A stretch of DNA of 64,000 nt, from contig CAXXDQ010000005.1 in assembly GCA_963664325.2 (NCBI GenBank), forward strand, positions 159,277 to 223,276, read 5' to 3'. Shown one piece after another: positions 1-64,000 of this stretch. The notes beneath the pieces were generated by a model, which made no database searches, was not told the origin of the DNA, and saw only the letters and a program-made list of their open reading frames with translations. Numbering within the stretch: the stretch's first letter is position 1; the number at the start of each line of letters is the position of its first letter. The position numbers and the translations under genes were made by a program. The stretch comes from Desulfomonilia bacterium. GTDB taxonomy: Bacteria; Desulfobacterota; Desulfomonilia; UBA1062.

Positions 1-4
1 GGTC

Positions 5-772
5 GTGCTTGAAGCAAATCCCTCATATCTTGCCCGGGTCGCCCGCTTTGCCTGCAGGCATGATCTGAGGGTATATCAGCCGCCGGTAATTGTATTTACC
101 TATGAAAATCCGGGCATACTGGCGCGAAAACAAATAAGCAAGGTCTTCCGCTCACCGCTTGTCAGCTCCTACGGTTCAACCGAAGCTGGATATGTGTTGA
201 TGGAATGTGAACATGGAAAGCTCCATCAGGTCTCTAACTTTTGCCGGATCGACCTTGAATTCATGCGGCCTGAATACGGATATCCATGTGTCGGAAGGCT
301 GCTGCTGACAACACTGACCAATCCCTGGCGGTCATTGATAAGGTTCGATGTCGGCGATCTGGTACAGATCGATTCCAAGGGCATTTGCGAATGCGGACGA
401 AATGACGGATACATCTGCAAGGAAATTGCCGGACGGACGGCTGACCTTACCTATACGACGCAAAATCATCCCGTAACCACAGCCATGGTCGAATCTGTAA
501 TCAACAGGCTGGAACCTGTTGCCGATTATCAGATCTTTCAACGGGAAGGCATTTATAATGTCCACATTGTTCTTGAGGAATCAGCAGATGCTTCCCGCGC
601 GCTGGAGGAAGGAATAATCGAAAGTCTGCTGCCGTTGTATGGAGCTGGGGCTGTTATCAAGGTTCATTTTGTGCCGGAAATTGCCGTTGAACCGTCAGGC
701 AAATACCGCCGGACGCGCTCGGATATCGAACCGGACTATGATAAACTATTTGTGAAAGAGGTAGCGCCATGA
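5..772 (+). CDS. Phenylacetate-CoA ligase (PaaK)-like adenylate-forming protein, 5' part outside window
   Basis: Motifs YGSTEAG, LIRFDVGD, GR and C-terminal PSGKYR of the PaaK/AMP-binding family; N-terminus missing at window edge. Confidence 0.75.
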   Translation: MLEANPSYLARVARFACRHDLRVYQPPVIVFTYENPGILARKQISKVFRSPLVSSYGSTEAGYVLMECEHGKLHQVSNFCRIDLEFMRPEYGYPCVGRLLLTTLTNPWRSLIRFDVGDLVQIDSKGICECGRNDGYICKEIAGRTADLTYTTQNHPVTTAMVESVINRLEPVADYQIFQREGIYNVHIVLEESADASRALEEGIIESLLPLYGAGAVIKVHFVPEIAVEPSGKYRRTRSDIEPDYDKLFVKEVAP

Positions 773-1452
773 GCAGGCCAAGACCAACTGACATTTTTCT
801 GATTGCCGGAGGCATGCAGTCGAAAAACAATAAGGAAATGCTTGCCGAAGCGCTTGCCCTGATCAAAAAGAAAACTCCAGGCGTTGCCTATATCGGCACG
901 GCCAGCAATGATAACAAGGAATTCTTTTTGTGGATAAGACAGCTGTTTATGTCTGCAGGCGCCGGAGATGTCAGTCTTGTCCCCATCGTACGGCGGTTTG
1001 AACCGGACAAGGCCCGGGATATTTTGCTGTCGAGCGATATTGTCTTTGTAAGCGGCGGCGATGTGCATCTGGGTATGAAGTATCTGAACAGCAGAAAACT
1101 GGTAACTTTCCTCAGGGGAATCTATGACCAGGGAAAATTGTTCTGCGGCGTATCCGCCGGGGCGATCATGCTCTGCCGGAACTGGATGAACTGGCGCGAT
1201 CCTGATGATGACGACTCTGTCGAACTTCTTGATTGCCTTGGATTTGCGCCTCTTCTCTGTGATGTCCATGCGGAAGAAGACGATTGGGTGGAAATGAAAA
1301 GACTGCTTGGTTTCTTCCCTGAAGGTACAGCCGGTTACGGTATCCCGACCAATGGCGCTTTACGGGTTGCCCCTAGCGGCAAAATCACGCCTGTCGGTTC
1401 TGCCCCGGTACGCTTTATCAAAAGGGGTGCTGACATAATATCGGTTGATTAA
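769..1452 (+). CDS. Peptidase S51 family (peptidase E/cyanophycinase-like, GATase1-like fold)
   Basis: YIGTAS, VFVSGGD and nucleophile elbow GVSAGA; ATGA overlap with the upstream gene. Confidence 0.75.
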   Translation: MSRPRPTDIFLIAGGMQSKNNKEMLAEALALIKKKTPGVAYIGTASNDNKEFFLWIRQLFMSAGAGDVSLVPIVRRFEPDKARDILLSSDIVFVSGGDVHLGMKYLNSRKLVTFLRGIYDQGKLFCGVSAGAIMLCRNWMNWRDPDDDDSVELLDCLGFAPLLCDVHAEEDDWVEMKRLLGFFPEGTAGYGIPTNGALRVAPSGKITPVGSAPVRFIKRGADIISVD

Positions 1453-2122
1453 TGTTGTATTATTATTTGATCCGAATAAATTTTTAAAGAAAAGTCTCTA
1501 TACGATCATCACAGGGTCATTTCTCTTGATGATTCTGTATCGTGCCATGTAGACTTCTGGTCTGGTTTTCCGGTTTCTGGAAGGAATAATAAAAAATGAA
1601 GGGAATGCATCCCAATCCTGAAAGCATTCCCATTTGTGTATTATATATTCAATCAGCTCGGTCGATTCTTGATTTCCTGCTTTCCCCCTTGTTGTCAGGA
1701 CCACAACCGTCTTTCTCATTTATTAAGCCCTCCACTGTTTTGTCTTATGTTGTTGTATTGAGCTATACAGACAATGAAGCAACAGTTGTGCCTTACTTTA
1801 CCGCCAAAGTGATTATTTAAGCTGATTGAATGTAACATAATGAATATATAAGGTATTATGTTAGTGTTCTGAGGACTGCGATGACGGTTTAATGCAGGGT
1901 GATAGGTAAGAATATGTTGTTAAATAGAAAAATGCTTCATGTTTAAGTAAAACTATTTCCCATTAATGTGTTAATGATTAACAAATGCTTTGCCTGAACA
2001 TTACAGGACGTCCCAAGACTGGGCGGAGCATTATCTTGACTTGTGGAGCAATGGTCTTATAATTCAAACCTTGTTGAATTCATCGTTTCCAATCTTGGGC
2101 AAATGGCCTGGAGGAGGTTACA

Positions 2123-2643
2123 ATGAAAAATTCATTCGTATTTCTTATTACAGCTGTTATCACAACCATGATGAGCGGGTGCATCCTGTCCAAAATACCA
2201 GATCATGATGCTGTCACCGTGATATTGGGCGAGCAGATAACATTCAGTGTCAAGGTATATCCGTCAAATGAAATCTATACCTGGACCTTGGATGGGGCAA
2301 CACTTTCGAATACCGGGAAATCTTTTGTGTACATCGTGCAGGAAGGAAAGCACACTCTTACGGTAAAGACGGTGCATGCACTGGTTGCAGATAAGCAGAC
2401 CTGGAATATCTATGGACACATCCCTCCAGTTGCAAATGCCGGAGGCGATGAATCGGTAGCCATTGATTCAACACCCAAATTTCTTTGGGGCTCAGACTCG
2501 ACTCATCGGAGATCAATATTGTTTCCCATGAGCGGCAGCGGAATGACGGATTAACCTTAACGCTGACCGATACAAGAGACCCTGGTGATTCCGGGGCCCG
2601 AATAGACATGTTTTCACCCATCGCTTTTATATTGGTTAAGTGA
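2123..2643 (+). pseudogene. Degenerate lipoprotein with Ig-like/PKD domains
   Basis: Lipobox-like MSGC and PKD start PPVANAG; ORF stops at 2554 while PKD-like residues (NIVSHERQRNDGLTLTLTD) continue in another frame. Confidence 0.5.
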
Positions 2644-2715
2644 GACGAGAAAACCCGGACTGGTTTTCCTAGAGTTACCCATGCGGGTTTATCTGAAATG
2701 TAAAAACTAAAAAAC

Positions 2716-2791
2716 TGGTGCCCCCGGCAGGAATCGGACCTGCGACACCAGGATTAGGAATCCTGTGCTCTATCCACTGAGCTACGGGGGC
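2716..2791 (-). tRNA. tRNA-Arg(CCU)
   Basis: Reverse complement GCCCCCGTAGCTCAGTGGATAGAGCACAGGATTCCTAATCCTGGTGTCGCAGGTCCGATTCCTGCCGGGGGCACCA: cloverleaf, anticodon CCT, encoded CCA. Confidence 0.95.
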
Positions 2792-2886
2792 ACGAGGTAT
2801 TTTTCTTAATATCATGGGCTCGCTAACGTCAAGCGGAAAATGCCTGCTTGTGGGATGGGATTTCATAAGATATAGCTTTTGGCAGC

Positions 2887-4134
2887 ATGAAAAAAACCGA
2901 GATACTCTCGCCTGCGGGAAACCGCGAAATGCTTGAGACCGCCTGCCTTTACGGTGCGGATGCCGTTTATTTGGGCCTGTCGGGAGGCATGAATCTGAGG
3001 GCCAGGGCCGGCGGCTTTTCGCCGGAGACATTAAGCGGTGCTGTGGCATATGCCCATGAAAGAAGCGCCAGGGTCTACCTGACGCTCAACATATACCCGC
3101 ATGACGATGATATCGGTCTTGTCAGGGAATGCATAGAAACCGCCAGAAATGCCGGAGTCGATGCGATCATCGTCTCGGATATCGGCGTGGCCTCTCTCGT
3201 GAAGAGCATCTGGCCCCGGGCGACGCTCCATCTCAGCACACAGGCGAACACAGTGAATGTGCCCGCCATAAAAGCCTGGGAAGGATTCGGGATAAAAAGG
3301 GTGATACTGGCCAGGGAACTGTCTGCCGGCGAGATAGGCTATATAAGGAAGAACGTCTCCGCCGAGCTTGAAGTGTTCATCCATGGCAGCGTCTGCATAT
3401 CCGTTTCAGGCCGGTGCCTCATAAGCAGCTATTTGAACGCAAGGGATGCCAACAGGGGGGAATGCACGCAGCCGTGCAGGTGGGACTACGCGCTGCTTGA
3501 AAAGACCAGACCGTCTGAGTACATGCCCGTTGTCGAGGAGGACGGGTTTACCTATCTTTACAATTCAAAGGACATCTGTATCCTGCCTGTTTTTGCCGAT
3601 GTCATGAGTCTCGGCCTTGATGGCCTGAAGATCGAGGGCCGGAACAGGACCCCGCTGTATGTGGCGACCGTCACCTCGGTTTACAGGCAGGCTAGGGACG
3701 CCTATCTTGCAGATCCCGAAGGTTTTTTTATCAAGCCCACCTGGCTTGAGGAGATAAAAAAAACCAGCAACCGCGAATACTTCACGGGCTTTTTTACAGG
3801 TATTCCGGGCGCGGACAGCCTGAAGTATGATTTTACGGGATATATGCACAGCCATCACCTTGCCGCCCGCATAATCTCAACCAATGGCAACAGGGCTTTG
3901 CTCGAGGCGAGAAACCCGCTCATCGAAGGCATGGAGCTTGAATGGATGTCCGCATCAGGCGAGAGGCAGACATTCACATTAAGCGGTGCGGCTGCAAACG
4001 GCGTACCGCAGCCGAAGATCAGGCCCAACAGCATTTTTGAGATGGAGCTGCCTTTCAGGCCGCTTGCCGGCGAGCTCATCAGAAAGCCCTACAGCGAAGG
4101 CGACAGGGTCGTTGAAAGGCGCGGGAAGAAATGA
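2887..4134 (+). CDS. U32 family peptidase-like Fe-S protein (TrhP/YegQ-type tRNA hydroxylation)
   Basis: EILSPAG, GADAVY, HLSTQAN, HGSVCISVSGRC..NRGECTQPCRW, LKIEGR. Confidence 0.88.
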   Translation: MKKTEILSPAGNREMLETACLYGADAVYLGLSGGMNLRARAGGFSPETLSGAVAYAHERSARVYLTLNIYPHDDDIGLVRECIETARNAGVDAIIVSDIGVASLVKSIWPRATLHLSTQANTVNVPAIKAWEGFGIKRVILARELSAGEIGYIRKNVSAELEVFIHGSVCISVSGRCLISSYLNARDANRGECTQPCRWDYALLEKTRPSEYMPVVEEDGFTYLYNSKDICILPVFADVMSLGLDGLKIEGRNRTPLYVATVTSVYRQARDAYLADPEGFFIKPTWLEEIKKTSNREYFTGFFTGIPGADSLKYDFTGYMHSHHLAARIISTNGNRALLEARNPLIEGMELEWMSASGERQTFTLSGAAANGVPQPKIRPNSIFEMELPFRPLAGELIRKPYSEGDRVVERRGKK

Positions 4135-5999
4135 AGGACCTTTTCGACGGGCTGAATGAGGAGCAGAAAAGGGCTGCAAAGCATATCAACGGGCCTCTCC
4201 TTATATTCGCCGGGGCGGGCTCAGGCAAGACCCGGGTGATCGTCCACCGGGTGGCAAACCTGATAAACAGCGGAATCAACCCGCACCGCATCCTCTGCCT
4301 GACCTTCACCAACAAGGCGGCCGGCGAGATGAAGGACCGGCTTGCCAGAATGCTCGGCAATGCATCATCGGGGTTGTGGGCCGGAACGTTCCACTCATTC
4401 GGGGCCTGGATGCTCAGGCGTGAGGCTCACAGGATGGGATATCCTCAGGGCTTTACCATATATGATGCGGCGGATACGCGTTCGCTGATCTCAAAGTGCC
4501 TGAAAGACCTCAGGATCAAAACGAACAAGGGGACCGACTCCCAGATTGCCTGGCTCATCTCCATGGCCAAGGACACGCTTCAGGATTACAAATATTTCAA
4601 CCTGCGGCTCAGTTTCGACCCTGTCCCTGTGATAAGCCTGTACGAAGAAAGGAAAAGGGAATACGGGGCCTTTGATTTCGGTGATCTCCTGAAGGTTCCG
4701 GGGCAGATCCTGAACGAGTTTCCGGAAGTAAGAAGGCATTACCATGAGATGTTCCCCTATATCCTTGTCGACGAATACCAGGACACCAATATGGCCCAGT
4801 ACGTCATGCTCATGGGGCTCATATCGGGCGAGAAGAATATATGCGTGGTCGGCGACGACGACCAGTCCATATACGGCTGGCGCGGTGCGGATGTCGGCAA
4901 TATCCTCAGGTTCAAGGAGGACTTCCCCGAGGCCCGGGTCATTACCCTCGAGCAGAACTACCGCTCAACAGAGGAAATTCTCAATGCCGCGTCCTCGCTC
5001 ATTTCATATAATTCAAGGCGGGCTCCGAAGATACTGAAGACGGTGAAGAAGGAAACCGGAGGCGTCACTTTAAAGGAATATCCCGATGACGATGCGGAGG
5101 CGGCCAACGTTTCGCGGGCCATAGCCAGGCTTACCGAAGATGGCACCAATCCCGCCGATATCGGCGTATTTTACAGAATCAACGCCATCTCGCGCGTGGT
5201 GGAGGAAAATCTTGTCCGCCGCGGCATACCGTATGCGGTATACGGGGGCGTGAGGTTTTACGAGCGCAGGGAGATAAAGGACGTGCTTGCATACCTGCGC
5301 ATAATAGCCAACCCCAGGGATGAGGACGCGCTTGGCAGGATTATCAACACACCCGGCCGAGGCATCGGTCCCAAGACATTCCTTTCGCTCAGGGAGTATG
5401 CGAAGAAGAAAGGCCTTCCGACGACCTTTGAAGGGCTTAAAGAGGCCCTTGACGCTGGCTTCGTCAAGGGAAAGGCGGCCGAAGGGCTCAGGGATTTCCT
5501 GACCCAGACGGGAAGGATAAAAGAGGCCTCGTCAAATCTTGACGTCGCCGGCCTGATCAGCATGACGCTCGACATCACGGGACTGAAGGAAGAGATAAAA
5601 TCGGAGGTCGACGGCGAGGACCGGCTCACCAACCTGAACGAGCTTGTTGCGAGCGCATACGGCGCAACGGACCTCCAGGAGTTCCTGGCGGAAAAATCGC
5701 TCATATCGAACACGGACAGGGAGGAAGGCGAAACGGTCAGCGTCATGACGCTTCACATGTCAAAAGGCCTTGAATTCGACCACGTGTTCATCCTCGGGCT
5801 TGAGGAAGGCATACTGCCACACTCCAGATCGATGACTGAAAATTCCGATATCGAAGAGGAAAGAAGACTCCTGTATGTCGGCATAACACGGGCCAGAAAG
5901 CAGGCGCATCTTTCATGGGCAAGGGTCCGGGCGCTTTACGGCCGGGAATCGTTCCAGTATCCGTCCGGGTTCCTTAACGAAATAAGGGACGGGCTGTAA
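4131..5999 (+). CDS. pcrA: ATP-dependent DNA helicase UvrD/PcrA
   Basis: AGAGSGKT, TFTNKAA, VDEYQDTN, VGDDDQSIY, NYRS, TLHMSKGLEF, EERRLLYVGITRA. Confidence 0.92.
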   Translation: MKDLFDGLNEEQKRAAKHINGPLLIFAGAGSGKTRVIVHRVANLINSGINPHRILCLTFTNKAAGEMKDRLARMLGNASSGLWAGTFHSFGAWMLRREAHRMGYPQGFTIYDAADTRSLISKCLKDLRIKTNKGTDSQIAWLISMAKDTLQDYKYFNLRLSFDPVPVISLYEERKREYGAFDFGDLLKVPGQILNEFPEVRRHYHEMFPYILVDEYQDTNMAQYVMLMGLISGEKNICVVGDDDQSIYGWRGADVGNILRFKEDFPEARVITLEQNYRSTEEILNAASSLISYNSRRAPKILKTVKKETGGVTLKEYPDDDAEAANVSRAIARLTEDGTNPADIGVFYRINAISRVVEENLVRRGIPYAVYGGVRFYERREIKDVLAYLRIIANPRDEDALGRIINTPGRGIGPKTFLSLREYAKKKGLPTTFEGLKEALDAGFVKGKAAEGLRDFLTQTGRIKEASSNLDVAGLISMTLDITGLKEEIKSEVDGEDRLTNLNELVASAYGATDLQEFLAEKSLISNTDREEGETVSVMTLHMSKGLEFDHVFILGLEEGILPHSRSMTENSDIEEERRLLYVGITRARKQAHLSWARVRALYGRESFQYPSGFLNEIRDGL

Positions 6000-6032
6000 A
6001 CCCTTCCGGCCTGTTCCCCGACTTTAAATTGC

Positions 6033-6965
6033 CTATTTGTTCCGTGCGAGCGAGATCAGGTACAGGATGTCATGAGCCAGAGTGGCGCCTGCCAGGGCGG
6101 TAATCCGGCCCGGGGAATCGTAAGGCGGGCAGACCTCAACCAGGTCTCCGCCCACGATCTTCAAACCCGCAAGCCCCTTGAGTATCCGCCTTGCCGTGTG
6201 CGTGCTCGGACCGCCTACCACGGGGGTCCCTGTTCCCGGGGCATAGGCCGGATCGAGAAAGTCGATGTCAAAGGTGATGTATGCCGGATGATCACCAACG
6301 ATGCTCCGGATCTTTTCTATTGCAGGTGCGGCGCCGTTTTCCAGAACCCAGTCCGCATGAAGGATATTGAAGCCCTGCGTATCCGGGTTGGGAGTGCGGA
6401 TTCCCAGCTGTATCGAACGGGACGCATCCACGAGCCCTTCCTTCATGGCCAGAAAGAACATGGTACCGTGGTTCAGTTCATCGCCCATGTCCCAGGAATC
6501 CGAGTGCGAATCAAAGTGAATCAGCGAAAGAGGGCCATACTTGTTCGCATGGGCCTTGAGCAGCGGATATGTCACCATGTGATCTCCGCCTAGAGAGAGT
6601 ACGGACAATCCTGCGTCAAGGATTTTTCCGACATGTTCGGCGACTGTGGAGAGCATGCGGTCGGGGTATCCGGGAAAAAACGCCAGGTCGCTGTAGTCGA
6701 TCACGTTGTGACGCTCAAAGACGTTGAATTCCCAGGGCCAGAGCCCCCAGGGGTACATTCCGCTCACGGAAGACTGCTCGCGTATCGCCCTCGGGCCGAA
6801 GCGTGTGCCGGGGCGGTTGGACGTGCTGAGATCGAAAGGGATGCCCACTACGGCGATGTCCGCCCCTGTCAGATCACGAGTGTATTTGCGCCGGGCGAAA
6901 GAGAGCTCCCCCGCATACATGGCGTCATAGATCACCGATTGACTTAAATCATGACCGAGTGGCAT
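6033..6965 (-). CDS. speB: Agmatinase (ureohydrolase)
   Basis: GGDH, DSHSD, FDIDFLDPAYAPGTGTP, DLVEV. Confidence 0.88.
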   Translation of the reverse strand: MPLGHDLSQSVIYDAMYAGELSFARRKYTRDLTGADIAVVGIPFDLSTSNRPGTRFGPRAIREQSSVSGMYPWGLWPWEFNVFERHNVIDYSDLAFFPGYPDRMLSTVAEHVGKILDAGLSVLSLGGDHMVTYPLLKAHANKYGPLSLIHFDSHSDSWDMGDELNHGTMFFLAMKEGLVDASRSIQLGIRTPNPDTQGFNILHADWVLENGAAPAIEKIRSIVGDHPAYITFDIDFLDPAYAPGTGTPVVGGPSTHTARRILKGLAGLKIVGGDLVEVCPPYDSPGRITALAGATLAHDILYLISLARNK

Positions 6966-7291
6966 GCAATGCTCCTCCTTTCCTGATCAACCGTGAGGCA
7001 TCAGGTCTTGATTTGTGGAAATTTATATATCCAGCCATTGTTTTGAATACTTTCTCCTTTTCAGATAATTGAATATACCATCGCTGATTCTACTATACCC
7101 GGAACTTAAATATCCAATGGGAATTAAAAACAATGGCATCGGCGGGGCATTACTCAATCGAAGGGGAAAGAGGGCCCCTCTTTCCCGGCATGTTAAAAGC
7201 CGGAAACAGGGCGCATCTTTGCTGACGGAAGGGGCGGATTTTTCCTGCCGGTTACAGAGCTTAAGGAATGGATTCTGAAAGCTGCAAGAAG

Positions 7292-8983
7292 CTATTTTGA
7301 ATCTGTTGCAATGAAGATCATGGAGTCCTTTTTGCCCATGCTGTCTTTTATTCTGGCAGTAATAATATGCGGCCCGGGACTCAACTTTGCTGCATCAATT
7401 TCTGCACTGTAAATAATACCGCCGTTGTGCATCGCGCCAATCCAGCTGCCTGAATCGATTTTGTAAGCGACGCTTTCTATCGGATAGAGACTGTAGGCAT
7501 TGAGTATCAGCGGGAGTGTTCCCTTCAGGATTTGAAGCGTGGAAACGCCGGTTTCAAGACCTTCCTCATTGCCATAAACGCAGAATGTATAGGCGTTCAG
7601 AACATCGATGTCGGTGAAGGACAGCTTTCCATAACCCAGCCTTGTTCCTGCAGGGTCTGCAAAGCAGATATCCCGTTCCTGTTTAAAGGCCTTGTATGAA
7701 GAACTTAAGATTTCAGGTGCTACAGTAAGGATGCGGTAGCCCTGAGGGGTGCCGTCAGCATTTGCATTGATTCCTGTATCTGACATACAGGGATAAAGGA
7801 TATCCATGATACTGTTGAAGCCGGGCCCCCACCATGCGCCGCAAACTGCTCCGTTTGTTACATGAAGGGTCCCTTTTTCCTTAAATAAACCGTTAGAATG
7901 AGTGTGTCCGAAAAACACTACAGAGACTTTGTATTTTTCAAAAAGTTCAAGGATGGATTCCCTGTCGACCCATACGTCGGGCGGCTTATTCAGAAGTTTC
8001 TTTACAATATATTCGATGGTGTTCTCGGTATTGTCTACAGGTTCATGGAAGAAGACCAGGATGCGCTTGTTTTTGTTGAGCTCAAGGTCCGTTTCGAACC
8101 ATTGTTTCTGTGTTTCATCGAGTCCGTAGGTAAGTATTTTGCCATGGTCTCCTGACAGGATGTTTGTATCGAGCAGAATAAAATGGCAATCGGCATAATC
8201 GAACGAATGATAAAGCGGGCCGAAATAAGAACGATAGGCCGTTTTATAGAAGATCCTGTCGGAATCGGAATCGTTGTGGCCGGGATTTCCCATTGCATTG
8301 TAAACCGGAACGCCAAGTCTCGAGCAGGTTCTGACATAATTATCAAGTCCCGAAGTGTCTTCAGGCGTAACCCCGCTCTGGTCGCCGTTTGCAATTATGA
8401 AATCCGGCTTCGGGCTTAGGTACATGAATTCATCGATAAACTTGCTGAATGTCTCCAGAGGGTCCTGATTTGCTCCCCATTGGCCCTGGCCGGCAACCAC
8501 CTCAAAGTGTATGTCGTTCATAATCACACCTGAGTAAGCACGGGTAACCTCTGACGGGGTTAATGAGAAATAATAAAGCTGCTGTTGCGGTTCTGTTTTT
8601 CTGAAAAAAACAGGGATGTTGTTCATTGCAAGAGGCAGGTCATATCCGGCAGGTTTTGTTATATAGACATAATCAAAACCCTTGGGCAGTCTGAATATGC
8701 CCTTTTCATCCGTGATGGTGATGTCTTTTCCGTTGGTTACCTGTACGCCGGGAATGGGAGAGTCTTCGGTGGAGTAAATAAGGTCCTTGTCAGCATCAAC
8801 AAAGACTGCACCGCATATTGATTCGGAATCACATTCTATTTCAAGAGCGGGTAAAGATGATTTATCATCGGTTTCCTGATTGGCTGCCGGTGTTTCATAA
8901 TTTTTGGTCCCGGAACCGCTGCAGCCATAAAAAATCCATACTGCCAGAGAAAAAAATATTAAAAGAAAAAGAGAATTTTTCAT
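7292..8983 (-). CDS. Calcineurin-like metallophosphoesterase, probable lipoprotein
   Basis: Signal ending YGC; motifs DIH, NGD, GN..HN, FHEP, GHTH, GAWW. Confidence 0.8.
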   Translation of the reverse strand: MKNSLFLLIFFSLAVWIFYGCSGSGTKNYETPAANQETDDKSSLPALEIECDSESICGAVFVDADKDLIYSTEDSPIPGVQVTNGKDITITDEKGIFRLPKGFDYVYITKPAGYDLPLAMNNIPVFFRKTEPQQQLYYFSLTPSEVTRAYSGVIMNDIHFEVVAGQGQWGANQDPLETFSKFIDEFMYLSPKPDFIIANGDQSGVTPEDTSGLDNYVRTCSRLGVPVYNAMGNPGHNDSDSDRIFYKTAYRSYFGPLYHSFDYADCHFILLDTNILSGDHGKILTYGLDETQKQWFETDLELNKNKRILVFFHEPVDNTENTIEYIVKKLLNKPPDVWVDRESILELFEKYKVSVVFFGHTHSNGLFKEKGTLHVTNGAVCGAWWGPGFNSIMDILYPCMSDTGINANADGTPQGYRILTVAPEILSSSYKAFKQERDICFADPAGTRLGYGKLSFTDIDVLNAYTFCVYGNEEGLETGVSTLQILKGTLPLILNAYSLYPIESVAYKIDSGSWIGAMHNGGIIYSAEIDAAKLSPGPHIITARIKDSMGKKDSMIFIATDSK

Positions 8984-9348
8984 CTTGTCCTCCTCTCATA
9001 TGCTGAGTTCACAATATTGATGGCCGATTGCAATTCAGCGGTCAGGGTTGCTGTTTTTCCAAAATGAAATGGAATGTCAGCATTTTAAAGTAAAACTATA
9101 ATAGCAGGCAAATATATAGTGTCAATCCCCCTGAACAAGGGTGATCCGACTTTCTCTACCCCCTTCAAGATAAACACATCTTCATTCAGTAGATCACTGC
9201 AATCATGCAAGACTGGATTATTCAAAATGGCGGTTCCCTTGTCCTTACCGCCTTTACCTCCGGTTCAGCTTTGATTAGACATGAAGTCTGGCAATCTATG
9301 AGCTATTTTGTTGCCGTAAAGCAAATTCCAATATAGGTATTGAATAAA

Positions 9349-9762
9349 ATGAATTACTGTTTAGCCTATTGCGGATCGCGCTGTGATCTTTGTCCCAGAT
9401 ATCAGGCAACACTCAACGGAGACCGGGATCAACTGTCGGTGCTTGCAGAGCTCTGGTACCGTTGCGGATGGCGTGATCGTGTTTTGTCACCTGATGAGAT
9501 GTCATGCAGCGGGTGCTCAGAAACAATATGGTGCCGCTATGGTATACCTGGATGCGCTGCGAAAAAAGGGGTGCCGAATTGCGGAGTATGCAAGTCTTAT
9601 CAATCCTGCAAACGTCTGAATGAAATGTTTGCCAGCAACCATTATTACGATGAAAACTGCCAATTGAAATGTTCTGAAGAAGAATATGAAATGCTGCGAA
9701 AAGTTTGCTTTAATAAGAGGGAAAACCTCAATAACGCCGGGAAAAAGGGTCAAATAAAATAG
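9349..9762 (+). CDS. DUF3795-like Cys-rich protein
   Basis: AYCGxxCxxCPxY, CxGC, CAxxKGVxNCGxC pattern. Confidence 0.7.
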   Translation: MNYCLAYCGSRCDLCPRYQATLNGDRDQLSVLAELWYRCGWRDRVLSPDEMSCSGCSETIWCRYGIPGCAAKKGVPNCGVCKSYQSCKRLNEMFASNHYYDENCQLKCSEEEYEMLRKVCFNKRENLNNAGKKGQIK

Positions 9763-9868
9763 ATATTGCACTTTTTATTTCGATTGTAGCTTCATCATCT
9801 TAAAATATCGTTTTTTGTTGAGCATTACTTTTTACGAAGAAGCTGGAAACCGGCATGACCTGTAATTT

Positions 9869-12190
9869 CTAAATATTGTCACCAACAAAAACAGTTTTTA
9901 TCTTGGTTATCTCGGACGGCAGCAGTTTGTCTTCTCCGAATGTCTCTATAAGCAGTGCAGGCGATATCGTCCTTCCGCCGACAAAGCGTATTGTAAGCGC
10001 GGCCTCATCGTTCTGTCCAAGGTAATCATTCACAACAAGTTCGGCCTCGCCTTTTCTGATCGCTGCACCTTCGCCGAGTTTGAGCCTTAAGGGCCGCATC
10101 AGCCTGAAGGTATAGGCGGCGACCTGTCTGAGCCTGCCCTTCATGCATGATTTGATGGCCATGCCTTCAGGCATATGGCCTGAGAGCGTTTCGGCCGCCT
10201 CCTCTGCCGGAAGGTCTTCTGCGAGGTCAAGCTGCATGTATTCGTCTTCCGATGCGATACCCAGGGATACCGGCGGAATGAGGGTAAGCCTCATGGCCGG
10301 GCTGAAGCCTTCGGAATACGAGGCCCTCAAACCCGAGCGCCTCACAGCCCGCTTGATCATCTCGATAAAGTCCCTGTTGCCGATCAGCGATAAAGCCCCC
10401 GTCTTTGAAAAGCCAATCACATAGGGATACCGGCCCTGCGTCAGTGGCGGGAAGAGGTCGATCTTTTCAGCAGGCCCCCTGATAATATTATTAATATCAC
10501 CCTTGCAGGCGCCGCAATCGAGGCACGCGTCTTCCCTGCAGTCAGGGCTCTGAACAGCGTTGTATGCGAGTTCCCTTTCGCGGATGAGGAAATCCCTGTT
10601 TATTCCCATATCCATGAATTCCCAGGGCTGGGCTTTATTTATATCTCTTTCCATCAGATACTCGCCGGGGTCCAGGCCCGCTCTTTCAAAGGCGCCGGTC
10701 CATGCCTTGAAATTGAATGTGTCCGACCAGCCGTCGAGGTAGGCCCCCAGCCTGAACGCGTTTTCCGTTACGCCGGCAAGCCTATCGTCTCCCCTTGAAA
10801 AAACGCCTTCCAGAACCGAGAACTCGGGATCGGTCCACTTGAGGCTGATTCTCCTGTCGCGGAGCTCCCTCTTGAAGTATCCGAGCATGTCATGAAGCCT
10901 TGCTGTTGCGATCTGGGCTTCCCACTGGAAGGGCGTGAACGTCTTCGGGATGTAGGTGGACACGCTCACATTGACCCCGCCCCTGAATGCGTTGGCGATC
11001 TTTCTCGACAGCCTGACTATAGCCTCGACATCCGCATCCGTTTCGGTGGGCAGTCCTATCATGAAATAAAGCTTGATCAGCTTCCAGCCCTGCTTTCTTA
11101 TGATCGAAATGCTTCGCAGGAGCTCGTCTTCGGTATTGCCCTTGTTTATCACGGCCCGCAGCCGCTCGGTCGCCGCCTCGACCGCCAGCGTGAAACCGGG
11201 CTTTTTGACGGATGAGATGATGCCGGCCATCCTTTCGGTCATGCCCTCGACCCTCATGGACGGCACGCCCAGGGAAATCTCGCGTGACGGGCAGTTGAGC
11301 GATTCCATTATATCGGCCAGGTAGCTCAGGTCGGTTATGGAAAGTGCGGTCATGGCCAGGTTGTCATAGCCGGTTGTTTTAAGCCCCTGCCTGAACGTGC
11401 TGATAACGGAATCGAAAGACCGCTCCCTGTAAGGCCTGTAAATCATTCCGGCCTGGCAGAAGCGGCATCCCCTGGTGCAACCCCTGGCAACCTCCACACC
11501 GAGCCTGTCGTGCACTATGCTTATATTGGGAACGATGATGTCTGCCGGGAACGGGTGCTTATCGAGGTCCGGCAGAATCCTGCGTACCGGCCTGGCGCCT
11601 GAGCCCGGCCTGTAGACGCCTGCAATCCCTGACATGGCGCGGATCCGCTCGTCCCTGTCGTTCACAGCCAGGCATATCTGAGCCATTTCAGCCACCACCT
11701 CTTCGCCGTCACCGATGACGATCAGGTCGAAGAATGGCAGGTATGGCGAGGGGCTGGAAGTACAGGTCCCGCCTGCAATGATTACGGGGTCGGTCTTTTT
11801 CCGTTCTGCCGCATAAATGGGAATGCCGGAAAGGCTGAGCATTCTGAGGACCGTCGTATACGACAGTTCGTGCATGAGCGAGAAACCCACGATGTCAAAT
11901 TTTCCGAGCGGTCTTTTCTCCTCCAGCGAAAAAAGGGGTTCTCTATTCTTTTCCAGGAGCGAGGCCATATCGGGCCAGGGCGCGAACACGCGCTGGGCCC
12001 ACACTCCCCTGATGGAATTAAGGATATGGTACAGTATCTTCTGGCCCGAATGCGACATGCCGATTTCATAGGCGTCAGGAAAGGCCAGGGCGAAACGGAC
12101 TTTGACTTCAGCTTCCGGTCTGCCGGCCTGGTTTACCTCGCCGCCCGTATAGCGGCCGGGTTTCAGAACCTTTTCGAGGCCTTTTATCAT
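9869..12190 (-). CDS. B12-binding radical SAM protein fused to a radical-SAM-linked C-terminal domain (TIGR03960/TIGR03936-like)
   Basis: KPGRYTGGE, FPDAYEIGMSH, RGCTRGCRFCQAG, KLYFMIGLPTE; C-terminal YSEGFSP..LGIASEDE. Confidence 0.88.
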   Translation of the reverse strand: MIKGLEKVLKPGRYTGGEVNQAGRPEAEVKVRFALAFPDAYEIGMSHSGQKILYHILNSIRGVWAQRVFAPWPDMASLLEKNREPLFSLEEKRPLGKFDIVGFSLMHELSYTTVLRMLSLSGIPIYAAERKKTDPVIIAGGTCTSSPSPYLPFFDLIVIGDGEEVVAEMAQICLAVNDRDERIRAMSGIAGVYRPGSGARPVRRILPDLDKHPFPADIIVPNISIVHDRLGVEVARGCTRGCRFCQAGMIYRPYRERSFDSVISTFRQGLKTTGYDNLAMTALSITDLSYLADIMESLNCPSREISLGVPSMRVEGMTERMAGIISSVKKPGFTLAVEAATERLRAVINKGNTEDELLRSISIIRKQGWKLIKLYFMIGLPTETDADVEAIVRLSRKIANAFRGGVNVSVSTYIPKTFTPFQWEAQIATARLHDMLGYFKRELRDRRISLKWTDPEFSVLEGVFSRGDDRLAGVTENAFRLGAYLDGWSDTFNFKAWTGAFERAGLDPGEYLMERDINKAQPWEFMDMGINRDFLIRERELAYNAVQSPDCREDACLDCGACKGDINNIIRGPAEKIDLFPPLTQGRYPYVIGFSKTGALSLIGNRDFIEMIKRAVRRSGLRASYSEGFSPAMRLTLIPPVSLGIASEDEYMQLDLAEDLPAEEAAETLSGHMPEGMAIKSCMKGRLRQVAAYTFRLMRPLRLKLGEGAAIRKGEAELVVNDYLGQNDEAALTIRFVGGRTISPALLIETFGEDKLLPSEITKIKTVFVGDNI

Positions 12191-12288
12191 AAACCGTCCG
12201 AACCTCAGCCGAACGCCGGGACAGCAAGACAGCCCCGGGGATCAGGAAATTCAAGCTTCAAATCCCGTATCAACCTCGCTTTTACCAT
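12187..12288 (-). CDS. Putative small peptide MVKARLIRDLKLEFPDPRGCLAVPAFG(UGA)GSDGL, possible selenopeptide
   Basis: ATG at 12288 after GGAGG/GAGG; in-frame TGA at codon 28; second TGA forms an ATGA overlap with the radical SAM start. Confidence 0.35.
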
Positions 12289-12400
12289 ATGTCCTCGATT
12301 CCCTCCGGAAGTCTTACATGGTTATCTCTGTCTGCTTATCATCCGCTTGACAAAGATGCACATGAAAACTGCTTATTATTCCACTTGACCGCTATTTTCC

Positions 12401-13702
12401 ATGATACTAAAAGCCGTGTTCATGTTTGACAGGTTCGTTCTTACACTGACAGAACTGTGCGGGGTCAAGCCTGGCAATGGCGTTCTCGCATGCTGTTCCG
12501 GCGGCATCGATTCCATGGTGCTCTTGAGATTGATGAAAAAGGCATCAGTGGAACTGGGGCTCGAGCTCCACGCCGTTACAGTCGATCACGGCCTCAGATG
12601 CGAAGCGCCGGGGGATGCTCAGTTCGTTCTCGATACTTGTGCCGCCCTCGGGGTCGAGGCGAGCCTTTATGAACTGAAGATGGATCCGGAAATCCCGAAC
12701 CTGGAAGAAGAGGCGCGCATCAGACGATATGAGGCCATCATGGATTGCAGGCAAAAGCTGGGCCTTGAATTCGCCGCAACCGGCCACACGGCTGACGATC
12801 AGGCCGAAACCCTTATCTACAGGCTTGTCCGCGGCACGGGCATGAGGGGCATGTCGGGTATGGATTATGCCAGGCCCGACGGTCTTATCAGGCCTATGCT
12901 GGACATAACAAGGGCCGAGGTCGAAGCTTACGCGGATGCGAACGGTGTCAAGTTCGTGACCGACCAGACGAACAGTGACCTTACTCTGGTAAGAAACCTT
13001 ATACGAAAAAGGATTCTCCCGCTCATGAGGGAGATCAACCCGCTTGCGGAAACAGCTATATCGAGGTTTGCATCTATTGCGGCTCTTGAGAATGCATATA
13101 TCGCAGACGAGGCGGACAGGCTTATCGATAGTGCGCTCCTTCACGACTGGAACGTGTGCCGGGTTTATGATGCGGGGAAGCTCAAAGATGCGCCGGAAGC
13201 CCTCCTGCACCGTATTATCATAAAACTCTCGGCTGACATGCTGGGAGACCCGCGCGGAATACCGGCAACGGACGTGGAGCAGGCTTCTCTGGTAATCAGG
13301 GGAAAAAGCAGGGCGCACACGATAATGCGCAAGGTTTGCATTAAAGGTGATGGAAGATATCTGTCATTTGAGAAATATCCGTCCGGGCGGTTGCTGTCTT
13401 TTGCGGACAGATCTGATGAGCCGCAGACTGCTGTTCATCAGGATGGCATCTATTCAATTCATCCCATAGAAAAACAGATGCAGATCAAAGGCATTACTGA
13501 CGGCCGGAATGCTGCCATCAGGTTTTATCTGCCGGGCGACAGGATTCAGGATAAAAAGGTGACCGCAGTTTTCCAGGCAAAGCGGGTCCCCATTCAGCTT
13601 AGAAAATACTGGCCTGTCATTATGCTCGATCACGAGATTGTTTCAATCGCCGGACTGCTGGACAACAGCGATATAAAGACGATATTCCCCTATGAAGATT
13701 GA
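12401..13702 (+). CDS. tilS: tRNA(Ile)-lysidine synthetase
   Basis: SGGIDS, VDHGLR, EEEARIRRY, TGHTADDQAET, IRPML, DQTN; start may be 12422. Confidence 0.92.
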   Translation: MILKAVFMFDRFVLTLTELCGVKPGNGVLACCSGGIDSMVLLRLMKKASVELGLELHAVTVDHGLRCEAPGDAQFVLDTCAALGVEASLYELKMDPEIPNLEEEARIRRYEAIMDCRQKLGLEFAATGHTADDQAETLIYRLVRGTGMRGMSGMDYARPDGLIRPMLDITRAEVEAYADANGVKFVTDQTNSDLTLVRNLIRKRILPLMREINPLAETAISRFASIAALENAYIADEADRLIDSALLHDWNVCRVYDAGKLKDAPEALLHRIIIKLSADMLGDPRGIPATDVEQASLVIRGKSRAHTIMRKVCIKGDGRYLSFEKYPSGRLLSFADRSDEPQTAVHQDGIYSIHPIEKQMQIKGITDGRNAAIRFYLPGDRIQDKKVTAVFQAKRVPIQLRKYWPVIMLDHEIVSIAGLLDNSDIKTIFPYED

Positions 13703-13714
13703 GAATATGTTTTT

Positions 13715-13847
13715 AATTCCGCTCTGCATTCAGGATGATGTCTCTTCGCCTTCGGCTCGAGGAGCGAAACATGAAGTTCGAGACTTCATTTTCGAGGAGC
13801 ATTCCGACGCGGCCGACAAAGGGAGCGCTTGAATGCAGAGTGGAATT
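13715..13847. mobile_element. MITE-like element with 20-bp terminal inverted repeats, in the 5' end of mfd
   Basis: AATTCCGCTCTGCATTCAGG ... CTTGAATGCAGAGTGGAATT (18/20 complementary); internal block shared with the copy at 41116. Confidence 0.75.
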
Positions 13848-16800
13848 GCAGGAATGTCCATAGGTGCTTACCCCCCTTCGCTCCAGGCCATGCTCGTTGC
13901 CGAGGCGTTTCTCGCCGGCAGGAAAAACATATTATGGCTCGTTGAAAACGACGAAGACATGTACAGGGTTAAGGCCGACCTTCTTTGCTTTATCCCTGAA
14001 AATAAGGTCCTGTGCTTTTTGTCTCCCGATGTCAGGCCCTATCAGGGGGACAGCCCTTCGAAAGAAGTCATCGCCGCAAGGATAGAGGTCCTGGTAAGGC
14101 TCATCGACAACGGGTCTTATATCGTCATTGCGCCTTTCGATGCCGTTCTTCCCTACACGGTTCCCAAGCAGGTCCTGAAAGATGCCGTTACGGTAATGAA
14201 TCTCAGGGCCGACCTGAACAGGGAGGAATTCTCCCGCAGTCTCGTCCGCATGGGCTATACCAGGGAGCCGCTGGTTGACGACGTGGGCCAGTTCAGCATC
14301 AGGGGTTTCGTGATGGACATATTCTCTCCGGGCATGAACGAGCCGGTAAGGCTGGACATGTTCGGGGACATGATAGAGGAGATAAAGGTTTTCAGCCTGT
14401 CGAGCCAGCGTTCAAGGAAATCCGAGAAGGCGAGGGGTCTCGCTTCATGCACCATCATGCCCGTCTCGGAAGTGCTTCTGACGGATGAAAACATAAAGAC
14501 GGCCAGGCCTAAATTGAGGCGCTTCAAGGACGAGACGGCCTCGGCCCTTATCGAAGACATTGAACAGGGCATCATGGCGCCGGGCATCGAGGCCTACCTC
14601 CCCATGTTCTATGAGGAGAAAGCCACCATATTCGATTACATGGGGACGGATTATATCACCGTCGGCCCTGATGAAGCGGGATTGCAGGGCGCGTGGGAAG
14701 GCTTTTATTCAAAATATATCAGGGCCTATGAAAAGGCCTCAGAGTCGGCGTTCCTGCTTCATCCCGGTGAGCTGATCATTTCGGAAAAGGCCTTTGCGGG
14801 ATACGCTTCGCCGGGGGGCGGGCATATCCCGACATCCATAACGGGCGGATCTTCAGGGCTCAACTGGCATGACTTCAGGACCGGTGGCGCCCCTGAAAAA
14901 GCCCCGGAACGCCTGGCCGAGCTCGCCGCCCAGGGCTACACCGTGTTTCTTACCGCAGGTTCAGCCATGCTTATTGAACGCATCGAATATGCGCTCAAGT
15001 CCCATGGCGCGGAACCCAGGCGCTTTGACGGTACCTTCTTCAGCCTGCGCCCGAGGCCCGGGATATTCATCAGCGAGAACCACCTGTCCACGGGTTTCGT
15101 GCTGCCCGAAAAATGGCTGGCCCTCATCCCGGCCGAAGAGGCCTTCGGCGTAAAGAGGCAGAAGAAGCCTGCAAAACGTCAGGCCATAGTCAACCCGTTC
15201 ACCCAGCTCGAGGTGGGTGACGCAGTGGTGCACCGCGACAACGGCATCGGCATTTTCAAGGGCGTCGAAAGGCTCACCCTTGACGGCATAACCTCTGATT
15301 TCGTCGTGCTGGAATATATAGGAGGCGACAAGCTCTACCTGCCCGTGTACCGGCTTGCAATGATTCAGCGCTATGTGGGGGACGCCGACGCGCTTACCAT
15401 CGACAGGCTCGGCGGCACGCGCTGGTCGAAGGTGACGGAAAAAGCCCGGGAATCGGCCAGGAAGCTGGCTGCGGAGCTGCTCAAGGTATATGCGAAACGC
15501 GAAAGCTCAAAGGGCTTTTCATATGATGTCAGCTCCTCCCAGGTGCGCGAATTCGAGGACGATTTCCCCTATGACGAGACGGACGACCAGCAGAAGGCCA
15601 TAGAGGACGTCTTTGCGGATATGGCCTCATCAAGGCCCATGGACAGGCTTGTATGCGGCGATGTCGGCTACGGCAAGACCGAGGTGGCCATGAGGGCGGC
15701 CTTCATCGCGGCCCTGTCCGGAAAGCAGACCGCAATACTGGTACCGACGACGCTGCTCGTCCGCCAGCACCTTAATAATTTCCGTGAGCGCTTCGAGCGC
15801 TGGCCCTTCAGGATCGAGGCGCTTTCGGGATTTGCAACCTCTCAGCAGAACGAGAGCGTTATCAAGGCTATCGAAACCGGTGCCGCCGACATACTGATCG
15901 GCACCCATGCGCTGCTTTCCGAAAATATCAGGTACAGGGACCTGGGCCTTCTTGTCGTCGACGAGGAGCACCGCTTCGGGGTCAAGGACAAGGAAAAGAT
16001 AAAATCAAGGCGCGCCGAACTCGATATCCTGACGCTCACGGCAACCCCCATCCCGCGCACGCTAAACCTCTCGCTCTCGGGTATCAGGGACCTGTCCATA
16101 ATCGAAACGCCCCCGGCCGAGCGCAAGTCCATAGATACTGTGATTTCACGCTTTGACGACGAGGCCATCGTGAACGCCATCGAGCGGGAAACGGCCCGGG
16201 GCGGCCAGGTGTTTTTCGTGCACAACATAGTGGCCAACATCGACTACATGGCGGACTATATCAGACGCATATGCCCTTCCGCGCGAATAGGAGTGGCCCA
16301 CGGCCAGATGCCCAAAAGGGAGCTCGAGAAGGTCATGGAGCAGTTCCTGGACCGCCGGATCAATGTCCTGGTCTCGTCCTCGATCATCGGCAGCGGCATA
16401 GATATAGGCAATGCGAACACCATCATCATAAACCGCGCCGACAGGTTCGGCATGGCCGATCTCTACCAGTTGAGGGGCCGCGTCGGCCGTTCGAAGCTCA
16501 AGGGCCACGCAATGCTGCTCATACCCGAGACGGGCAGGATTTCAAAGGACGCCCGCAAGAGACTTTCCGCCATCAAAGAATACGAATCGCTCGGCGCGGG
16601 CTTCCAGATGGCGATGCGGGACATGGAGATCAGGGGCGTCGGTGACATTCTCGGCCATAACCAGTGGGGTCATGTCACCGCCATAGGTTTCGAGCTTTAC
16701 CAGGAGATGCTGACCGAAGCCGTCTCGCTCCTGCAGGGCAAGACCGTTGCGGCCGAGCTCGACCCCGAGATAAAGCTGGGTATCGACGCCTATATACCTG

Positions 16801-17183
16801 ATGATTACTGTCCCGAGGAGCACCTGAGGCTTGGGCTTTATAAAAAGCTGGCCACGTCTTTGCCCGAAGACATTCCGGGGGTCATGGACGAGCTCATAGA
16901 CATGTACGGGCCGGTCCCGGGGCCCGTCAGGGCGCTACTTTTCATAGCCGAAACCAGGGGCATGATGAAGCGCCTGAGGATCAGAAAACTCGAGCTCTCG
17001 GAGAACTTTTTGAGGCTGTACTTTAGTCCCGATACTGTGGTAAACATCCAGGACCTGATAGATCTAGTCACTGAAAAACAGGGCAAGCTGACAAAAGAAG
17101 GCATGGCCGGAATAACAATTAAGGACATACGGGAGATTCATGAAATACTCGGAAGGCTCATTCAAAAAACTGCTGCTGCTTAG
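13833..17183 (+). CDS. mfd: Transcription-repair coupling factor
   Basis: GQFSIRG, RID (VVHRDNGIG..KLYLPV), CGDVGYGKT, DEEHRFG, TATPIPRT, QLRGRVGR, TRCF C-terminus. Confidence 0.96.
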   Translation: MQSGIAGMSIGAYPPSLQAMLVAEAFLAGRKNILWLVENDEDMYRVKADLLCFIPENKVLCFLSPDVRPYQGDSPSKEVIAARIEVLVRLIDNGSYIVIAPFDAVLPYTVPKQVLKDAVTVMNLRADLNREEFSRSLVRMGYTREPLVDDVGQFSIRGFVMDIFSPGMNEPVRLDMFGDMIEEIKVFSLSSQRSRKSEKARGLASCTIMPVSEVLLTDENIKTARPKLRRFKDETASALIEDIEQGIMAPGIEAYLPMFYEEKATIFDYMGTDYITVGPDEAGLQGAWEGFYSKYIRAYEKASESAFLLHPGELIISEKAFAGYASPGGGHIPTSITGGSSGLNWHDFRTGGAPEKAPERLAELAAQGYTVFLTAGSAMLIERIEYALKSHGAEPRRFDGTFFSLRPRPGIFISENHLSTGFVLPEKWLALIPAEEAFGVKRQKKPAKRQAIVNPFTQLEVGDAVVHRDNGIGIFKGVERLTLDGITSDFVVLEYIGGDKLYLPVYRLAMIQRYVGDADALTIDRLGGTRWSKVTEKARESARKLAAELLKVYAKRESSKGFSYDVSSSQVREFEDDFPYDETDDQQKAIEDVFADMASSRPMDRLVCGDVGYGKTEVAMRAAFIAALSGKQTAILVPTTLLVRQHLNNFRERFERWPFRIEALSGFATSQQNESVIKAIETGAADILIGTHALLSENIRYRDLGLLVVDEEHRFGVKDKEKIKSRRAELDILTLTATPIPRTLNLSLSGIRDLSIIETPPAERKSIDTVISRFDDEAIVNAIERETARGGQVFFVHNIVANIDYMADYIRRICPSARIGVAHGQMPKRELEKVMEQFLDRRINVLVSSSIIGSGIDIGNANTIIINRADRFGMADLYQLRGRVGRSKLKGHAMLLIPETGRISKDARKRLSAIKEYESLGAGFQMAMRDMEIRGVGDILGHNQWGHVTAIGFELYQEMLTEAVSLLQGKTVAAELDPEIKLGIDAYIPDDYCPEEHLRLGLYKKLATSLPEDIPGVMDELIDMYGPVPGPVRALLFIAETRGMMKRLRIRKLELSENFLRLYFSPDTVVNIQDLIDLVTEKQGKLTKEGMAGITIKDIREIHEILGRLIQKTAAA

Positions 17184-18000
17184 CCTGGCAGTCCTGGCCT
17201 GTATCGTTTTTCTGCGTCCCGCTGCAACCCGGGCAGACACCATCGACGGGATTGTCGCCGTGGTCGACAAGCAGCTTATCATGCGCTCCGACCTGAACAG
17301 GAGGCTGCTGCTTGTGGGCATCAGTCCCAACAACGAAACCAGGTCGCGCCAGATACTTGAACTGATGGTGGAAGAAGTCGTTATCCAGAAGACCTATGAA
17401 AAATACGGACAGCCCCCAGTAAGCGAGAAACAGGCCAAGGAAATTGCAGAGGCGAACAAGATCAGCGAAGCGACCGCCAGGATCATGATAATGAGAAAAT
17501 CCCTGATGGACACCATGGTCTCCTCCCGCGTCGTTGTCACGCCCCAGATGATAAAGGATGAGTTCAAGAACAACCCGGAGTATTCGGGAAAGCCCTCCCT
17601 CGAGCTCAAGCAGATCGCCGTAAAGAACGACAGGGAAAAGGCGGACAAGGCCGCCGCAGAAATAAAGGCGGGCAAAGCTTTCGATGAAGTCGCCCTAGAA
17701 TATTCCGATATACTGACGGACGGGAAATGCAACCTGGGATGGATGCCTCTGGACGCCCTGGACTCGGCGGCGGCGAAGGCGCTTGAAAATGCAAAAAAGG
17801 GAGACGTTTCCGCCCCCCTCAAAATTGACGACTACTGGTGCATTTTCATGGTGACGGGCCGGGATGTGGTAGGGGCCCGGAATTTCGAGGAGGCCAAAGA
17901 CCAGATCGCCGCAAGCCTCATGGAAAAGGCCCGGGAAGATGCATTCGAGCACTGGCTGAAACAGATAATGAGTGAGTATTTTATCGGGATTTACATGTAA
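17140..18000 (+). CDS. SurA/PrsA-like peptidyl-prolyl isomerase
   Basis: Signal peptide, DGIVAVVD N-terminus, parvulin-like FDEVALEYS..CNLGW; typical position after mfd. Confidence 0.75.
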   Translation: MKYSEGSFKKLLLLSLAVLACIVFLRPAATRADTIDGIVAVVDKQLIMRSDLNRRLLLVGISPNNETRSRQILELMVEEVVIQKTYEKYGQPPVSEKQAKEIAEANKISEATARIMIMRKSLMDTMVSSRVVVTPQMIKDEFKNNPEYSGKPSLELKQIAVKNDREKADKAAAEIKAGKAFDEVALEYSDILTDGKCNLGWMPLDALDSAAAKALENAKKGDVSAPLKIDDYWCIFMVTGRDVVGARNFEEAKDQIAASLMEKAREDAFEHWLKQIMSEYFIGIYM

Positions 18001-18073
18001 CCAGCTGAAACCGACAGACTCAGCTATCTGCTTTTTTAATGATTTTCAGTGCAGACAGTTATGAGATATCATT

Positions 18074-18220
18074 GGAGACAGGATACAGGAGACAGTAGAA
18101 AACATGAAAAGACAACCCTTTACAAACAACAGGCCCAAAATTGTTGGAAAGGGTCTGACTTCTAAAATTCAAAGATATGAAGACTTTCTGATTTTATTCT
18201 GTCTCCTGAATACTATCTCC
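18074..18220. repeat. CAGGAGA-type heptamer repeats in inverted arrangement
   Basis: GGAGACAGGATACAGGAGACAGTAGA (18074-18099) and inverse TCTGTCTCCTGAATACTATCTCC (18198-18220). Confidence 0.6.
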
Positions 18221-18237
18221 TTTTCACTTATTTTCAG

Positions 18238-20999
<2,762 letters not shown>

Positions 21000-21000
<1 letters not shown>

Positions 21001-21047
21001 TTCCGTTTTGCATTCAAGACAATTACGCTAGAGCCTGAATGAAAAGC
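21000..21047. mobile_element. Internally deleted copy of the MITE-like element
   Basis: ATTCCGTTTTGCATTCAAG ... CCTGAATGAAAAGC matches the termini of the 13715 and 41116 copies. Confidence 0.6.
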
Positions 21048-21145
21048 AAAATCTCCCCATCTCCCACCCCTCTTCCCCTTAGGTGAAGAGGGCCATCCTT
21101 TCGAATAAATCCGCACATGGCGTGCGGGTTTATTCGAACATGCCA

Positions 21146-21182
21146 TTTCCATGTTCCCAAGCAAAACTTGGGAACATGGAAA
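21146..21182. repeat. Perfect 16-bp inverted repeat (REP-like or terminator)
   Basis: TTTCCATGTTCCCAAG-CAAAA-CTTGGGAACATGGAAA. Confidence 0.8.
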
Positions 21183-21426
21183 GTGAAAGCCGCGCTTGAT
21201 GCTTGCCGGCGTTGTGAAATGTATGTATATTACAGCCTAATTGATGGTTTTGCATTATTGTATTGGAGCGGAATGATATTTATATGGTCAACTTTTTAGG
21301 GCAAAGGGAGAATGTTTGTATTTTGTTATGAGAATATTAAGGCTTTCTTTCAAAAACTACTACTCAGTAAAACAAAACATCGCATTAGGTATAATTATAA
21401 CTTAGCTTGTTCCTTGGGGATAAACA

Positions 21427-21786
21427 ATGTCAGATGTCATTTCAAAAGTCTGTTTGATGCCAAGAGATTTTAAAGTCAGTGGGAATAGGAGCATGATTCA
21501 ACTCCTCAAAGAATCTGGTTATTTGGGGTGCAAGAATGGTGTAGAAAAAGATGTGGTTATTAAGTTTCTAGAAAATCATCCTGATTTAATTAAAGAATGG
21601 CTAATTTATTCACTTGATAAGCGTACTTCGATAGGATGGTATCTCTTGTGTGAAGATTCTGTATGGACTGTTGGGTACTTAAATCATGGTGGGAGAGAAA
21701 AAGAGCATAAGTTTATTTCTGGCTTTGAAGCTTGTGCTATTTTCATAATCAATGAAATTAAGCAGCTTGCTAAAAACGCAATATAA
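21427..21786 (+). CDS. Hypothetical protein (AT-rich, accessory)
   Basis: 119-aa ORF with GGGGA SD; no family recognised. Confidence 0.65.
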   Translation: MSDVISKVCLMPRDFKVSGNRSMIQLLKESGYLGCKNGVEKDVVIKFLENHPDLIKEWLIYSLDKRTSIGWYLLCEDSVWTVGYLNHGGREKEHKFISGFEACAIFIINEIKQLAKNAI

Positions 21787-21809
21787 CCAGTGCAACCAGA
21801 ACATTTTAG

Positions 21810-21870
21810 GGGATGCTGATGAAATAATGAGAAAGCTGTTTCTTCAAAATTTTATTATCATCAACGTCCC
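21810..21870. repeat. ~60-bp palindromic element, copy A
   Basis: GGGATGCTGATGAAATAATGA...TTATTATCATCAACGTCCC. Confidence 0.85.
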
Positions 21871-22000
21871 ACAAGTGGTCTGACTTAGTATACTGTTGTA
21901 TAGCTTCAGGGTACACGCTATAAAAAAGAGTTTCAATATTTTTATCTTTATTACCGAACAGTGCATCATGATGATTTCAATAAAAAGGGAGGGGGAAAAC

Positions 22001-22441
22001 ATGAAGATAAAAATTACTTGTCTCACACTGGCTGCACTATTCTTCATCCTGTCTTCGTCAGCGGTATTGGCAGAGGAGAAGTTTCCCAATCTTGTCGGCA
22101 AATGGACAGGCCAGACTAGGATAGGACATTCACTGGCCAATGGCTTCGGCAGCGAGCATGGAGGTTTGACGATAGACATTGCGAAACAGGAGGGAAGGCT
22201 CTTTACCGGAAACAAGATAATAAAACATTTTGACATAAAGAAAAAGAACGTGACAACAAAGGAGCCTATCTCAGGAGTTATTACAACAGACGGTAAAACG
22301 CTTTACATAGCCGACAGGGATTTCGGTGTGACGATCGGCAACATAATATCAGAGGACAACATCGAATTCTATTACATTCAGAGCGGCAAGAAGGAAGGCC
22401 AGTTCGTCTCGTACTACAATTTCAAAAAAATAAAGCAATGA
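22001..22441 (+). CDS. Hypothetical secreted protein
   Basis: Strong SD GGGAGGGGG before ATG 22001; signal peptide ..AVLA; PNLVGKWTG beta-barrel-like start. Confidence 0.7.
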   Translation: MKIKITCLTLAALFFILSSSAVLAEEKFPNLVGKWTGQTRIGHSLANGFGSEHGGLTIDIAKQEGRLFTGNKIIKHFDIKKKNVTTKEPISGVITTDGKTLYIADRDFGVTIGNIISEDNIEFYYIQSGKKEGQFVSYYNFKKIKQ

Positions 22442-22468
22442 AGTTTAAATGAGCTTAAAGCATTTTTG

Positions 22469-22528
22469 GTGATGTTGATGAAATTATGAGTAAAATGTTT
22501 TTTTAATTCATATAATCATCAACGTCCC
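22469..22528. repeat. ~60-bp palindromic element, copy B, followed by a 13-bp tandem duplication
   Basis: GTGATGTTGATGAAATTATGA...TCATATAATCATCAACGTCCC; ACGTCCCGCTCAG twice at 22522-22547. Confidence 0.85.
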
Positions 22529-22555
22529 GCTCAGACGTCCCGCTCAGAACTCAGT

Positions 22556-22615
22556 GGTGTCAGACCGTTTAAGCTTGACAATATGAGCATAAGTCAAAGA
22601 TAAAGGCCTGACTCC
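22556..22615. repeat. Second-type imperfect palindrome
   Basis: GGTGTCAGACC..TTGAC...GTCAA..GGCCTGACTCC. Confidence 0.65.
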
Positions 22616-22627
22616 CGTTGTTATTGT

Positions 22628-22807
22628 TCAACTAGCGTTAATTACTTCACATGCGTCGCACCAAGACGACCACGCATAACATCCGGTGTCGTGTTCATTA
22701 AAGCCTATCGATGCATCATCAGTCTTGCACGCAAGCAGTATCGCTTCCTGCTTAGACGGGCGACAAAGGATTACTAATTCCGGGCGATTCCATTGTTTTT
22801 TAGCCAT
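22628..22807 (-). CDS. Cys-rich peptide, putative RiPP precursor, family 1 (59 aa)
   Basis: MAKKQWNRPELVILCRPSKQEAILLACK...C..C..C.S; GGAG SD; homologous to 26299..26484. Confidence 0.8.
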   Translation of the reverse strand: MAKKQWNRPELVILCRPSKQEAILLACKTDDASIGFNEHDTGCYAWSSWCDACEVINAS

Positions 22808-23098
22808 AAATTCTCTCCAGTTCAATGGGGAAGGCTGAGATGGTTCATTGACTGAACACCCTCGCAAATACCTCAAAAAACAAAAACCCCACTTTATCAT
22901 AATTTATTGATCATACATCCTTAATGACACTATTAGATAAGCACAAGGGATAATTCAAGTCACTTCTCGGACCCTGGGAGACGATGTTAACTAACATGAA
23001 CTTGATGTCGTATTCAAACCTCAGTCCCTCAGGCATTCCTCCGATATTCAATTATCGAGGAATCCGCATTTTCCCATAAGATTTGTGGGGGCACTTTA

Positions 23099-23155
23099 GG
23101 GACGCTGATGAAATTATGATATATAATTTAAAAATCATATTATCAGCAACGTCCC
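23099..23155. repeat. ~60-bp palindromic element, copy C
   Basis: GGGACGCTGATGAAATTATGA...TCATATTATCAGCAACGTCCC. Confidence 0.85.
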
Positions 23156-23185
23156 CCATAAATCCATTTTGTGGCAGAAAAATAT

Positions 23186-24361
23186 TTACAGTATTTTATT
23201 CAACAGCGGAATGCGCAACAGGATGTAGTAGGCGATCAAAAAGCACAGCGGAATCGAGATCAGGCCAGCCAGCGCCCACTTGAGTACCGGCATCATATAC
23301 AGTGGTGTCATAAGCTTTGTTACGGCAACAATTATCGGCGGGTGGAACATATAAACGGCAAACGCGCCGGCGGACAATTTTTGCGTAAGTTTGTTGCTGA
23401 AATTTAATTTGTCGCGAAACAGCGCCAGAAGCCCCATGGTCATAGCCACACCAACGAATGATTCCCAGAAGGCATAGTAAGCGGCTGGCCAGGAGAGACC
23501 GCCGATTACTCTTTTGCCTGTGTCTACAGACTTCATTGTAAGAGTTGAAAAATCATAAGGACCGGCGAAGTATTTTAATATCAGCCAACCGATAAAGCCT
23601 AAAATCAACCCTGCCGCCAGCCATCTTCTTCCGGTGGCCGACGTCATGCTTTCAAAACAGTTCGTGCGGTATGCAACAATCCCCGCTGTGAACATGATAA
23701 TGTATTGCGAAAAAAATCCCAGCTGCATTCCCCAGAACACTGACCCGATGGGAAAAAACAATCGCAGCGAAAACGCAACCATCGCAATGATGACAATGAG
23801 CAGCAGCAGGCGCCCGGTAGTCACAATACCCTGCCTGGAATCAGACGCTGCCGGAAGCGGAAAGAGCAGACGCCAAAGTGTATATATCAGGCAAAAAATA
23901 AACAATGCCAGCGCGAACCACATCGGGCCGACGCCAAGAAGATGTATTCCGGCAGACTTAAAGTATTGCCAGTAAAATTCCGGGAAACTGGAAGTGCTGC
24001 CTTTCCATAGGGCTGTTGACCCTACCACTGCTATCATCAAAGGAGTTACCACCAGCAGAAAAAACATTGAAGGCAGGACGAGTCTCCGGCATCTGTCGGA
24101 TAAAAACCGGACGGGGCTTTTCCGGTCATAGGCCAGGGGCGTAAAATAGCCTGCCACAAAGAAAAGCATCCCCATGGAAAACCCCTGAGCGAAAGCCTGG
24201 AAGAAACTGAAGAAAATATGGTTGAAGAAGCCAAGCGGCCGTGCTTCGTTATAAAACCAGATGCCGCTGCCGCTGTAAGTCACAGCCAGATGAATCAGAA
24301 TCACCAGCATGATCGTAGCGACACGCAGATTGTCAATGTAATAAAGGCGCTTCTTTTCCAT
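23186..24361 (-). CDS. Acyltransferase family 3 (OpgC/MdoC-like membrane acyltransferase)
   Basis: RLYYIDNLR..LVILIH, MGMLFFVAGYF, RRLVLP, WFALAL, AVYMFH; about 10 TM segments. Confidence 0.85.
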   Translation of the reverse strand: MEKKRLYYIDNLRVATIMLVILIHLAVTYSGSGIWFYNEARPLGFFNHIFFSFFQAFAQGFSMGMLFFVAGYFTPLAYDRKSPVRFLSDRCRRLVLPSMFFLLVVTPLMIAVVGSTALWKGSTSSFPEFYWQYFKSAGIHLLGVGPMWFALALFIFCLIYTLWRLLFPLPAASDSRQGIVTTGRLLLLIVIIAMVAFSLRLFFPIGSVFWGMQLGFFSQYIIMFTAGIVAYRTNCFESMTSATGRRWLAAGLILGFIGWLILKYFAGPYDFSTLTMKSVDTGKRVIGGLSWPAAYYAFWESFVGVAMTMGLLALFRDKLNFSNKLTQKLSAGAFAVYMFHPPIIVAVTKLMTPLYMMPVLKWALAGLISIPLCFLIAYYILLRIPLLNKIL

Positions 24362-24719
24362 TAAAATGTAAGTTTCCTTTCAGGGAAAGTAAGTCCTAAA
24401 CCTCGAAATTTTATAGTCCTGATATATCAGTCAGTTACAACAATAGAAACAGATTGTTTTCAAGTTACTTATATCAATACATATAGCATCTGAAAACCAA
24501 TACATTTTCAAACGGTTAAAAGTTGCAATCCTTCATAGTACTCTTTCATTCTTCAGGCAAGGCACATGGCTTTCATGACTTACAGATATTGGAGAACCAT
24601 AGGGGACGTTGCTGCCCAAATAACTTCCGGACTGTACGAACGTTACAGCTTGATTGCCGATTGCAGAATATTTCACAAATACCAGCCATAATCCGATATG
24701 TATTTTGTCAGGAGATGAG

Positions 24720-26078
24720 ATGGAAAGAAAGAAGATACTGAGGTTTAAGGATCTCGCGCTTTTTACATTCTGCGCGATATTCGGGTTGGAGGCCATTGCA
24801 GCCTCCGCCGCTATCGGTCCATCGGCCATCTTCTGGTGGCTGTTATGCCTCGCCTGTTATTTTATACCGTTCGGAATGATTGCTGCAGAGCTGGGCTCGA
24901 CCTATCCCGAGCAGGGCGGGCTTTACGTCTGGATCAAAAAAGCGATGGGGCGCCGGTGGGCGGCCCGGAGCGTCTGGTATTACTGGATATCCCTGCCGGT
25001 ATGGCTGCCCGCAATCTATATCGCCATCGCGGATATTTTAGGGCACATCTTTTTCCCCGGCATCACCTTCTGGCAGCAGATCGCAATAAGCGTCGTGCTG
25101 ATATGGATCGCCCTCGGAATCAATCTGTGTCCCCTGAACGCTTCAAAATGGATACCCAACATAGGCTCCGTCGCGCAATTTAGCATTGTGGCGGGAATGA
25201 TCGCAACCGCTGCGCTGTTTTTCCTGAAAAACGGGCGCATGGCCAACCGGATCACCCTTGCGGAAGTAATGCCTAACATGAACGCCGCGCTTGTCTTCAT
25301 CCCGATGATCATCTACAACCTCCAGGGCTGCGAACTTGTCTCATCGGCTGCCGGCGAGATGAAAAATCCTGCCCGCGACATCCCCCGGGCGCTTATTTTA
25401 TGCGCCTTCGTAATCGCGGTGCTGTACTTGATGACGACCTTCTCGGTCTGGGTCGTGATTCCGGTCAATGAGATCAACGTGGCGAGCGGCGTGCTTAACG
25501 TATTCACGAACGCACTTGACGATAACATCGCGAAGCCCTTTATCACGGTTGCAGCCGGTCTCCTGATATCGTGCGCTTTCTTTGCGGGAATCATCGCCTG
25601 GAATCTTGGGCTGAACCGTACCATCGCCGAGTCCGCGAACAACGGGGATATGCCGGGGATCCTGGGGAAGATGAACAGGAACATGGCCCCGCTGGGGGCG
25701 TCGGTTGTATCCGGGATCATCTCCACCGCAGTGATTCTTATTTATGGATTCATCGCGAGCGATGCGGCCGAACTGTTCTGGCATACGGTCTCGTTCAGTC
25801 TTATCGTTCAACTGTTTTCAAATCTGATGCTGTTCCCGACTTTTATAATCCTGCGGAATAAAGATAAGGGTGCTCCCAGGCCTTTCAGTGTGCCCGGGCC
25901 CGATTGGTTAGCGATTTTTCTGGCCTTCCTGGCGGGCATATTTGTACTGGCCGCCATTGTCATACTTATTATCCAGCCGGGGCAGGATATAGTCAGGGTA
26001 ACCATGCCGATCATCGCCGGAGTGATAACAGTCGTCATCGCGGGCGAGATTTTGTTATCCCGTTGTAAACCAGAGTGA
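24720..26078 (+). CDS. APC family amino acid/polyamine permease
   Basis: AELGSTYPEQGGLYVW, AGEMKNPARDIP, RPFSVPG; about 12 TM; GGAG SD before ATG 24720. Confidence 0.88.
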   Translation: MERKKILRFKDLALFTFCAIFGLEAIAASAAIGPSAIFWWLLCLACYFIPFGMIAAELGSTYPEQGGLYVWIKKAMGRRWAARSVWYYWISLPVWLPAIYIAIADILGHIFFPGITFWQQIAISVVLIWIALGINLCPLNASKWIPNIGSVAQFSIVAGMIATAALFFLKNGRMANRITLAEVMPNMNAALVFIPMIIYNLQGCELVSSAAGEMKNPARDIPRALILCAFVIAVLYLMTTFSVWVVIPVNEINVASGVLNVFTNALDDNIAKPFITVAAGLLISCAFFAGIIAWNLGLNRTIAESANNGDMPGILGKMNRNMAPLGASVVSGIISTAVILIYGFIASDAAELFWHTVSFSLIVQLFSNLMLFPTFIILRNKDKGAPRPFSVPGPDWLAIFLAFLAGIFVLAAIVILIIQPGQDIVRVTMPIIAGVITVVIAGEILLSRCKPE

Positions 26079-26097
26079 CCCATGAGAGGACGCCAAG

Positions 26098-26268
26098 GGC
26101 ATCAGGCGGAATGACAGGTCCGGGAAACGGGCCGACAGGCCTTCCTTGATGCGCTGCCCTATCGCAGTTATGTCGGACAGGGCCATATCCGAGCCGAAAA
26201 CAAGCTCCAGCTCAACAAAGCGCGTATTGCCTCTGCAGCACGTGTAAACCAGCCCGATATTCTCGAAA
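26098..26268 (-). pseudogene. C-terminal fragment of a CDF transporter paralog
   Basis: FENIGLVYTCCRGNTRFVELELVFGSDMALSDITAIGQRIKEGLSARFPDLSFRLMP aligns with the C-terminus of 31733..32689. Confidence 0.85.
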
Positions 26269-26298
26269 AAGAGAGGGCTCAGAGAGGAAGACAAGATA

Positions 26299-26484
26299 AT
26301 GGATGAAAGCAGGAAGAAATTGTGGATGAAGCCGGAACTGACCATACTGGTGCGCAACAAGCCTGAAGAGGCGGTGCTTGCTGCATGCAAAGGCAGTATT
26401 GGCTCAACGTCATTGGCTGTTCAATACAATAACTGCCGTTTTAACGAATGCTCAAACTATTGCACGGATCAGGTAACATCTTAA
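26299..26484 (+). CDS. Cys-rich peptide, putative RiPP precursor, family 1 (61 aa)
   Basis: KKLWMKPELTILVRNKPEEAVLAACK leader; core C-x15-C-x4-C-x3-C-x5-S; GAGG SD. Confidence 0.82.
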   Translation: MDESRKKLWMKPELTILVRNKPEEAVLAACKGSIGSTSLAVQYNNCRFNECSNYCTDQVTS

Positions 26485-26613
26485 GCCGATCTCTCAAGAA
26501 CCGGAACCAGGGAAAGAGCAATAAGTAAAAGGCATTTGTGATCGACAGGACATGGTGACTGGCCTTAATTGTCTCTTTTCAAGGCATGACACCTTGTTCG
26601 CATGAATTGACGC

Positions 26614-26847
26614 CTAAAATCCGATTCCTGTTATATCGCAATAGATCGCAGCAATGTTTCCATTAATCACGCAAAAATCGGCTGAATTGCCATTACTCGT
26701 ACACATATTTCCTGCGGTATTGCCTGTTGAACAGGAATTCACATCACCGCTGCCGGGACCAAAACAATCGCCTTTGCCGCTTTTGTAATCATAGAGGTCA
26801 TATGCATATGGTTTTTCATATATCGGCTTCTGATTCTTTTCTTCCAT
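26614..26847 (-). CDS. Cys/Gly/Asn-rich peptide, putative RiPP precursor, family 2 (77 aa)
   Basis: MEEKNQKPIYEKP..GKG|DC; five Cys at 10-11 residue spacing; AAGGAG SD before ATG 26847. Confidence 0.85.
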   Translation of the reverse strand: MEEKNQKPIYEKPYAYDLYDYKSGKGDCFGPGSGDVNSCSTGNTAGNMCTSNGNSADFCVINGNIAAIYCDITGIGF

Positions 26848-26875
26848 TACCCTCTCCTTTGGAAGTGTTTCTATT

Positions 26876-26904
26876 ATGGTATCAAGATTGCGCAGTGTAA
26901 TCAA
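26876..26904 (-). promoter_or_regulatory. Sigma70-type promoter of peptide 26614..26847
   Basis: TTGATT-N17-TACCAT with TGn extension; both boxes identical in the duplicate copy. Confidence 0.6.
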
Positions 26905-26912
26905 TACATCCG

Positions 26913-26990
26913 TCATATCATGGCGCAGAGCCTGTCTCTGAACGCACCGCAATTCATATCCTTTTTCTCGATTGCCGTAACAGCCGATTT
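26913..26990 (-). pseudogene. 3' remnant of a second glycosyltransferase copy
   Basis: KSAVTAIEKKDMNCGAFRDRLCAMI* parallels the GT C-terminus AAAFAAVEKQDASYRSFSDWLYAMI*. Confidence 0.7.
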
Positions 26991-27024
26991 CTCCTTGTTA
27001 TTTTGCCGTGTTCGTATGAACTTA

Positions 27025-27261
27025 TTACACAATTCCGCTTCCTGGATTACAACTTGACGGAGCGCCGTTTCCATTATCAATACAAATTCCGCTGTCCGAA
27101 TTGCCATTACTCAAGCAATTACCCAGGGCGTGACCGCCTGTTGAACAGAAACTTCCATTGTTGCTGCCGGATTTACAATCATCACCCTTACCGATTTTAT
27201 AATCGTTGAGATGATATACACACGGTTTTTCATATGCCGGCTTCTGGTTCTTTTCTTCCAT
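27025..27261 (-). CDS. Cys/Gly/Asn-rich peptide, putative RiPP precursor, family 2 (78 aa)
   Basis: MEEKNQKPAYEKP..GKG|DDC; five core Cys in Cx2-3G repeats; AAGGAG SD before ATG 27261. Confidence 0.85.
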   Translation of the reverse strand: MEEKNQKPAYEKPCVYHLNDYKIGKGDDCKSGSNNGSFCSTGGHALGNCLSNGNSDSGICIDNGNGAPSSCNPGSGIV

Positions 27262-27289
27262 TATTTTCTCCTTCGGCGGTGTTTCTATT

Positions 27290-27318
27290 ATGGTATCAAG
27301 ATTACACGATGGAATCAA
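27290..27318 (-). promoter_or_regulatory. Sigma70-type promoter of peptide 27025..27261
   Basis: TTGATT-N17-TACCAT with TGn extension. Confidence 0.6.
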
Positions 27319-27326
27319 TACATCTG

Positions 27327-28523
27327 TCATATCATTGCATAGAGCCAGTCACTGAACGAGCGGTAGCTTGCGTCCTGCTTTTCAACGGCCGCAAATGCCG
27401 CTGCCTTTGATATCCCGACGGCACTTTCATAATTGACGGGATCGTCAAGATTCCTGATATGCCTGATGTATTGCATGATCGTACGGGCATGGTATTTCAT
27501 GTTCACGAAGAAATCAGGGGCTTTCCTTGAATCTTCGTTTACTTGAACCAGAAAACCCTCAGGCGGCATCTCCTCTCTTATGCCGCCCGAGTCGTTTGCA
27601 ATAACCGGCAACCCGCTGCATATGCCCTCGACAATAACCCGCGAATACGGCTCCTCCCAGAGAGAGGGGACCAGAAGTATTCTTGTCATTTCATAAATCC
27701 TGCGCACATCCATGTCCCATGGCATGAAGGTTACGTTTGAAAGATTGAATCCTTCAGGGTTGACCACCGTGCCGGGTTTCATGACCAGAAGAAACTTTTT
27801 GTCCTGAAGATTGCTTGCAATGTTCAGAAATATTCCCAGGCCTTTCGCAGGAGAGCCGTTTATCATAGTGATATATTCCCCCGGCGCAGCGGTGGGGGCA
27901 AAATTTTCAAGGCTGATCTGCGGAATGAGGTTAATGCTGTTCTGAGAGTAATACGATCTGAATTTATCCTTTAGAAAACTTCCGGTGCATATGAATTTGA
28001 ACCCGGGTGCGATTTTTCTGAACATTCCGGTATATTTATTGAAACCTTCCTCAAATATCTGCTGATCGCTGATGCGGTGCAGCCTGAGGGGCGAGAAGTT
28101 CAGGCTTGCCTGCATCGAGAATATGTCGGAATTAAGGGTCAGCGTGGCATCGGTTTTCCTGTCTGACAATATATTGCCCCACAAAACCGAAATCCTGTCG
28201 ATTCTGTCTTTGATATTGTGATGGTATGCCTGGTTTATATCAAGACCGGATAAGAAGCATTCGAATGAAAACGGGTATCCTTCGAGATGAAATTTGATTT
28301 TTCCGTTTCCGGGCAAAACAACCCGGCCGCCGATGCTCAGGATATCCCTTGTCAGCCTTTCATGATTAAAGCCTTTATCGGCAAGCCACAAAAAGGAGAC
28401 ATCAAATCCATCCTGTGAAAGCTTTTTAAGGATGGTCAGAACGCTCAATGTCCCCCCTGATGAATTCCTTATGTCAAGATTGCCGGTCATCAGACATGTA
28501 ATGCGCTTTCCAATCATTATCAC
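27327..28523 (-). CDS. Glycosyltransferase family 4 (GT-B)
   Basis: N-terminal SGG, IN..PAKG, LLVPSLWEEPYSRVIVEG...PVIANDSGGIRE (Ex7E). Confidence 0.85.
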   Translation of the reverse strand: MIMIGKRITCLMTGNLDIRNSSGGTLSVLTILKKLSQDGFDVSFLWLADKGFNHERLTRDILSIGGRVVLPGNGKIKFHLEGYPFSFECFLSGLDINQAYHHNIKDRIDRISVLWGNILSDRKTDATLTLNSDIFSMQASLNFSPLRLHRISDQQIFEEGFNKYTGMFRKIAPGFKFICTGSFLKDKFRSYYSQNSINLIPQISLENFAPTAAPGEYITMINGSPAKGLGIFLNIASNLQDKKFLLVMKPGTVVNPEGFNLSNVTFMPWDMDVRRIYEMTRILLVPSLWEEPYSRVIVEGICSGLPVIANDSGGIREEMPPEGFLVQVNEDSRKAPDFFVNMKYHARTIMQYIRHIRNLDDPVNYESAVGISKAAAFAAVEKQDASYRSFSDWLYAMI

Positions 28524-28737
28524 CCAATCCTGTCAGTCATTTACTTCAAGACGATATTTTTAGCGGATGAAAATACAGTAGCAAATAGTTCATGGCCAGT
28601 CCAACCATAGTTCCCGAAGACGGTTTTTATTTGCGATGGAGTATCCGGCCGCGTCGAATCCCGGGACCGGGAACGCTTGACTTTCCAGCTGTCATCGGTC
28701 ACTATAATCTAATATTTTATTTTTATAAACATGTGAG

Positions 28738-30522
28738 GTGTTCATCATGATGCGAAAGCTGACAATATTTGCACTGATCATTCCGGCCTTAATTTTTGCC
28801 GCCTGCAAAAGCGGGATCAGGGTATGGACTGAGCCGTCCACAGAACGGGTCATGCAGTATTCGGTTTCAAAAAAGATCGTCCCGGCGGAAATCTATGCAG
28901 CGCACAACGATTACGAATCCTTCCAGATAGTGATAAACGGCGGTCTCAACGGCCTTACCGGCGTGAATGTAAGTCCGGGCGATCTGACCGGACCCGGCGG
29001 CGCGGTCATCGCCAAGGAAAACATTGCGCTTTACAGGGAATTTTATGTCCATGTCAGCAAGCCTTCATTTCTATTGGGCGTTGTCGGGGATCTCAGGCTT
29101 CCCGGGAACTACCCGGACCCTCTCATCCCGTTCACAGACCCGTACGATCCCGCCCATCCCGCTGTGGGTGCGCCTTTCAAAGTGGACAAGCTCAAGAATC
29201 AGCCGGTATGGGCCGAGGTCTATATCCCTGAAGGCATACCCGCAGGGGAATATATAGGCACGATGACGGTGAGCGCTGACGGTATGAAGCCGGTTGAAAT
29301 TGAAGTAAAGGCGACAGTCTGGGATTTCAGCATCCCGAAGGAAAGGACCGTCTCGACCGCCTATGGCCTTTATGACAGCACCCCGGATAAATTCCATGCA
29401 GCAGGTTCGCTTGCACAAACCCATTATAATTACGAACTGGAGCTCCACAAGCACAGACTTGATGTAACGAGGATCACGGGCCTTGCATCGAATCCTTTCA
29501 GGTTCGGCAGCGACGGCCATCTGCTCCCGGTGGACTGGACCGAGTACGATTCGATAGTCAGCCCCAGGCTCGACGGCAGCTACTATGGCGACGGCATTGG
29601 CATGCACAAGCTGAACGCAGGCTTCTTCCGCCCCGGAAGCGGCGGGTGGCTTGAAACCGGTATCACCGACGATCAGTACAAGGAAGCAGCACGGGAGTTC
29701 GCCCGCCACCTGAAGGAAAAGGGATGGATGGACAGGGTTTACGTTTACTGCCAGGACGAACCGTTCTGGAACAATGTCCCGTATGAAGATCTGGCGTATG
29801 ACATAAGGCTCATGCTCGAGGCCGACCCGGACTGGAAAGGCGCATTCATGGACACAAACTGGTGGGTCAGGGAGCTCGACGGCCTGATAGACATCTGGTG
29901 CCCCGAAGTCACGAAGTATGAAGGCTGGCTGACCGCCGGCATCCTCGATTTCGCCGGAAGGGATGAATACGACAATATGCGGGCCAGAGGCGAAAACCTC
30001 TGGTTCTATGTATGCAACGCGACCGTGCCGCCGTATGCCGGTTACGATATAGACACCATGATAGCTTACGAGCCCCGCATCATGATGTGGGGCGCCTGGT
30101 ATGAAAAGGCGGTGGGCTTTCTTTACTGGTGCACGACCGCCTGGAAGGAGGTCAACCCGTGGGAAGATCCTCTCGCTTTCCCGATATGCCCGAGAAACGG
30201 CGATGGTTTCCTTTTCTATCCCGGCGATCATAACGGGACGGCCGCGCCCGTGGGCTCCCCGGAAGAGGTCTCAATCAACGGGCCGGTGACTTCGATCAGG
30301 CTTAAGCAGACTAGAGACGGCCTTGAAGACTGGGAGATGTTCAAGATAGCCGCCAGTATCGCAGGCGAGGACGCCGTAAGAGATGCGGTTTCAAAGGCAT
30401 ACACGCAGCTCGGGACTGCGCCGGTTCTGGGGATATGGAATCCTCTCAGCCCGCCGTGGACGCATGATGGAAAGGTCATCGAAGAAGTGAGAAAAGAAGT
30501 CGCTTCTTTGATATGCAGGTAA
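28738..30522 (+). CDS. DUF4091/GH123-like glycoside hydrolase lipoprotein
   Basis: Lipobox FAAC; NDYESFQ, PDPLIP, QDEP, WFYVC, GFLYW, GDGFLFYPG, SIRLKQTRDGLEDWE. Confidence 0.75.
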   Translation: MFIMMRKLTIFALIIPALIFAACKSGIRVWTEPSTERVMQYSVSKKIVPAEIYAAHNDYESFQIVINGGLNGLTGVNVSPGDLTGPGGAVIAKENIALYREFYVHVSKPSFLLGVVGDLRLPGNYPDPLIPFTDPYDPAHPAVGAPFKVDKLKNQPVWAEVYIPEGIPAGEYIGTMTVSADGMKPVEIEVKATVWDFSIPKERTVSTAYGLYDSTPDKFHAAGSLAQTHYNYELELHKHRLDVTRITGLASNPFRFGSDGHLLPVDWTEYDSIVSPRLDGSYYGDGIGMHKLNAGFFRPGSGGWLETGITDDQYKEAAREFARHLKEKGWMDRVYVYCQDEPFWNNVPYEDLAYDIRLMLEADPDWKGAFMDTNWWVRELDGLIDIWCPEVTKYEGWLTAGILDFAGRDEYDNMRARGENLWFYVCNATVPPYAGYDIDTMIAYEPRIMMWGAWYEKAVGFLYWCTTAWKEVNPWEDPLAFPICPRNGDGFLFYPGDHNGTAAPVGSPEEVSINGPVTSIRLKQTRDGLEDWEMFKIAASIAGEDAVRDAVSKAYTQLGTAPVLGIWNPLSPPWTHDGKVIEEVRKEVASLICR

Positions 30523-30967
30523 TAATAACTTTACATCTCTGCATCGCTCCTTGACCTGTTATGTTTGCAGGTATGATACCTATATTTTCATCAATGACAG
30601 TTGAATCTTATAATCCAATCAGGGTCCCGGTCTGTTTCCGGGCTTAAGGTGCAGAAGGATTTATTCCGGCGCCCTGTAGACAATCAACCGGTCTTTTATT
30701 TTCAAGCCGGTACTTATGATAAAAGTTGTTTGAAAACCATGCTTGAGGCTTGCTTATGGTGAAGAATATATGTAATCTATAGCGTAATTGATGATTTTGC
30801 ATAATTGGATTGCAGCGGCATAACAGTAATATGAACAATTTTTTCGGGCATAGGGAGGATGTTTTGAATTGGGTGGTGAAAATCGATCTTTCTTTTATAA
30901 ATTATCGCTCTGTTTCAACAAGACACTGCATGCTGAGTAACCATTAGTCGTGTGCTGATGAATAATT

Positions 30968-31630
30968 ATGCAATATGCATATGACTTAATTCAAACCAAC
31001 CCTGAGTATTTTGCCTTGGGGTTCGTGCTGGTTAATGTTCTTTGGGTTCTTTTTGCCTATCTCAATAAACAAAGACACGACAAAGCATTGGCGAATCTGG
31101 CTCGCAATCTGAAACTGGAAGCAGAGCGGAGAAAGACCATATTTGAGCTAAAAGTTGCCCAATACGAATCCTATGTGAATAACCTGGATGAGTTTGGCAG
31201 AAAACATCAGGTGGACATTCCCTCACGGATGCAACCGATTTTTAAAAAATATCTTCGAGATATAATGGAAGCTTCGGAGCTGCAGAACAAGGAAAAGACG
31301 AAGGATGTAATTGTCTGGTTTTGCGATCAGATTACCACATTGATGCAGGAAGGTTTAAATGATGTGCTTAAACTTCAATCCGAATCCAACCGGTTAAAGC
31401 TTACCGCCACAGATGAAATGATTGAAACATTCAATAGACTTGAATACCTGACTAAGGAATCAATGGAAAAGACCAATGAATTCATGCAGAGATTCATTGA
31501 GATCAACCTTTCACAAAATGATGATGCAATAGATAACTACCTGCTGACCTCGAAAAAGATCGGGCTTGCCATGAAGACAGAGGCAGAAAAACTGATGAAA
31601 CAAATGAGAAACGAACTTGCGCAAATCTAG
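30968..31630 (+). CDS. Hypothetical protein with N-terminal TM and helical body
   Basis: 220-aa AT-rich ORF, one TM; no family recognised. Confidence 0.7.
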   Translation: MQYAYDLIQTNPEYFALGFVLVNVLWVLFAYLNKQRHDKALANLARNLKLEAERRKTIFELKVAQYESYVNNLDEFGRKHQVDIPSRMQPIFKKYLRDIMEASELQNKEKTKDVIVWFCDQITTLMQEGLNDVLKLQSESNRLKLTATDEMIETFNRLEYLTKESMEKTNEFMQRFIEINLSQNDDAIDNYLLTSKKIGLAMKTEAEKLMKQMRNELAQI

Positions 31631-31732
31631 GCTTCCCCGGGCACGCCAATCAGCTAATCGGACGCAGTATGCTGCGGGACGCTGAAAAAATAAATAACCT
31701 GAATGCTGTCTGAAACCTGGACCCCCTGGGTT

Positions 31733-32689
31733 TTATCGCGAAGCGGACAGGTCCGTGACAGCGGTCACGGGCATCAGGCGGAAGGTCAGGTCCGGGAAAT
31801 GGGCAGACAAGCCTTCTTTGATGCGCTGTTCTATTGCGGCTATATCGGACAGGCTCATATCAGAACCGAAAACCAGCTCCAGCTCTATGAAGCGCGTATT
31901 GCCGCTGCGGCGCGTGCAGACCAGCCCGATATTTTCGAAATTGGCGTATTCGCGCATTATGACCTGCAGTATTTTCATCTGGTCTTTCTCCGGCAGGGGG
32001 AGGTCGATGAGAGACTTGAAATTCTTCACGACGAGACGGCTGCCGTTTACCAGCATATAAGAGGCCAGCAGTACCGTCACAACAGGGTCGATCATCATGG
32101 CAGGCCCGCGCATGTTCATCGATATGAGAACCAGCGCCAGCCCCAGTGCCGCCATCACGCCCGTATCCACCACGGCTGATATCCTGTAGTTGATCCTGTA
32201 GGAACCCATTAGCGATGTCTGCCGCCGGTTCCGGCGTATTATCCATGAGGTAAATACAAATAGTCCCAGGGAACGGAGAAGAGATATCCCCATGGGTATC
32301 TGGCTCAGACCGAAGAGTATGTTTGCCGGAGGGTTGAAAAAGCGGATTACGGCTGAATAGATCAGGAAACAGCCCGTCGGCATAAGCAGGGTGCCGTATA
32401 AAAGACTGGTGAAGTTCTCAAGTTTGCCCACGCCGTAAGGGAATGTGAAGATGTTTTTTCTGAGCATGATGCGGATGGCCGCGAAGGCGAAAATATTGAC
32501 GATGATTGACAGGCCGTAGTCAACCGCCACTGCGAAGATGGTCAGGGAATCCGAAACGAGACCGATGGCGATAAACAGGACAGTGAGCGGAATAAGCGTT
32601 CCGACTCCCCAGTACACCACGAGGCGGAGGTCGTTCAGCTGCCGGGAAGATTCGTCTTGAAACTTCGTATTGGTATGGTTTTCAGGCAT
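31733..32689 (-). CDS. Cation diffusion facilitator family transporter (divergent)
   Basis: FPYGVGKLE, 6 TM segments, C-terminal dimerisation domain (RRSGNTRFIELEL); GGAG SD before ATG 32689. Confidence 0.8.
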   Translation of the reverse strand: MPENHTNTKFQDESSRQLNDLRLVVYWGVGTLIPLTVLFIAIGLVSDSLTIFAVAVDYGLSIIVNIFAFAAIRIMLRKNIFTFPYGVGKLENFTSLLYGTLLMPTGCFLIYSAVIRFFNPPANILFGLSQIPMGISLLRSLGLFVFTSWIIRRNRRQTSLMGSYRINYRISAVVDTGVMAALGLALVLISMNMRGPAMMIDPVVTVLLASYMLVNGSRLVVKNFKSLIDLPLPEKDQMKILQVIMREYANFENIGLVCTRRSGNTRFIELELVFGSDMSLSDIAAIEQRIKEGLSAHFPDLTFRLMPVTAVTDLSASR

Positions 32690-32945
32690 AGTCTCCAGTT
32701 TGAAGATATAAGGCGGGCAGACTTTTTTTGTCAATTAAATGTTGATGCCGTCATGCGTATCCTGCACGGCAGTGATATAACCGGGAAAGACGGGCGCTAA
32801 ATATCTTGAATTAATTATTTCGCTGGGCAGGAGGGGCCGCAACAGTTGACAGTTAAATGTAGAATGTTGAGACCCGTAGACCTTCCCTTTAATAAATTTA
32901 TGAAATTACCGATAAAATTATAAGGACATGAAAGATGTGAGGTGA

Positions 32946-34694
32946 ATGATGAATAGTACAGGGAATATGCTCCCATCAATAAAAATGAAAATGTTCTTTT
33001 TATGTATTGCAGTTCTTCTCTCTGCAGGCTGTTCCAGCAAAAGTGACAACCCGGGGGAATCAATTCAGCCTTCGCTTGTAAGGGATACGGTTTACGGCCA
33101 GGTCAGGGGCGCAGCAGACAGATACAGCACTCTTTCATGGCTTGGGATTAAATATGCAAAAGCGCCTGAAGGCGAACTCCGCTGGAAGGCACCGAGAGAC
33201 CCGGATGCATGGGAAGGGACAAGGGATGCCACATCATTCTGCGATGCATGCGTACAGTACGGCACGGCACTCAACTGGATTGACTATGACCTTTTCGGCA
33301 AACCGCAGGGTTGCGAGGACTGCCTTTGCCTCAACATCTGGAGGCCTGATACATTGCAGGAGAATCTCCCTGTTTTCGTCTATATCCATGGAGGGGCGAA
33401 CCTTATCGGCTCATCCAGCCTCGATGTCTACAACGGAGCGCATCTCAGCTCAAAGGCCAATATGATCGTGGTTACGATTAACTACAGGCTCGGGCTTGTG
33501 GGCTGGTTTTATCACCCTGTGCTCAATACCGGAGACAGCCTCGACGATTCGGGAAATTACGGAACACTGGACATCATCAAGTCTCTCGAATGGGTGAGGG
33601 ACAATATTGGCTCCTTCGGCGGCGATCCGGCCAATGTAACTATTGCGGGACAGTCGGCCGGGGCCATGAATGTCCTGTCACTTATGGCATCTCCAAAGGC
33701 CGAAGGTCTCTTCCACAAGGCGGCCATTCACAGCGGCTTCATGATTTCGTCTTCAAAGGCATCTGCACAGAAATGGACCCTTAATGTCATAAGGCGGCTG
33801 CTCATCCAGGAAGGGCGGGCTGCTGACAATGATGAAGCTGACGCAATCATTGCAGAGGAAGGCACTGCCCTGGGCGAATATCTCAGGAATCTGCCTGCGG
33901 AAAAAATATATGAATCGGCCGTTGCCACCAAAACCGGAGGCACCTCGGACAACCAGGGCAACATAAGCGATGCCATGTTCGGAATTTTCGAAGATGGGAC
34001 TGTGATCGACGAGAGAATAAGGCTCAAGATCAGAGACGGCAATTACAGCCATGTGCCGGTGATAATCGGCTGCAATTCGAGCGAACTGAAGATGTTTCTG
34101 ATGATGTTTCTGGTAGACTCTGAAGATCTGTACAAACTGATAAGGGAATATGACCCTGATGTCTCCACCACGGATGTGGAAGATATCATAGGCGCTGGTG
34201 CTGCAGAAATGTACGAACAGGGCGTATCGGCAGGACAGGTCGTTTTCAGCAATTATGGAGTCGACTATACCGCAGGCCTGCTGTCCTCACACGGGGATTC
34301 AGTCTATGCGTATAACTTCGTCTGGGATAATGGAACCGGGCCTTTCAAATTCCTGCTGGGCGGTTCCCATGCAGAGGATGTACCTTTCATGTTCGGAAAT
34401 TTCCTTCCTCAGGGCCAAAGCCTGATCGGGCTGATGTGGGACGATGAGAATGAGCCTGAGAGAAACCTCATATCAAATGAAATGATGGCCTACTGGGGCA
34501 GCTTTGCCTGGTATGGCGATCCGAACATCAGTTCAGGTCAGCCGCAATGGGATGAATACGGCGAAGGAAAACATATGGTGATAGGGCAGGGCTTACCTCA
34601 CATGGCTGATAACGCTGAAACTGCTGCCGAAGTCGAATGCCCGGCCTGCGTTATCGACGATGTCCTCGAGAGCATGCCTGCAGGAGGGTATTAG
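32946..34694 (+). CDS. Type B carboxylesterase (pNB esterase-like) lipoprotein
   Basis: LRWKAP, EDCLCLNIW, HGG, NYRLG, FGGDPANVTIAGQSAG, SHAEDVPF; lipobox SAGC. Confidence 0.92.
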   Translation: MMNSTGNMLPSIKMKMFFLCIAVLLSAGCSSKSDNPGESIQPSLVRDTVYGQVRGAADRYSTLSWLGIKYAKAPEGELRWKAPRDPDAWEGTRDATSFCDACVQYGTALNWIDYDLFGKPQGCEDCLCLNIWRPDTLQENLPVFVYIHGGANLIGSSSLDVYNGAHLSSKANMIVVTINYRLGLVGWFYHPVLNTGDSLDDSGNYGTLDIIKSLEWVRDNIGSFGGDPANVTIAGQSAGAMNVLSLMASPKAEGLFHKAAIHSGFMISSSKASAQKWTLNVIRRLLIQEGRAADNDEADAIIAEEGTALGEYLRNLPAEKIYESAVATKTGGTSDNQGNISDAMFGIFEDGTVIDERIRLKIRDGNYSHVPVIIGCNSSELKMFLMMFLVDSEDLYKLIREYDPDVSTTDVEDIIGAGAAEMYEQGVSAGQVVFSNYGVDYTAGLLSSHGDSVYAYNFVWDNGTGPFKFLLGGSHAEDVPFMFGNFLPQGQSLIGLMWDDENEPERNLISNEMMAYWGSFAWYGDPNISSGQPQWDEYGEGKHMVIGQGLPHMADNAETAAEVECPACVIDDVLESMPAGGY

Positions 34695-34798
34695 TCTGAC
34701 AATTTATTTCCTGTTTGCGATAGTACGGGAGGCAGCTGACATCTGTTTGCTGCCAGACCGGACTCGGCAGGGATTACTGCCTGAAGCTTCTTATTTCC

Positions 34799-35080
34799 TT
34801 ATTTTATCAGACCCTTGAATCTTGCATATCTGACCATGCAGCTGAATGCATATACGGCACGCTCGGGCGTGGGATATGACGGTACGCCGAGTTTCATGAA
34901 GCCTTCATGCACATGCCTGGCTTCTTTTCAGTGCCTCAGTAATAGGCTGCAAAAACAGGCTTGTGATGGTGTGCCCTTATGATGTCACCGAAGGCTTCCT
35001 CGATGTCGTATATTGTTTCAGGCATCAGCACGAAGATGATCATGACCGCGTCGATGTCCTTCTGGTCGAGGATGTACTAT
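34799..35080 (-). pseudogene. C-terminal remnant of NDP-forming acyl-CoA synthetase
   Basis: DIDAVMIIF..KPVFAAYY* then, after a frameshift, GVPSYPTPERAVYAF. Confidence 0.75.
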
Positions 35081-35148
35081 AGTGCAAGAGTGCAGGAGGG
35101 GTCTGCCCCCAACAATTGACAACATATAAAGTGAAAAGGGCCGCAGGA

Positions 35149-35937
35149 TCAACCTTCCGGGTACCCTGTCAGATAAGTTATATAAAACGGCATCGATGAT
35201 TTTATGCGGCCCGTCTTCCATGAATAGCCGCGGTCCCTGAAGGGTTTGATGAGTTCTTCAAGCTCATGCTCCGAATATGACCTGAGGCAGCTGACGATGC
35301 CGTCCCAGAAAACCGTAACGGGCAATACCGGGATCAGGAATGTCCATAAGATGCGCCTTAAGCGTAAAGGTCTGATCAGGGAAAATTTAAGCAGCAGCCA
35401 GAAGTCCAGAGGCAGGCCGAAAAGGAAAATATATTTGAGAAGGGACTTTTCAGTATATTCAAATATGCCTATGCCCTGCCGTTTTTCAACGGCATCGGAT
35501 ATGATATTCCGGGCGGATTCCTCATTGAAGTGATGGAAGGAGCTGAAGAAGGTCCTGAACCCGTGAAGGCTTTCAGGCACATTCATGGCATCCACTGGCT
35601 TATCGATATATTTTATTCTGCCGTTCGAGTTATCCGAGAGACCTTTAAATGCAGCCATGTTTGGGTTTTTATCCGTGAGTGTTATCTCGGTTTTGCAGGC
35701 GATATCGGCGCTCGCGGCATTCATGGCCGTAACGACCGGGGAGCCTGCGCCTGAGCAGAGGTCGACTATTCTGAAGCTTTCACTCATGCCGATTACAGGT
35801 TCAAGAAGGCCCGCTACAGGCGCGTATATTTTTTTTAAAGACTCGTAATATGAGAGGAATTCGGTAAACAGGTCCCGCCATATGTCAGGGAATCCCTCAA
35901 GGTCATGCAGTTCGAAAAGGCGTATGCGCTTTTTCAT
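35149..35937 (-). CDS. Class I SAM-dependent methyltransferase-like protein
   Basis: Likely start MKKRIRLFE (35937); IVDLCSGAG, TLTDK, SFHHF, DGIVSCLRSY. Confidence 0.75.
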   Translation of the reverse strand: MKKRIRLFELHDLEGFPDIWRDLFTEFLSYYESLKKIYAPVAGLLEPVIGMSESFRIVDLCSGAGSPVVTAMNAASADIACKTEITLTDKNPNMAAFKGLSDNSNGRIKYIDKPVDAMNVPESLHGFRTFFSSFHHFNEESARNIISDAVEKRQGIGIFEYTEKSLLKYIFLFGLPLDFWLLLKFSLIRPLRLRRILWTFLIPVLPVTVFWDGIVSCLRSYSEHELEELIKPFRDRGYSWKTGRIKSSMPFYITYLTGYPEG

Positions 35938-36002
35938 CTTGTACCTATTATTAAACCCGATGCCGCATATCTGCAAGCCGTCAGCGCCGGGTGGTGATTC
36001 TT

Positions 36003-36533
36003 TCAGACCGGTTTCCTGATCCCTGTCGCGTCCCGGATGGTCTGTGCGATGAATTCCGCCTGGTCGGATTCCGGTATCGACGAGATCAGTTTCCTCTCTT
36101 TTTTCGAATAGTCCGCGTACATGATCGCATATGTCCTGCGGCCCCGGCCGCCGCTGCGCTCCCTGACGATAAAGTCCGTGATGTCCTCCCTTCTGACGTC
36201 CCTGTTCCCGAACCATGGAACGGGTCCCGAGCAGACCTTTATGCCTGAAAGGGAGATGACGATATCAGTCCTGTTGAACAGGGATGCCAAGACATAATAT
36301 GTTAAGCCGATACCTACCGCCACATGTCCTATCGGGAAGAAGAGGGCCATGAATTCAGGATCGGATTGAGCGAGAGCCTTCGAGTACCAGAAAAAAAGAA
36401 AGCCGTCCCAGAAAACGGCGAATAGCGCAATCGGAGCTATCCTCCATGACAGCCAGACCCTGCGTATAATGGTGCCGTATTCTCCGTTTATCAGGTCAAG
36501 CCCTTCCGGTATGGTCGAAAAAGATGTTCCCAT
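36003..36533 (-). CDS. Hypothetical membrane protein
   Basis: Two TM segments (FAVFWDGF..HVAVG); start probably MGTSF. Confidence 0.65.
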   Translation of the reverse strand: MGTSFSTIPEGLDLINGEYGTIIRRVWLSWRIAPIALFAVFWDGFLFFWYSKALAQSDPEFMALFFPIGHVAVGIGLTYYVLASLFNRTDIVISLSGIKVCSGPVPWFGNRDVRREDITDFIVRERSGGRGRRTYAIMYADYSKKERKLISSIPESDQAEFIAQTIRDATGIRKPV

Positions 36534-36638
36534 AGCCCGCCTCGCTTGTGGTTTTGATGACAATATTAACCCTGCGGTCAAATAACGCAAGCCACTATCC
36601 TCATTGATTAAGTTTCATCTTTGGCTTAAAATTTTCAT

Positions 36639-37697
36639 ATGGATAAAAAGCCTTTGATCGGCATAGCCCTCGACAGCGGGGGCGCAAAGGGCGGCGCCCA
36701 TCTCGGTGTGCTTGACGTCCTTAAAGAAAACGGCATCGATGTCGACATAATAGCGGGTTCAAGTGCGGGCGCCTTTGCTGGCGCCATTTATGCCACCGGG
36801 ACAAAGGGGAAGTTTCTTGAGGTATTGAAGGACATGAAATGGCAGGACGCCCTGAGCTATTATGTCGACCCTGTCTTCCCTGTATCGGGCCTTCTCGGAG
36901 GAAAACGCGCACGGACCTTTCTTAACCATATACTCGGGGATGCGCTGATAGAAAACCTGCCGGTCAGGTATGCGGCGGTTGCCACTGATCTTCTGTCCGG
37001 CGATACTGTCGTACTGGCCCGGGGTCTGCTTGCGGATGCAGTCATGGCGAGCGCTTCCATGCCCGGTATTTTCAAGCCCGTCGTCAACGGCGACAAGCTG
37101 CTTACCGACGGCGGCGTTTCCGACCCGCTGCCGCTTGATGTGCTGAGGTCCTGCAATCCCGATATAACCATAGCGGTAAATCTGCATGCAAGCCTTACCG
37201 GCAGGTATAATGCCGGCCAGCGCAAGGCCCTGATAAAGGCCGAGGAAGAGCAAGCTGATGCCGGCTATGAAGATGTGCTTTATGACTGGCTTTCCAGAAT
37301 TTCCAAGGGGCAGTGGCTTGTGGATAATGTCAGGCCGATTACCGACAGCCTTCGCAGGCGAATTGACCCGGATGCAGACGGCAAGATAGATTTTATTGAA
37401 AAAATCAAAGACCAGTTCAATATCAGCATGAAGAACCTTCTTGAAAACAGCTTTTCATCCGGCGGCAAATACATGAATATCTTCGATGTGCTCATTTCAT
37501 CGACAAACATACAGCAGTATCAGAAAAACAGGCTCATGCTCAAATATGAAAAACCGGATATCCTCATAAATCCCGATGTCGCTGAAATAGGCTCCCTGGA
37601 ATTCACAAGGACGAAAGAGGCGATTGAAGAAGGCCGCCGCTGCGCCCTTGAAGCGCTCCCGGAGATCAAGGATTTGATTGGCAGAAGGATTCAATAA
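36639..37697 (+). CDS. Patatin-like phospholipase (RssA-like)
   Basis: GGAKGGAHLG, GSSAG, DGG. Confidence 0.9.
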   Translation: MDKKPLIGIALDSGGAKGGAHLGVLDVLKENGIDVDIIAGSSAGAFAGAIYATGTKGKFLEVLKDMKWQDALSYYVDPVFPVSGLLGGKRARTFLNHILGDALIENLPVRYAAVATDLLSGDTVVLARGLLADAVMASASMPGIFKPVVNGDKLLTDGGVSDPLPLDVLRSCNPDITIAVNLHASLTGRYNAGQRKALIKAEEEQADAGYEDVLYDWLSRISKGQWLVDNVRPITDSLRRRIDPDADGKIDFIEKIKDQFNISMKNLLENSFSSGGKYMNIFDVLISSTNIQQYQKNRLMLKYEKPDILINPDVAEIGSLEFTRTKEAIEEGRRCALEALPEIKDLIGRRIQ

Positions 37698-37903
37698 GAG
37701 GAGGTCATATATTTCATGCTTTTAAAGATCTGAAGCCAGGCCATTGCTGCCGGGCGCGGTTCGTAAATGACAACCGGGGAACATGGTTTTTTTGAAAATT
37801 GAAATTCTCGAAATTGAGATTATAATCCGGTCATGTTAAGAAAAACGAAGACCCGGCTTACTTCGCTGAAACCTTTTAATGCATCATAAAAACTATTACG
37901 GAG

Positions 37904-38500
37904 GTGTTCATGAAAAAGTTAACGTTGTTGTATGTCGTTGTCATTCTGGTTCTCGGTACCGCCAGCCTTTCTTTCGCTGCACAATCCAAAGCGGAACCCA
38001 AGGCGGCTGACAAGCCGATAGGTGCCGCTATGGTCGATGTGGTAAAAATCACGGCTACGGTTCAGAAGATCGATGTTGCGACCCGGATGGTTACGCTCAA
38101 GGGCCCTGAAGGAAACACCGTTACATTCAAGGCCGGCGACGCAGTAAAGAACCTTGACCAGGTAAAGGCCGGCGATAGGGTAACTGCCAAATACATGGAG
38201 TCCGTGGCCGTATTTGTCCGCAAGACAAGCGATCCTGCCAGTGCCGGAGAACTGGATGCGGTAGGAGTGGCTCCGAAAGGGGAAAAGCCCGGCCTGGTAA
38301 TGGTCCAGACAGACGAAATAACCGCAAAAGTCCAGGCAGTTGATTTGAAGAAGCGCACAATCAAACTTACGGGACCGGAAGGGAAGACGAAGACCATCAA
38401 AGTGGGCCAGAACGTCAGGAGACTGGGCGAGATCAAAAAAGGAGATGACGTCACGCTGCGGGTGACCCAGGCCTTTGCAATCGACGTGATGAAGCCCTGA
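37904..38500 (+). CDS. Secreted protein with two repeated beta domains
   Basis: Signal peptide; internal repeat ITAxVQxxD..R.x.L.GPEG..VKxxD. Confidence 0.75.
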   Translation: MFMKKLTLLYVVVILVLGTASLSFAAQSKAEPKAADKPIGAAMVDVVKITATVQKIDVATRMVTLKGPEGNTVTFKAGDAVKNLDQVKAGDRVTAKYMESVAVFVRKTSDPASAGELDAVGVAPKGEKPGLVMVQTDEITAKVQAVDLKKRTIKLTGPEGKTKTIKVGQNVRRLGEIKKGDDVTLRVTQAFAIDVMKP

Positions 38501-38546
38501 CATCCCGAGACTGGCAGCCTGTTTGAATCTGAATTTGCAGTACATC

Positions 38547-38575
38547 AGGGGAAGTCTGAACCGGGACTTCCCCTC
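38547..38575 (+). terminator. Hairpin between convergent genes
   Basis: AGGGGAAGTC...GACTTCCCCT. Confidence 0.5.
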
Positions 38576-38707
38576 TTAATGTACCAGGCGGGATTTTCAT
38601 GGAATTCTGCCGCCCTGACAGCCTGTGCAGCGCACCGGCTCCGCATCGGCATCCGGCTGCTTGTTATGCCGGACTGGCTCCGGCCCCGGTATTCAGGCCA
38701 GGCCCGC

Positions 38708-39712
38708 TCATTCGGCCTTTTTCCAAGTCCTGTCCGGGTTGAAGGCCTGCATGTTCTTTGCAATATCCACAGTTTTAGGCCCGAGGTCTTTCTGGTAGAC
38801 GACGCCTTCGAAGTTCACGATAAACGTCATCACGCCGGAATCGCCGTATGAAGCCGGGAATGCCACAAGCGCAAATCCGCCTATCATGTTGCCGTTAACG
38901 AGGTAGCTGTATGTCCCGCCGCGTGCGTCACCGCCCTGGGCCGTCAGTATCCTGAAGAAGTAGCCGTTATATGGTGCAGGCTTGTCATCCTTCATGTAAC
39001 CTTCAGCCTGTGCCTTTGCCGCTAGCGGCCCGAGGGGACTCGGCTTTTCACCCGATTTTACCTCCCAGTACAGGCCGTCCGTCTTTCCTCTGGTGCTTAA
39101 AAGCTTCTGCGCATATTCCAGCCGTCCGTCACCGTTGCGGTCGAGGGTTGCATATTCATGCTCGGCATCGGCGATCGCCAGGCAGGTCTGGATGGCGCCC
39201 AGTTCGTTCCTTCCTATCCGGCGTCTTAGGATTTCTTCCCGGCCCTTTTTCGTATCGAAATGCCAGCCCTGGCCGGTTTTCACAATCGGAACCGGGAACG
39301 GCCAGTCGTTGGACCCGACATAGAGAATGGCCTTTGTTTTGCCCGAGGTTTTCATGTGGTTCTTCTCATCGTAGCGAAGGATGAATTTCTCCCGTTCTTT
39401 TTTGTCTTCGACGGGATCTCCTGACAGGATCAGCTTCCTGCTGTTAGGCCCCAGAATGGCGAGAAGCTCCTTTTCGCTGCTGCCACGGAGGGCCTTGACC
39501 AGAGCTTCCACTGCTGCGGCCGGGGTCGTGAATGTTTTCTGCTTCGGCTGCGACGCCAGGGCTGTTCCTTCGAGCAGCAATGCGGCAATCAGAATAACAG
39601 CGCAGCCCATGAGAAGCCGGGCTGACGGGGATCTCATTAGTAATGAGTGCATGGTTATGTCCTCCAATGATAATTTCCTGGTCTTAACATGTGCAGGCAT
39701 GTCCCTCTCCAA
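38708..39712 (-). CDS. DUF2950 family protein
   Basis: WPFPVPIVK, GREEILRRRIGRNELGAI, DGLYW, GGFALVAFPASYGDSGVMTF, QKDLG; start uncertain. Confidence 0.88.
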   Translation of the reverse strand: MERDMPAHVKTRKLSLEDITMHSLLMRSPSARLLMGCAVILIAALLLEGTALASQPKQKTFTTPAAAVEALVKALRGSSEKELLAILGPNSRKLILSGDPVEDKKEREKFILRYDEKNHMKTSGKTKAILYVGSNDWPFPVPIVKTGQGWHFDTKKGREEILRRRIGRNELGAIQTCLAIADAEHEYATLDRNGDGRLEYAQKLLSTRGKTDGLYWEVKSGEKPSPLGPLAAKAQAEGYMKDDKPAPYNGYFFRILTAQGGDARGGTYSYLVNGNMIGGFALVAFPASYGDSGVMTFIVNFEGVVYQKDLGPKTVDIAKNMQAFNPDRTWKKAE

Positions 39713-39714
39713 TC

Positions 39715-40878
39715 CTATATACGGCCTCTTCCGCCTCCGCCGCTGAAGTGCCCGCCGCCGGAAGGCCGTGAGGAAGTCCCTTCATTGTGCATGCTCTGAT
39801 TGCCTCTTTCGCTGTCCCTTTGAACCTCATTCCCCCGGTCCATGCCCTCAAAAGCGCTGTCGGATGCATTGGTCCCCGCCTTGTCATAACCGCGGTAGTC
39901 CATCCTGCTATCCACAGCGGAAGGGTTTGAAGGTGAATATTTGTCGCGGGTGGACGTGTCACTGTAGGGAATTCCCTGCCTGTGATCGGGGTCGTGCTGC
40001 CACTGCTGTCCGGCATTTTCTCCGCCGGTATTCTTCCCGGAAACGGGTGGGGGATTGGCATTTGAGGGTTTTGTCCCCTGGGCTTTGGGAGGAGGCGGAG
40101 GTGGAGGGGGCGGTCCCGGAGGACCGGGGTGGGGAGGCCTCGGCGGTGGCGGCGGCGGGGTTACGATGATCGTTCCCCCGTGCCAGTTGCATCCGTGATT
40201 CCACCCGTACCATGAAGCGCCGATCACGACGCCCACTGAAAATGTGAAAAAAGCCGCACCCGGCGGATATGCATAAACAGGATAAGGCGGATAGGCAGGA
40301 TACCACCATGTCCCGTAAATAACAGCAGGGTCGTACACCGGGACATAAATCACCTGGGGATTGGCGGGCTGAATGATGATGACGTCCCCGTCATTCTTGA
40401 TCTCCTGCTGTTGCGTGTTTTTCAGATTGCCAGCCTGTTTCGCCTTCTTGCGAAGGTTCTGTACCGTATCCATGACGTCTTTCTGCTGTGCCAGAAAAGC
40501 GTCGCCAAGGCTCTGGGTCCAATCAAGCTTGTCGTTCATCATGTCGAGAACGTCCGGGAAGGAGACGAGAGATTTGACGCTTACGTCCCAGTTCTGCTTA
40601 TCGAGGGCCGCCTGCAGGTCATCCCCTTTCAGCTTCTTGTTATTTTGCAGCCACCGGTCAGCCTGCACCACTTCGATGGGATAAGTCGAGGCCATGAATA
40701 TCTGGGTCAGAAGGCTGTCCGGGTAAAGGGCAATCGGGGCAAGCATCTGGTCAAGCTCCTCCTGCTTGAATTTCTTTGCAGGCGGGTTATCTGCTGACAG
40801 GGGGACAGCAACAGCCAGACTGAAAATAATAAAGCCGATCAGCGCCGGTTTTCCTGAGCCTTTTATTCTCATATTCAT
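39715..40878 (-). CDS. DUF3300 family protein
   Basis: LDQMLAPIALYPDSLL, WDVSVKSL, WTQSLGDAF, IYVPVYDP; Pro/Gly-rich tail. Confidence 0.9.
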   Translation of the reverse strand: MNMRIKGSGKPALIGFIIFSLAVAVPLSADNPPAKKFKQEELDQMLAPIALYPDSLLTQIFMASTYPIEVVQADRWLQNNKKLKGDDLQAALDKQNWDVSVKSLVSFPDVLDMMNDKLDWTQSLGDAFLAQQKDVMDTVQNLRKKAKQAGNLKNTQQQEIKNDGDVIIIQPANPQVIYVPVYDPAVIYGTWWYPAYPPYPVYAYPPGAAFFTFSVGVVIGASWYGWNHGCNWHGGTIIVTPPPPPPRPPHPGPPGPPPPPPPPPKAQGTKPSNANPPPVSGKNTGGENAGQQWQHDPDHRQGIPYSDTSTRDKYSPSNPSAVDSRMDYRGYDKAGTNASDSAFEGMDRGNEVQRDSERGNQSMHNEGTSSRPSGGGHFSGGGGRGRI

Positions 40879-41026
40879 ACCTCGCTTATGTTATGTGTTA
40901 TTGCCGTTGGATGCTATCTTTTATCTAGGTTGATGTCTGGTTTCTTCCTGTTGCCTGGATACATCAATTATCAATTTTGATAGATTATATATAAACTTTT
41001 TTGTGATGAAATGACAGAGAGTATAT

Positions 41027-41054
41027 GGTGCAGGAAAAACTTCCTGCACCTTTT
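41027..41054. terminator. Rho-independent terminator-like hairpin
   Basis: GGTGCAGGAA-AAAC-TTCCTGCACC-TTTT, downstream of trpB2. Confidence 0.6.
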
Positions 41055-41115
41055 GATTTATTATGAATGCAAGGCTTAAGAACAAAGCATTTCTACTGGC
41101 ATGCCTTGTCTATTA

Positions 41116-41239
41116 TTCCGTTTTGCATTCAGGATTATACCGAGGCGGCAAGGAGGATGCGACGCAGGCGTACTTCTAACGTACGTCGAGGAACATTCCG
41201 ACGCGGCCAACAAAGGTAGGACCTGAATGCGAAACGGAA
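41116..41239. mobile_element. MITE-like element, full-length copy
   Basis: TTCCGTTTTGCATTCAGG ... CCTGAATGCGAAACGGAA (17/18); shares TCGAGGAxCATTCCGACGCGGCCxACAAAGG with the 13715 copy. Confidence 0.75.
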
Positions 41240-41242
41240 ATT

Positions 41243-42628
41243 CTACCATTTGCCGCATTTTCTCTCCGGCGCCTTCGGAAGCCCTTCAAGCGATTTGAGG
41301 GACTTCGCCATGTCATCTTCGGGAAGCGGGTAATCCATAAGCCTGCCGCTCATGTAGTTGTCATACCCTACAAGGTCCATAAGCCCGTGGCCGCTCCAGT
41401 TGAAGAGGATGACCTTTTCCTTGCCTTCTTCGCGCGCCTTGACGGCCTCCTGGACGACCGCCGCGATTGCGTGGCTGGTTTCGGGCGCAGGGATAAAGCC
41501 CTCCGTGCGGGCCCACATGACTGCGGACTCATAGCAGTGGAGCTGATCGATTGCGATAGGCCTTATGAGCCCCTCGACCGCGGCCTGACTTACCAGGGGG
41601 GACATGCCGTGGTACCTCAGTCCGCCGGCATGTATCGGGGGCGAAACGAATTCATGGCCCAGGGAGTGCATCGGCAGCAGCGGCGTCATCTTCGCTACAT
41701 CGCCGTGATCATAGGCAAACGGCGCCCTTGTCATTGTCGGGCAGGAACTCGGTTCGACAGGGATGATGTCGATGTCCGCTCCGTTAATCTTGTCCAGCAC
41801 GAAGGGGAATGAAAGCCCGGCGAAATTGCTGCCCCCGCCGACGCAGCCTATGACGACATCGACTTTGTTCTCGTTTATCTTGGCCAGCTGTTTCTTGGCC
41901 TCGAGCCCGATGATGGTCTGATGCAGCATTACATGGTTGAGGACGCTTCCGAGCGTGTAGCGCGTTCTCCCGGTCGGGTCCGTGACCGCCTCTTCGATCG
42001 CTTCGCTGATGGCTATGCCGAGCGAACCCGGGGTATTCGGGTCTTTTGCAAGGACATCGCGGCCTGCCTGTGTCTGCGTGCTAGGACTGGCTATGCATTC
42101 GCCGCCCCAGACCTGCATCATGAGCTTTCTGAAAGGTTTCTGGTCAAAGCTGATGCGCACCATGTAAACCTTGCATTTAAGCCCTATCAGGGAACATGCA
42201 AAAGAGAGAGCGCTTCCCCACTGCCCGGCGCCTGTCTCTGTAGTAAGCTTTTCGATCCCGGACTGCTTGTTGTACCAGGCCTGTGGAACGGCGGTATTCG
42301 GCTTATGGCTGCCCGCCGGTGAAACGCCTTCGTTCTTGAAATATATCCTTGCGGGGGTCTTGAGGGCTTTTTCAAGAAATGTCGCTCTGTGAAGGGGTGA
42401 GGGTCTCCAGCGGTACAGGATTTCGAGCACTTCTTCAGGGATGTCTATCCAGCGCTGCTGGCTTACTTCCTGCTCGATAAGAGGCATGGCAAATACCGGC
42501 GCCAGCGCATCGGGCGAAACAGGGTTTCCATCGGGGCCCAGAGGCGGAAGCATGGGCGTGGGCAAATCGGCTGCCAGGTTGTACCATTGTCTTGGGATTT
42601 CATCTTCGTTTAACAGAACCTTTATCAT
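41243..42628 (-). CDS. trpB: Tryptophan synthase beta chain type 2 (TrpB2)
   Basis: [58 protein letters not shown]. Confidence 0.93.
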
Positions 42629-42637
42629 CGTATCCTC

Positions 42638-42937
42638 CTAGATATTTTTCCCGCCGGACTTCTTGTCGTCCAGTCGCTTTAAAATCGTTTTTATCACTGA
42701 ACCTTCCTTTTTAAGCTCACGGGAGCCCCTTGTTATCTTGCAGAGGCTGACACCCAACGCCTTTGAAATTTCCCTCTGCGGGACCCCGTCGTTCAGCATC
42801 TTTAGAAGCTCCCACCTTAATACCAGGGCGTCGATCTCTGAAGGAGTAAGCATTTCCTCCAGCAGCTTCTCCAATTGAGAGGCATCATCCATCCCGGCTA
42901 TAATTATTGACAGCTCTTTTAAATTTCTTTCTCTCAT
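42638..42937 (-). CDS. trpR: Trp repressor family protein
   Basis: LTPSEIDALVLRW..GVPQREISKALGVSLCKITRGSRELK; directly upstream of trpB2. Confidence 0.82.
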   Translation of the reverse strand: MRERNLKELSIIIAGMDDASQLEKLLEEMLTPSEIDALVLRWELLKMLNDGVPQREISKALGVSLCKITRGSRELKKEGSVIKTILKRLDDKKSGGKNI

Positions 42938-42944
42938 AACAAAA

Positions 42945-42964
42945 TGTTTCTGTATATAGAAACA
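42945..42964. promoter_or_regulatory. Palindromic operator candidate upstream of trpR-trpB2
   Basis: TGTTTCT-GTATAT-AGAAACA; TTGACA on the minus strand at 42979-42984. Confidence 0.55.
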
Positions 42965-43006
42965 CAAGCGGCAATATGTGTCAACAGCAAACTTGTGTTA
43001 TAGGAA

Positions 43007-43052
43007 CAGGAGACAGGAGTCAGGAGATAGGAGACAGTAGTCAGGAAACAGG
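43007..43052 (+). repeat. Heptamer tandem repeat (CAGGAGA-like x6)
   Basis: CAGGAGA CAGGAGT CAGGAGA TAGGAGA CAGTAGT CAGGAAA CAGG. Confidence 0.8.
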
Positions 43053-43067
43053 CAAATGCTTAGATAA

Positions 43068-43703
43068 ATGGAGGTAATCATGGAAGCGGTAAGGCTTATC
43101 AGGGAAAGGCGGTCAATCAGTTTTTTCGATAAGGATTTCGAACTGGGGGATGATAAGTTAAGGGAACTCCTCGACCTTGCCAACCTCTGTCCTTCTTCTA
43201 TGAATATACAGCCCTGGAGGGTCATAGCGGTCAGAAGTCCGGAGAGGAAGAAGGCGCTGAGGGCTGTTGCAAACAACCAGCCCAAGGCTGAAGAGGCGTC
43301 CGTTGTCCTTGTTATAATAGCCGACCCCGGACTGCTAGAAGCCAACATGGATGCGGTTTTGTCCAACAGGGTCGAACTGGGCTATATAAAGGAAGATGCC
43401 GTCGAAAGCGCAAAAAGCTCTGCGTTCAGGCTTTACAGCGATAAGGAAAGCGTCCGGAGGAAGATATTTGCGGTAAAGAACTCATCGCTCTTTGCCATGA
43501 GCGTCATGTTCGCCGCAAAGGCGCTCGGCCTTGAAAGCCATCCCATGGACGGTTTTGACGAGGACAGGCTGAAAAAGGAATTCGGCATCAGTGAAAACTG
43601 CATCGTGCCCATGCTGATCGCCGTGGGGCAGGTTAAACCCGGCGTGAAGCTTCTGCCGAGGGCCATGCGCAGGCCGGTTGATGAATTCGTCAGGTTTGAA
43701 TAA
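43068..43703 (+). CDS. Nitroreductase family protein
   Basis: RRSI..F, PSSMNIQPW, GLESHPMDGFD; start may be 43080. Confidence 0.9.
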   Translation: MEVIMEAVRLIRERRSISFFDKDFELGDDKLRELLDLANLCPSSMNIQPWRVIAVRSPERKKALRAVANNQPKAEEASVVLVIIADPGLLEANMDAVLSNRVELGYIKEDAVESAKSSAFRLYSDKESVRRKIFAVKNSSLFAMSVMFAAKALGLESHPMDGFDEDRLKKEFGISENCIVPMLIAVGQVKPGVKLLPRAMRRPVDEFVRFE

Positions 43704-43709
43704 AAACCC

Positions 43710-44375
43710 GTGAAGGAATTTGACCGTCTCGTGGAAATAATGGAAAGGCTCAGGGCGCCCGGCGGGTGTCCCTGGGATGCCGAACAGACTCATGAGAGCA
43801 TCGCCCGGTGCGCCGTGGAAGAGGCGTTTGAATTGCTTGATGCAATTAGTGACAGGAACCCTGAACATATAAAAGAAGAGCTGGGCGACATGCTGCTTCA
43901 GGTGGTTTTTCATGCGGTAATGGCCGGGCAGGCCGGGGATTTTACAATAGAGGACGTCATCAATGGCATCTCGGATAAGCTCATCCACAGGCACCCGCAC
44001 GTTTTCGGGGATGCGGTTGCAGTCACGCCGGATGATGTTAAACGCTCATGGGAAGAATTGAAGAAGCAGGAAAAAGGCAAGATAAAGCGCAGCCATGCGC
44101 TTGATGGAATACCTCGCGACCTGCCTTCGCTGCTTCTTGCAAGGAAGGCGGTTTCAAACCTCAGGAAAAAAGGCATGATCTCCGAGGACATATCAGAACA
44201 TATCAGGGATGTCGAAATGCAGCTCGGTCTGCTTGATACCTGCGAAACGCCTGGGGAGATAATCGCAGGTCTTTTATTTTCAATCTCCGCTATTGCTCAG
44301 GAAATGGATATCGACGCCGAAACGGCGCTCAGGAAAAAGGTTTTGTCGAAATTAGCCCGCGAGAAGATTACCTGA
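43710..44375 (+). CDS. mazG: MazG nucleoside triphosphate pyrophosphohydrolase
   Basis: LRAPGGCPWD.EQT, EEAFE, EELGD, KLIHRHPHVF. Confidence 0.9.
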   Translation: MKEFDRLVEIMERLRAPGGCPWDAEQTHESIARCAVEEAFELLDAISDRNPEHIKEELGDMLLQVVFHAVMAGQAGDFTIEDVINGISDKLIHRHPHVFGDAVAVTPDDVKRSWEELKKQEKGKIKRSHALDGIPRDLPSLLLARKAVSNLRKKGMISEDISEHIRDVEMQLGLLDTCETPGEIIAGLLFSISAIAQEMDIDAETALRKKVLSKLAREKIT

Positions 44376-44483
44376 ATATACAATATTCCGCCTGGAAAAT
44401 ATTACGATGAATAAGGCGGGCTGTTGCCGGTTTGTCTTGATATTGCCGGATACCACGGGGCTGGATGAGCGGGACAGGCTGTA

Positions 44484-44996
44484 TCAACCGGTCCGGTCCC
44501 TGTTCTGATTTTCAGCCCCGGGCTTGAGCAGCAGCTTCTCATCAATAGGTATAAACCTGGAGGCCGAGTTCATGAGGGAGGCGGCGGTCAGCCGGGGTAC
44601 GCCGAAGACCTCGAAAGCGCAGCCGTATCTGCTTATCACCTTTTGTGCCAGCAGGTCGAAATCGCCGTCACCGGAGGCCAGTACGATCACGTCAGATTTA
44701 TCAGCATATTCGATTACATCAAGCGTGATGCCTACGTCCCAGTCTCCTTTGGCGGTCCCGTCGCTTCTCTGTATGAAAGGCCTGAGCTTCACTTCGAACC
44801 CGATCCCCCTCAGGATGTTGTGGAACAGCCTGAGCTTTTCATCCTTTCCGGCAATTGCATAGGCGGCTGCCTTTACAACCTCACGGCCCCGTGCGGCCCG
44901 GGCCCAGAAGGCGTTATAGTCAAAGTGCCGGGCATACTGCTGCCTTGTGGTGTAATAGATGTTCTGTACATCGACGAAAATAGAAACCCTGTCCAT
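44484..44996 (-). CDS. NYN domain protein (LabA/DUF88)
   Basis: FVDVQN, KGDWDVGITLD, LASGDGDF. Confidence 0.9.
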   Translation of the reverse strand: MDRVSIFVDVQNIYYTTRQQYARHFDYNAFWARAARGREVVKAAAYAIAGKDEKLRLFHNILRGIGFEVKLRPFIQRSDGTAKGDWDVGITLDVIEYADKSDVIVLASGDGDFDLLAQKVISRYGCAFEVFGVPRLTAASLMNSASRFIPIDEKLLLKPGAENQNRDRTG

Positions 44997-45088
44997 GCCC
45001 CCGCCCGGATTTTATCTGATGGTATTCATCTCTACAGGGATTTGCCGGGTAATTAAACATTTAAATCATTGAGGGAATTAAATTCATG

Positions 45089-45133
45089 TTGACAGACGGC
45101 ATCCGGCAGTATACTATCTAGACAGACTAGACA
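45089..45133 (+). promoter_or_regulatory. Sigma70 promoter and repeated operator of the TA operon
   Basis: TTGACA-N17-TACTAT followed by CTAGACAG twice. Confidence 0.7.
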
Positions 45134-45144
45134 GGAGGATGTAA

Positions 45145-45399
45145 ATGTCAAAAACATGGCAGCTTCAGGATGCGAAAAACAAGTTCAGCGAAGTTGTGGA
45201 AGACGCCCTCAAGGGCGAGCCTCAGATAATCACCAGAAGGGGGCTTGAAACGGCAGTCGTGCTTTCATATGAGGATTTCAAGTCCATGAAGGTATGCTGC
45301 CACAATCTTTCCCATTTTTTTCAGAAATCGCCGCTTGCAGCCGTAAAGCTTGATGTCAAGCGCAAAGCAGGCCCTTCAAGGGAGCGCCTGAATATATGA
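45145..45399 (+). CDS. Phd/YefM antitoxin
   Basis: WQLQDAKNKFSEVV..GEPQIITRRG. Confidence 0.9.
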   Translation: MSKTWQLQDAKNKFSEVVEDALKGEPQIITRRGLETAVVLSYEDFKSMKVCCHNLSHFFQKSPLAAVKLDVKRKAGPSRERLNI

Positions 45400-45824
45400 A
45401 ATACCTGCTCGATACCGATGTAATCCTGGAGCTTGTTTCAAAGAATGCCGACCCGGGAGTTCTCAATTGGATTGACGGCAATGAGCCCGAAAATATTTTT
45501 TTGAGTTCTATAACAATCGGCGAGCTGTGCAAGGGTGTTGAAGGGCTTCCCGAATCAAAGAAAAAGGACGCCCTTGTTCAGTGGCTTAACAACGACCTTC
45601 TGCTGCGGTTCGGCAGCAGGGTACTGGTCCCCGATGCCGGGGTGATGCTCACGTGGGGTGGACTGGCCGCGTCCCTGGAACGGAAAGGGAAGGCCCTTCC
45701 GGTGGCCGACTCAATCATTGCTGCGCTGGCCCTGCATCACAAATGCGTCCTTGTCACAAAAAATGAGGAAGTTTTCAATGGAACAGGCATAACTGTATAT
45801 AACCCCTGGAAAGGAAATAAATAA
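45396..45824 (+). CDS. vapC: VapC PIN-domain toxin
   Basis: YLLDTDVILE, TIGE, DSIIAA..LVTKN..F, NPW. Confidence 0.85.
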   Translation: MKYLLDTDVILELVSKNADPGVLNWIDGNEPENIFLSSITIGELCKGVEGLPESKKKDALVQWLNNDLLLRFGSRVLVPDAGVMLTWGGLAASLERKGKALPVADSIIAALALHHKCVLVTKNEEVFNGTGITVYNPWKGNK

Positions 45825-46789
45825 TGCATACCGACCACATCCACCTCTGGCAGCATGAGCATGATTTCAATGCAGGCAAGGAATCATCCGAGAAAAAGAC
45901 CTTTATTGTCGTAATAATAACCCTTCTCACCATGACCGCCGAGATATTCTTCGGCTGGCTTAGTAATTCAATGGCTCTGCTGGCGGACGGCTGGCACATG
46001 GGCACTCATGCGATAGCGCTCGGGATATCCCTGGCGGCTTATATGCTCGCGCGCAGACATGCCCGGAACTCGGGGTTCGCCTTCGGGACCTGGAAGATAG
46101 AAATACTCGGCGCCTACACAAGCGCCATCGTGCTCAGCGTTGCAGGCCTGGCCATGATTCTCATGTCGGTTGAAAGGCTGATCAAGCCGCTTGATATAAG
46201 GTATAACGAGGCCCTGACCGTCGCCGTGCTCGGTCTGGCAGTAAACCTTATCTGTGCATTCATCCTGGGGGCAGGACATGACCACGGCCATGTTCACGGT
46301 CATGATGAAGATGACCATGACCATGATGAAACGCATCAGCATGACATGGATCTGAACCTCAAAAGCGCCTACCTGCATGTCGTCGCGGATGCCCTCACAT
46401 CCATACTTGCAATTGCTGCACTGCTCGGCGCCAAATACCTTGAATTCAAATGGCTGGACCCGTCAATGGGGATACTGGGCGCCGTGCTCATACTCAGGTG
46501 GGCCGTCCTGCTGCTCAGGGATACTTCCAGGATACTGCTCGACTGGCAGGGTGATCTGACCGTAACAAAGAAGATCCGGGAGGTCATCGAAAAAGACGGT
46601 GGTTCGGAAATCAGCGACCTTCATGTCTGGCAGGTGTCGCAGGGCAGCTTTGCATGCATTGTCTCGATAATCACGAGCTCTAACAGGTCTTACAGCCATT
46701 ACAAGAAGCTCCTTGATACCGTTCCGGGGCTCGCCCACGTCACAGTGGAAGTCCTCTCCTGCAGCCCGGAAAAGCCATGCACTGCGTAA
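45824..46789 (+). CDS. dmeF: CDF family Co/Ni efflux transporter (DmeF-like)
   Basis: SMALLADGWHMGTH, His-rich loop, AYLHVVADALTS, DLHVW. Confidence 0.85.
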   Translation: MHTDHIHLWQHEHDFNAGKESSEKKTFIVVIITLLTMTAEIFFGWLSNSMALLADGWHMGTHAIALGISLAAYMLARRHARNSGFAFGTWKIEILGAYTSAIVLSVAGLAMILMSVERLIKPLDIRYNEALTVAVLGLAVNLICAFILGAGHDHGHVHGHDEDDHDHDETHQHDMDLNLKSAYLHVVADALTSILAIAALLGAKYLEFKWLDPSMGILGAVLILRWAVLLLRDTSRILLDWQGDLTVTKKIREVIEKDGGSEISDLHVWQVSQGSFACIVSIITSSNRSYSHYKKLLDTVPGLAHVTVEVLSCSPEKPCTA

Positions 46790-46810
46790 TAATGAAAGGA
46801 AGGTGTTCGT

Positions 46811-47686
46811 ATGAATAATCCTGAATTCTATATCGTCGATGTGTTTGCCGAAAGGAAATACGAAGGAAATCAGCTCGCCGTATTTAGCGATGCGTCTGAT
46901 TTTTCATCCCGGATGATGCAGGGCATAGCCCGTGAAATGAACTTCTCGGAGACCACTTTCATCCTCTCAGGGAAGGAGAACGACGGCGGTTATGATGTGC
47001 GCATATTTACACCTTTTGAAGAGGTGCCGTTTGCCGGGCACCCGGTCCTTGGTACCGCACATGTTATCCGCACCGGGATATTGAAGACACCATGTGAAGG
47101 GCTCTGCCTGAACCTGAAAGCGGGAAAGATCCCGGTGACTTTCGAAGAGAACGGCATGTCATGGATGAAGCAGCTCGAACCCGAATTCGGAAGCACGCTC
47201 GATGCCGGAGAAATCGCCGGTGTCCTGGGCCTGGGAGATTCCGATGTGGACGGGCGCTTCCCGGCTGAAGAAGTCTCGACCGGCCTGCCTTTTATAATTG
47301 TGCCGTTAAGGACAATTGACGCGCTCAAGCGCGCCCGCATCAACCGTGAAAAGCTGAGCAGACTCATTGAGAAAACGAAGGCGAAGATGGTTTTCATCTT
47401 CTGTCCGGAAACGCATGAGCCTGGCAATCATGTGAGCTGCCGGATGTTCGGCGACGATTTCGGCATAACCGAAGACCCTGCGACCGGAAGCGCGAACGGC
47501 TGCCTGGCAGGTTACCTGGTCAGGCACGGTTATTTCGGCGGGAAGGAATTATGTATCCGAAGTGAACAGGGCTACGAGATCGGGAGGCCGTCACTCCTTT
47601 ATCTCAAGGCCTCGGAGAAAGAAGGGAAAATCGCGATCCTTGTAGGCGGAAAGTCGATCATCGTGGCAAAGGGTGAATTCGTCTGA
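46811..47686 (+). CDS. PhzF family epimerase/isomerase
   Basis: VDVF..GNQLAV, NFSETTF, EVPFAGHP, EDPATGSANG. Confidence 0.9.
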   Translation: MNNPEFYIVDVFAERKYEGNQLAVFSDASDFSSRMMQGIAREMNFSETTFILSGKENDGGYDVRIFTPFEEVPFAGHPVLGTAHVIRTGILKTPCEGLCLNLKAGKIPVTFEENGMSWMKQLEPEFGSTLDAGEIAGVLGLGDSDVDGRFPAEEVSTGLPFIIVPLRTIDALKRARINREKLSRLIEKTKAKMVFIFCPETHEPGNHVSCRMFGDDFGITEDPATGSANGCLAGYLVRHGYFGGKELCIRSEQGYEIGRPSLLYLKASEKEGKIAILVGGKSIIVAKGEFV

Positions 47687-47703
47687 AAAACTTTTTTCTT
47701 CAG

Positions 47704-48450
47704 TCAGCCTGCGCCTGCGTCCACCGACCGGGCAGACCTGTACTGCTTTAGAACCAGATAACCGCCCCAGGCGCATGCAATGAGCATGATAAGGCATCCG
47801 GTTCCCCATATGATCCAGGCGACTGTATGGCCGTATTCGAGCAGACCGAGGGCGCTTAGAATATATTCCCAGTCATGCGGCCCTTCCTTGCCTGTGTGCC
47901 CGCCAAGCAGGATGAGGTTAAGGTCAGGTGCGTCGTAGACATAAGGGGCTATGTCGATGAAGTTTTCTCCAAACCACCAGAATGTGGCCGTGGCGGCAAA
48001 TGAATCCTGTCTCCACAGGATGAAATATACGGTGAATACCATCGGGATTATAAGCTGAAGCATCGTTCCGCCCAGGACCGTGATGAATTCTCCGAGAAAA
48101 CCGAACAGCAGATGGCCCGCCTCGTGGAAAACCAGGTTGATTGCATGCATTGTATTCAGCAGAAAAGAGGTTTCGCTCTGGGGGTCGGAGACCGGGATGA
48201 GCGCCAGCCTTGCCCCGAGTATAAAAAGGCCTGCGATAAAGGTTATCCTGAACATCATGAAGCCTGAAGGAGTTTTAGAAATGCCGGCGACAATGGCCGG
48301 AACCAGGGTTATTGGATGGCGGGGCTCTTTCAGGGGTTTCCTGTCTGCAGGGAGCTTTTCCCTGGGTTTATATTTGGCGAATATCATGCCGCAGCCGGAA
48401 CATTCCGCAGGACCGTCAGCCTGTTCGATTCCGCAATTGGGGCAAATCAT
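47704..48450 (-). CDS. Zinc-ribbon membrane protein with HExxH (M50-like metallopeptidase)
   Basis: CPNCG..CSGCG, FHEAGH, HDW. Confidence 0.7.
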   Translation of the reverse strand: MICPNCGIEQADGPAECSGCGMIFAKYKPREKLPADRKPLKEPRHPITLVPAIVAGISKTPSGFMMFRITFIAGLFILGARLALIPVSDPQSETSFLLNTMHAINLVFHEAGHLLFGFLGEFITVLGGTMLQLIIPMVFTVYFILWRQDSFAATATFWWFGENFIDIAPYVYDAPDLNLILLGGHTGKEGPHDWEYILSALGLLEYGHTVAWIIWGTGCLIMLIACAWGGYLVLKQYRSARSVDAGAG

Positions 48451-48578
48451 ATCCTGATCCTGCCTGCCATATATTTTTTATACCTGCCGTACATATAACC
48501 TTTCTGACATTTTTTACCAGGGTATCTTCAAAGTCTATTGTATTTTATTAAATAACCGATAAGTACTTAGGCAGATAA

Positions 48579-51500
48579 ATGAAAAAGGAAAAGACCCTTT
48601 CCCAGAACCCGGATTTATTCAGGAGGCTTGCTGAAAACGCAGGCGGGATACTTTTCCATATGACCCTGCCTGACGGGAAATATGAGTATATAAGCCCTGC
48701 CTGCTTCGAAATATCCGGATATGAGCCGAAAGAATTTTATGACAATCCCATGCTTACCCTAACGCTTGTACATCCTGAATGGCATGCTTTCTTTACACAG
48801 AATTGGGAAGGCCTTCTGAAGGGTAAAATAAAACCGTTTTATGAGTATAAGATAATCAACAGATCGGGGCAGGAAAAATGGGTCTACCAAAAGAATGTCC
48901 TAATTTGTGACGATAAAGGCAAACCGGCCGCAGTTGAAGGAATCATCACTGACATCACGGAAACAAAGGTTATCGAACAAAGACTCAGGGAAACGGAAGA
49001 GAGATACCGCCTGATTACCGAGAACATGAATGAAACGCTGTGGCTGATGGATATTAGTTTCACGACCACTTATATCAGCCCGTCGGTGGTGCGGACGCGC
49101 GGGTATTCACTTGAAGAACTGAAGGCAATGCCTATGGAGGAACAGCTGACGCCCGAGTCTTCTTTAGTCGCCATAACCACCCTGGCCGAAGAGCTGACCC
49201 CTGAACGTTTGGCTGATAAAAATTGTGAGATCTCCCGCCGGATGGAGCTTGAGTTTTACCGTAAGGACGGTGATACATTCTGGACGGATATCTGCATGAC
49301 GCTTTTAAGGGATTTGGAAGGCAACCCGAGTGGATTCCTAGGAGTCGGGCGGGACATCACCGAGAATAAAAAAGCGGAAAAGGCACTGAAAAGGAGCGAG
49401 GAAAAATACCGGAATATCTTTGACAACGCAATACTGGGTATTTACCGCTCCACGCCTGAAGGCACCTATGAGGAGGTGAATCAGGCTTTTGTAGACATGG
49501 TAGGGTACAGCTCTCCTGACGAGATGATGAAATCCATAACAGACATTCAGCAGCAGCTCTATGTAAACCCTGAAGACTTTGCAAAAATCAAACATATTCT
49601 TGACAAGATCGGTTATGTAAGGGGTTTTGAAGCTGAACTTTACTACAAAAACGGGCAACATGTCTTCGTAAGCATCAATGCAAAGTCGGTTCGCGGTGAA
49701 AACGGCGAAATAATCTATCATGAAGGCACAGTCGAAGACATTACCGAGCGCAAGCAGATCGAAAAGGCGTTTAAAGAGAGCGAGAAAAGGCTGACGGAGG
49801 TGCTTGAAAATTCACAGGATGCGGTCTACCGTCGCAGCTTTAAGAATGATGCGTTCGAATATATGAGCCCTGCTTCGATGCGGATCTTTGGTTTCACGCA
49901 GGAAGAGATGATGGCGATGTCGCTGGAAGACACCTTGAGCCACTTTCACCCCGATGATGCAGGCAGGGTCAAACAGATTCTCGATACTGCCAGAGTATCC
50001 GGAGGGGGGCCTTACTCGGTTGAATACCGCTTCAAGACCAAACTCGGAGACTATAAATGGCTGGCCGACAAATTCACTGTAACCAAAGATGATCAAGGCG
50101 TGCCCTTGTACAGATTCGGAAATGTCCGTGACATCACCGAACAGAAACAGGTGGAAGAGACATTGCAAAACAGCGAGCAGCGTTATAAGCAGCTGGTAAA
50201 CTTGTCCCCTGACGGCATAATAGTCCAAAAGGACGGCATAATTCTTTTCGGCAATCCCGAGGCTGAAAAGATTTTCGGGATTACGAAATCTGACGAATAC
50301 ATCGGAAAGAACCTGTTTGAGTTCCTGCACCCGGACTTCCATGAAAAATCAATCAAGCGCAAAAAGCTGTTGAATGAAGGCAAAGAGGTGCCGCCCTTTG
50401 AGGTGAAGTGCTTTGACTTGAAAGGAAACATAATAGATGTTGAGGTCACTCTGGGCCGGATAGATTTCCAGGGTGAGGCGGCAGATTTGAATATTATTCG
50501 CGACATCACCAGCCGCAAAAAGGCGCTGGAAGAAAAGCTTGCTTTGGAAAAACAGCTTCAGCAGGCGCAGAAGCTTGAAAGCATCGGTGTCCTGGCAGGC
50601 GGCATAGCCCATGATTTCAATAACATGCTCACAGTCATCATAGGTAATGCCGATCTGGCGATGATGGAGCTTTCCGAGCTTTCCCCTGCAGTTCCTAGGC
50701 TTAAGAACATAAACAAGGTCTCACTCAGCGCCGCAAACCTTTGCAAGCAGATGCTTGCATATTCCGGCAAGGGCCGTTTCATGATGATGCCGCTCAACCT
50801 GACTGAAGTTATCTGTGAGATGAAGACCATTCTCGGGGCATCTGTTTCAAAAAAAGTCAAGCTTAACTACAATCTTCTGGATGATTCTCCTTCCATTGAA
50901 GCCGATCTGACGCAACTCCAGCAGGTCATCATGAACCTTGTGATAAATGCAAGCGAGGCCATCGGAGATGCTCAGGGAATAGTGAACGTAAGAACCGGAG
51001 TTATAGAATGCGACAGGAATTATCTGAAGGCCATGCGGCTGTTCAATGACATTGCTGAAGGGGCTTATGTCTGCCTGGAAGTATCCGACAGCGGGTGCGG
51101 AATGGACAGCGAAACTATGGAAAAAATATTCGAACCGTTTTTCACAACCAAATTTTCAGGAAGGGGACTGGGCCTTGCGGCTGTTATAGGGATTGTCCGC
51201 AGCCACAATGGATCTCTCAAGGTCTACAGTGAACCTGGTAAAGGCACTACTTTCAAGGTTTTGTTCCCTGTCGTGGAAATGCAGGCCCAGGCAATCTCAT
51301 CAAAGAAGAAGGCGACTGCATTTAAAGGCAGCGGAACTGTTCTGCTGGTCGACGATGAAGAAGGCATAAGAGACTTCGGATCACAGGTACTGGGCAAGAT
51401 TGGTTTTGATGTTCTGACTGCAGCTGACGGGCTTGAAGCGCTCGAACTGTTCTGTGAACACAAATGGGAGATTAAATGCGTAATCCTAGACCTGGCCATG

Positions 51501-51692
51501 CCGAGAATGGGAGGGGAGGATACTTTCCGGGAACTGCTTGAGATTGACCCCGATGTAAAAGTGATAATGACCAGCGGCTATAACGAAATTGAAGTGATGA
51601 GCAAGTTCAGGGGGAAAGGCCTTGCAGGCTTTATCCAGAAGCCTTACCAGATCGAGAATATGAAAGAGGAACTCAAAAAGGTTCTTGGCTGA
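48579..51692 (+). CDS. Multi-PAS hybrid sensor histidine kinase
   Basis: About five PAS/PAC repeats, [28 protein letters not shown] domain. Confidence 0.92.
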
Positions 51693-51763
51693 CAACTTGT
51701 ATCAACTGCAGCATGTTTTTAAAAAGGTCGAATGCGGATTACAAATCAAGAAACTCGGATGTG

Positions 51764-54700
51764 TCATTCCATAGCCTGACGGACTTTGATTGCCAGATCT
51801 TTGATCGAGTATGGTTTCTGAAGGAAATTCACTCCTTCATTAAGCATTCCACGATGAGAGATGACATCTGCCGTATATCCGGAACAGAAAAGACATTTCA
51901 ATCCCGGCTTGATACCGGTGATCAATTTCGCCAGTTCCCATCCGTTCATTTTCGGCATGATTACATCCGTGATCAATAATGTTATCCGGGCAATGTTGGT
52001 TCTGGCCTGGTGGATAGCCTCATCAGGAGTGCTGGCACTTAATACGGTATATCCAAGATGTTCCAGCATCGTCTTCCCTGTATTCAAGGCAGCTGTATCA
52101 TCTTCCACAATCAGTATGGTTTCGCCATGACTGAGAGATGGCTGCTCGCTGCTTTCAATCGTTTGTTCTATATTCTCAACCTTGCATCGGCGTAAGTATA
52201 TATTAAAGGCCGAACCTTTGTCCTGTTCGCTGAAGACATGGATGAAACCTTCGTTCTGTTTGACGATCCCGTAGACGGTGGCCAGACCGAGGCCCGTGCC
52301 CTGACCTGCTTCCTTGGTGGTAAAAAACGGTTCAAAGATATGAGCAAGTGTATCCTTGTCCATGCCGCTGCCGTTGTCGCTTACGGCCAGCATCACATAT
52401 TCTCCAGGGATACAGTCCTCATATTTGGAGCATAATGCTTCATCGAAGAGTGTATTTTTTGTCTCAATGGTTATCCCGCCGACACCGGTGATGGCGTCCC
52501 TTGCGTTGATGCACAGATTAGCCAGCAGCTGGTCAACCTGACTGGGGTCGATCATTACCGGCCACAACCCCATTCCAGGTTTCCAGATCAGTTCAATGTC
52601 CTCGCCTATCATATGCCTTAGCATCTTGAGCATGCCTTCCACTGACTCGTTTATGTCCAGAATTTTAGGAACGGCGGTCTGCTTGCGGGCAAAGGCGAGC
52701 AACTGCCTAGTCAGATCTGCGGAACGTACGGCCGCCTTTTGTATCTCTTTAAGGTTTGCAAATACAGGCGTCGACTTATCGGTTTCTACCAGTGCGAGAT
52801 CGGCATGCCCTATAATAACGCTGAGTATATTATTGAAATCATGAGCCACGCCTCCGGCCAGGCGGCCCACTGCTTCCATCTTTTGCGCAGTTGTCAGCTG
52901 TTCCTGGAGTTTCATCTTTTCATTTTCTGCATGCTTGAGTTCGGTGATGTCCTGTACGGTTCCACTCGATCTTATCGGTTTTCCATCAGGGTTGTAACAG
53001 GTCTCACCCTGTTCATGCACATATTTTATCCGCCCGTCGGGAAACAGCAGCCTGTGAACGAGTCTATACGGTTTACGGGTTTCCATGGATTGCCTGTAGG
53101 CGGCGTTGACCATCTCGCGGTCTTCAGGGTGGATGATTTTAAGAAAATCCTCATAAGTCAGACTTGAACGTTTATTGTCTATCTCGAATATCCGGAAAAT
53201 CTCGTCTGACCATGTGAGCCTATTGGCAGGAAGATCGAGTTCCCAATGTCCGATATGGGCAAGCCGCTGGGCTTCAATGAGCTGTTTCTGGTTTTCCCGG
53301 AGAGTTTCTTCCATTTTTCTACGGTCTGTAATGTCGATGAAGCTGGCGCGGATCAGCTTCCTGTTTGCTGATGCCAATCGGACCAGGCGGACCTCGCAGA
53401 ACAGGTCTCTGCCGTCGGCGCTGTGGACCATCCGGTCGAATTGAAGCTCTTCTCCTGCCAGTACCCGAAGGTTATGCTCAGTTACGCTCTCGTCGATGTT
53501 CCGCCCGTCGGGCTGCTCCTTCGTGTAGAACCGTTGCGGCGCCGATCGGAGGAGTTCATCGCGGTCGCAGCCGAAAAGCCTTTCCGCGCTGGTGTTTGCA
53601 TCCACAAATTTCTGCAGGTCACTGTCATATACCAGAATGGCATCGGGCGCCCATTCTATAAGGATACGATAACGGGACTCACTTTCGCGGGCCAGTTTTT
53701 CTGCGATCCTGCGGCGATAGTTCTGTATGAATAAAGCTATGATAAGGCCGGTCAGTACAAGAAACACCGTTATAATACTGATAACAACCTTCTTGTACTG
53801 ACTCCAGAGAGTTATGGGGCGGTTGATTATAAGGGCATTATCCGGAATGAGGCCTGGATCGACTCCCCAGCGTTTTATCTGTTGCCAGTCAACCATCGGT
53901 TTCAAAAAACGCGAGGCCGGTTCGAGAGGAAGCGGACTGTCGGTCATAAGTGAAGGCAGGATTTTGCCCAGCATGGTGCTGAGCGCTTGCACATCAACCA
54001 TGGAACCGCCGACAACGCCTGTGCCAAGCTGCGATGTGGCGAGACAAAAAACAGGTGCATTGGAGGTCTTTGCAAGCCTGATTGCCATATCGATTGGCTG
54101 ATATGATTTTCCGGTAATATCCGATGAAATACGAGAGTATATGACCACAGTTCCTGGAGACGGGCTTTTCACATTCTCCATAAGTGTGTCCACGGATATG
54201 TTGCTGGAATATTCAAACTCCAGTTTTTTCTGCCACGAGGCAAAATCAGCCATGGCTGTTTCCTCGAATGCCTTGTCAAGATCACCCTTCCCAGAGACAA
54301 ACAGGATCCTGCGTGTCTCGGGGAAAAGCTTCAGAGCAAGTTCCAGTGTTCCTCGCACATCGAAGGCCAATGGACTCTGAAATATTGTTTTACCAGTGTG
54401 CTCAGGATGCAGCCTCTTCTGACCGTAAAGAGCCAGACATGGGCTTCCAGGTGAGAGGTCCCTGGCTTCGTTAAGGAGAAAATTGAGGGCATTATCGAAT
54501 ATTGTGATAATAAGATCAAATCTTTGTCCGGCATATTTATCGAGCAAAAGCCGGCTGAGCAGAAGGCGTTGTTCCTTGGTTTTAGGCGGTGAGATGTCCA
54601 GATATTCATATATGAAGTCATCAGGATTCAGTTTTGCGATTTTTCTGGCTGTTTCAAGACCGGCTGATATCTGTTGTTGAGCGGGCTGGTTGAAGTTGTA

Positions 54701-54859
54701 GGTGTATAAGATCAGAACGCATTTTTTTTCAGCCTTGCCGGCCTTCAATTCACCAAGGGTGCCGGATTCGTTGGAATCCGCCATCGACATCATGCAGAAC
54801 CCGAGAAGGAACATTAATTGTGTCATGTTCCAACGCATCCCATGCTCTCCACAATTCAT
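51764..54859 (-). CDS. Hybrid histidine kinase with periplasmic binding-type sensor, PAS and REC
   Basis: N-terminal periplasmic domain and TM, PAS, GGVAHDFNN, PFFTTK, REC. Confidence 0.9.
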   Translation of the reverse strand: MNCGEHGMRWNMTQLMFLLGFCMMSMADSNESGTLGELKAGKAEKKCVLILYTYNFNQPAQQQISAGLETARKIAKLNPDDFIYEYLDISPPKTKEQRLLLSRLLLDKYAGQRFDLIITIFDNALNFLLNEARDLSPGSPCLALYGQKRLHPEHTGKTIFQSPLAFDVRGTLELALKLFPETRRILFVSGKGDLDKAFEETAMADFASWQKKLEFEYSSNISVDTLMENVKSPSPGTVVIYSRISSDITGKSYQPIDMAIRLAKTSNAPVFCLATSQLGTGVVGGSMVDVQALSTMLGKILPSLMTDSPLPLEPASRFLKPMVDWQQIKRWGVDPGLIPDNALIINRPITLWSQYKKVVISIITVFLVLTGLIIALFIQNYRRRIAEKLARESESRYRILIEWAPDAILVYDSDLQKFVDANTSAERLFGCDRDELLRSAPQRFYTKEQPDGRNIDESVTEHNLRVLAGEELQFDRMVHSADGRDLFCEVRLVRLASANRKLIRASFIDITDRRKMEETLRENQKQLIEAQRLAHIGHWELDLPANRLTWSDEIFRIFEIDNKRSSLTYEDFLKIIHPEDREMVNAAYRQSMETRKPYRLVHRLLFPDGRIKYVHEQGETCYNPDGKPIRSSGTVQDITELKHAENEKMKLQEQLTTAQKMEAVGRLAGGVAHDFNNILSVIIGHADLALVETDKSTPVFANLKEIQKAAVRSADLTRQLLAFARKQTAVPKILDINESVEGMLKMLRHMIGEDIELIWKPGMGLWPVMIDPSQVDQLLANLCINARDAITGVGGITIETKNTLFDEALCSKYEDCIPGEYVMLAVSDNGSGMDKDTLAHIFEPFFTTKEAGQGTGLGLATVYGIVKQNEGFIHVFSEQDKGSAFNIYLRRCKVENIEQTIESSEQPSLSHGETILIVEDDTAALNTGKTMLEHLGYTVLSASTPDEAIHQARTNIARITLLITDVIMPKMNGWELAKLITGIKPGLKCLFCSGYTADVISHRGMLNEGVNFLQKPYSIKDLAIKVRQAME

Positions 54860-54981
54860 CTAAATAACATAAAACAGTATGCTGCAATAATAATATTCAA
54901 ATAGAAAATGTCAAGGAATCATAAGGATTCGAGCAACATATTAAAAATGTAAGTCAGGATTCATTTCCTCGTCTGTTCGCT

Positions 54982-55599
54982 TTATACCTTTTTCACAAGT
55001 TCCTTGCCCAGCTCGAACGCCCTGATGTTCATTTCCTGCTTTTCCTTCTTGAATGTCCCTGCCACGACTTCGACAAAATCAGGGGTGTCGAACGGCAGGT
55101 CGTCGAGTCCGGCTATGGCACCCATCATTATGACGTTGCTCAGGATAGGCTCGCCCAGCCTCAGCGCCTCGTCTGTTGCATCGACAAACTTCACATCGGA
55201 AGTCAGCTTCAGTAAAGCCTCGTTAAGCTCATCCTTTGCGGGATATTTCTGGTCGCCTGCTATGACGCCCACCGGATAGACAGGCCTGGAATTGCTCAGC
55301 ACCTTTGTCTGCGGATTGCCGTAGCCTGCCATGACGCGAAGCGATTCGATCGGTTCCAGGGCAACGACAAGGTCGGCCTTTCCCTTCGGCATCTGTGGGC
55401 TCCATGTGCCCCTGGCCGAAATCCTTATATGGCTCATGACAGACCCGCCGCGCTGGGAAACGCCGAAGGTTTCGCCGATAGTTATGGTGAAGCCCTTTTT
55501 TGCGAGAATATTGCCCAGCATGCGTGAAGCGATCACATTCCCCTGTCCGCCGACTCCTGTGATTATTACGTTATACGGGTCTTTCCCTATAGCGGTCAT
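54982..55599 (-). CDS. iorB: Indolepyruvate:ferredoxin oxidoreductase beta subunit
   Basis: GVGGQG, GVSQRGGSVMSH; ATGA overlap with iorA at 55596-55599. Confidence 0.88.
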   Translation of the reverse strand: MTAIGKDPYNVIITGVGGQGNVIASRMLGNILAKKGFTITIGETFGVSQRGGSVMSHIRISARGTWSPQMPKGKADLVVALEPIESLRVMAGYGNPQTKVLSNSRPVYPVGVIAGDQKYPAKDELNEALLKLTSDVKFVDATDEALRLGEPILSNVIMMGAIAGLDDLPFDTPDFVEVVAGTFKKEKQEMNIRAFELGKELVKKV

Positions 55600-57536
55600 T
55601 TTGCCACCTCCGCCTTCCTTATGGCGCCTGACGGGCATATGCTGGCGCACACGCCGCACCCGGCGCAGATCACCTCGTCAATGCGCGCCTTCCCCGCGGC
55701 CTGGTCCCAGATAAGTCCGGGGCACCTGAAAACCCGCGTGCATAAACGGTTGCAGCCGCACTTCTCGCCCAGGCAGATGTTCTCGTCAATGCTCACCTCG
55801 AAATATTTCCTGCCCTTCCTTTCCGGGGACAGGGCACATTTCTGCCTTAATATCATAACGCGAGTTCCCGATTCGTCCCTGAGCAGGTTGAGCAGCGCGG
55901 CCTCGGTTGCCTCGACATCAAACGGGTCGCTTATAAAGACCTTAGCCCCAATCGCCCTGCATACGGCCGCAATATCTACATCCGGCACATCGTCGCCCAT
56001 TACGCTGGCCTTAAGGCCAGGGTGAGGCTGGAAGCCGGTCATGGCCGTGCCGCTGTTGTCAAGGATCACCATTATGATGTCCGAGCGGTTGTGCACCGAA
56101 TTCACGAGTGCCGGCATCGCGGCATGGAAAAAGGTGGAATCGCCGCAGACGCTCAATACCGGCTGGTCCATGCCGAACCTGCCGAGCTGCCCGAAGCCGC
56201 TTGCTATACCTGTGCCCGCACCCATGCAGTGGCCTGTCTTCAGTGTCGAAAAACCGCACGGCAGAAAGGCGAGCGTATAGCAGCCTATGTCGCCGCAGAC
56301 GAATCCCTTGCGGTTGTCCAGCAAAAGCGCATTGTGAATGCCCCAGAATGAGGCGCGGTGAGGACATCCAGCACAGAAGGTCGTCTCCCGGTTCGGTGCG
56401 TTGCCGAATGAAAGGAGGTTGGCGTTTATCTCATATTCCTGAGGAACCGCCCGGTATTCAATGCCGAGAAGGCCTGCAAGAGCGGCAATCACGATATCTG
56501 GATTCAGCTCCCCTGTCGTGGGAAGCGTAGCCTCGGCCCTGCCGAAGAATTGTTTCGTACCTGTTTCGGCAGCCAGTTCGGCAGCCAGAATCTTTACATT
56601 GTCCTCAAGGAATGGCAGCACTTCCTCCACGACCAATATCCTGTCCGTCATCGAGAGGTGTTTTTTCATCAGGTTTTTCGGCAGCGGCCAGGTGGTGCCG
56701 AGCTTGAGTATCCCGACCCTCTCTTCCGCGCCGAGTACGTTGACCGCCTCCTTTGCGTAGAAGGTGCATGCGCTGCTTGTTATGATAAGCAGTTCGGGCT
56801 TAACAGGGCCCGTATAGGTATTGAAAGGGCTTTGCTCGAAAAGGGCCTCGGCCTTCTTGAGCTTCTGCTGCTGTATCGGGTGCCAGTAGGCGACCGGCAT
56901 AGTGTGGACCGGGCCGGTCTCCGGATCGATCACGAAACCGTCGGATCTGAAAAGGGCCTTCCTTTTTTCTGCGGGCAGGTCCCCGGTTTTTACTGTTCCG
57001 CTTGCATGGGACAGGCGAGTGACGCTCCGCATGATTACAAGGCCTCTTAATTCCTCCGAAAGCTCGAAGGCCCATCTGGTCATGTCCTTGGCCTCCTGGA
57101 AATCGCCGGGCTCAAGCAGCGGCAGTTCGAGGAGTTTTGCAAAGTGCCGCGACTCGCCTTCATTTACGCTCGACAGCGCACCCGGGTCATCGCACGGGAT
57201 CAGAACCATTCCGCCTCGCGTGCCTGAAAGCGCGAGGTGGAGGAGGAAATCGGACGCCACGTTCACCCCGTTCTGCTTCATGGCGACCAGCGAGCGCAGT
57301 CCTGCAAACGACGCCGCAGCCGCGACCTCTACCGCCACTTTCTCGTTGACCGACCATTCCACATAGAGGCCCCGTTCATCAGCCGCCTTTCCGAGGTTCT
57401 CTATTATCTCCGATGAAGGAGTGCCCGGATAGGCCGCTGCGACCTGGACACCAGCTTCAAGCGCGCCACGGGCAATGGCTTCGTTTCCCATCATCAGAAG
57501 GATTTCTCCGCCTTTTTTCTCTGTCAGACGGCTCAT
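55596..57536 (-). CDS. iorA: Indolepyruvate:ferredoxin oxidoreductase alpha subunit
   Basis: GNEAIARGA, YPGTPSSE, FCAGCPHR, GDIGC, GDSTF, TAMTG.QP, C-terminal ferredoxin. Confidence 0.92.
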   Translation of the reverse strand: MSRLTEKKGGEILLMMGNEAIARGALEAGVQVAAAYPGTPSSEIIENLGKAADERGLYVEWSVNEKVAVEVAAAASFAGLRSLVAMKQNGVNVASDFLLHLALSGTRGGMVLIPCDDPGALSSVNEGESRHFAKLLELPLLEPGDFQEAKDMTRWAFELSEELRGLVIMRSVTRLSHASGTVKTGDLPAEKRKALFRSDGFVIDPETGPVHTMPVAYWHPIQQQKLKKAEALFEQSPFNTYTGPVKPELLIITSSACTFYAKEAVNVLGAEERVGILKLGTTWPLPKNLMKKHLSMTDRILVVEEVLPFLEDNVKILAAELAAETGTKQFFGRAEATLPTTGELNPDIVIAALAGLLGIEYRAVPQEYEINANLLSFGNAPNRETTFCAGCPHRASFWGIHNALLLDNRKGFVCGDIGCYTLAFLPCGFSTLKTGHCMGAGTGIASGFGQLGRFGMDQPVLSVCGDSTFFHAAMPALVNSVHNRSDIIMVILDNSGTAMTGFQPHPGLKASVMGDDVPDVDIAAVCRAIGAKVFISDPFDVEATEAALLNLLRDESGTRVMILRQKCALSPERKGRKYFEVSIDENICLGEKCGCNRLCTRVFRCPGLIWDQAAGKARIDEVICAGCGVCASICPSGAIRKAEVAK

Positions 57537-58663
57537 TCCACACCTCCGGCAGCAAGTACCCTGTTTAAAGCGTCTGTTTCAAACCTCATCATGGCGCGTT
57601 TTTCTCCGCCATCACAGTTGATTCTTCCTTCTGCCGACGCCTTGATTAAAGCCCTCTGCTTCTTGTTTCCGGCGGCTGTCTCCAGATGCTCGCGGTTTGC
57701 CACGGGCATCTCGCCGGTTATCAGGAATCCCTTTTTCACGGCATCGTCGACGAAGCGCTGGCCGCGCTCAGTGCGGATTATAAGGGTATTCATATCCGGT
57801 CTGCCTTCGAGCACGCCGACCGAGACATCCGCAAACTCGGAGGTCATATCCGGGCAGTATGAACAGGTAACGGGTACAAGCCCCCTTATTTCCGAAAGAG
57901 GGAAGGTGATTTTGCCGTTTGCCGTGCATACCTCAAAGACCTCGGCCGGAGGGGGCGGTATGTCGAACTTTTTGATGGTATTTAAATCCAGCCTGTCTTT
58001 CAGGAAATCTTCAAGCCTGCTGTAGTCAAGCGCCCATGTGCAGAAAAGGCCGATTACGAGAGCCGTGGGGTCAGTGAAATTTTCGATCCCGGTGGGATTG
58101 AGCCTCATCTGTGCCAGTGAAAGAGACTGGCATGGAGTGGCCACAACAGCGAGGCTGTCAAGGCCTTCTCTAACGGCGCGGTTATATGCCGAAAGCGACG
58201 GTGCTGCCGAATATTTGGATGATGCGCAGGCCAGGACGCCTTTGGCGGTCTTTACAATCTTAGGTACGGGAAGCAGGCCTGAACTGCCGGTCAGTATTGC
58301 GGCCTTTGCCCTTTTCGATTTCAGGGCTGAAAGCATAAGGGCCGTCACCACGCCACCGGCCTGAAAACCCCCTTTGCCGGCCTTGTCTGCCGCCTTTGCA
58401 GTCAGGATTTTCCTGAACTCGCCGAGCGGTTTCGACTCGTATGGTTTATTGAAATATGCCCGGGAAAGTTCATCCAGATCGACCTCGACCTTCGGGCAGT
58501 AGGCAAAGCACCGGCCTGAACCCGAAGTGCAGGGGAAAAGCATAACGGTCGTCCCGCGGTGATTCCTGAAATAGGGGCACAGATCGACGCAGGCCCCGCA
58601 GCCGATGCACAATCCCTTTGACTGGACATCGGCAACAAGCTCGTTCGCACCTAAAACTTTCAT
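57533..58663 (-). CDS. FrhB/FdhB-family Fe-S flavoprotein
   Basis: CIGCGAC..CP, GGVVT, SSKY, TPCQ, IGLFC, C..CPD..SEFADVSVG, IRTERG. Confidence 0.85.
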   Translation of the reverse strand: MKVLGANELVADVQSKGLCIGCGACVDLCPYFRNHRGTTVMLFPCTSGSGRCFAYCPKVEVDLDELSRAYFNKPYESKPLGEFRKILTAKAADKAGKGGFQAGGVVTALMLSALKSKRAKAAILTGSSGLLPVPKIVKTAKGVLACASSKYSAAPSLSAYNRAVREGLDSLAVVATPCQSLSLAQMRLNPTGIENFTDPTALVIGLFCTWALDYSRLEDFLKDRLDLNTIKKFDIPPPPAEVFEVCTANGKITFPLSEIRGLVPVTCSYCPDMTSEFADVSVGVLEGRPDMNTLIIRTERGQRFVDDAVKKGFLITGEMPVANREHLETAAGNKKQRALIKASAEGRINCDGGEKRAMMRFETDALNRVLAAGGVE

Positions 58664-59261
58664 AATGCCTCCACGAAAAAGCTGCTAATCTATTCAGCTG
58701 GAAAAGGATTTTGATCCGGTTGTCATCAATTGCTCAACAGCCGGTATCCCTGAGCGGTGAGTGAATAATCAAGTACTCACGGCGCGTCACCAGACACTCA
58801 TCACTAACCGCTTAGACAAGGACTGTCAATCGGCAACAGCAATCCGGGCACTAAGTTTTAAAGGGGCCGGATATTAATTCAGGGAGAGTGAGCTTAAGGT
58901 CTCCGGCTGGAATACAGATGCCGGCCTGATGTCGTGTAATTATGCCTGTGCGGTATCAAGCCCTTGTGTCAATATCAGGAAACCCTTTGGAATTTATAAT
59001 TTATTTTCAAGAACTTGCTTTCCAGGCGGGCTTGCAAGTTCCTGCAGATATATGGATTCGCATCTGATCGTATAATGGCGGTGCTTATCGGGAGTCATCT
59101 TCAACCGTGCCGGTGCTTTATTTCCGGCACAGCAGCGGCGGTTTCCCCGGAACACATGGCATGGACATAATCTTATGCCGGCGCCCCGTTGCATGCATCC
59201 ATTTCGTTCTTGAGGCAAAGATTTAAACGGCTTATAATTACAGTCAGGAGGAGGTAAGACC

Positions 59262-59522
59262 ATGGCGATGGAAAAGAAATTGATCGGTAAGGTTTCTCAC
59301 TACTTCGGCAAGATCAGTGTTGCGGGTATTCAGCTTAGCGAACCACTTAAGGTCGGTGATAAGATATCCATCGAAGGTGCGACGACTAAATTCGAAGAAA
59401 TCATCGACTCCATGCAGATCGATAATGCTACTGTCACGCAAGCCAAGGCCGGTGACAACATCGGGATAAAAGTGAAAGAAAAAACAAGGGTGGGCGACGA
59501 CGTCTTTCTGGTCAAGGAATAA
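59262..59522 (+). CDS. Small beta-barrel 'translation elongation factor-like' protein
   Basis: IGKVSHYFGKISVA..LKVGD..SMQID..AKAGD.IGIKV. Confidence 0.75.
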   Translation: MAMEKKLIGKVSHYFGKISVAGIQLSEPLKVGDKISIEGATTKFEEIIDSMQIDNATVTQAKAGDNIGIKVKEKTRVGDDVFLVKE

Positions 59523-59675
59523 ATCATTCCGGGATGACGCTTAGAAACTTCTTCGATCTCATTCGGAGGCCATAGCTTTTCGGGTTCAAACAGCTTTTAT
59601 TCTTACAGCAGTTGAAGCTTAAACTTCATTAAATGACTGTGTTTCAAGGTCAGCACCCAGTGCATTTCTCTTTAA

Positions 59676-61118
59676 TCACTCCGGTCTGGCGTCCGGACAT
59701 TCGGCTATAGTTACAGGGATGACTGAGGCATGGCGCTCTATGACGCGCATGGCCTTCCACCTGCCCGACCTGAAACGCAGGAAGAAGGCGAAGCTCAACA
59801 GGATTACATAGGCCGAGGCTATCACCCAGCATGCATAAATCCCGGCCTTGAACACGTCGACGGCAAGCCATGTCGGGACTATGAGGGAGAGGATCGAGGC
59901 CATGATGATCATCACCATGACGAAGCGCGTGTCACCGGCGCCCTTGAGCGTGGACGAAAAGATTATGTTCATGCTGTCGAAGATCGAATAGAGCGCTACG
60001 AATCTCAACAGGATTGCTGCGAGGGCCGATATGCGGGCCATCTCGGCGGCATGGCTCTTCGCGTCGTACAGGTTTACAAATATGCCCGGTGCAAAGGCAA
60101 ACAGGGCGGCTACTGTCCCCATGTAAAGGATGGTCACATGAAAGCCTGTCCATGTGCTTTTCACGGCGAGCTCAGGTTTTTCCATCCCGAGGTACTGACC
60201 CGTAAGTATGGACACCGTGACACCCGCCCCTATCATCGGCATGAAGGCGAGAGTGTTTATGTTGAAGGCGATGTTGGTAGCCGCGAGATTTATGATTCCC
60301 AGCCTGCCGACAAGGAGCAGGAAGAGCGTAAATCCGGCCATGTCTATGAAGAATTGTATGCCGGAAGGGAAGCCGTATTTGAGGAGCCTGCCGAACAGCT
60401 CCTTATCGAACCGACGGCCTTTTATGAACCGGCATTCAGCTGAACTTTTGTCAAAGGCCGTCAGGAGTACATATATGAAAAAGGCTATACATGCGCTTAT
60501 GACCGAGGCTATCCCTGCACCCCTTATGCCCATCTCGGCAAACCCGAAATTACCGAAGATCATGCAGTAATCGAGGGCGATATTGATAAGCGTGACGGCT
60601 ATGTCGACAAAGAAGACGGGCCACGGCCTGCTCTGGCCTGAGAAGTATCCGGCCATGGCCGAGGATGCGATCATCGGGAAAGAGGCGAAGCTCAGTACCT
60701 TGAAATATGCCACCTCCAGCACCCTGACATTCGGGTCGTGGCCCGTGAGGTCGAAAATGGGCCCGGCGAACAGCATTGCCAGAAGGCTGACCGCCGCGCC
60801 GATCAGTGAGAAGTATATTCCCTGCCAGACCGCGGGCCCTATCCTGCCGTGCATGCCAGCGCCGAAATACTGGGCCACGAATGTGCCCGTATAGCTCGCC
60901 GTGCCTATGAACAGGCTTACAATGGTGAAGTTCAGGAGTCCGGCCGGCATTGCGGCCGCTATTGACTCCGGCGAATACCACGTAAGGAACATGCGGTTTA
61001 CGAAATGCTGGATCGACCACAGAGACGTGCTCATGATAAGGGGAACGGCCAGGGCGAAGAACTCCCCGTATCCGCCCCGGGTCTGCCAGCGTTCTTTAAA
61101 TGCGTTTTTGAAAGACAT
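59676..61118 (-). CDS. MATE family efflux transporter
   Basis: About 12 TM, FVAQYFGA, MGIRGAGIAS, LKGAGDTRF. Confidence 0.9.
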   Translation of the reverse strand: MSFKNAFKERWQTRGGYGEFFALAVPLIMSTSLWSIQHFVNRMFLTWYSPESIAAAMPAGLLNFTIVSLFIGTASYTGTFVAQYFGAGMHGRIGPAVWQGIYFSLIGAAVSLLAMLFAGPIFDLTGHDPNVRVLEVAYFKVLSFASFPMIASSAMAGYFSGQSRPWPVFFVDIAVTLINIALDYCMIFGNFGFAEMGIRGAGIASVISACIAFFIYVLLTAFDKSSAECRFIKGRRFDKELFGRLLKYGFPSGIQFFIDMAGFTLFLLLVGRLGIINLAATNIAFNINTLAFMPMIGAGVTVSILTGQYLGMEKPELAVKSTWTGFHVTILYMGTVAALFAFAPGIFVNLYDAKSHAAEMARISALAAILLRFVALYSIFDSMNIIFSSTLKGAGDTRFVMVMIIMASILSLIVPTWLAVDVFKAGIYACWVIASAYVILLSFAFFLRFRSGRWKAMRVIERHASVIPVTIAECPDARPE

Positions 61119-61240
61119 ATATGCACACTATCCGAGGCATCTGCGAAAGGTCAAGGACGGTCTGAAGAATTTTCATCTCCTTGCCAAACTATGATGCGGG
61201 TTATATTATTTCAAAAAATTTATGATATCCGGGAGGTGCC

Positions 61241-62347
61241 ATGATTCCAACAGCGGGTTCGCCAAAAATATTCAGACCGGTCTCAGTCCTCGTTTTTCTC
61301 GTGTTCTTTATTCCCTGTTATTGCCCCGTTGCAGGTTATGAGCTCAAGGTCATGACCATCAATGTCTGGAGCGGGCTTACATATGACGGCACATTCAGCA
61401 TGGGTTATTACGACACTGATGAATTCAGGGAGAAAAGGTTCGCCGCTCTTGTCGCTGAGATCAAAGAGCTCAAGCCCGATGTCATTGCCGTCAACGAGGC
61501 CAACTACCTGCCGGGATATGTCAAGCGCCTCGCCAAAGAGCTCGACTATTCATACATCTACCATGTCGGTGTTTCGGGACTTAAAATTTTCAGGGTTGGA
61601 ATCCCCGTTAACCTCCGTGAAGGCGACGCCATACTGGCCAGAAAGGAACTGAAGCTTGAACAGGCCGGACACATGCAGCTTTCAGGCGGCCCGGTCTGCA
61701 ATTCCGCCTCGTTTCATACAACGGACGCCACACAGGTGCTGATAGGGAAGATAGTATCAGGCGGGAAAGCGGTTTTCATTGCGGCTACACATCTGCATTC
61801 ATCCGTGCCGGAGAATGTCCAGACGATGGAAATCGCCGGAAAGATCAAGCGCCAGTCGGGCTATACGGGTGAGGAATACCGGGAATTTCTGGGTAGCCTT
61901 GCCGATGAGAATAAATGGCGCGAAATGGAAATGAAGAAGCTGATCGCATACCTCGGTAAAAAGATTCCGGAAGGCGCCCCGCTGATCCTGCTGGGGGATT
62001 TCAATACCGACATCAATTCCCCTGAAATCTACGAACTCCTGAAGGCCGGTTTTTATGACACGTATTCCCTCAGGAATACGGACGGCGGTTTTACCTGGGA
62101 TGCCGGACTCAATGACAATATAAAAAGATTTTACCTGCCCGTTTCCAATACGAAACAGAAAACGCTATACAAGCATGTTGATAATTACACGTCCGTAATT
62201 GACAGAAAAAGGATAGACTTCATATTCGCCGGCAACGACATACCGTATGACTCGGTCATATCATCGCAGGTGGTTTGCAACAAAGGTCATGGCGGGGTGA
62301 TGCCGTCGGATCATTTCGGGGTTATGACGGTGTTTGAAATTCAATAG
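61241..62347 (+). CDS. Secreted endonuclease/exonuclease/phosphatase family protein
   Basis: VMTIN, DVIAVNE, THLH, LLGDFN, RIDFIF, SDH. Confidence 0.9.
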   Translation: MIPTAGSPKIFRPVSVLVFLVFFIPCYCPVAGYELKVMTINVWSGLTYDGTFSMGYYDTDEFREKRFAALVAEIKELKPDVIAVNEANYLPGYVKRLAKELDYSYIYHVGVSGLKIFRVGIPVNLREGDAILARKELKLEQAGHMQLSGGPVCNSASFHTTDATQVLIGKIVSGGKAVFIAATHLHSSVPENVQTMEIAGKIKRQSGYTGEEYREFLGSLADENKWREMEMKKLIAYLGKKIPEGAPLILLGDFNTDINSPEIYELLKAGFYDTYSLRNTDGGFTWDAGLNDNIKRFYLPVSNTKQKTLYKHVDNYTSVIDRKRIDFIFAGNDIPYDSVISSQVVCNKGHGGVMPSDHFGVMTVFEIQ

Positions 62348-62351
62348 GAAT

Positions 62352-62986
62352 TTATGAATCCCTGCCATCCCCTGAGAATTGGTCCATCATGTGCGGATAA
62401 TATTTTTTAAACTCGTCGATCATCTGCTCAAACGGGAAATCATCAAATGATCCGTAATCATGGACATATTCCATGTGGCGCTGGCCCGAGCGGTCAAACG
62501 GATGGAAAATGGAATCCGCGCCGCCGTCAAATTCAAGGGGAAGGACTCCAAAGCGTTCACACAGCTTTATATCGAAGGCCGGTGTTGCCTTGACCCATTT
62601 GCCGTTTAGAAACAGGCTTGTGTATCCGTGAAAAACGAACAGGTCTGTTTTCATAAGCTTGAGCATTTTCTTTGTCGCGAGGTGATTGCGCACCGTTGCG
62701 AACCCCAGGCGGGAAGGGATCCCCATGGCGCGGGCCGCGGCGGCAAGCAGGATGGCCTTCTGTATGCAGAAGCCCTCCTTCCGCCCGAGCACATAGCTTG
62801 CCCTGTAATGCTCCTTCATAAGGGTCAGACAATACGGGTTATAGGTAAATCCGTCGCGCACCGCATAGTAAAGCCTGACGGCCTGCTCCTTTTCGTTTCC
62901 GGGGTCCCTGCCGCCTCAACGGCAAACCGGCGGATGTCCGGGTGGTTGCTGTCGATATATGCGGTCGGTTTCATAAGCTCTTCCAT
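62352..62986 (-). pseudogene. Transglutaminase-like protein with a one-base frameshift
   Basis: N-terminus MEELMKPTAYIDSNHPDI (ATG 62986) is out of frame with ..RLYYAVRDGFTYNPY..GFCIQKA..HGY..WVKATP. Confidence 0.75.
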
Positions 62987-63138
62987 TCTTCTTATGATAG
63001 GTGGAAAAAGTAGGAGAGGTCAACTGTTCATTGCCATGCAAAAAGCCAGCATTTTGATTCGTCTGCATGAGGTAAAATTTAAGGCCGGTCCGCCGATAAC
63101 GCATTGACTACCTTATGCTTATCACTTAATATATCCGT

Positions 63139-63504
63139 ATGCAAAAAATCCTACTTGTCGAGGATGACAAAAGGCTCCAGACCCTCATCAGGGACGAACT
63201 CGAAGAGGAAAGCTACGAGATAATTCTGGCATCCGACGGGAAGCAGGCCCTCACGCTTCTCAAGGAAGGTCCTGCAAGCATCGATCTTATCATAATGGAT
63301 CTGAGAATGCCGAACATGGACGGGCTCGATGCAATCGGCCACCTGCTCAAGGCAAGGCTCAATATCCCGATAATCATCCATACCGCATACTCCAGCTATA
63401 AAAACGACCCTCTGGCAATGGCTGCAGACGCATATGTCGTCAAGTCTCACGATCTGACCGAGCTCAAGTCTAAAATAAGGGAACTCATTGGGGAGAGGGC
63501 ATGA
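63139..63504 (+). CDS. Single-domain response regulator
   Basis: ILLVEDD, DLRMPNMDG, HTAY, YVVKS. Confidence 0.92.
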   Translation: MQKILLVEDDKRLQTLIRDELEEESYEIILASDGKQALTLLKEGPASIDLIIMDLRMPNMDGLDAIGHLLKARLNIPIIIHTAYSSYKNDPLAMAADAYVVKSHDLTELKSKIRELIGERA

Positions 63505-64000
63505 ATCCTAAGGATATCGATGTAATAATACTTGCAGGAGGCAAGGGAGAAAGGCTTTATCCGCTTACAAAGGACAGGGCGAAACCGGCCGTGCCTTTCG
63601 GCGGGATGTACCGCATTATAGATTTCACGCTTTCCAACTGCGTGAATTCGGGATTGAAAAGGGTCTACATACTATCTCAATATAAATCGCTTTCGCTGAA
63701 CAGGCATATCCAGCTCGGATGGCTGCCTTTCTTCTCCGCCCCGCTCGGGGAATTCATTTACAGCATCCCGGCGCAGCAAAGGGTAGGGGATTCATGGTAT
63801 GAAGGCACCGCCGACGCGGTTTTTCAGAATATCTACACGCTCCAGCAGGATATGCCGAAATATACTCTCATACTTTCGGGCGATCATGTATACCAGATGG
63901 ACTATCGCGACATGATCCGCTATCACATTGAAAAAGGCGCGGATCTGACGGTAGGCGGAATCGTAATGCCCGTCGAGACTGCGGACCAGTTCGGGGTCAT
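63501..64000 (+). CDS. glgC: Glucose-1-phosphate adenylyltransferase, partial
   Basis: LAGGKGERLYPLTKDRAKPAVPFGG.YRIIDF.LSN, WYEGTADAV, LSGDHVY.MDY; runs off the window. Confidence 0.93.
   Translation, partial: MNPKDIDVIILAGGKGERLYPLTKDRAKPAVPFGGMYRIIDFTLSNCVNSGLKRVYILSQYKSLSLNRHIQLGWLPFFSAPLGEFIYSIPAQQRVGDSWYEGTADAVFQNIYTLQQDMPKYTLILSGDHVYQMDYRDMIRYHIEKGADLTVGGIVMPVETADQFGV

Follow-up and report, generated by a model that had tools for sequence, protein, structure and literature searches.

Several peptide systems described in the literature resemble the locus analyzed here. The LPP clusters (lppAKBSDN; Popov et al. 2026, PMC13381572) encode a free-standing RRE together with an HprK-like kinase, an archaeal-type signal peptidase, an NTP transferase plus an exporter of the MsbA type, are found in Bacillota only and contain no radical SAM enzymes. 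The RREs of LPP and paeninodin discriminate between W and Y leaders, and two systems in one genome are told apart by their WxxP and YxxP leaders (PMC13381572). The same work warns that cluster boundaries may be misjudged where glycosyltransferase genes abound (PMC13381572, section 6). Scattered precursor genes, with a conserved leader and a variable Cys core and located away from the maturase, are known from the prochlorosins and synechococsins (ProcM/SyncM). These differ from the peptides presented below by their Nif11 leader and LanM chemistry, and the available part of PMC10783134 describes no travelling tailoring enzyme.

Glycosylated RiPPs are rare and their glycosyltransferases mostly belong to GT2, according to the available part of PMC11912497. 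The glycocins (GT2), cacaoidin (Cao24, a GT4 precedent with a role that is proposed, not demonstrated) and davasin (IgtG, GT2) all have the glycosyltransferase encoded beside the precursor, and none of the classes listed in the accessible text of PMC11912497 and PMC8068269 is radical-SAM cross-linked. The ranthipeptide maturases PapB (PMC9413430) and CrpC (PMC13692751) combine a SPASM radical SAM enzyme with an RRE and act on Cys-repeat substrates. SynChlorMet cassettes have been catalogued, but the model of their precursor, ScmA, misses the family-B peptides described here. A literature search retrieved no paper on SynChlorMet chemistry or product, and PMC10288494, whose supplements could list such enzymes, contains none of the terms Scm, kinase and glycosyl in its available text.

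The locus studied here lies on contig C5 of genome G000, within a window (the whole stretch of DNA analyzed) of 64,000 nucleotides. Its four short Cys-rich peptide genes are probably satellite precursors of two RRE-dependent radical-SAM systems on other contigs, joined by a module of a GT4 glycosyltransferase and its precursor. Compared to LPP, the precursors are dispersed, their cores are Cys-patterned, their leaders lack the consensus YxxPxVLxHQxIxFETxxS, and the cassettes hold two or three radical SAM enzymes. Unlike in the listed glycosylated RiPPs, the core enzymes lie apart from the GT4 and its precursor. Two radical-SAM systems that are uncharacterised would gain candidate natural substrates from this locus, as well as a candidate for a dedicated glycosyltransferase; cluster-based mining would miss satellites and accessory enzymes alike.

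Two families of precursor peptides

Family A is represented by A1 (22628..22807, minus strand; 59 aa) and A2 (26299..26484, plus strand; 61 aa). Both have a WxxPxL leader, a terminal Ser and four Cys, arranged as CK-x15-C-x6-C-x2-C in A1 and CK-x15-C-x4-C-x3-C in A2. Family B, the SynChlorMet type, has a YxxP leader (YEKP in both members) and Cys-Gly-Asn repeats, and comprises B1 (26614..26847, minus strand; 77 aa) and B2 (27025..27261, minus strand; 78 aa). The first-pass annotation had described four Cys-rich ORFs of 59-78 aa with SD sequences within 4.7 kb; indeed, the genes span 4,634 nt, each peptide contains 4-6 Cys and a purine-rich SD-like run lies 5′ of each ORF.

A profile search of the four peptides against Pfam and NCBIfam gave zero matches at E ≤ 0.1. 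HMMs of the two families, trained solely on cassette-linked peptides from outside the window and searched against 77,640 six-frame segments, gave 55.5 (A1), 62.4 (A2), 68.4 (B1) and 43.4 bits (B2) on the own-family model (E 1e-10 to 2e-18). The ORFs are not chance, because these scores far exceed those of shuffled controls (500 per peptide; at most 11.7 bits), and they are confirmed as genuine members of two precursor families. Family-A peptides on the family-B model, and vice versa, score at most 4.1 bits. The ESM Atlas returned solely unnamed clusters (0.93 for A2; 0.88 for B1, a match that is a lead only). The family-A tree, in which few branches are resolved, points to a donor of neither A1 nor A2.

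The separation by leave-out HMMs bears out the earlier proposal of two families with a conserved leader and a variable core. Among five intact GT4-type B copies, pN is 0.06-0.17 and pS 0.22-0.64 over leader codons 1-27. Since pN is far below pS in all ten pairs, the family-B leader is, on codon evidence, under protein-level selection; the cores are variable (pN 0.20-0.41 vs pS 0.28-0.58). In family A, WxxP is kept in all 37 copies and the terminal Ser in 36, A1 and A2 being among them. The RRE-binding motif of lasso-peptide type, [Y/W]xxPx[L/V/I/F/A], is present in every peptide of the locus (A1, WNRPEL; A2, WMKPEL; B1, YEKPYA; B2, YEKPCV), whereas the cognate cassettes lack the macrolactam cyclase of lasso systems (none in the L001 or L017 cassettes). 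A cyclase-like gene was seen in a separate locus on contig C8, with its own small ORF.

Master cassettes and probable maturation in trans

From the (Y/W)xxP motif, the first-pass annotation had predicted RRE/PqqD-type precursors matured by enzymes elsewhere in the genome. The genome-wide search that it proposed located a master cassette for each family. Both cassettes encode PqqD and radical SAM/SPASM proteins, which would be the predicted maturation enzymes. The family-A cassette, on contig C3, encodes three radical SAM proteins (one of them a fusion with a ScmC/HprK-like kinase domain), PqqD, an S26 peptidase-GNAT protein, an MsbA-like ABC exporter and NTP_transf_5. The full LPP set of SpI peptidase, RRE, HprK-like kinase, NTP transferase and MsbA-like exporter is found here, the kinase domain being recognised only because it resembles ScmC (24% over 223 aa, E 2e-8).

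The family-B cassette, on contig C7, is SynChlorMet-like, as the earlier guess of ScmE/ScmF-type enzymes had it for what is now family B. It encodes ScmE, ScmF, a ScmC-S26 fusion and two PqqD proteins, and it includes neither an exporter nor an NTP transferase. ScmC (TIGR04249, cut-off 125 bits) passes with 153.7 bits, and 291.9 in the related L026 cassette. ScmE (TIGR04250, cut-off 400) reaches 391.7 bits in G000, its best family by far, compared to 402.2 and 411.5 in the congeners G001 and G002 and 558.9 in L026. ScmF (TIGR04251, cut-off 400) and ScmD1 (TIGR04248, cut-off 100) stay below cut-off in G000 (313.6 and 54.4 bits), yet these are their best families, and both pass in L026 (539.4 and 128.8); the second PqqD was scanned on Pfam only. 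The ScmA model (TIGR04252, cut-off 35) matches neither B1 and B2 nor anything else in G000, and one family-B member of G029 scores 18.7 bits on it. Family B nevertheless resembles SynChlorMet by its position within Scm-gene cassettes (in G000-G003, G029, G035 and L026). B1 and B2 differ in that their enzymes lie on another contig and that they are accompanied by a GT4, which is outside the model set. On the PapB model NF047865 (cut-off 340), ScmE and the C3 radical SAM protein score 70.2 and 42.7 bits, and the repeats of the B cores read C-x2-3-G-N in place of CxxxD/E.

The proposed leader-HMM search of related genomes, carried out over 41 of them, placed homologous peptides of both families inside radical SAM/PqqD cassettes. 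Family A occurs in 8 of the 41 genomes, the same 8 that have the cassette radical SAM protein at ≥56% identity; a ninth genome has only a 34% match to this protein and no family A. Family B occurs in 6, all among the 9 genomes with ScmE. Maturation in trans is likely, to judge by gene distribution, because each family is found only in genomes that also have its enzymes (A 8/8, B 6/6), counts that include kin, are not independent and carry no statistical test. The same distribution makes it very improbable that the peptides are unmodified or disulfide- or metal-binding mini-proteins independent of the cassettes. Such a role would suit Cys-rich peptides with a CDF gene nearby and no family match, but in none of the 41 genomes does either family lack cassette enzymes, copies occur inside cassettes and the leaders bear the RRE-binding motif.

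From these genes, families, their co-occurrence and the leaders, we infer the following route. The PqqD of the C3 cassette would recruit A1 and A2 through the WxxP leader, and the PqqD proteins of the C7 cassette would recruit B1 and B2 through the YxxP leader. By analogy with the LPP and paeninodin RREs (PMC13381572), the W/Y difference probably separates the two streams, which would extend this discrimination rule to radical-SAM systems outside Bacillota. After leader binding, the SPASM enzymes would introduce Cys-based cross-links, most likely thioethers, for which PapB and CrpC are the model. Ser may be phosphorylated, and S26 would remove the leader before ABC export. If this is true and the portable GT4 module considered below exists, the genus would maintain two peptide libraries, each spread over the genome and insulated from the other, with the WxxP system sharing one exporter.

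A hypervariable site after uvrA

The names given earlier to the neighbouring genes are upheld by profile search. An acyltransferase-3 (Acyl_transf_3; 23186..24361, minus strand) and an APC permease (AA_permease_2; 24654..26078, plus strand) lie between A1 and A2. A CDF 3′ fragment (26094..26268, minus strand) is an 85% copy of 31766-31940, which is the 3′-terminal part of the intact CDF transporter (31733..32734, minus strand; TIGR01297, 88.8/82.35), and together the two bracket A2, B1, B2, the GT4, a GH123-like gene and an orphan ORF. The last two, the GH123-like gene (28738..30522, plus strand) and the 220-aa orphan between GT4 and CDF, had gone unmentioned; in two of three congeners, orthologs of the former are found at a different site, next to a peptide of family A. 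Among the 47 window proteins scanned (uvrA was outside the scan), no SPASM, PqqD, YcaO, LanM or C39 match was found, in line with the reported lack of a maturase or peptidase-ABC exporter nearby. The sole radical SAM protein among them, of the PF19864/DUF2344 type, is 10 kb off (9869-12190). Assembly contigs from two sequencing runs of one sample, which may be the source sample itself, span 20733-33500 with zero differences.

At the orthologous site, none of the three congeners has an A or B peptide gene. Instead, the site contains the APC permease (91-92% identity, in G001 and G002, with peptide-free surroundings), part of the acyltransferase (97%, one genome) and the CDF (71-75%, all three genomes, in which it is a resident of the site). 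Because these genes are present there without any peptide, the acyltransferase, permease and CDF are judged incidental, unrelated cargo; they also had no match in any of 25 peptide-centred loci. Physical interleaving in the window is what speaks for a coherent tailoring and transport locus, with acyltransferase, APC, CDF and GT4 all devoted to the peptides, a reading that is largely refuted by these two comparisons and scarcely credible. The locus is a hypervariable site after uvrA, not a coherent cluster, into which two separate precursor systems have dropped. This also replaces the first-pass idea of a single precursor bank. Of the local tailoring suggested then, acylation finds no support in the congener comparison, nor does local transport, while the genomic context favours glycosylation, since the GT4 is tied to family B.

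The mosaic character of the site, with its CDF and GT4 fragments, could also mean that the duplicates in the window are recent, silent or in decay and that only cassette-linked precursors are made. Broken copies are known in both families (in G000, one cassette copy of each), and promoter and terminator scans were at chance level (7 vs 11.1 and 5 vs 6.5). This is nevertheless unlikely, given that none of the four frames is broken and each has an SD-like site and the complete set of family motifs, that B1 vs B2 is among the pairs with leader pN far below pS, and that the genus is rich in satellites (in G000, 4 of 9 A matches and 5 of 8 B matches; in G001, 7 of 11 A matches). Cassette-linked copies of both families occur in relatives as well.

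Directly 3′ of A1 are two REP-like palindromic elements (22465..22625), one of which is repeated at 21806-21873 and 23095-23158. The pattern lies ≤300 nt from three of the four G000 A satellites, compared to 28 of 3,148 ORFs within 400 nt, having been derived from those same flanks. As a dispersal agent it is unsupported, since none of the 13 loci that hold satellites or the module in relatives carries it. An integron attC site was considered too; the palindrome arms near A1 read GTT...AAC, and attC arms have the reverse order.

The GT4 glycosyltransferase and family B

The GT4 gene (27327..28523, minus strand) ends 65 nt upstream of B2 and encodes a protein of 396-398 aa from a rare subfamily (PF00534/PF13692) with an intact E-x7-E. 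A structure search indicates a GT-B fold and matches only generic GT4s at ≤17% identity. A degenerate copy of its 3′ end (26913..26986, minus strand) upstream of B1 is the remnant of a tandem duplication (D1, 265 nt, 75%) of the unit of GT4 tail and B2, and a GT4 tail also persists upstream of the B copy at C4:230k. The order GT4 then B recurs in all five loci with flanks (window, L023, L024, L025 and L026), a count of full-length or close homologs that leaves about ten other subfamily members and G313 outside; four of the five are one close lineage (77-87% identity), amounting to about two independent observations. The distant one, L026, reads ScmD-ScmE-ScmF-GT4-B-ScmC-S26-ABC-NTP5 with ScmC/D/E/F all above cut-off, and its GT4, a relative at 40% identity, is flanked by ScmF and by a B gene that starts 12 nt after the GT4 stop. 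In a quick tree, the window GT4 groups with the L026 enzyme (nine rows, SH-aLRT 97), apart from seven other G000 GT4s.

To judge by this gene order, the GT4 is probably an accessory SynChlorMet gene that travels together with a B precursor of its own, the two genes forming a module. Its most likely role would be the addition of a sugar to the B product, for which we see an even chance. Somewhat more tentatively, the module could be portable: having escaped from a SynChlorMet cassette, it would move and duplicate alone and use resident ScmD/E/F/C in trans, to yield a peptide that is glycosylated, cross-linked by radical SAM enzymes and perhaps phosphorylated as well. This combination is absent from the glycosylated-RiPP lists in the available parts of PMC11912497 and PMC8068269.

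A possibility of slightly lower standing is that the peptides are satellites but the GT4 is a passenger, excised with the next gene, that glycosylates a surface polymer, a small molecule, or immunity or export machinery. Most Scm-bearing genomes searched are without the GT4. Among them are G003, in which the cassette is present, and the five genomes of the sister family that have ScmE; the resemblance to generic GT4s fits as well. In G002 the GT4 is intact beside a B gene with a stop in its core, but a second intact B is retained at the G002 master cassette. Against a passenger role, the GT4-then-B order recurs at 40% GT4 identity within the complete L026 cassette, and within the genus the pair moved jointly between two sites.

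Two marks of known peptide glycosyltransferases were compared. The glycocin enzymes are GT2-family S/O-glycosyltransferases, whereas the window enzyme is a GT4 of GT-B fold. TIGR04157 (glyco_rSAM_CFB), which we take to be a marker of peptide-system GT4s, gives 18.2 bits on it against a cut-off of 400, and it is not among the ten G000 matches of that model. A plasmid search for the GT4 found none. It occurs in 3 of 122 genomes of the class and in 2 of 401 of the phylum, namely its own genome and G313. The G313 match (154 aa at 38%, in a flagellin locus with no B peptide) falls outside the clade and was for this reason excluded from the five-locus count. The L026 locus also carries GT2 and nucleotide-sugar genes.

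Precursor genes and their surroundings

Four small ORFs encoding 59-78 aa were found where the first-pass annotation had placed them. A1 (22628-22807, minus strand) and A2 (26299-26484, plus strand) belong to family A, with a WxxP leader, while B1 (26614-26847) and B2 (27025-27261), both on the minus strand, belong to family B, which has a YxxP leader of the SynChlorMet type. Each contains 4-6 Cys, has an SD-like run 5′ of it, and matched no Pfam or NCBIfam family. Two runs of one sample yielded contigs that cover the region with zero differences; this may be the source sample. The neighboring genes are those already named, with a GH123-like gene (28738-30522, plus strand) and a 220-aa orphan in addition. 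The reported lack of a local maturase holds as well, with SPASM, PqqD, YcaO, LanM and C39 domains absent from the 47 window proteins scanned.

The first-pass annotation also described acyltransferase, APC permease and CDF genes interleaved with the peptides and considered local acylation possible. These three genes are not tied to the peptides, since they occur at orthologous sites that are free of peptides: the permease in two congeners, the acyltransferase in one (partial) and the CDF in three, with a family-A or -B gene in none of the three. The interval from uvrA to CDF-methyltransferase-patatin carries different cargo in all four genomes of the genus. In the window it is a mosaic: the 3′ end of the CDF gene recurs as an 85% copy, a tandem duplication and REP-like palindromes are present, and the GC content swings from 34% to 58%.

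Several repeats were observed here. Three imperfect palindromes of ~60 nt (21806-21873, 22465-22531, 23095-23158), REP- or MITE-like and spaced 630-660 nt, sit between single small genes (a 119-aa orphan, a 181-aa orphan and A1); one more similar site exists on contigs C7 and C8. A second palindromic element of ~75 nt (22549-22625; also C2:159747 and C3:1032941-1033060) has 23 sites by the pattern used, lies at most 300 nt from 3 of the 4 family-A satellites, i.e., precursor genes away from cassette enzymes, in this genome, and in one copy also adjoins an IS110-like gene; it was absent from 13 loci in relatives. A 134-nt non-coding repeat (75%) occurs at two edges of the variable stretch (21184-21317 and 30731-30864), and two perfect short hairpins lie at 21100-21182.

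Cassettes for both families elsewhere in the genome

Searching the entire genome (4.3 Mb, 95.6% complete) in six frames identified nine family-A copies, one of them broken. Five are housed in a cassette on C3, together with an NTP_transf_5 protein, an MsbA-like ABC transporter, an S26 peptidase-GNAT fusion, three radical SAM proteins (370, 387 and 673 aa) and one PqqD; the C-terminal domain of the 673-aa enzyme resembles ScmC (24% over 223 aa, E 2e-8). An HMM trained on cassette-linked peptides alone scores A1 at 55.5 bits and A2 at 62.4 bits (shuffles at most 10.0). All 37 collected copies have WxxP and 36 of them end in Ser; both features, as well as the four-Cys scaffold, are retained in A1 and A2. 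Of 41 genomes, 8 contain family A, and the same 8 encode the 387-aa enzyme with at least 56% identity; in a ninth genome the only match is at 34%.

Family B counts eight copies, one broken. Three of these lie on C7, flanked by two PqqD genes; next in order come ScmE (391.7/400 bits), ScmF (313.6/400) and a fusion of ScmC with S26 (153.7/125). With a leave-out HMM, B1 reaches 68.4 bits and B2 reaches 43.4, against a maximum of 11.7 for shuffles. Family B was found in 6 of 41 genomes, all among the nine that bear ScmE, the other three giving no match with the narrow profile used; the co-occurrence counts for the families include kin and do not amount to a statistical test. The catalogued precursor model ScmA matches neither B1 and B2 nor anything else in this genome, and weakly matches one family-B member (18.7/35). 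Selection acts on the leaders of the five intact B copies of the type linked to the window GT4 glycosyltransferase gene (pN 0.06-0.17 vs. pS 0.22-0.64 in 10 of 10 pairs), and their cores vary freely. The profile search of this genome and its relatives, proposed in the first-pass annotation, places homologous peptides in radical-SAM/PqqD cassettes.

Members of this genus usually carry stray precursors. These make up 4 of 9 family-A and 5 of 8 family-B matches in this genome, and 7 of 11 (two at a contig end), 2 of 5 and 0 of 4 family-A matches in congeners G001, G003 and G002, respectively. Prochlorosin precursors are described as likewise scattered (PMC10783134). It is quite probable that the A and B satellites are matured in trans.

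A glycosyltransferase gene paired with family B

The GT4 gene (27327-28523, minus strand) stops 65 nt 5′ of B2 on the same strand. Judging from the sequence, B1 is a product of duplication of the GT4 tail together with the peptide gene. A GT4 77-78% identical to this one precedes a B gene in both G001 and G002 at another site, the ortholog of C4:230k, where the present genome keeps a B copy and the GT4 tail only; the pair has thus moved as a unit. The same pair is found on metagenome contig L025. Metagenome contig L026 carries a 40% GT4 relative within a complete SynChlorMet cassette, ordered ScmD-ScmE-ScmF-GT4-B-ScmC-S26-ABC-NTP5, in which all four Scm proteins exceed the cut-off and B starts 12 nt past the GT4 stop. 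GT4 precedes a B gene in 5 of 5 loci, about two of them independent, a count that omits a partial match outside the clade, at a flagellin locus without B (G313). Both the window and L026 enzymes fall in one 9-row clade (SH-aLRT 97, quick tree). They are part of a small subfamily whose full-length matches include records from Saganbacteria and Omnitrophota. The model has a confident GT-B fold (pLDDT 89.6) and matches only generic GT4s at up to 17% identity.

Three observations speak against the link: GT4 is an optional gene, present in 3 of 122 genomes of the class; the linked B gene of G002 has a stop codon in its core; and sugar genes are generally abundant on L026. The chances that GT4 acts on family B are about even; if so, it would most likely add a sugar to the B product. 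Glycosylated RiPPs are described as uncommon, their glycosyltransferases being mostly GT2, and a radical-SAM cross-linked class does not appear in the lists of these sources (PMC11912497, PMC8068269). No paper on SynChlorMet, ScmE/ScmF or TIGR04248-52 was found in a search that did not extend to subscription papers and supplements.

Predicted maturation and further loci

By comparison with known families, PqqD would bind the precursor leader and the ABC transporter would export the product. The SPASM enzymes would cross-link Cys, probably as thioethers, in analogy to PapB and CrpC (PMC9413430, PMC13692751), although the CxxxD motif of the PapB type is absent from these precursors. The kinase would phosphorylate Ser and the S26 peptidase would remove the leader, as demonstrated for linear polyphosphorylated peptides (PMC13381572). 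In the same study, W or Y in the leader determines RRE choice, and by analogy such a rule fits the coexistence of families A and B. No exporter is encoded in the C7 cassette, and the protein of this genome most similar to the L026 exporter is the one on C3 (37%), so the C3 exporter may be shared.

Other loci were noted as well. The GH123-like gene has orthologs (81-82%; L079:5047-7291, L082:7479-9749 and L130) at a different site, where those of G001 and G003 stand in divergent orientation to a family-A peptide gene and that of G002 has no peptide beside it. A third RRE system (L019:7778-11350, C8 ~80-83 kb) comprises a lasso-cyclase-like protein (188.7/525), a small WxxP ORF, PqqD and an HprK-related kinase. 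Flanking the L026 cassette (426-5650 and 14248-15582) are three further B-like peptides, GT2 genes and a UDP-xylose-synthase-like gene (283.8/294; 38% relative at C7:289.7k), which suggests a heavily glycosylated variant. In G030 (L081, C8:43-62 kb), a family-A peptide ~12 kb from the cassette enzymes has a set of large ABC exporter and adaptor genes on either side. A satellite B peptide precedes an S26-like gene in G001 (L094:2494-3442), and a B copy precedes a possibly related 219-aa ORF at C3:991.4-992.3k; these are perhaps a second portable module. Another satellite B peptide lies immediately 3′ of an HlyD-type adaptor gene fragment (L004:9346-10014, C7:899k).

Follow-up and report, generated by a model that had tools for sequence, protein, structure and literature searches.

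The stretch of DNA analysed here (hereafter the window) comprises 64,000 nucleotides of a Desulfomonilia bacterium (assembly GCA_963664325.2, contig CAXXDQ010000005.1, positions 159,277 to 223,276). Its 223-kb contig is named C5 below, in contrast to the other contigs C3, C4 and C7 of the same genome, itself labelled G000. On the minus strand, the window contains two neighbouring small genes encoding cysteine-repeat peptides that follow a glycosyltransferase gene. In window positions, the features are:

27327..28523 (-), GT4-type (GT-B, Glycos_transf_1) glycosyltransferase, single-copy in the genome, whose stop lies 65 nt upstream of the pepB start
27262..27326 (-), conserved 65-nt spacer between the GT4 stop and the pepB start, holding a conserved ATGTATTGATT..N..TTGATACCATAA block and an AAGGAG putative Shine-Dalgarno, possibly the peptide's own promoter and short 5' UTR
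27025..27261 (-), pepB, 78-aa paralog of pepA (55-57% identical, depending on the method)
26913..27008 (-), about 96 nt of non-coding remnant homologous to the 3' end of the GT4 gene (approximate boundaries, read off the alignment)
26848..26912 (-), the same conserved upstream block and putative Shine-Dalgarno in front of pepA
26614..26847 (-), pepA, 77-aa precursor-like peptide

Peptide family and organisation of the locus

The initial annotation had described two peptides that share a leader and carry five regularly spaced Cys units, and this observation is correct. Both peptides begin with MEEKNQKPxYEKP and reach GKGD(D)C, with Cys at positions 28/39/49/59/70 in pepA (gaps 11/10/10/11) and 29/39/49/60/71 in pepB (gaps 10/10/11/11). 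The leader of pepA covers about residues 1-26 (KPxYEKP...L...GKG) and its core ends in GIGF. However, pepB has an additional leader Cys at position 14 that was not mentioned, and the five units, which had been treated as alike, are not: the first is C-x-(P)-G-S-G-D (C-K-S-G-S-N-N in pepB), whereas the later ones are C-x2-3-G-N-x-A. pepB departs from the family-conserved motifs, with GSNN where the family has GSGD and GGHA where it has GN(S/T)A.

The pattern is far beyond chance. Six further paralogous frames, one of them broken by a stop, lie in the same genome, and 60 proteins match at E<=0.01 in a search of 5.8 billion clusters. An exhaustive profile search returned 1795 representatives at E<=1e-3 and 233 at E<=1e-10, although at least one spurious repeat protein (P0076) is among the top hits. 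The family profile scores pepA and pepB at E 9.4e-24 and 4.4e-19, respectively. No Pfam or NCBIfam model matches the peptides and, for the two window peptides, no NCBIfam family (SCIFF or other curated precursor model) matched at E<=1. A search for related loci with pepA alone returned 4 loci, all short partial matches of 13-33 residues and none a real relative, and ESM Atlas gave only 'hypothetical protein' clusters at 0.88, under the 0.9 lead threshold.

Conservation of Cys spacing across homologs, the loss of which had been named as a refuting condition, and dN/dS between copies, named as a check, were examined. In 185 members of <=130 aa aligned to the profile, four core Cys columns and the Gly after each are kept in 181-185, and 682 of 722 successive Cys-Cys gaps are 8-12 residues, 613 being exactly 10 or 11. 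In the same alignment, Y14 is kept in 174 members, P17 in 184, G30 in 180 and C32 in 185, and position 28 is G/A/S/V in 176. Among the copies compared, dN/dS is 0.09-0.29 in the leader (0.09-0.20 for pepA against the other copies) and 0.42-1.54 in the core (1.08-1.54 for pepB against the other copies), with Cys and Gly retained, the counts being small (27-35 synonymous sites). Cys spacing and Gly are kept while other residues vary.

Each window gene has an AAGGAG motif, read as a Shine-Dalgarno, 7-8 nt before the ATG. The upstream block was identified in an alignment of five copies from three species (77% mean column identity); a generic sigma-70 promoter/terminator scan of positions 26200-27500 found no more sites than in shuffles (2 found against 3.0 expected), so that the promoter role is inferred from conservation only. 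In this alignment, the region upstream of pepA aligns with the GT4 3' coding ends preceding pepB and the peptides of genomes G407 and G408, which shows that pepA arose by tandem duplication of a unit made of the GT4 3' end, the spacer and the peptide gene. The same kind of remnant (26 aa at 54% identity) lies before the copy on contig C4. Among the sequencing runs listed for this sequence no RNA run was found, and the four listed belong to one study and may be the source sample.

Association with the SynChlorMet cassette and a GT4 glycosyltransferase

The initial annotation proposed a resemblance to peptides found near SynChlorMet (Scm) radical SAM cassettes, and this is now verified for the family; membership was defined operationally, by sequence homology to peptides encoded inside or beside ScmD-ScmE-ScmF-ScmC cassettes. 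The window peptides match paralogs on contig C7 (tblastn E 4.7e-4 to 0.02; profile E 1e-20 to 1e-23; 32-38% identity to the cassette-adjacent peptides), with which leader and Cys/Gly columns are shared. The C7 paralogs lie directly upstream of genes whose best NCBIfam hits are, by far, ScmE (TIGR04250, 391.7 bits against a cut-off of 400), ScmF (TIGR04251, 313.6 against 400) and ScmC (TIGR04249, 153.7, over its cut-off of 125). The two radical SAM/SPASM proteins have secondary hits to StsB, AlbA, PapB and PqqE. The ScmC gene, which encodes an HprK-related P-loop protein (weak TIGR04352 hit), is fused to a SipW-like signal peptidase I domain (TIGR02228, 60.6 bits) that carries an SMNPT box. Two PqqD-family genes sit in the same cluster (Pfam 50.2 and 34.9 bits), with ScmD (TIGR04248) as best NCBIfam hit at 54.4 and 21.7 bits against a cut-off of 100. 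That ScmE, ScmF and ScmD of this genome score below the curated cut-offs speaks against the reading proposed below. ScmE orthologs in the genus score 411.5 and 402.2 (over the cut-off) and 390.4 (under).

Of 400 other genomes of the phylum, 29 have the peptide, 35 have an ScmE-like gene at E<=1e-40 and 25 have both, the two lying within 5 kb in 17 of those 25; related genomes are not independent observations. Four of the 29 peptide-positive genomes lacked an ScmE-like hit; their completeness is 62-99%, and the one match in the 99%-complete genome (G283) was itself weak (E 9.4e-4). Conversely, 10 of the 35 ScmE-positive genomes lacked a peptide hit. All 3 other species of the genus have a peptide within about 300 bp of ScmE. 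ScmE, ScmF and a peptide were found in all of 19 loci examined, which shows cassette composition and not association since these loci were chosen for peptide-ScmE proximity. In many lineages, peptide genes sit between or beside ScmD, ScmE, ScmF and a peptidase, and this is also the case in a metagenome contig whose four Scm proteins all score over cut-off.

In contrast, the window copies themselves have no radical SAM gene nearby: none of the 10 ORFs scanned between positions 18238 and 34694 has a radical SAM or SPASM domain, and no SPASM hit lies on contig C5. The gene most tightly linked to them, missed by the initial annotation, is the GT4 glycosyltransferase directly upstream. It matches PF13692 (42 bits, cut-off 27) and PF00534 (35.2 bits, cut-off 26.4), and the residues of the E-x7-E motif, the GT4 signature, are invariant in a 7-sequence alignment (E289 and E297). 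Only the C-terminal donor-binding half resembles known GT4 enzymes: residues 1-220 have no Pfam hit (including the N-terminal acceptor domains PF13439/PF13579), and PDB profile hits cover only positions ~213-338. The predicted fold of the N-terminal half is alpha/beta, and Foldseek hits are to GT-B/GT4 enzymes, but these come from a mediocre model (pLDDT 63.7, pTM 0.46, from 7 sequences) which confirms only a generic fold and cannot tell the acceptor.

This glycosyltransferase is rare, with only 14 relatives in 5.8 billion clusters, and is present in exactly the 3 of 52 genomes of the order that carry this peptide subfamily. In all 6 contexts recovered for the GT4 family (the window, genomes G407 and G408, and loci L169, L088 and L170), a family peptide gene starts 3-67 nt after the GT4 stop. 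The surrounding genes differ between the window and G407/G408, so the pair moves as a unit. L170 is a complete cassette that reads ScmD (128.8 bits), ScmE (558.9), ScmF (539.4), GT4, peptide, ScmC (291.9), signal peptidase and ABC, all four Scm scores being over their cut-offs. L088 reads ScmD (122.3 bits), GT4, peptide, then an epimerase/dehydratase and ScmC (255.3 bits) on the opposite strand. The L170 and L088 peptides align to the family profile at 95% and 89% hhalign probability. However, the GT4 was absent from all 19 other Scm loci examined, so it is an accessory enzyme and not a core one, and in G408 the GT4 is intact whereas its peptide has an in-frame TAA after the second core Cys, so that the enzyme may have another substrate.

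Proposed pathway and alternative explanations

We propose, with moderate confidence, that pepA and pepB are ribosomal precursor peptides (RiPP precursors) of the family that serves the Scm cassette, and that they form a genus-restricted subfamily physically coupled to a rare GT4 glycosyltransferase instead of to the radical SAM genes, probably modified by the GT4 in cis and by the Scm radical SAM enzymes in trans. What our analysis establishes is the gene content, the conservation pattern and the linkage; the Shine-Dalgarno reading, expression and every biochemical step, including leader binding by ScmD, modification by ScmE/ScmF and glycosylation, are inferred, and action in trans is assumed. 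In this view, each peptide gene would be translated from a strong Shine-Dalgarno site and probably transcribed from its own conserved upstream element, and the conserved leader ([K/R]-P-x-Y-E-x-P-[K/R]-x-x-x-L) would be bound by the PqqD-like chaperone ScmD. The upstream GT4 would add a sugar to the core, and ScmE and ScmF, encoded on C7, would modify the units C-x2-3-G-(N/S)-(S/T)-A, the most likely modification, by analogy with sacti- and ranthipeptide maturases, being an intramolecular Cys thioether in each unit. The peptidase domain fused to ScmC would then remove the leader after the near-invariant small-x-Gly motif (G-K-G in the window peptides), just before the first core Cys; the residues at position 28 fit the small -3/-1 rule of type I signal peptidases, from which this cleavage site is inferred. 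A complex prediction of the C7 ScmD-like protein with pepA scored 0.27 against a mark of 0.32, without controls, and is used as evidence neither way.

The interpretation given in the initial annotation is thus partly supported: the peptides look like RiPP precursors with a conserved leader and repeated Cys units, but nothing here shows the Cys-to-Asn/Ser/Thr thioether or the five-ring product that it suggested, which are inferred only from the enzyme class.

Other explanations were considered. It is possible, although less likely, that the window peptides are substrates of the adjacent glycosyltransferase alone, giving an S- or O-glycosylated, possibly disulfide-bonded peptide that works like a glycocin, while the C7 radical SAM enzymes would serve only their own adjacent peptides. 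Indeed, the GT4 and the peptide travel as a two-gene unit without radical SAM genes in three species, the window subfamily is only distantly similar to the cassette-adjacent peptides, and in L088 no radical SAM gene lies within the 9.3 kb examined around the ScmD-GT4-peptide group, the ScmE/ScmF pair of that genome, with its own ScmD, lying on another contig; both contigs nevertheless end near the genes concerned, so that separation there is not proven. On the other hand, the GT4 homolog of L170 sits between ScmF and the peptide, the leader motif and the Cys/Gly scaffold conserved wherever ScmE/F are adjacent are fully kept in the window peptides, and all three GT4-bearing species of the genus also keep an Scm cassette.

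It is improbable that one or both peptides are non-functional leftovers of duplication. pepB, with its lost motifs and a core dN/dS above 1, may be decaying, and the family decays elsewhere: the C7 copy and the G408 copy carry an in-frame TAA, the C4 copy has lost its GT4 and several matches in other genomes contain stops. However, both window frames are open with intact ATG and putative Shine-Dalgarno sites, leader dN/dS shows purifying selection on all copies compared, all five core Cys and the following Gly are retained in both peptides, and a high core dN/dS with a fixed scaffold is the usual pattern of diversifying RiPP cores. Least likely are unmodified Cys-rich peptides (for example metal-binding or disulfide-rich) that merely co-occur with the cassette. 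The regularly spaced Cys, a ZnuABC-like transporter next to the Scm cassette in this genus and a cation-efflux (CDF) gene 4.5 kb from the window peptides might suggest such a role, or a metallophore. However, the ZnuABC neighbourhood is conserved only within the genus and not in the other 16 phylum loci or in L088, L166 (a further locus) and L170, for which reason a general metallophore link was rejected; peptide genes accompany the Scm genes in many lineages, and the most conserved part is the N-terminal leader and not the Cys-rich part, which is not expected for a metal-binding peptide.

Relation to described systems

The Scm cassette has been defined by curators (NCBIfam/TIGRFAMs) through its enzymes alone, and the family descriptions reportedly state that the precursor was not identified. 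Full-text literature searches found no paper on it, although subscription-journal papers and supplements lay outside their reach and an existing description of the family cannot be excluded. Identification of its proposed precursor family gives a clear leader motif, a predicted cleavage site and a repeated 10-11-residue Cys unit, which turns an orphan cassette into a directly testable biosynthetic system. The window copies differ in being detached from the cassette and coupled to a GT4 that is not part of its definition, which points to an undescribed kind of modified natural peptide. The system also shows how RiPP precursor genes can disperse as orphans (the window, C4, C3 and a second C7 site) away from their maturases, and such genes are missed by cluster-based genome mining. 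A bolder and tentative reading is that this family is the long-missing substrate of the Scm cassette, and that the window shows an undescribed branch in which a dedicated GT4, perhaps guided by a PqqD-like recognition protein as the L088 arrangement suggests, glycosylates a multi-Cys-repeat peptide also cross-linked by two radical SAM/SPASM enzymes. The product would be a glycosylated, poly-cyclic RiPP of a new class, whose scattered precursor genes share one enzyme set.

Sactipeptides and ranthipeptides (maturases AlbA, StsB, PapB and the SCIFF maturase) are similar in involving SPASM-domain radical SAM enzymes, a PqqD-like recognition protein and Cys-rich substrates, such as the repeated Cys-x3-Asp units of freyrasin. 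In G000 such enzymes and PqqD-like proteins are present and linked to the peptide family, though not adjacent to the window copies; the repeat unit (C-x2-3-G-N-S-A with a 10-11 residue period) is different, the cassette adds ScmC, a SipW-like peptidase and, in some lineages, a GT4, and any thioether remains hypothetical. In glycocins (sublancin, glycocin F), a small Cys-containing ribosomal peptide is likewise encoded next to a dedicated glycosyltransferase, but glycocin transferases are GT2 (GT-A fold) enzymes whereas the enzyme found here is GT4/GT-B, making it a candidate peptide glycosyltransferase of a fold class not used by the known glycocins; in addition, a PqqD-like partner and radical SAM enzymes occur in the same system. 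The GT4 protein O-glycosyltransferases acting on serine-rich repeats (GtfA/GtfB, SdgB) and the thiol-directed GT4 enzymes MshA, BshA and LmbT appear among the Foldseek hits (ranks 9-34), which shows that GT4 enzymes can take Ser-rich protein repeats or thiols as acceptors, but the similarity is generic (TM 0.33-0.46) and does not indicate functional equivalence. Finally, TIGR04157, a GT4 that curators associate with the GG-Bacteroidales radical SAM peptide system, does not include the window GT4, which scores only 18.2 bits against a 400-bit cut-off.

Gene content of the window locus and paralogous copies in the same genome

Two small ORFs lie on the minus strand of the window, in the following genetic context:

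26614-26847 (-): pepA, 77 aa
27025-27261 (-): pepB, 78 aa
27327-28523 (-): 398-aa ORF carrying the Pfam domains Glyco_trans_1_4 and Glycos_transf_1, and so a GT4-type glycosyltransferase, directly upstream of pepB at a distance of 65 nt
28738-30522 (+): GH123-family glycoside hydrolase
26299-26484 (+): a second small Cys-containing peptide type, converging tail-to-tail on pepA

Both peptides start with MEEKNQKPxYEKP and reach GKGD(D)C, and they are 55-57% identical, depending on the method. Cys falls at 28/39/49/59/70 in pepA and at 29/39/49/60/71 in pepB, which has an additional leader Cys14. Each gene is preceded by AAGGAG, 7-8 nt before the ATG. The observation made in the initial annotation, namely two peptides with a common leader and five regularly spaced Cys units, is therefore confirmed. 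The other neighbours scanned (the GH123 hydrolase, a CDF transporter, a carboxylesterase, an amino-acid permease, an acyltransferase-3 and a UvrA-like protein) show no radical SAM domain, and none of the eight SPASM hits of the genome (hereafter G000) is located on the window's contig, C5. The GH123 gene is transcribed divergently from the GT4 gene but is not conserved next to it in two other species, G407 and G408, and is probably unrelated. The converging peptide, probably the "family 1" of the initial annotation, has a W-x-K-P-x-L...KPEE-x-VL-x-x-CK leader and a paralog on contig C2 (C2:160028-160231 (-), corresponding to positions 6029-6232 of the extracted locus L015). It hits no Pfam or NCBIfam family, and the C2 paralog has no radical SAM neighbour among the ORFs listed over 5.5 kb (L015 3500-9000).

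A tblastn and a profile search of the genome found six further copies of the pepA/pepB type. A close copy on contig C4 is 58% identical, starts with GTG and has five Cys; three tandem copies on contig C7 are 32-38% identical, one of them with an in-frame TAA; and single copies lie at a second C7 site and on contig C3. All share the leader (K/R-P-x-Y-E-x-P...L), a G-x-G-x-C junction, a G-S-G-D unit and then repeated C-x2-3-G-N-x-A units.

The three C7 copies sit directly upstream of a full enzyme set. The best NCBIfam hits of these proteins are ScmE (391.7 bits, just under the cut-off of 400), ScmF (313.6 bits, under 400) and ScmC (153.7 bits, over its cut-off of 125), the latter being fused to a SipW/archaeal-type signal peptidase I domain (60.6 bits, over cut-off). 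ScmC has a weak HprK-related P-loop hit. Two PqqD-family ORFs lie in the cluster (Pfam, 50.2 and 34.9 bits) and have ScmD as best NCBIfam hit, but under cut-off. The resemblance to peptides of SynChlorMet (Scm) cassettes suggested in the initial annotation was thus right for the family, although it does not hold for the position of the window copies themselves. This cassette (locus L011, C7:472000-484000) carries debris from an internal duplication at L011 7780-8100 and 8394-8684, with fragments of a second PqqD-like gene between the peptide genes and the peptide copy broken by the in-frame TAA, whereas the three sister species have the simpler order PqqD_b, peptide, PqqD_a, ScmE, ScmF, ScmC-peptidase.

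The wider peptide family and its association with Scm genes

Neither Pfam nor NCBIfam has a model that matches any of these peptides. A word-indexed profile search of 5.8 billion clusters gave 60 proteins at E<=0.01, all unnamed or called "hypothetical protein", and an exhaustive profile search of 1.84 billion representatives gave 1795 at E<=1e-3 and 233 at E<=1e-10, although at least one top hit, the 816-aa protein P0076, is a spurious tandem-repeat protein. We compared 189 sequences, consisting of the 150 best of the exhaustive search and those of the word-indexed search, of which 185 are <=130 aa. In these 185, 682 of 722 successive Cys-Cys gaps are 8-12 residues and 613 are exactly 10 or 11, and most members have 4-6 core Cys. 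When aligned to the profile, Y14 is kept in 174, P17 in 184, L22 in 145, G30 in 180 and C32 in all 185; G35, C42, G45, C52 and G56 are each kept in all 185, S36 in 181, C63 in 182 and G67 in 181. Ala closes the units in 174, 157 and 100 of 185. Cys spacing that was not conserved across homologs had been set beforehand as a ground for rejecting the observation; since the spacing is conserved, the observation stands.

In a sample of 400 other genomes of the phylum, 29 had a peptide match at E<=1e-3, 35 had an ScmE-like match at E<=1e-40 (20 of these over the curated cut-off) and 25 had both; these are given as plain counts, as related genomes are not independent. Four peptide-positive genomes lacked ScmE (completeness 90, 62, 88 and 99%), and the match in the 99%-complete genome, G283, was itself weak (E 9.4e-4). 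Conversely, ten ScmE-positive genomes lacked a peptide hit. In 17 of the 25 genomes, a peptide lies within 5 kb of ScmE on the same contig; in 7 they lie on different contigs, mostly in fragmented assemblies, and in 1 they lie 326 kb apart, the peptide match in this case containing a stop. All three other species of the genus have a peptide within about 300 bp of ScmE. Counting G000, 36 of 401 sampled genomes of the phylum in which our genome set places it carry an ScmE-like gene at E<=1e-40, whereas the records of the congeneric MAGs with the GT4-peptide pair (L086 and L087) are filed as "uncultured Bacteriovoracaceae bacterium", a label which may be unreliable.

We examined 19 loci in detail, all chosen because the peptide and ScmE were close. 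ScmE, ScmF and a peptide were present in all 19, a PqqD-like gene in most and ScmC or a peptidase in 11, while the window's GT4 was present in none. A ZnuABC-like metal ABC uptake system lies directly beside the Scm cassette in all four species of the genus (L011 9229-11855 and the orthologous parts of the loci L064, L081 and L082), but was not found in the other 16 phylum loci or in the loci L088, L166 and L170.

Linkage of the peptides to a rare GT4-type glycosyltransferase

The GT4 is single-copy in G000 and, in the 52 genomes of the order, occurs in exactly three (G000, G407 and G408), the same three that carry the MEEK-type peptide subfamily. In G407 and G408, the ortholog (77-78% identical) is followed after 67 nt by one peptide, and none of the other window genes queried is found nearby in either species, so the pair travels as a unit. 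In G408 the peptide has an in-frame TAA after the second core Cys, while the GT4 is intact. The G407 locus is syntenic with the C4 locus of G000: both hold an enolase-superfamily-like gene, two amidohydrolase-like genes and an epimerase-like gene, as judged by similarity of the translations and not by a family scan. At C4 only a 26-aa remnant of the GT4 3' end survives before the peptide, and the same remnant precedes pepA in the window. The C4-type site therefore looks ancestral, and the window pair looks like a relocated copy in which the unit of GT4 3' end, spacer and peptide was duplicated in tandem.

The GT4 family is rare, with 14 relatives at E<=1e-5 in 5.8 billion clusters, of which seven, counting the window's own protein, align over 97-99% of the query at >=39% identity. 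Three contexts were recovered outside the genomes of the order searched. L169, a metagenome contig with a GT4 fragment 86% identical to the window enzyme, has the same arrangement and a 76-aa peptide with Cys at 28/39/49/60/70. L088, from a MAG filed as Candidatus Saganbacteria, reads ScmD (122.3 bits, over cut-off), GT4 (39% identical), a 3-nt gap, a 66-aa peptide, then an NAD-dependent epimerase/dehydratase and ScmC (255.3 bits) on the other strand; the ScmD-ScmE-ScmF genes of that genome lie on another contig. L170, a sediment metagenome contig, reads a UDP-xylose-synthase-like gene (283.8 bits against 294), a second GT4, ScmD (128.8), ScmE (558.9), ScmF (539.4), the GT4 homolog (40% identical), a 12-nt gap, a 59-aa peptide, ScmC (291.9), a signal peptidase and an ABC protein. 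The L170 and L088 peptides align to the family profile with hhalign probabilities of 95.2% and 89.2%, respectively. A second, more divergent peptide with the K-Y-E-K-P-E-L leader type and three Cys lies 4.6 kb downstream of the L170 cassette on the opposite strand (L170 11971-12144 (-)), in a part of the contig with masked letters.

In 6 of 6 recovered contexts, a family peptide immediately follows the GT4, and in two of them Scm proteins flank it. The window's GT4 is therefore best read as an accessory tailoring enzyme of the Scm peptide pathway. NAD-dependent epimerase/dehydratase-type genes recur near family peptides (L013 5787-7314, i.e. C7:899787-901314; L012 2223-3233; L062 11850-12860; L088 3591-4556; L170 145-1194). 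One lies about 300 nt after the second C7 orphan peptide, one about 3 kb from the C4 and G407 copies and one next to the L088 peptide, and the gene in L170 is the UDP-xylose-synthase-like one. Only the L088 and L170 genes were scanned against family libraries. This recurrence may hint at the sugar donor or may be coincidence.

Inferred maturation pathway and evolutionary signature

What our analysis establishes is the gene content, the linkage between the peptides, the GT4 and the Scm genes, and the conservation pattern; every biochemical step of the pathway is inferred. In this view, the leader would be bound by ScmD and the Cys units would be modified by ScmE/ScmF, a thioether being the most likely outcome because the secondary hits are to StsB, AlbA, PapB and PqqE. 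The GT4 would glycosylate the peptide; nucleotide-sugar-modifying genes lie near the GT4 in L088 and L170. Leader removal would be carried out by the SipW-like peptidase after the small-x-Gly motif: position 28 is small in 176 of 185 members and position 30 is G or A in 184 of 185, which fits the -3/-1 rule for type I signal peptidases. We have high confidence that these peptides are Scm-family RiPP precursors and moderate confidence in the full proposed pathway, with the GT4 acting in cis and the radical SAM enzymes in trans, whereas the proposal that the cross-links are thioethers remains tentative. The interpretation put forward in the initial annotation, that each unit is a repeated modification site, for example for a thioether formed by a radical SAM enzyme, is supported only in part.

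As RiPP-precursor-like, putative substrates for an already known enzyme class, the peptides are not categorically new, but the precursor family, its repeat architecture and the coupling to a GT4 appear undescribed. Literature searches on the SynChlorMet cassette, on ScmE (TIGR04250) as a radical SAM protein and on SPASM proteins with precursor peptides in Syntrophobacter found no paper, subscription journals and supplements being outside their reach, and broader searches returned only general RiPP mining papers and reviews.

About 65 nt upstream of each start codon are conserved in five copies from three species, although a generic sigma-70 scan does not single them out. Pairwise Nei-Gojobori estimates among pepA, pepB, the C4 copy and the G407 copy gave a dN/dS of 0.09-0.29 for the leader and of 0.42-1.54 for the core, in which the Cys/Gly scaffold is kept; the number of sites is small, at 13-35 synonymous sites per partition. 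This is the pattern expected of a RiPP precursor, with a conserved recognition leader and a diversifying core. Of the copies compared, pepB is the most aberrant.
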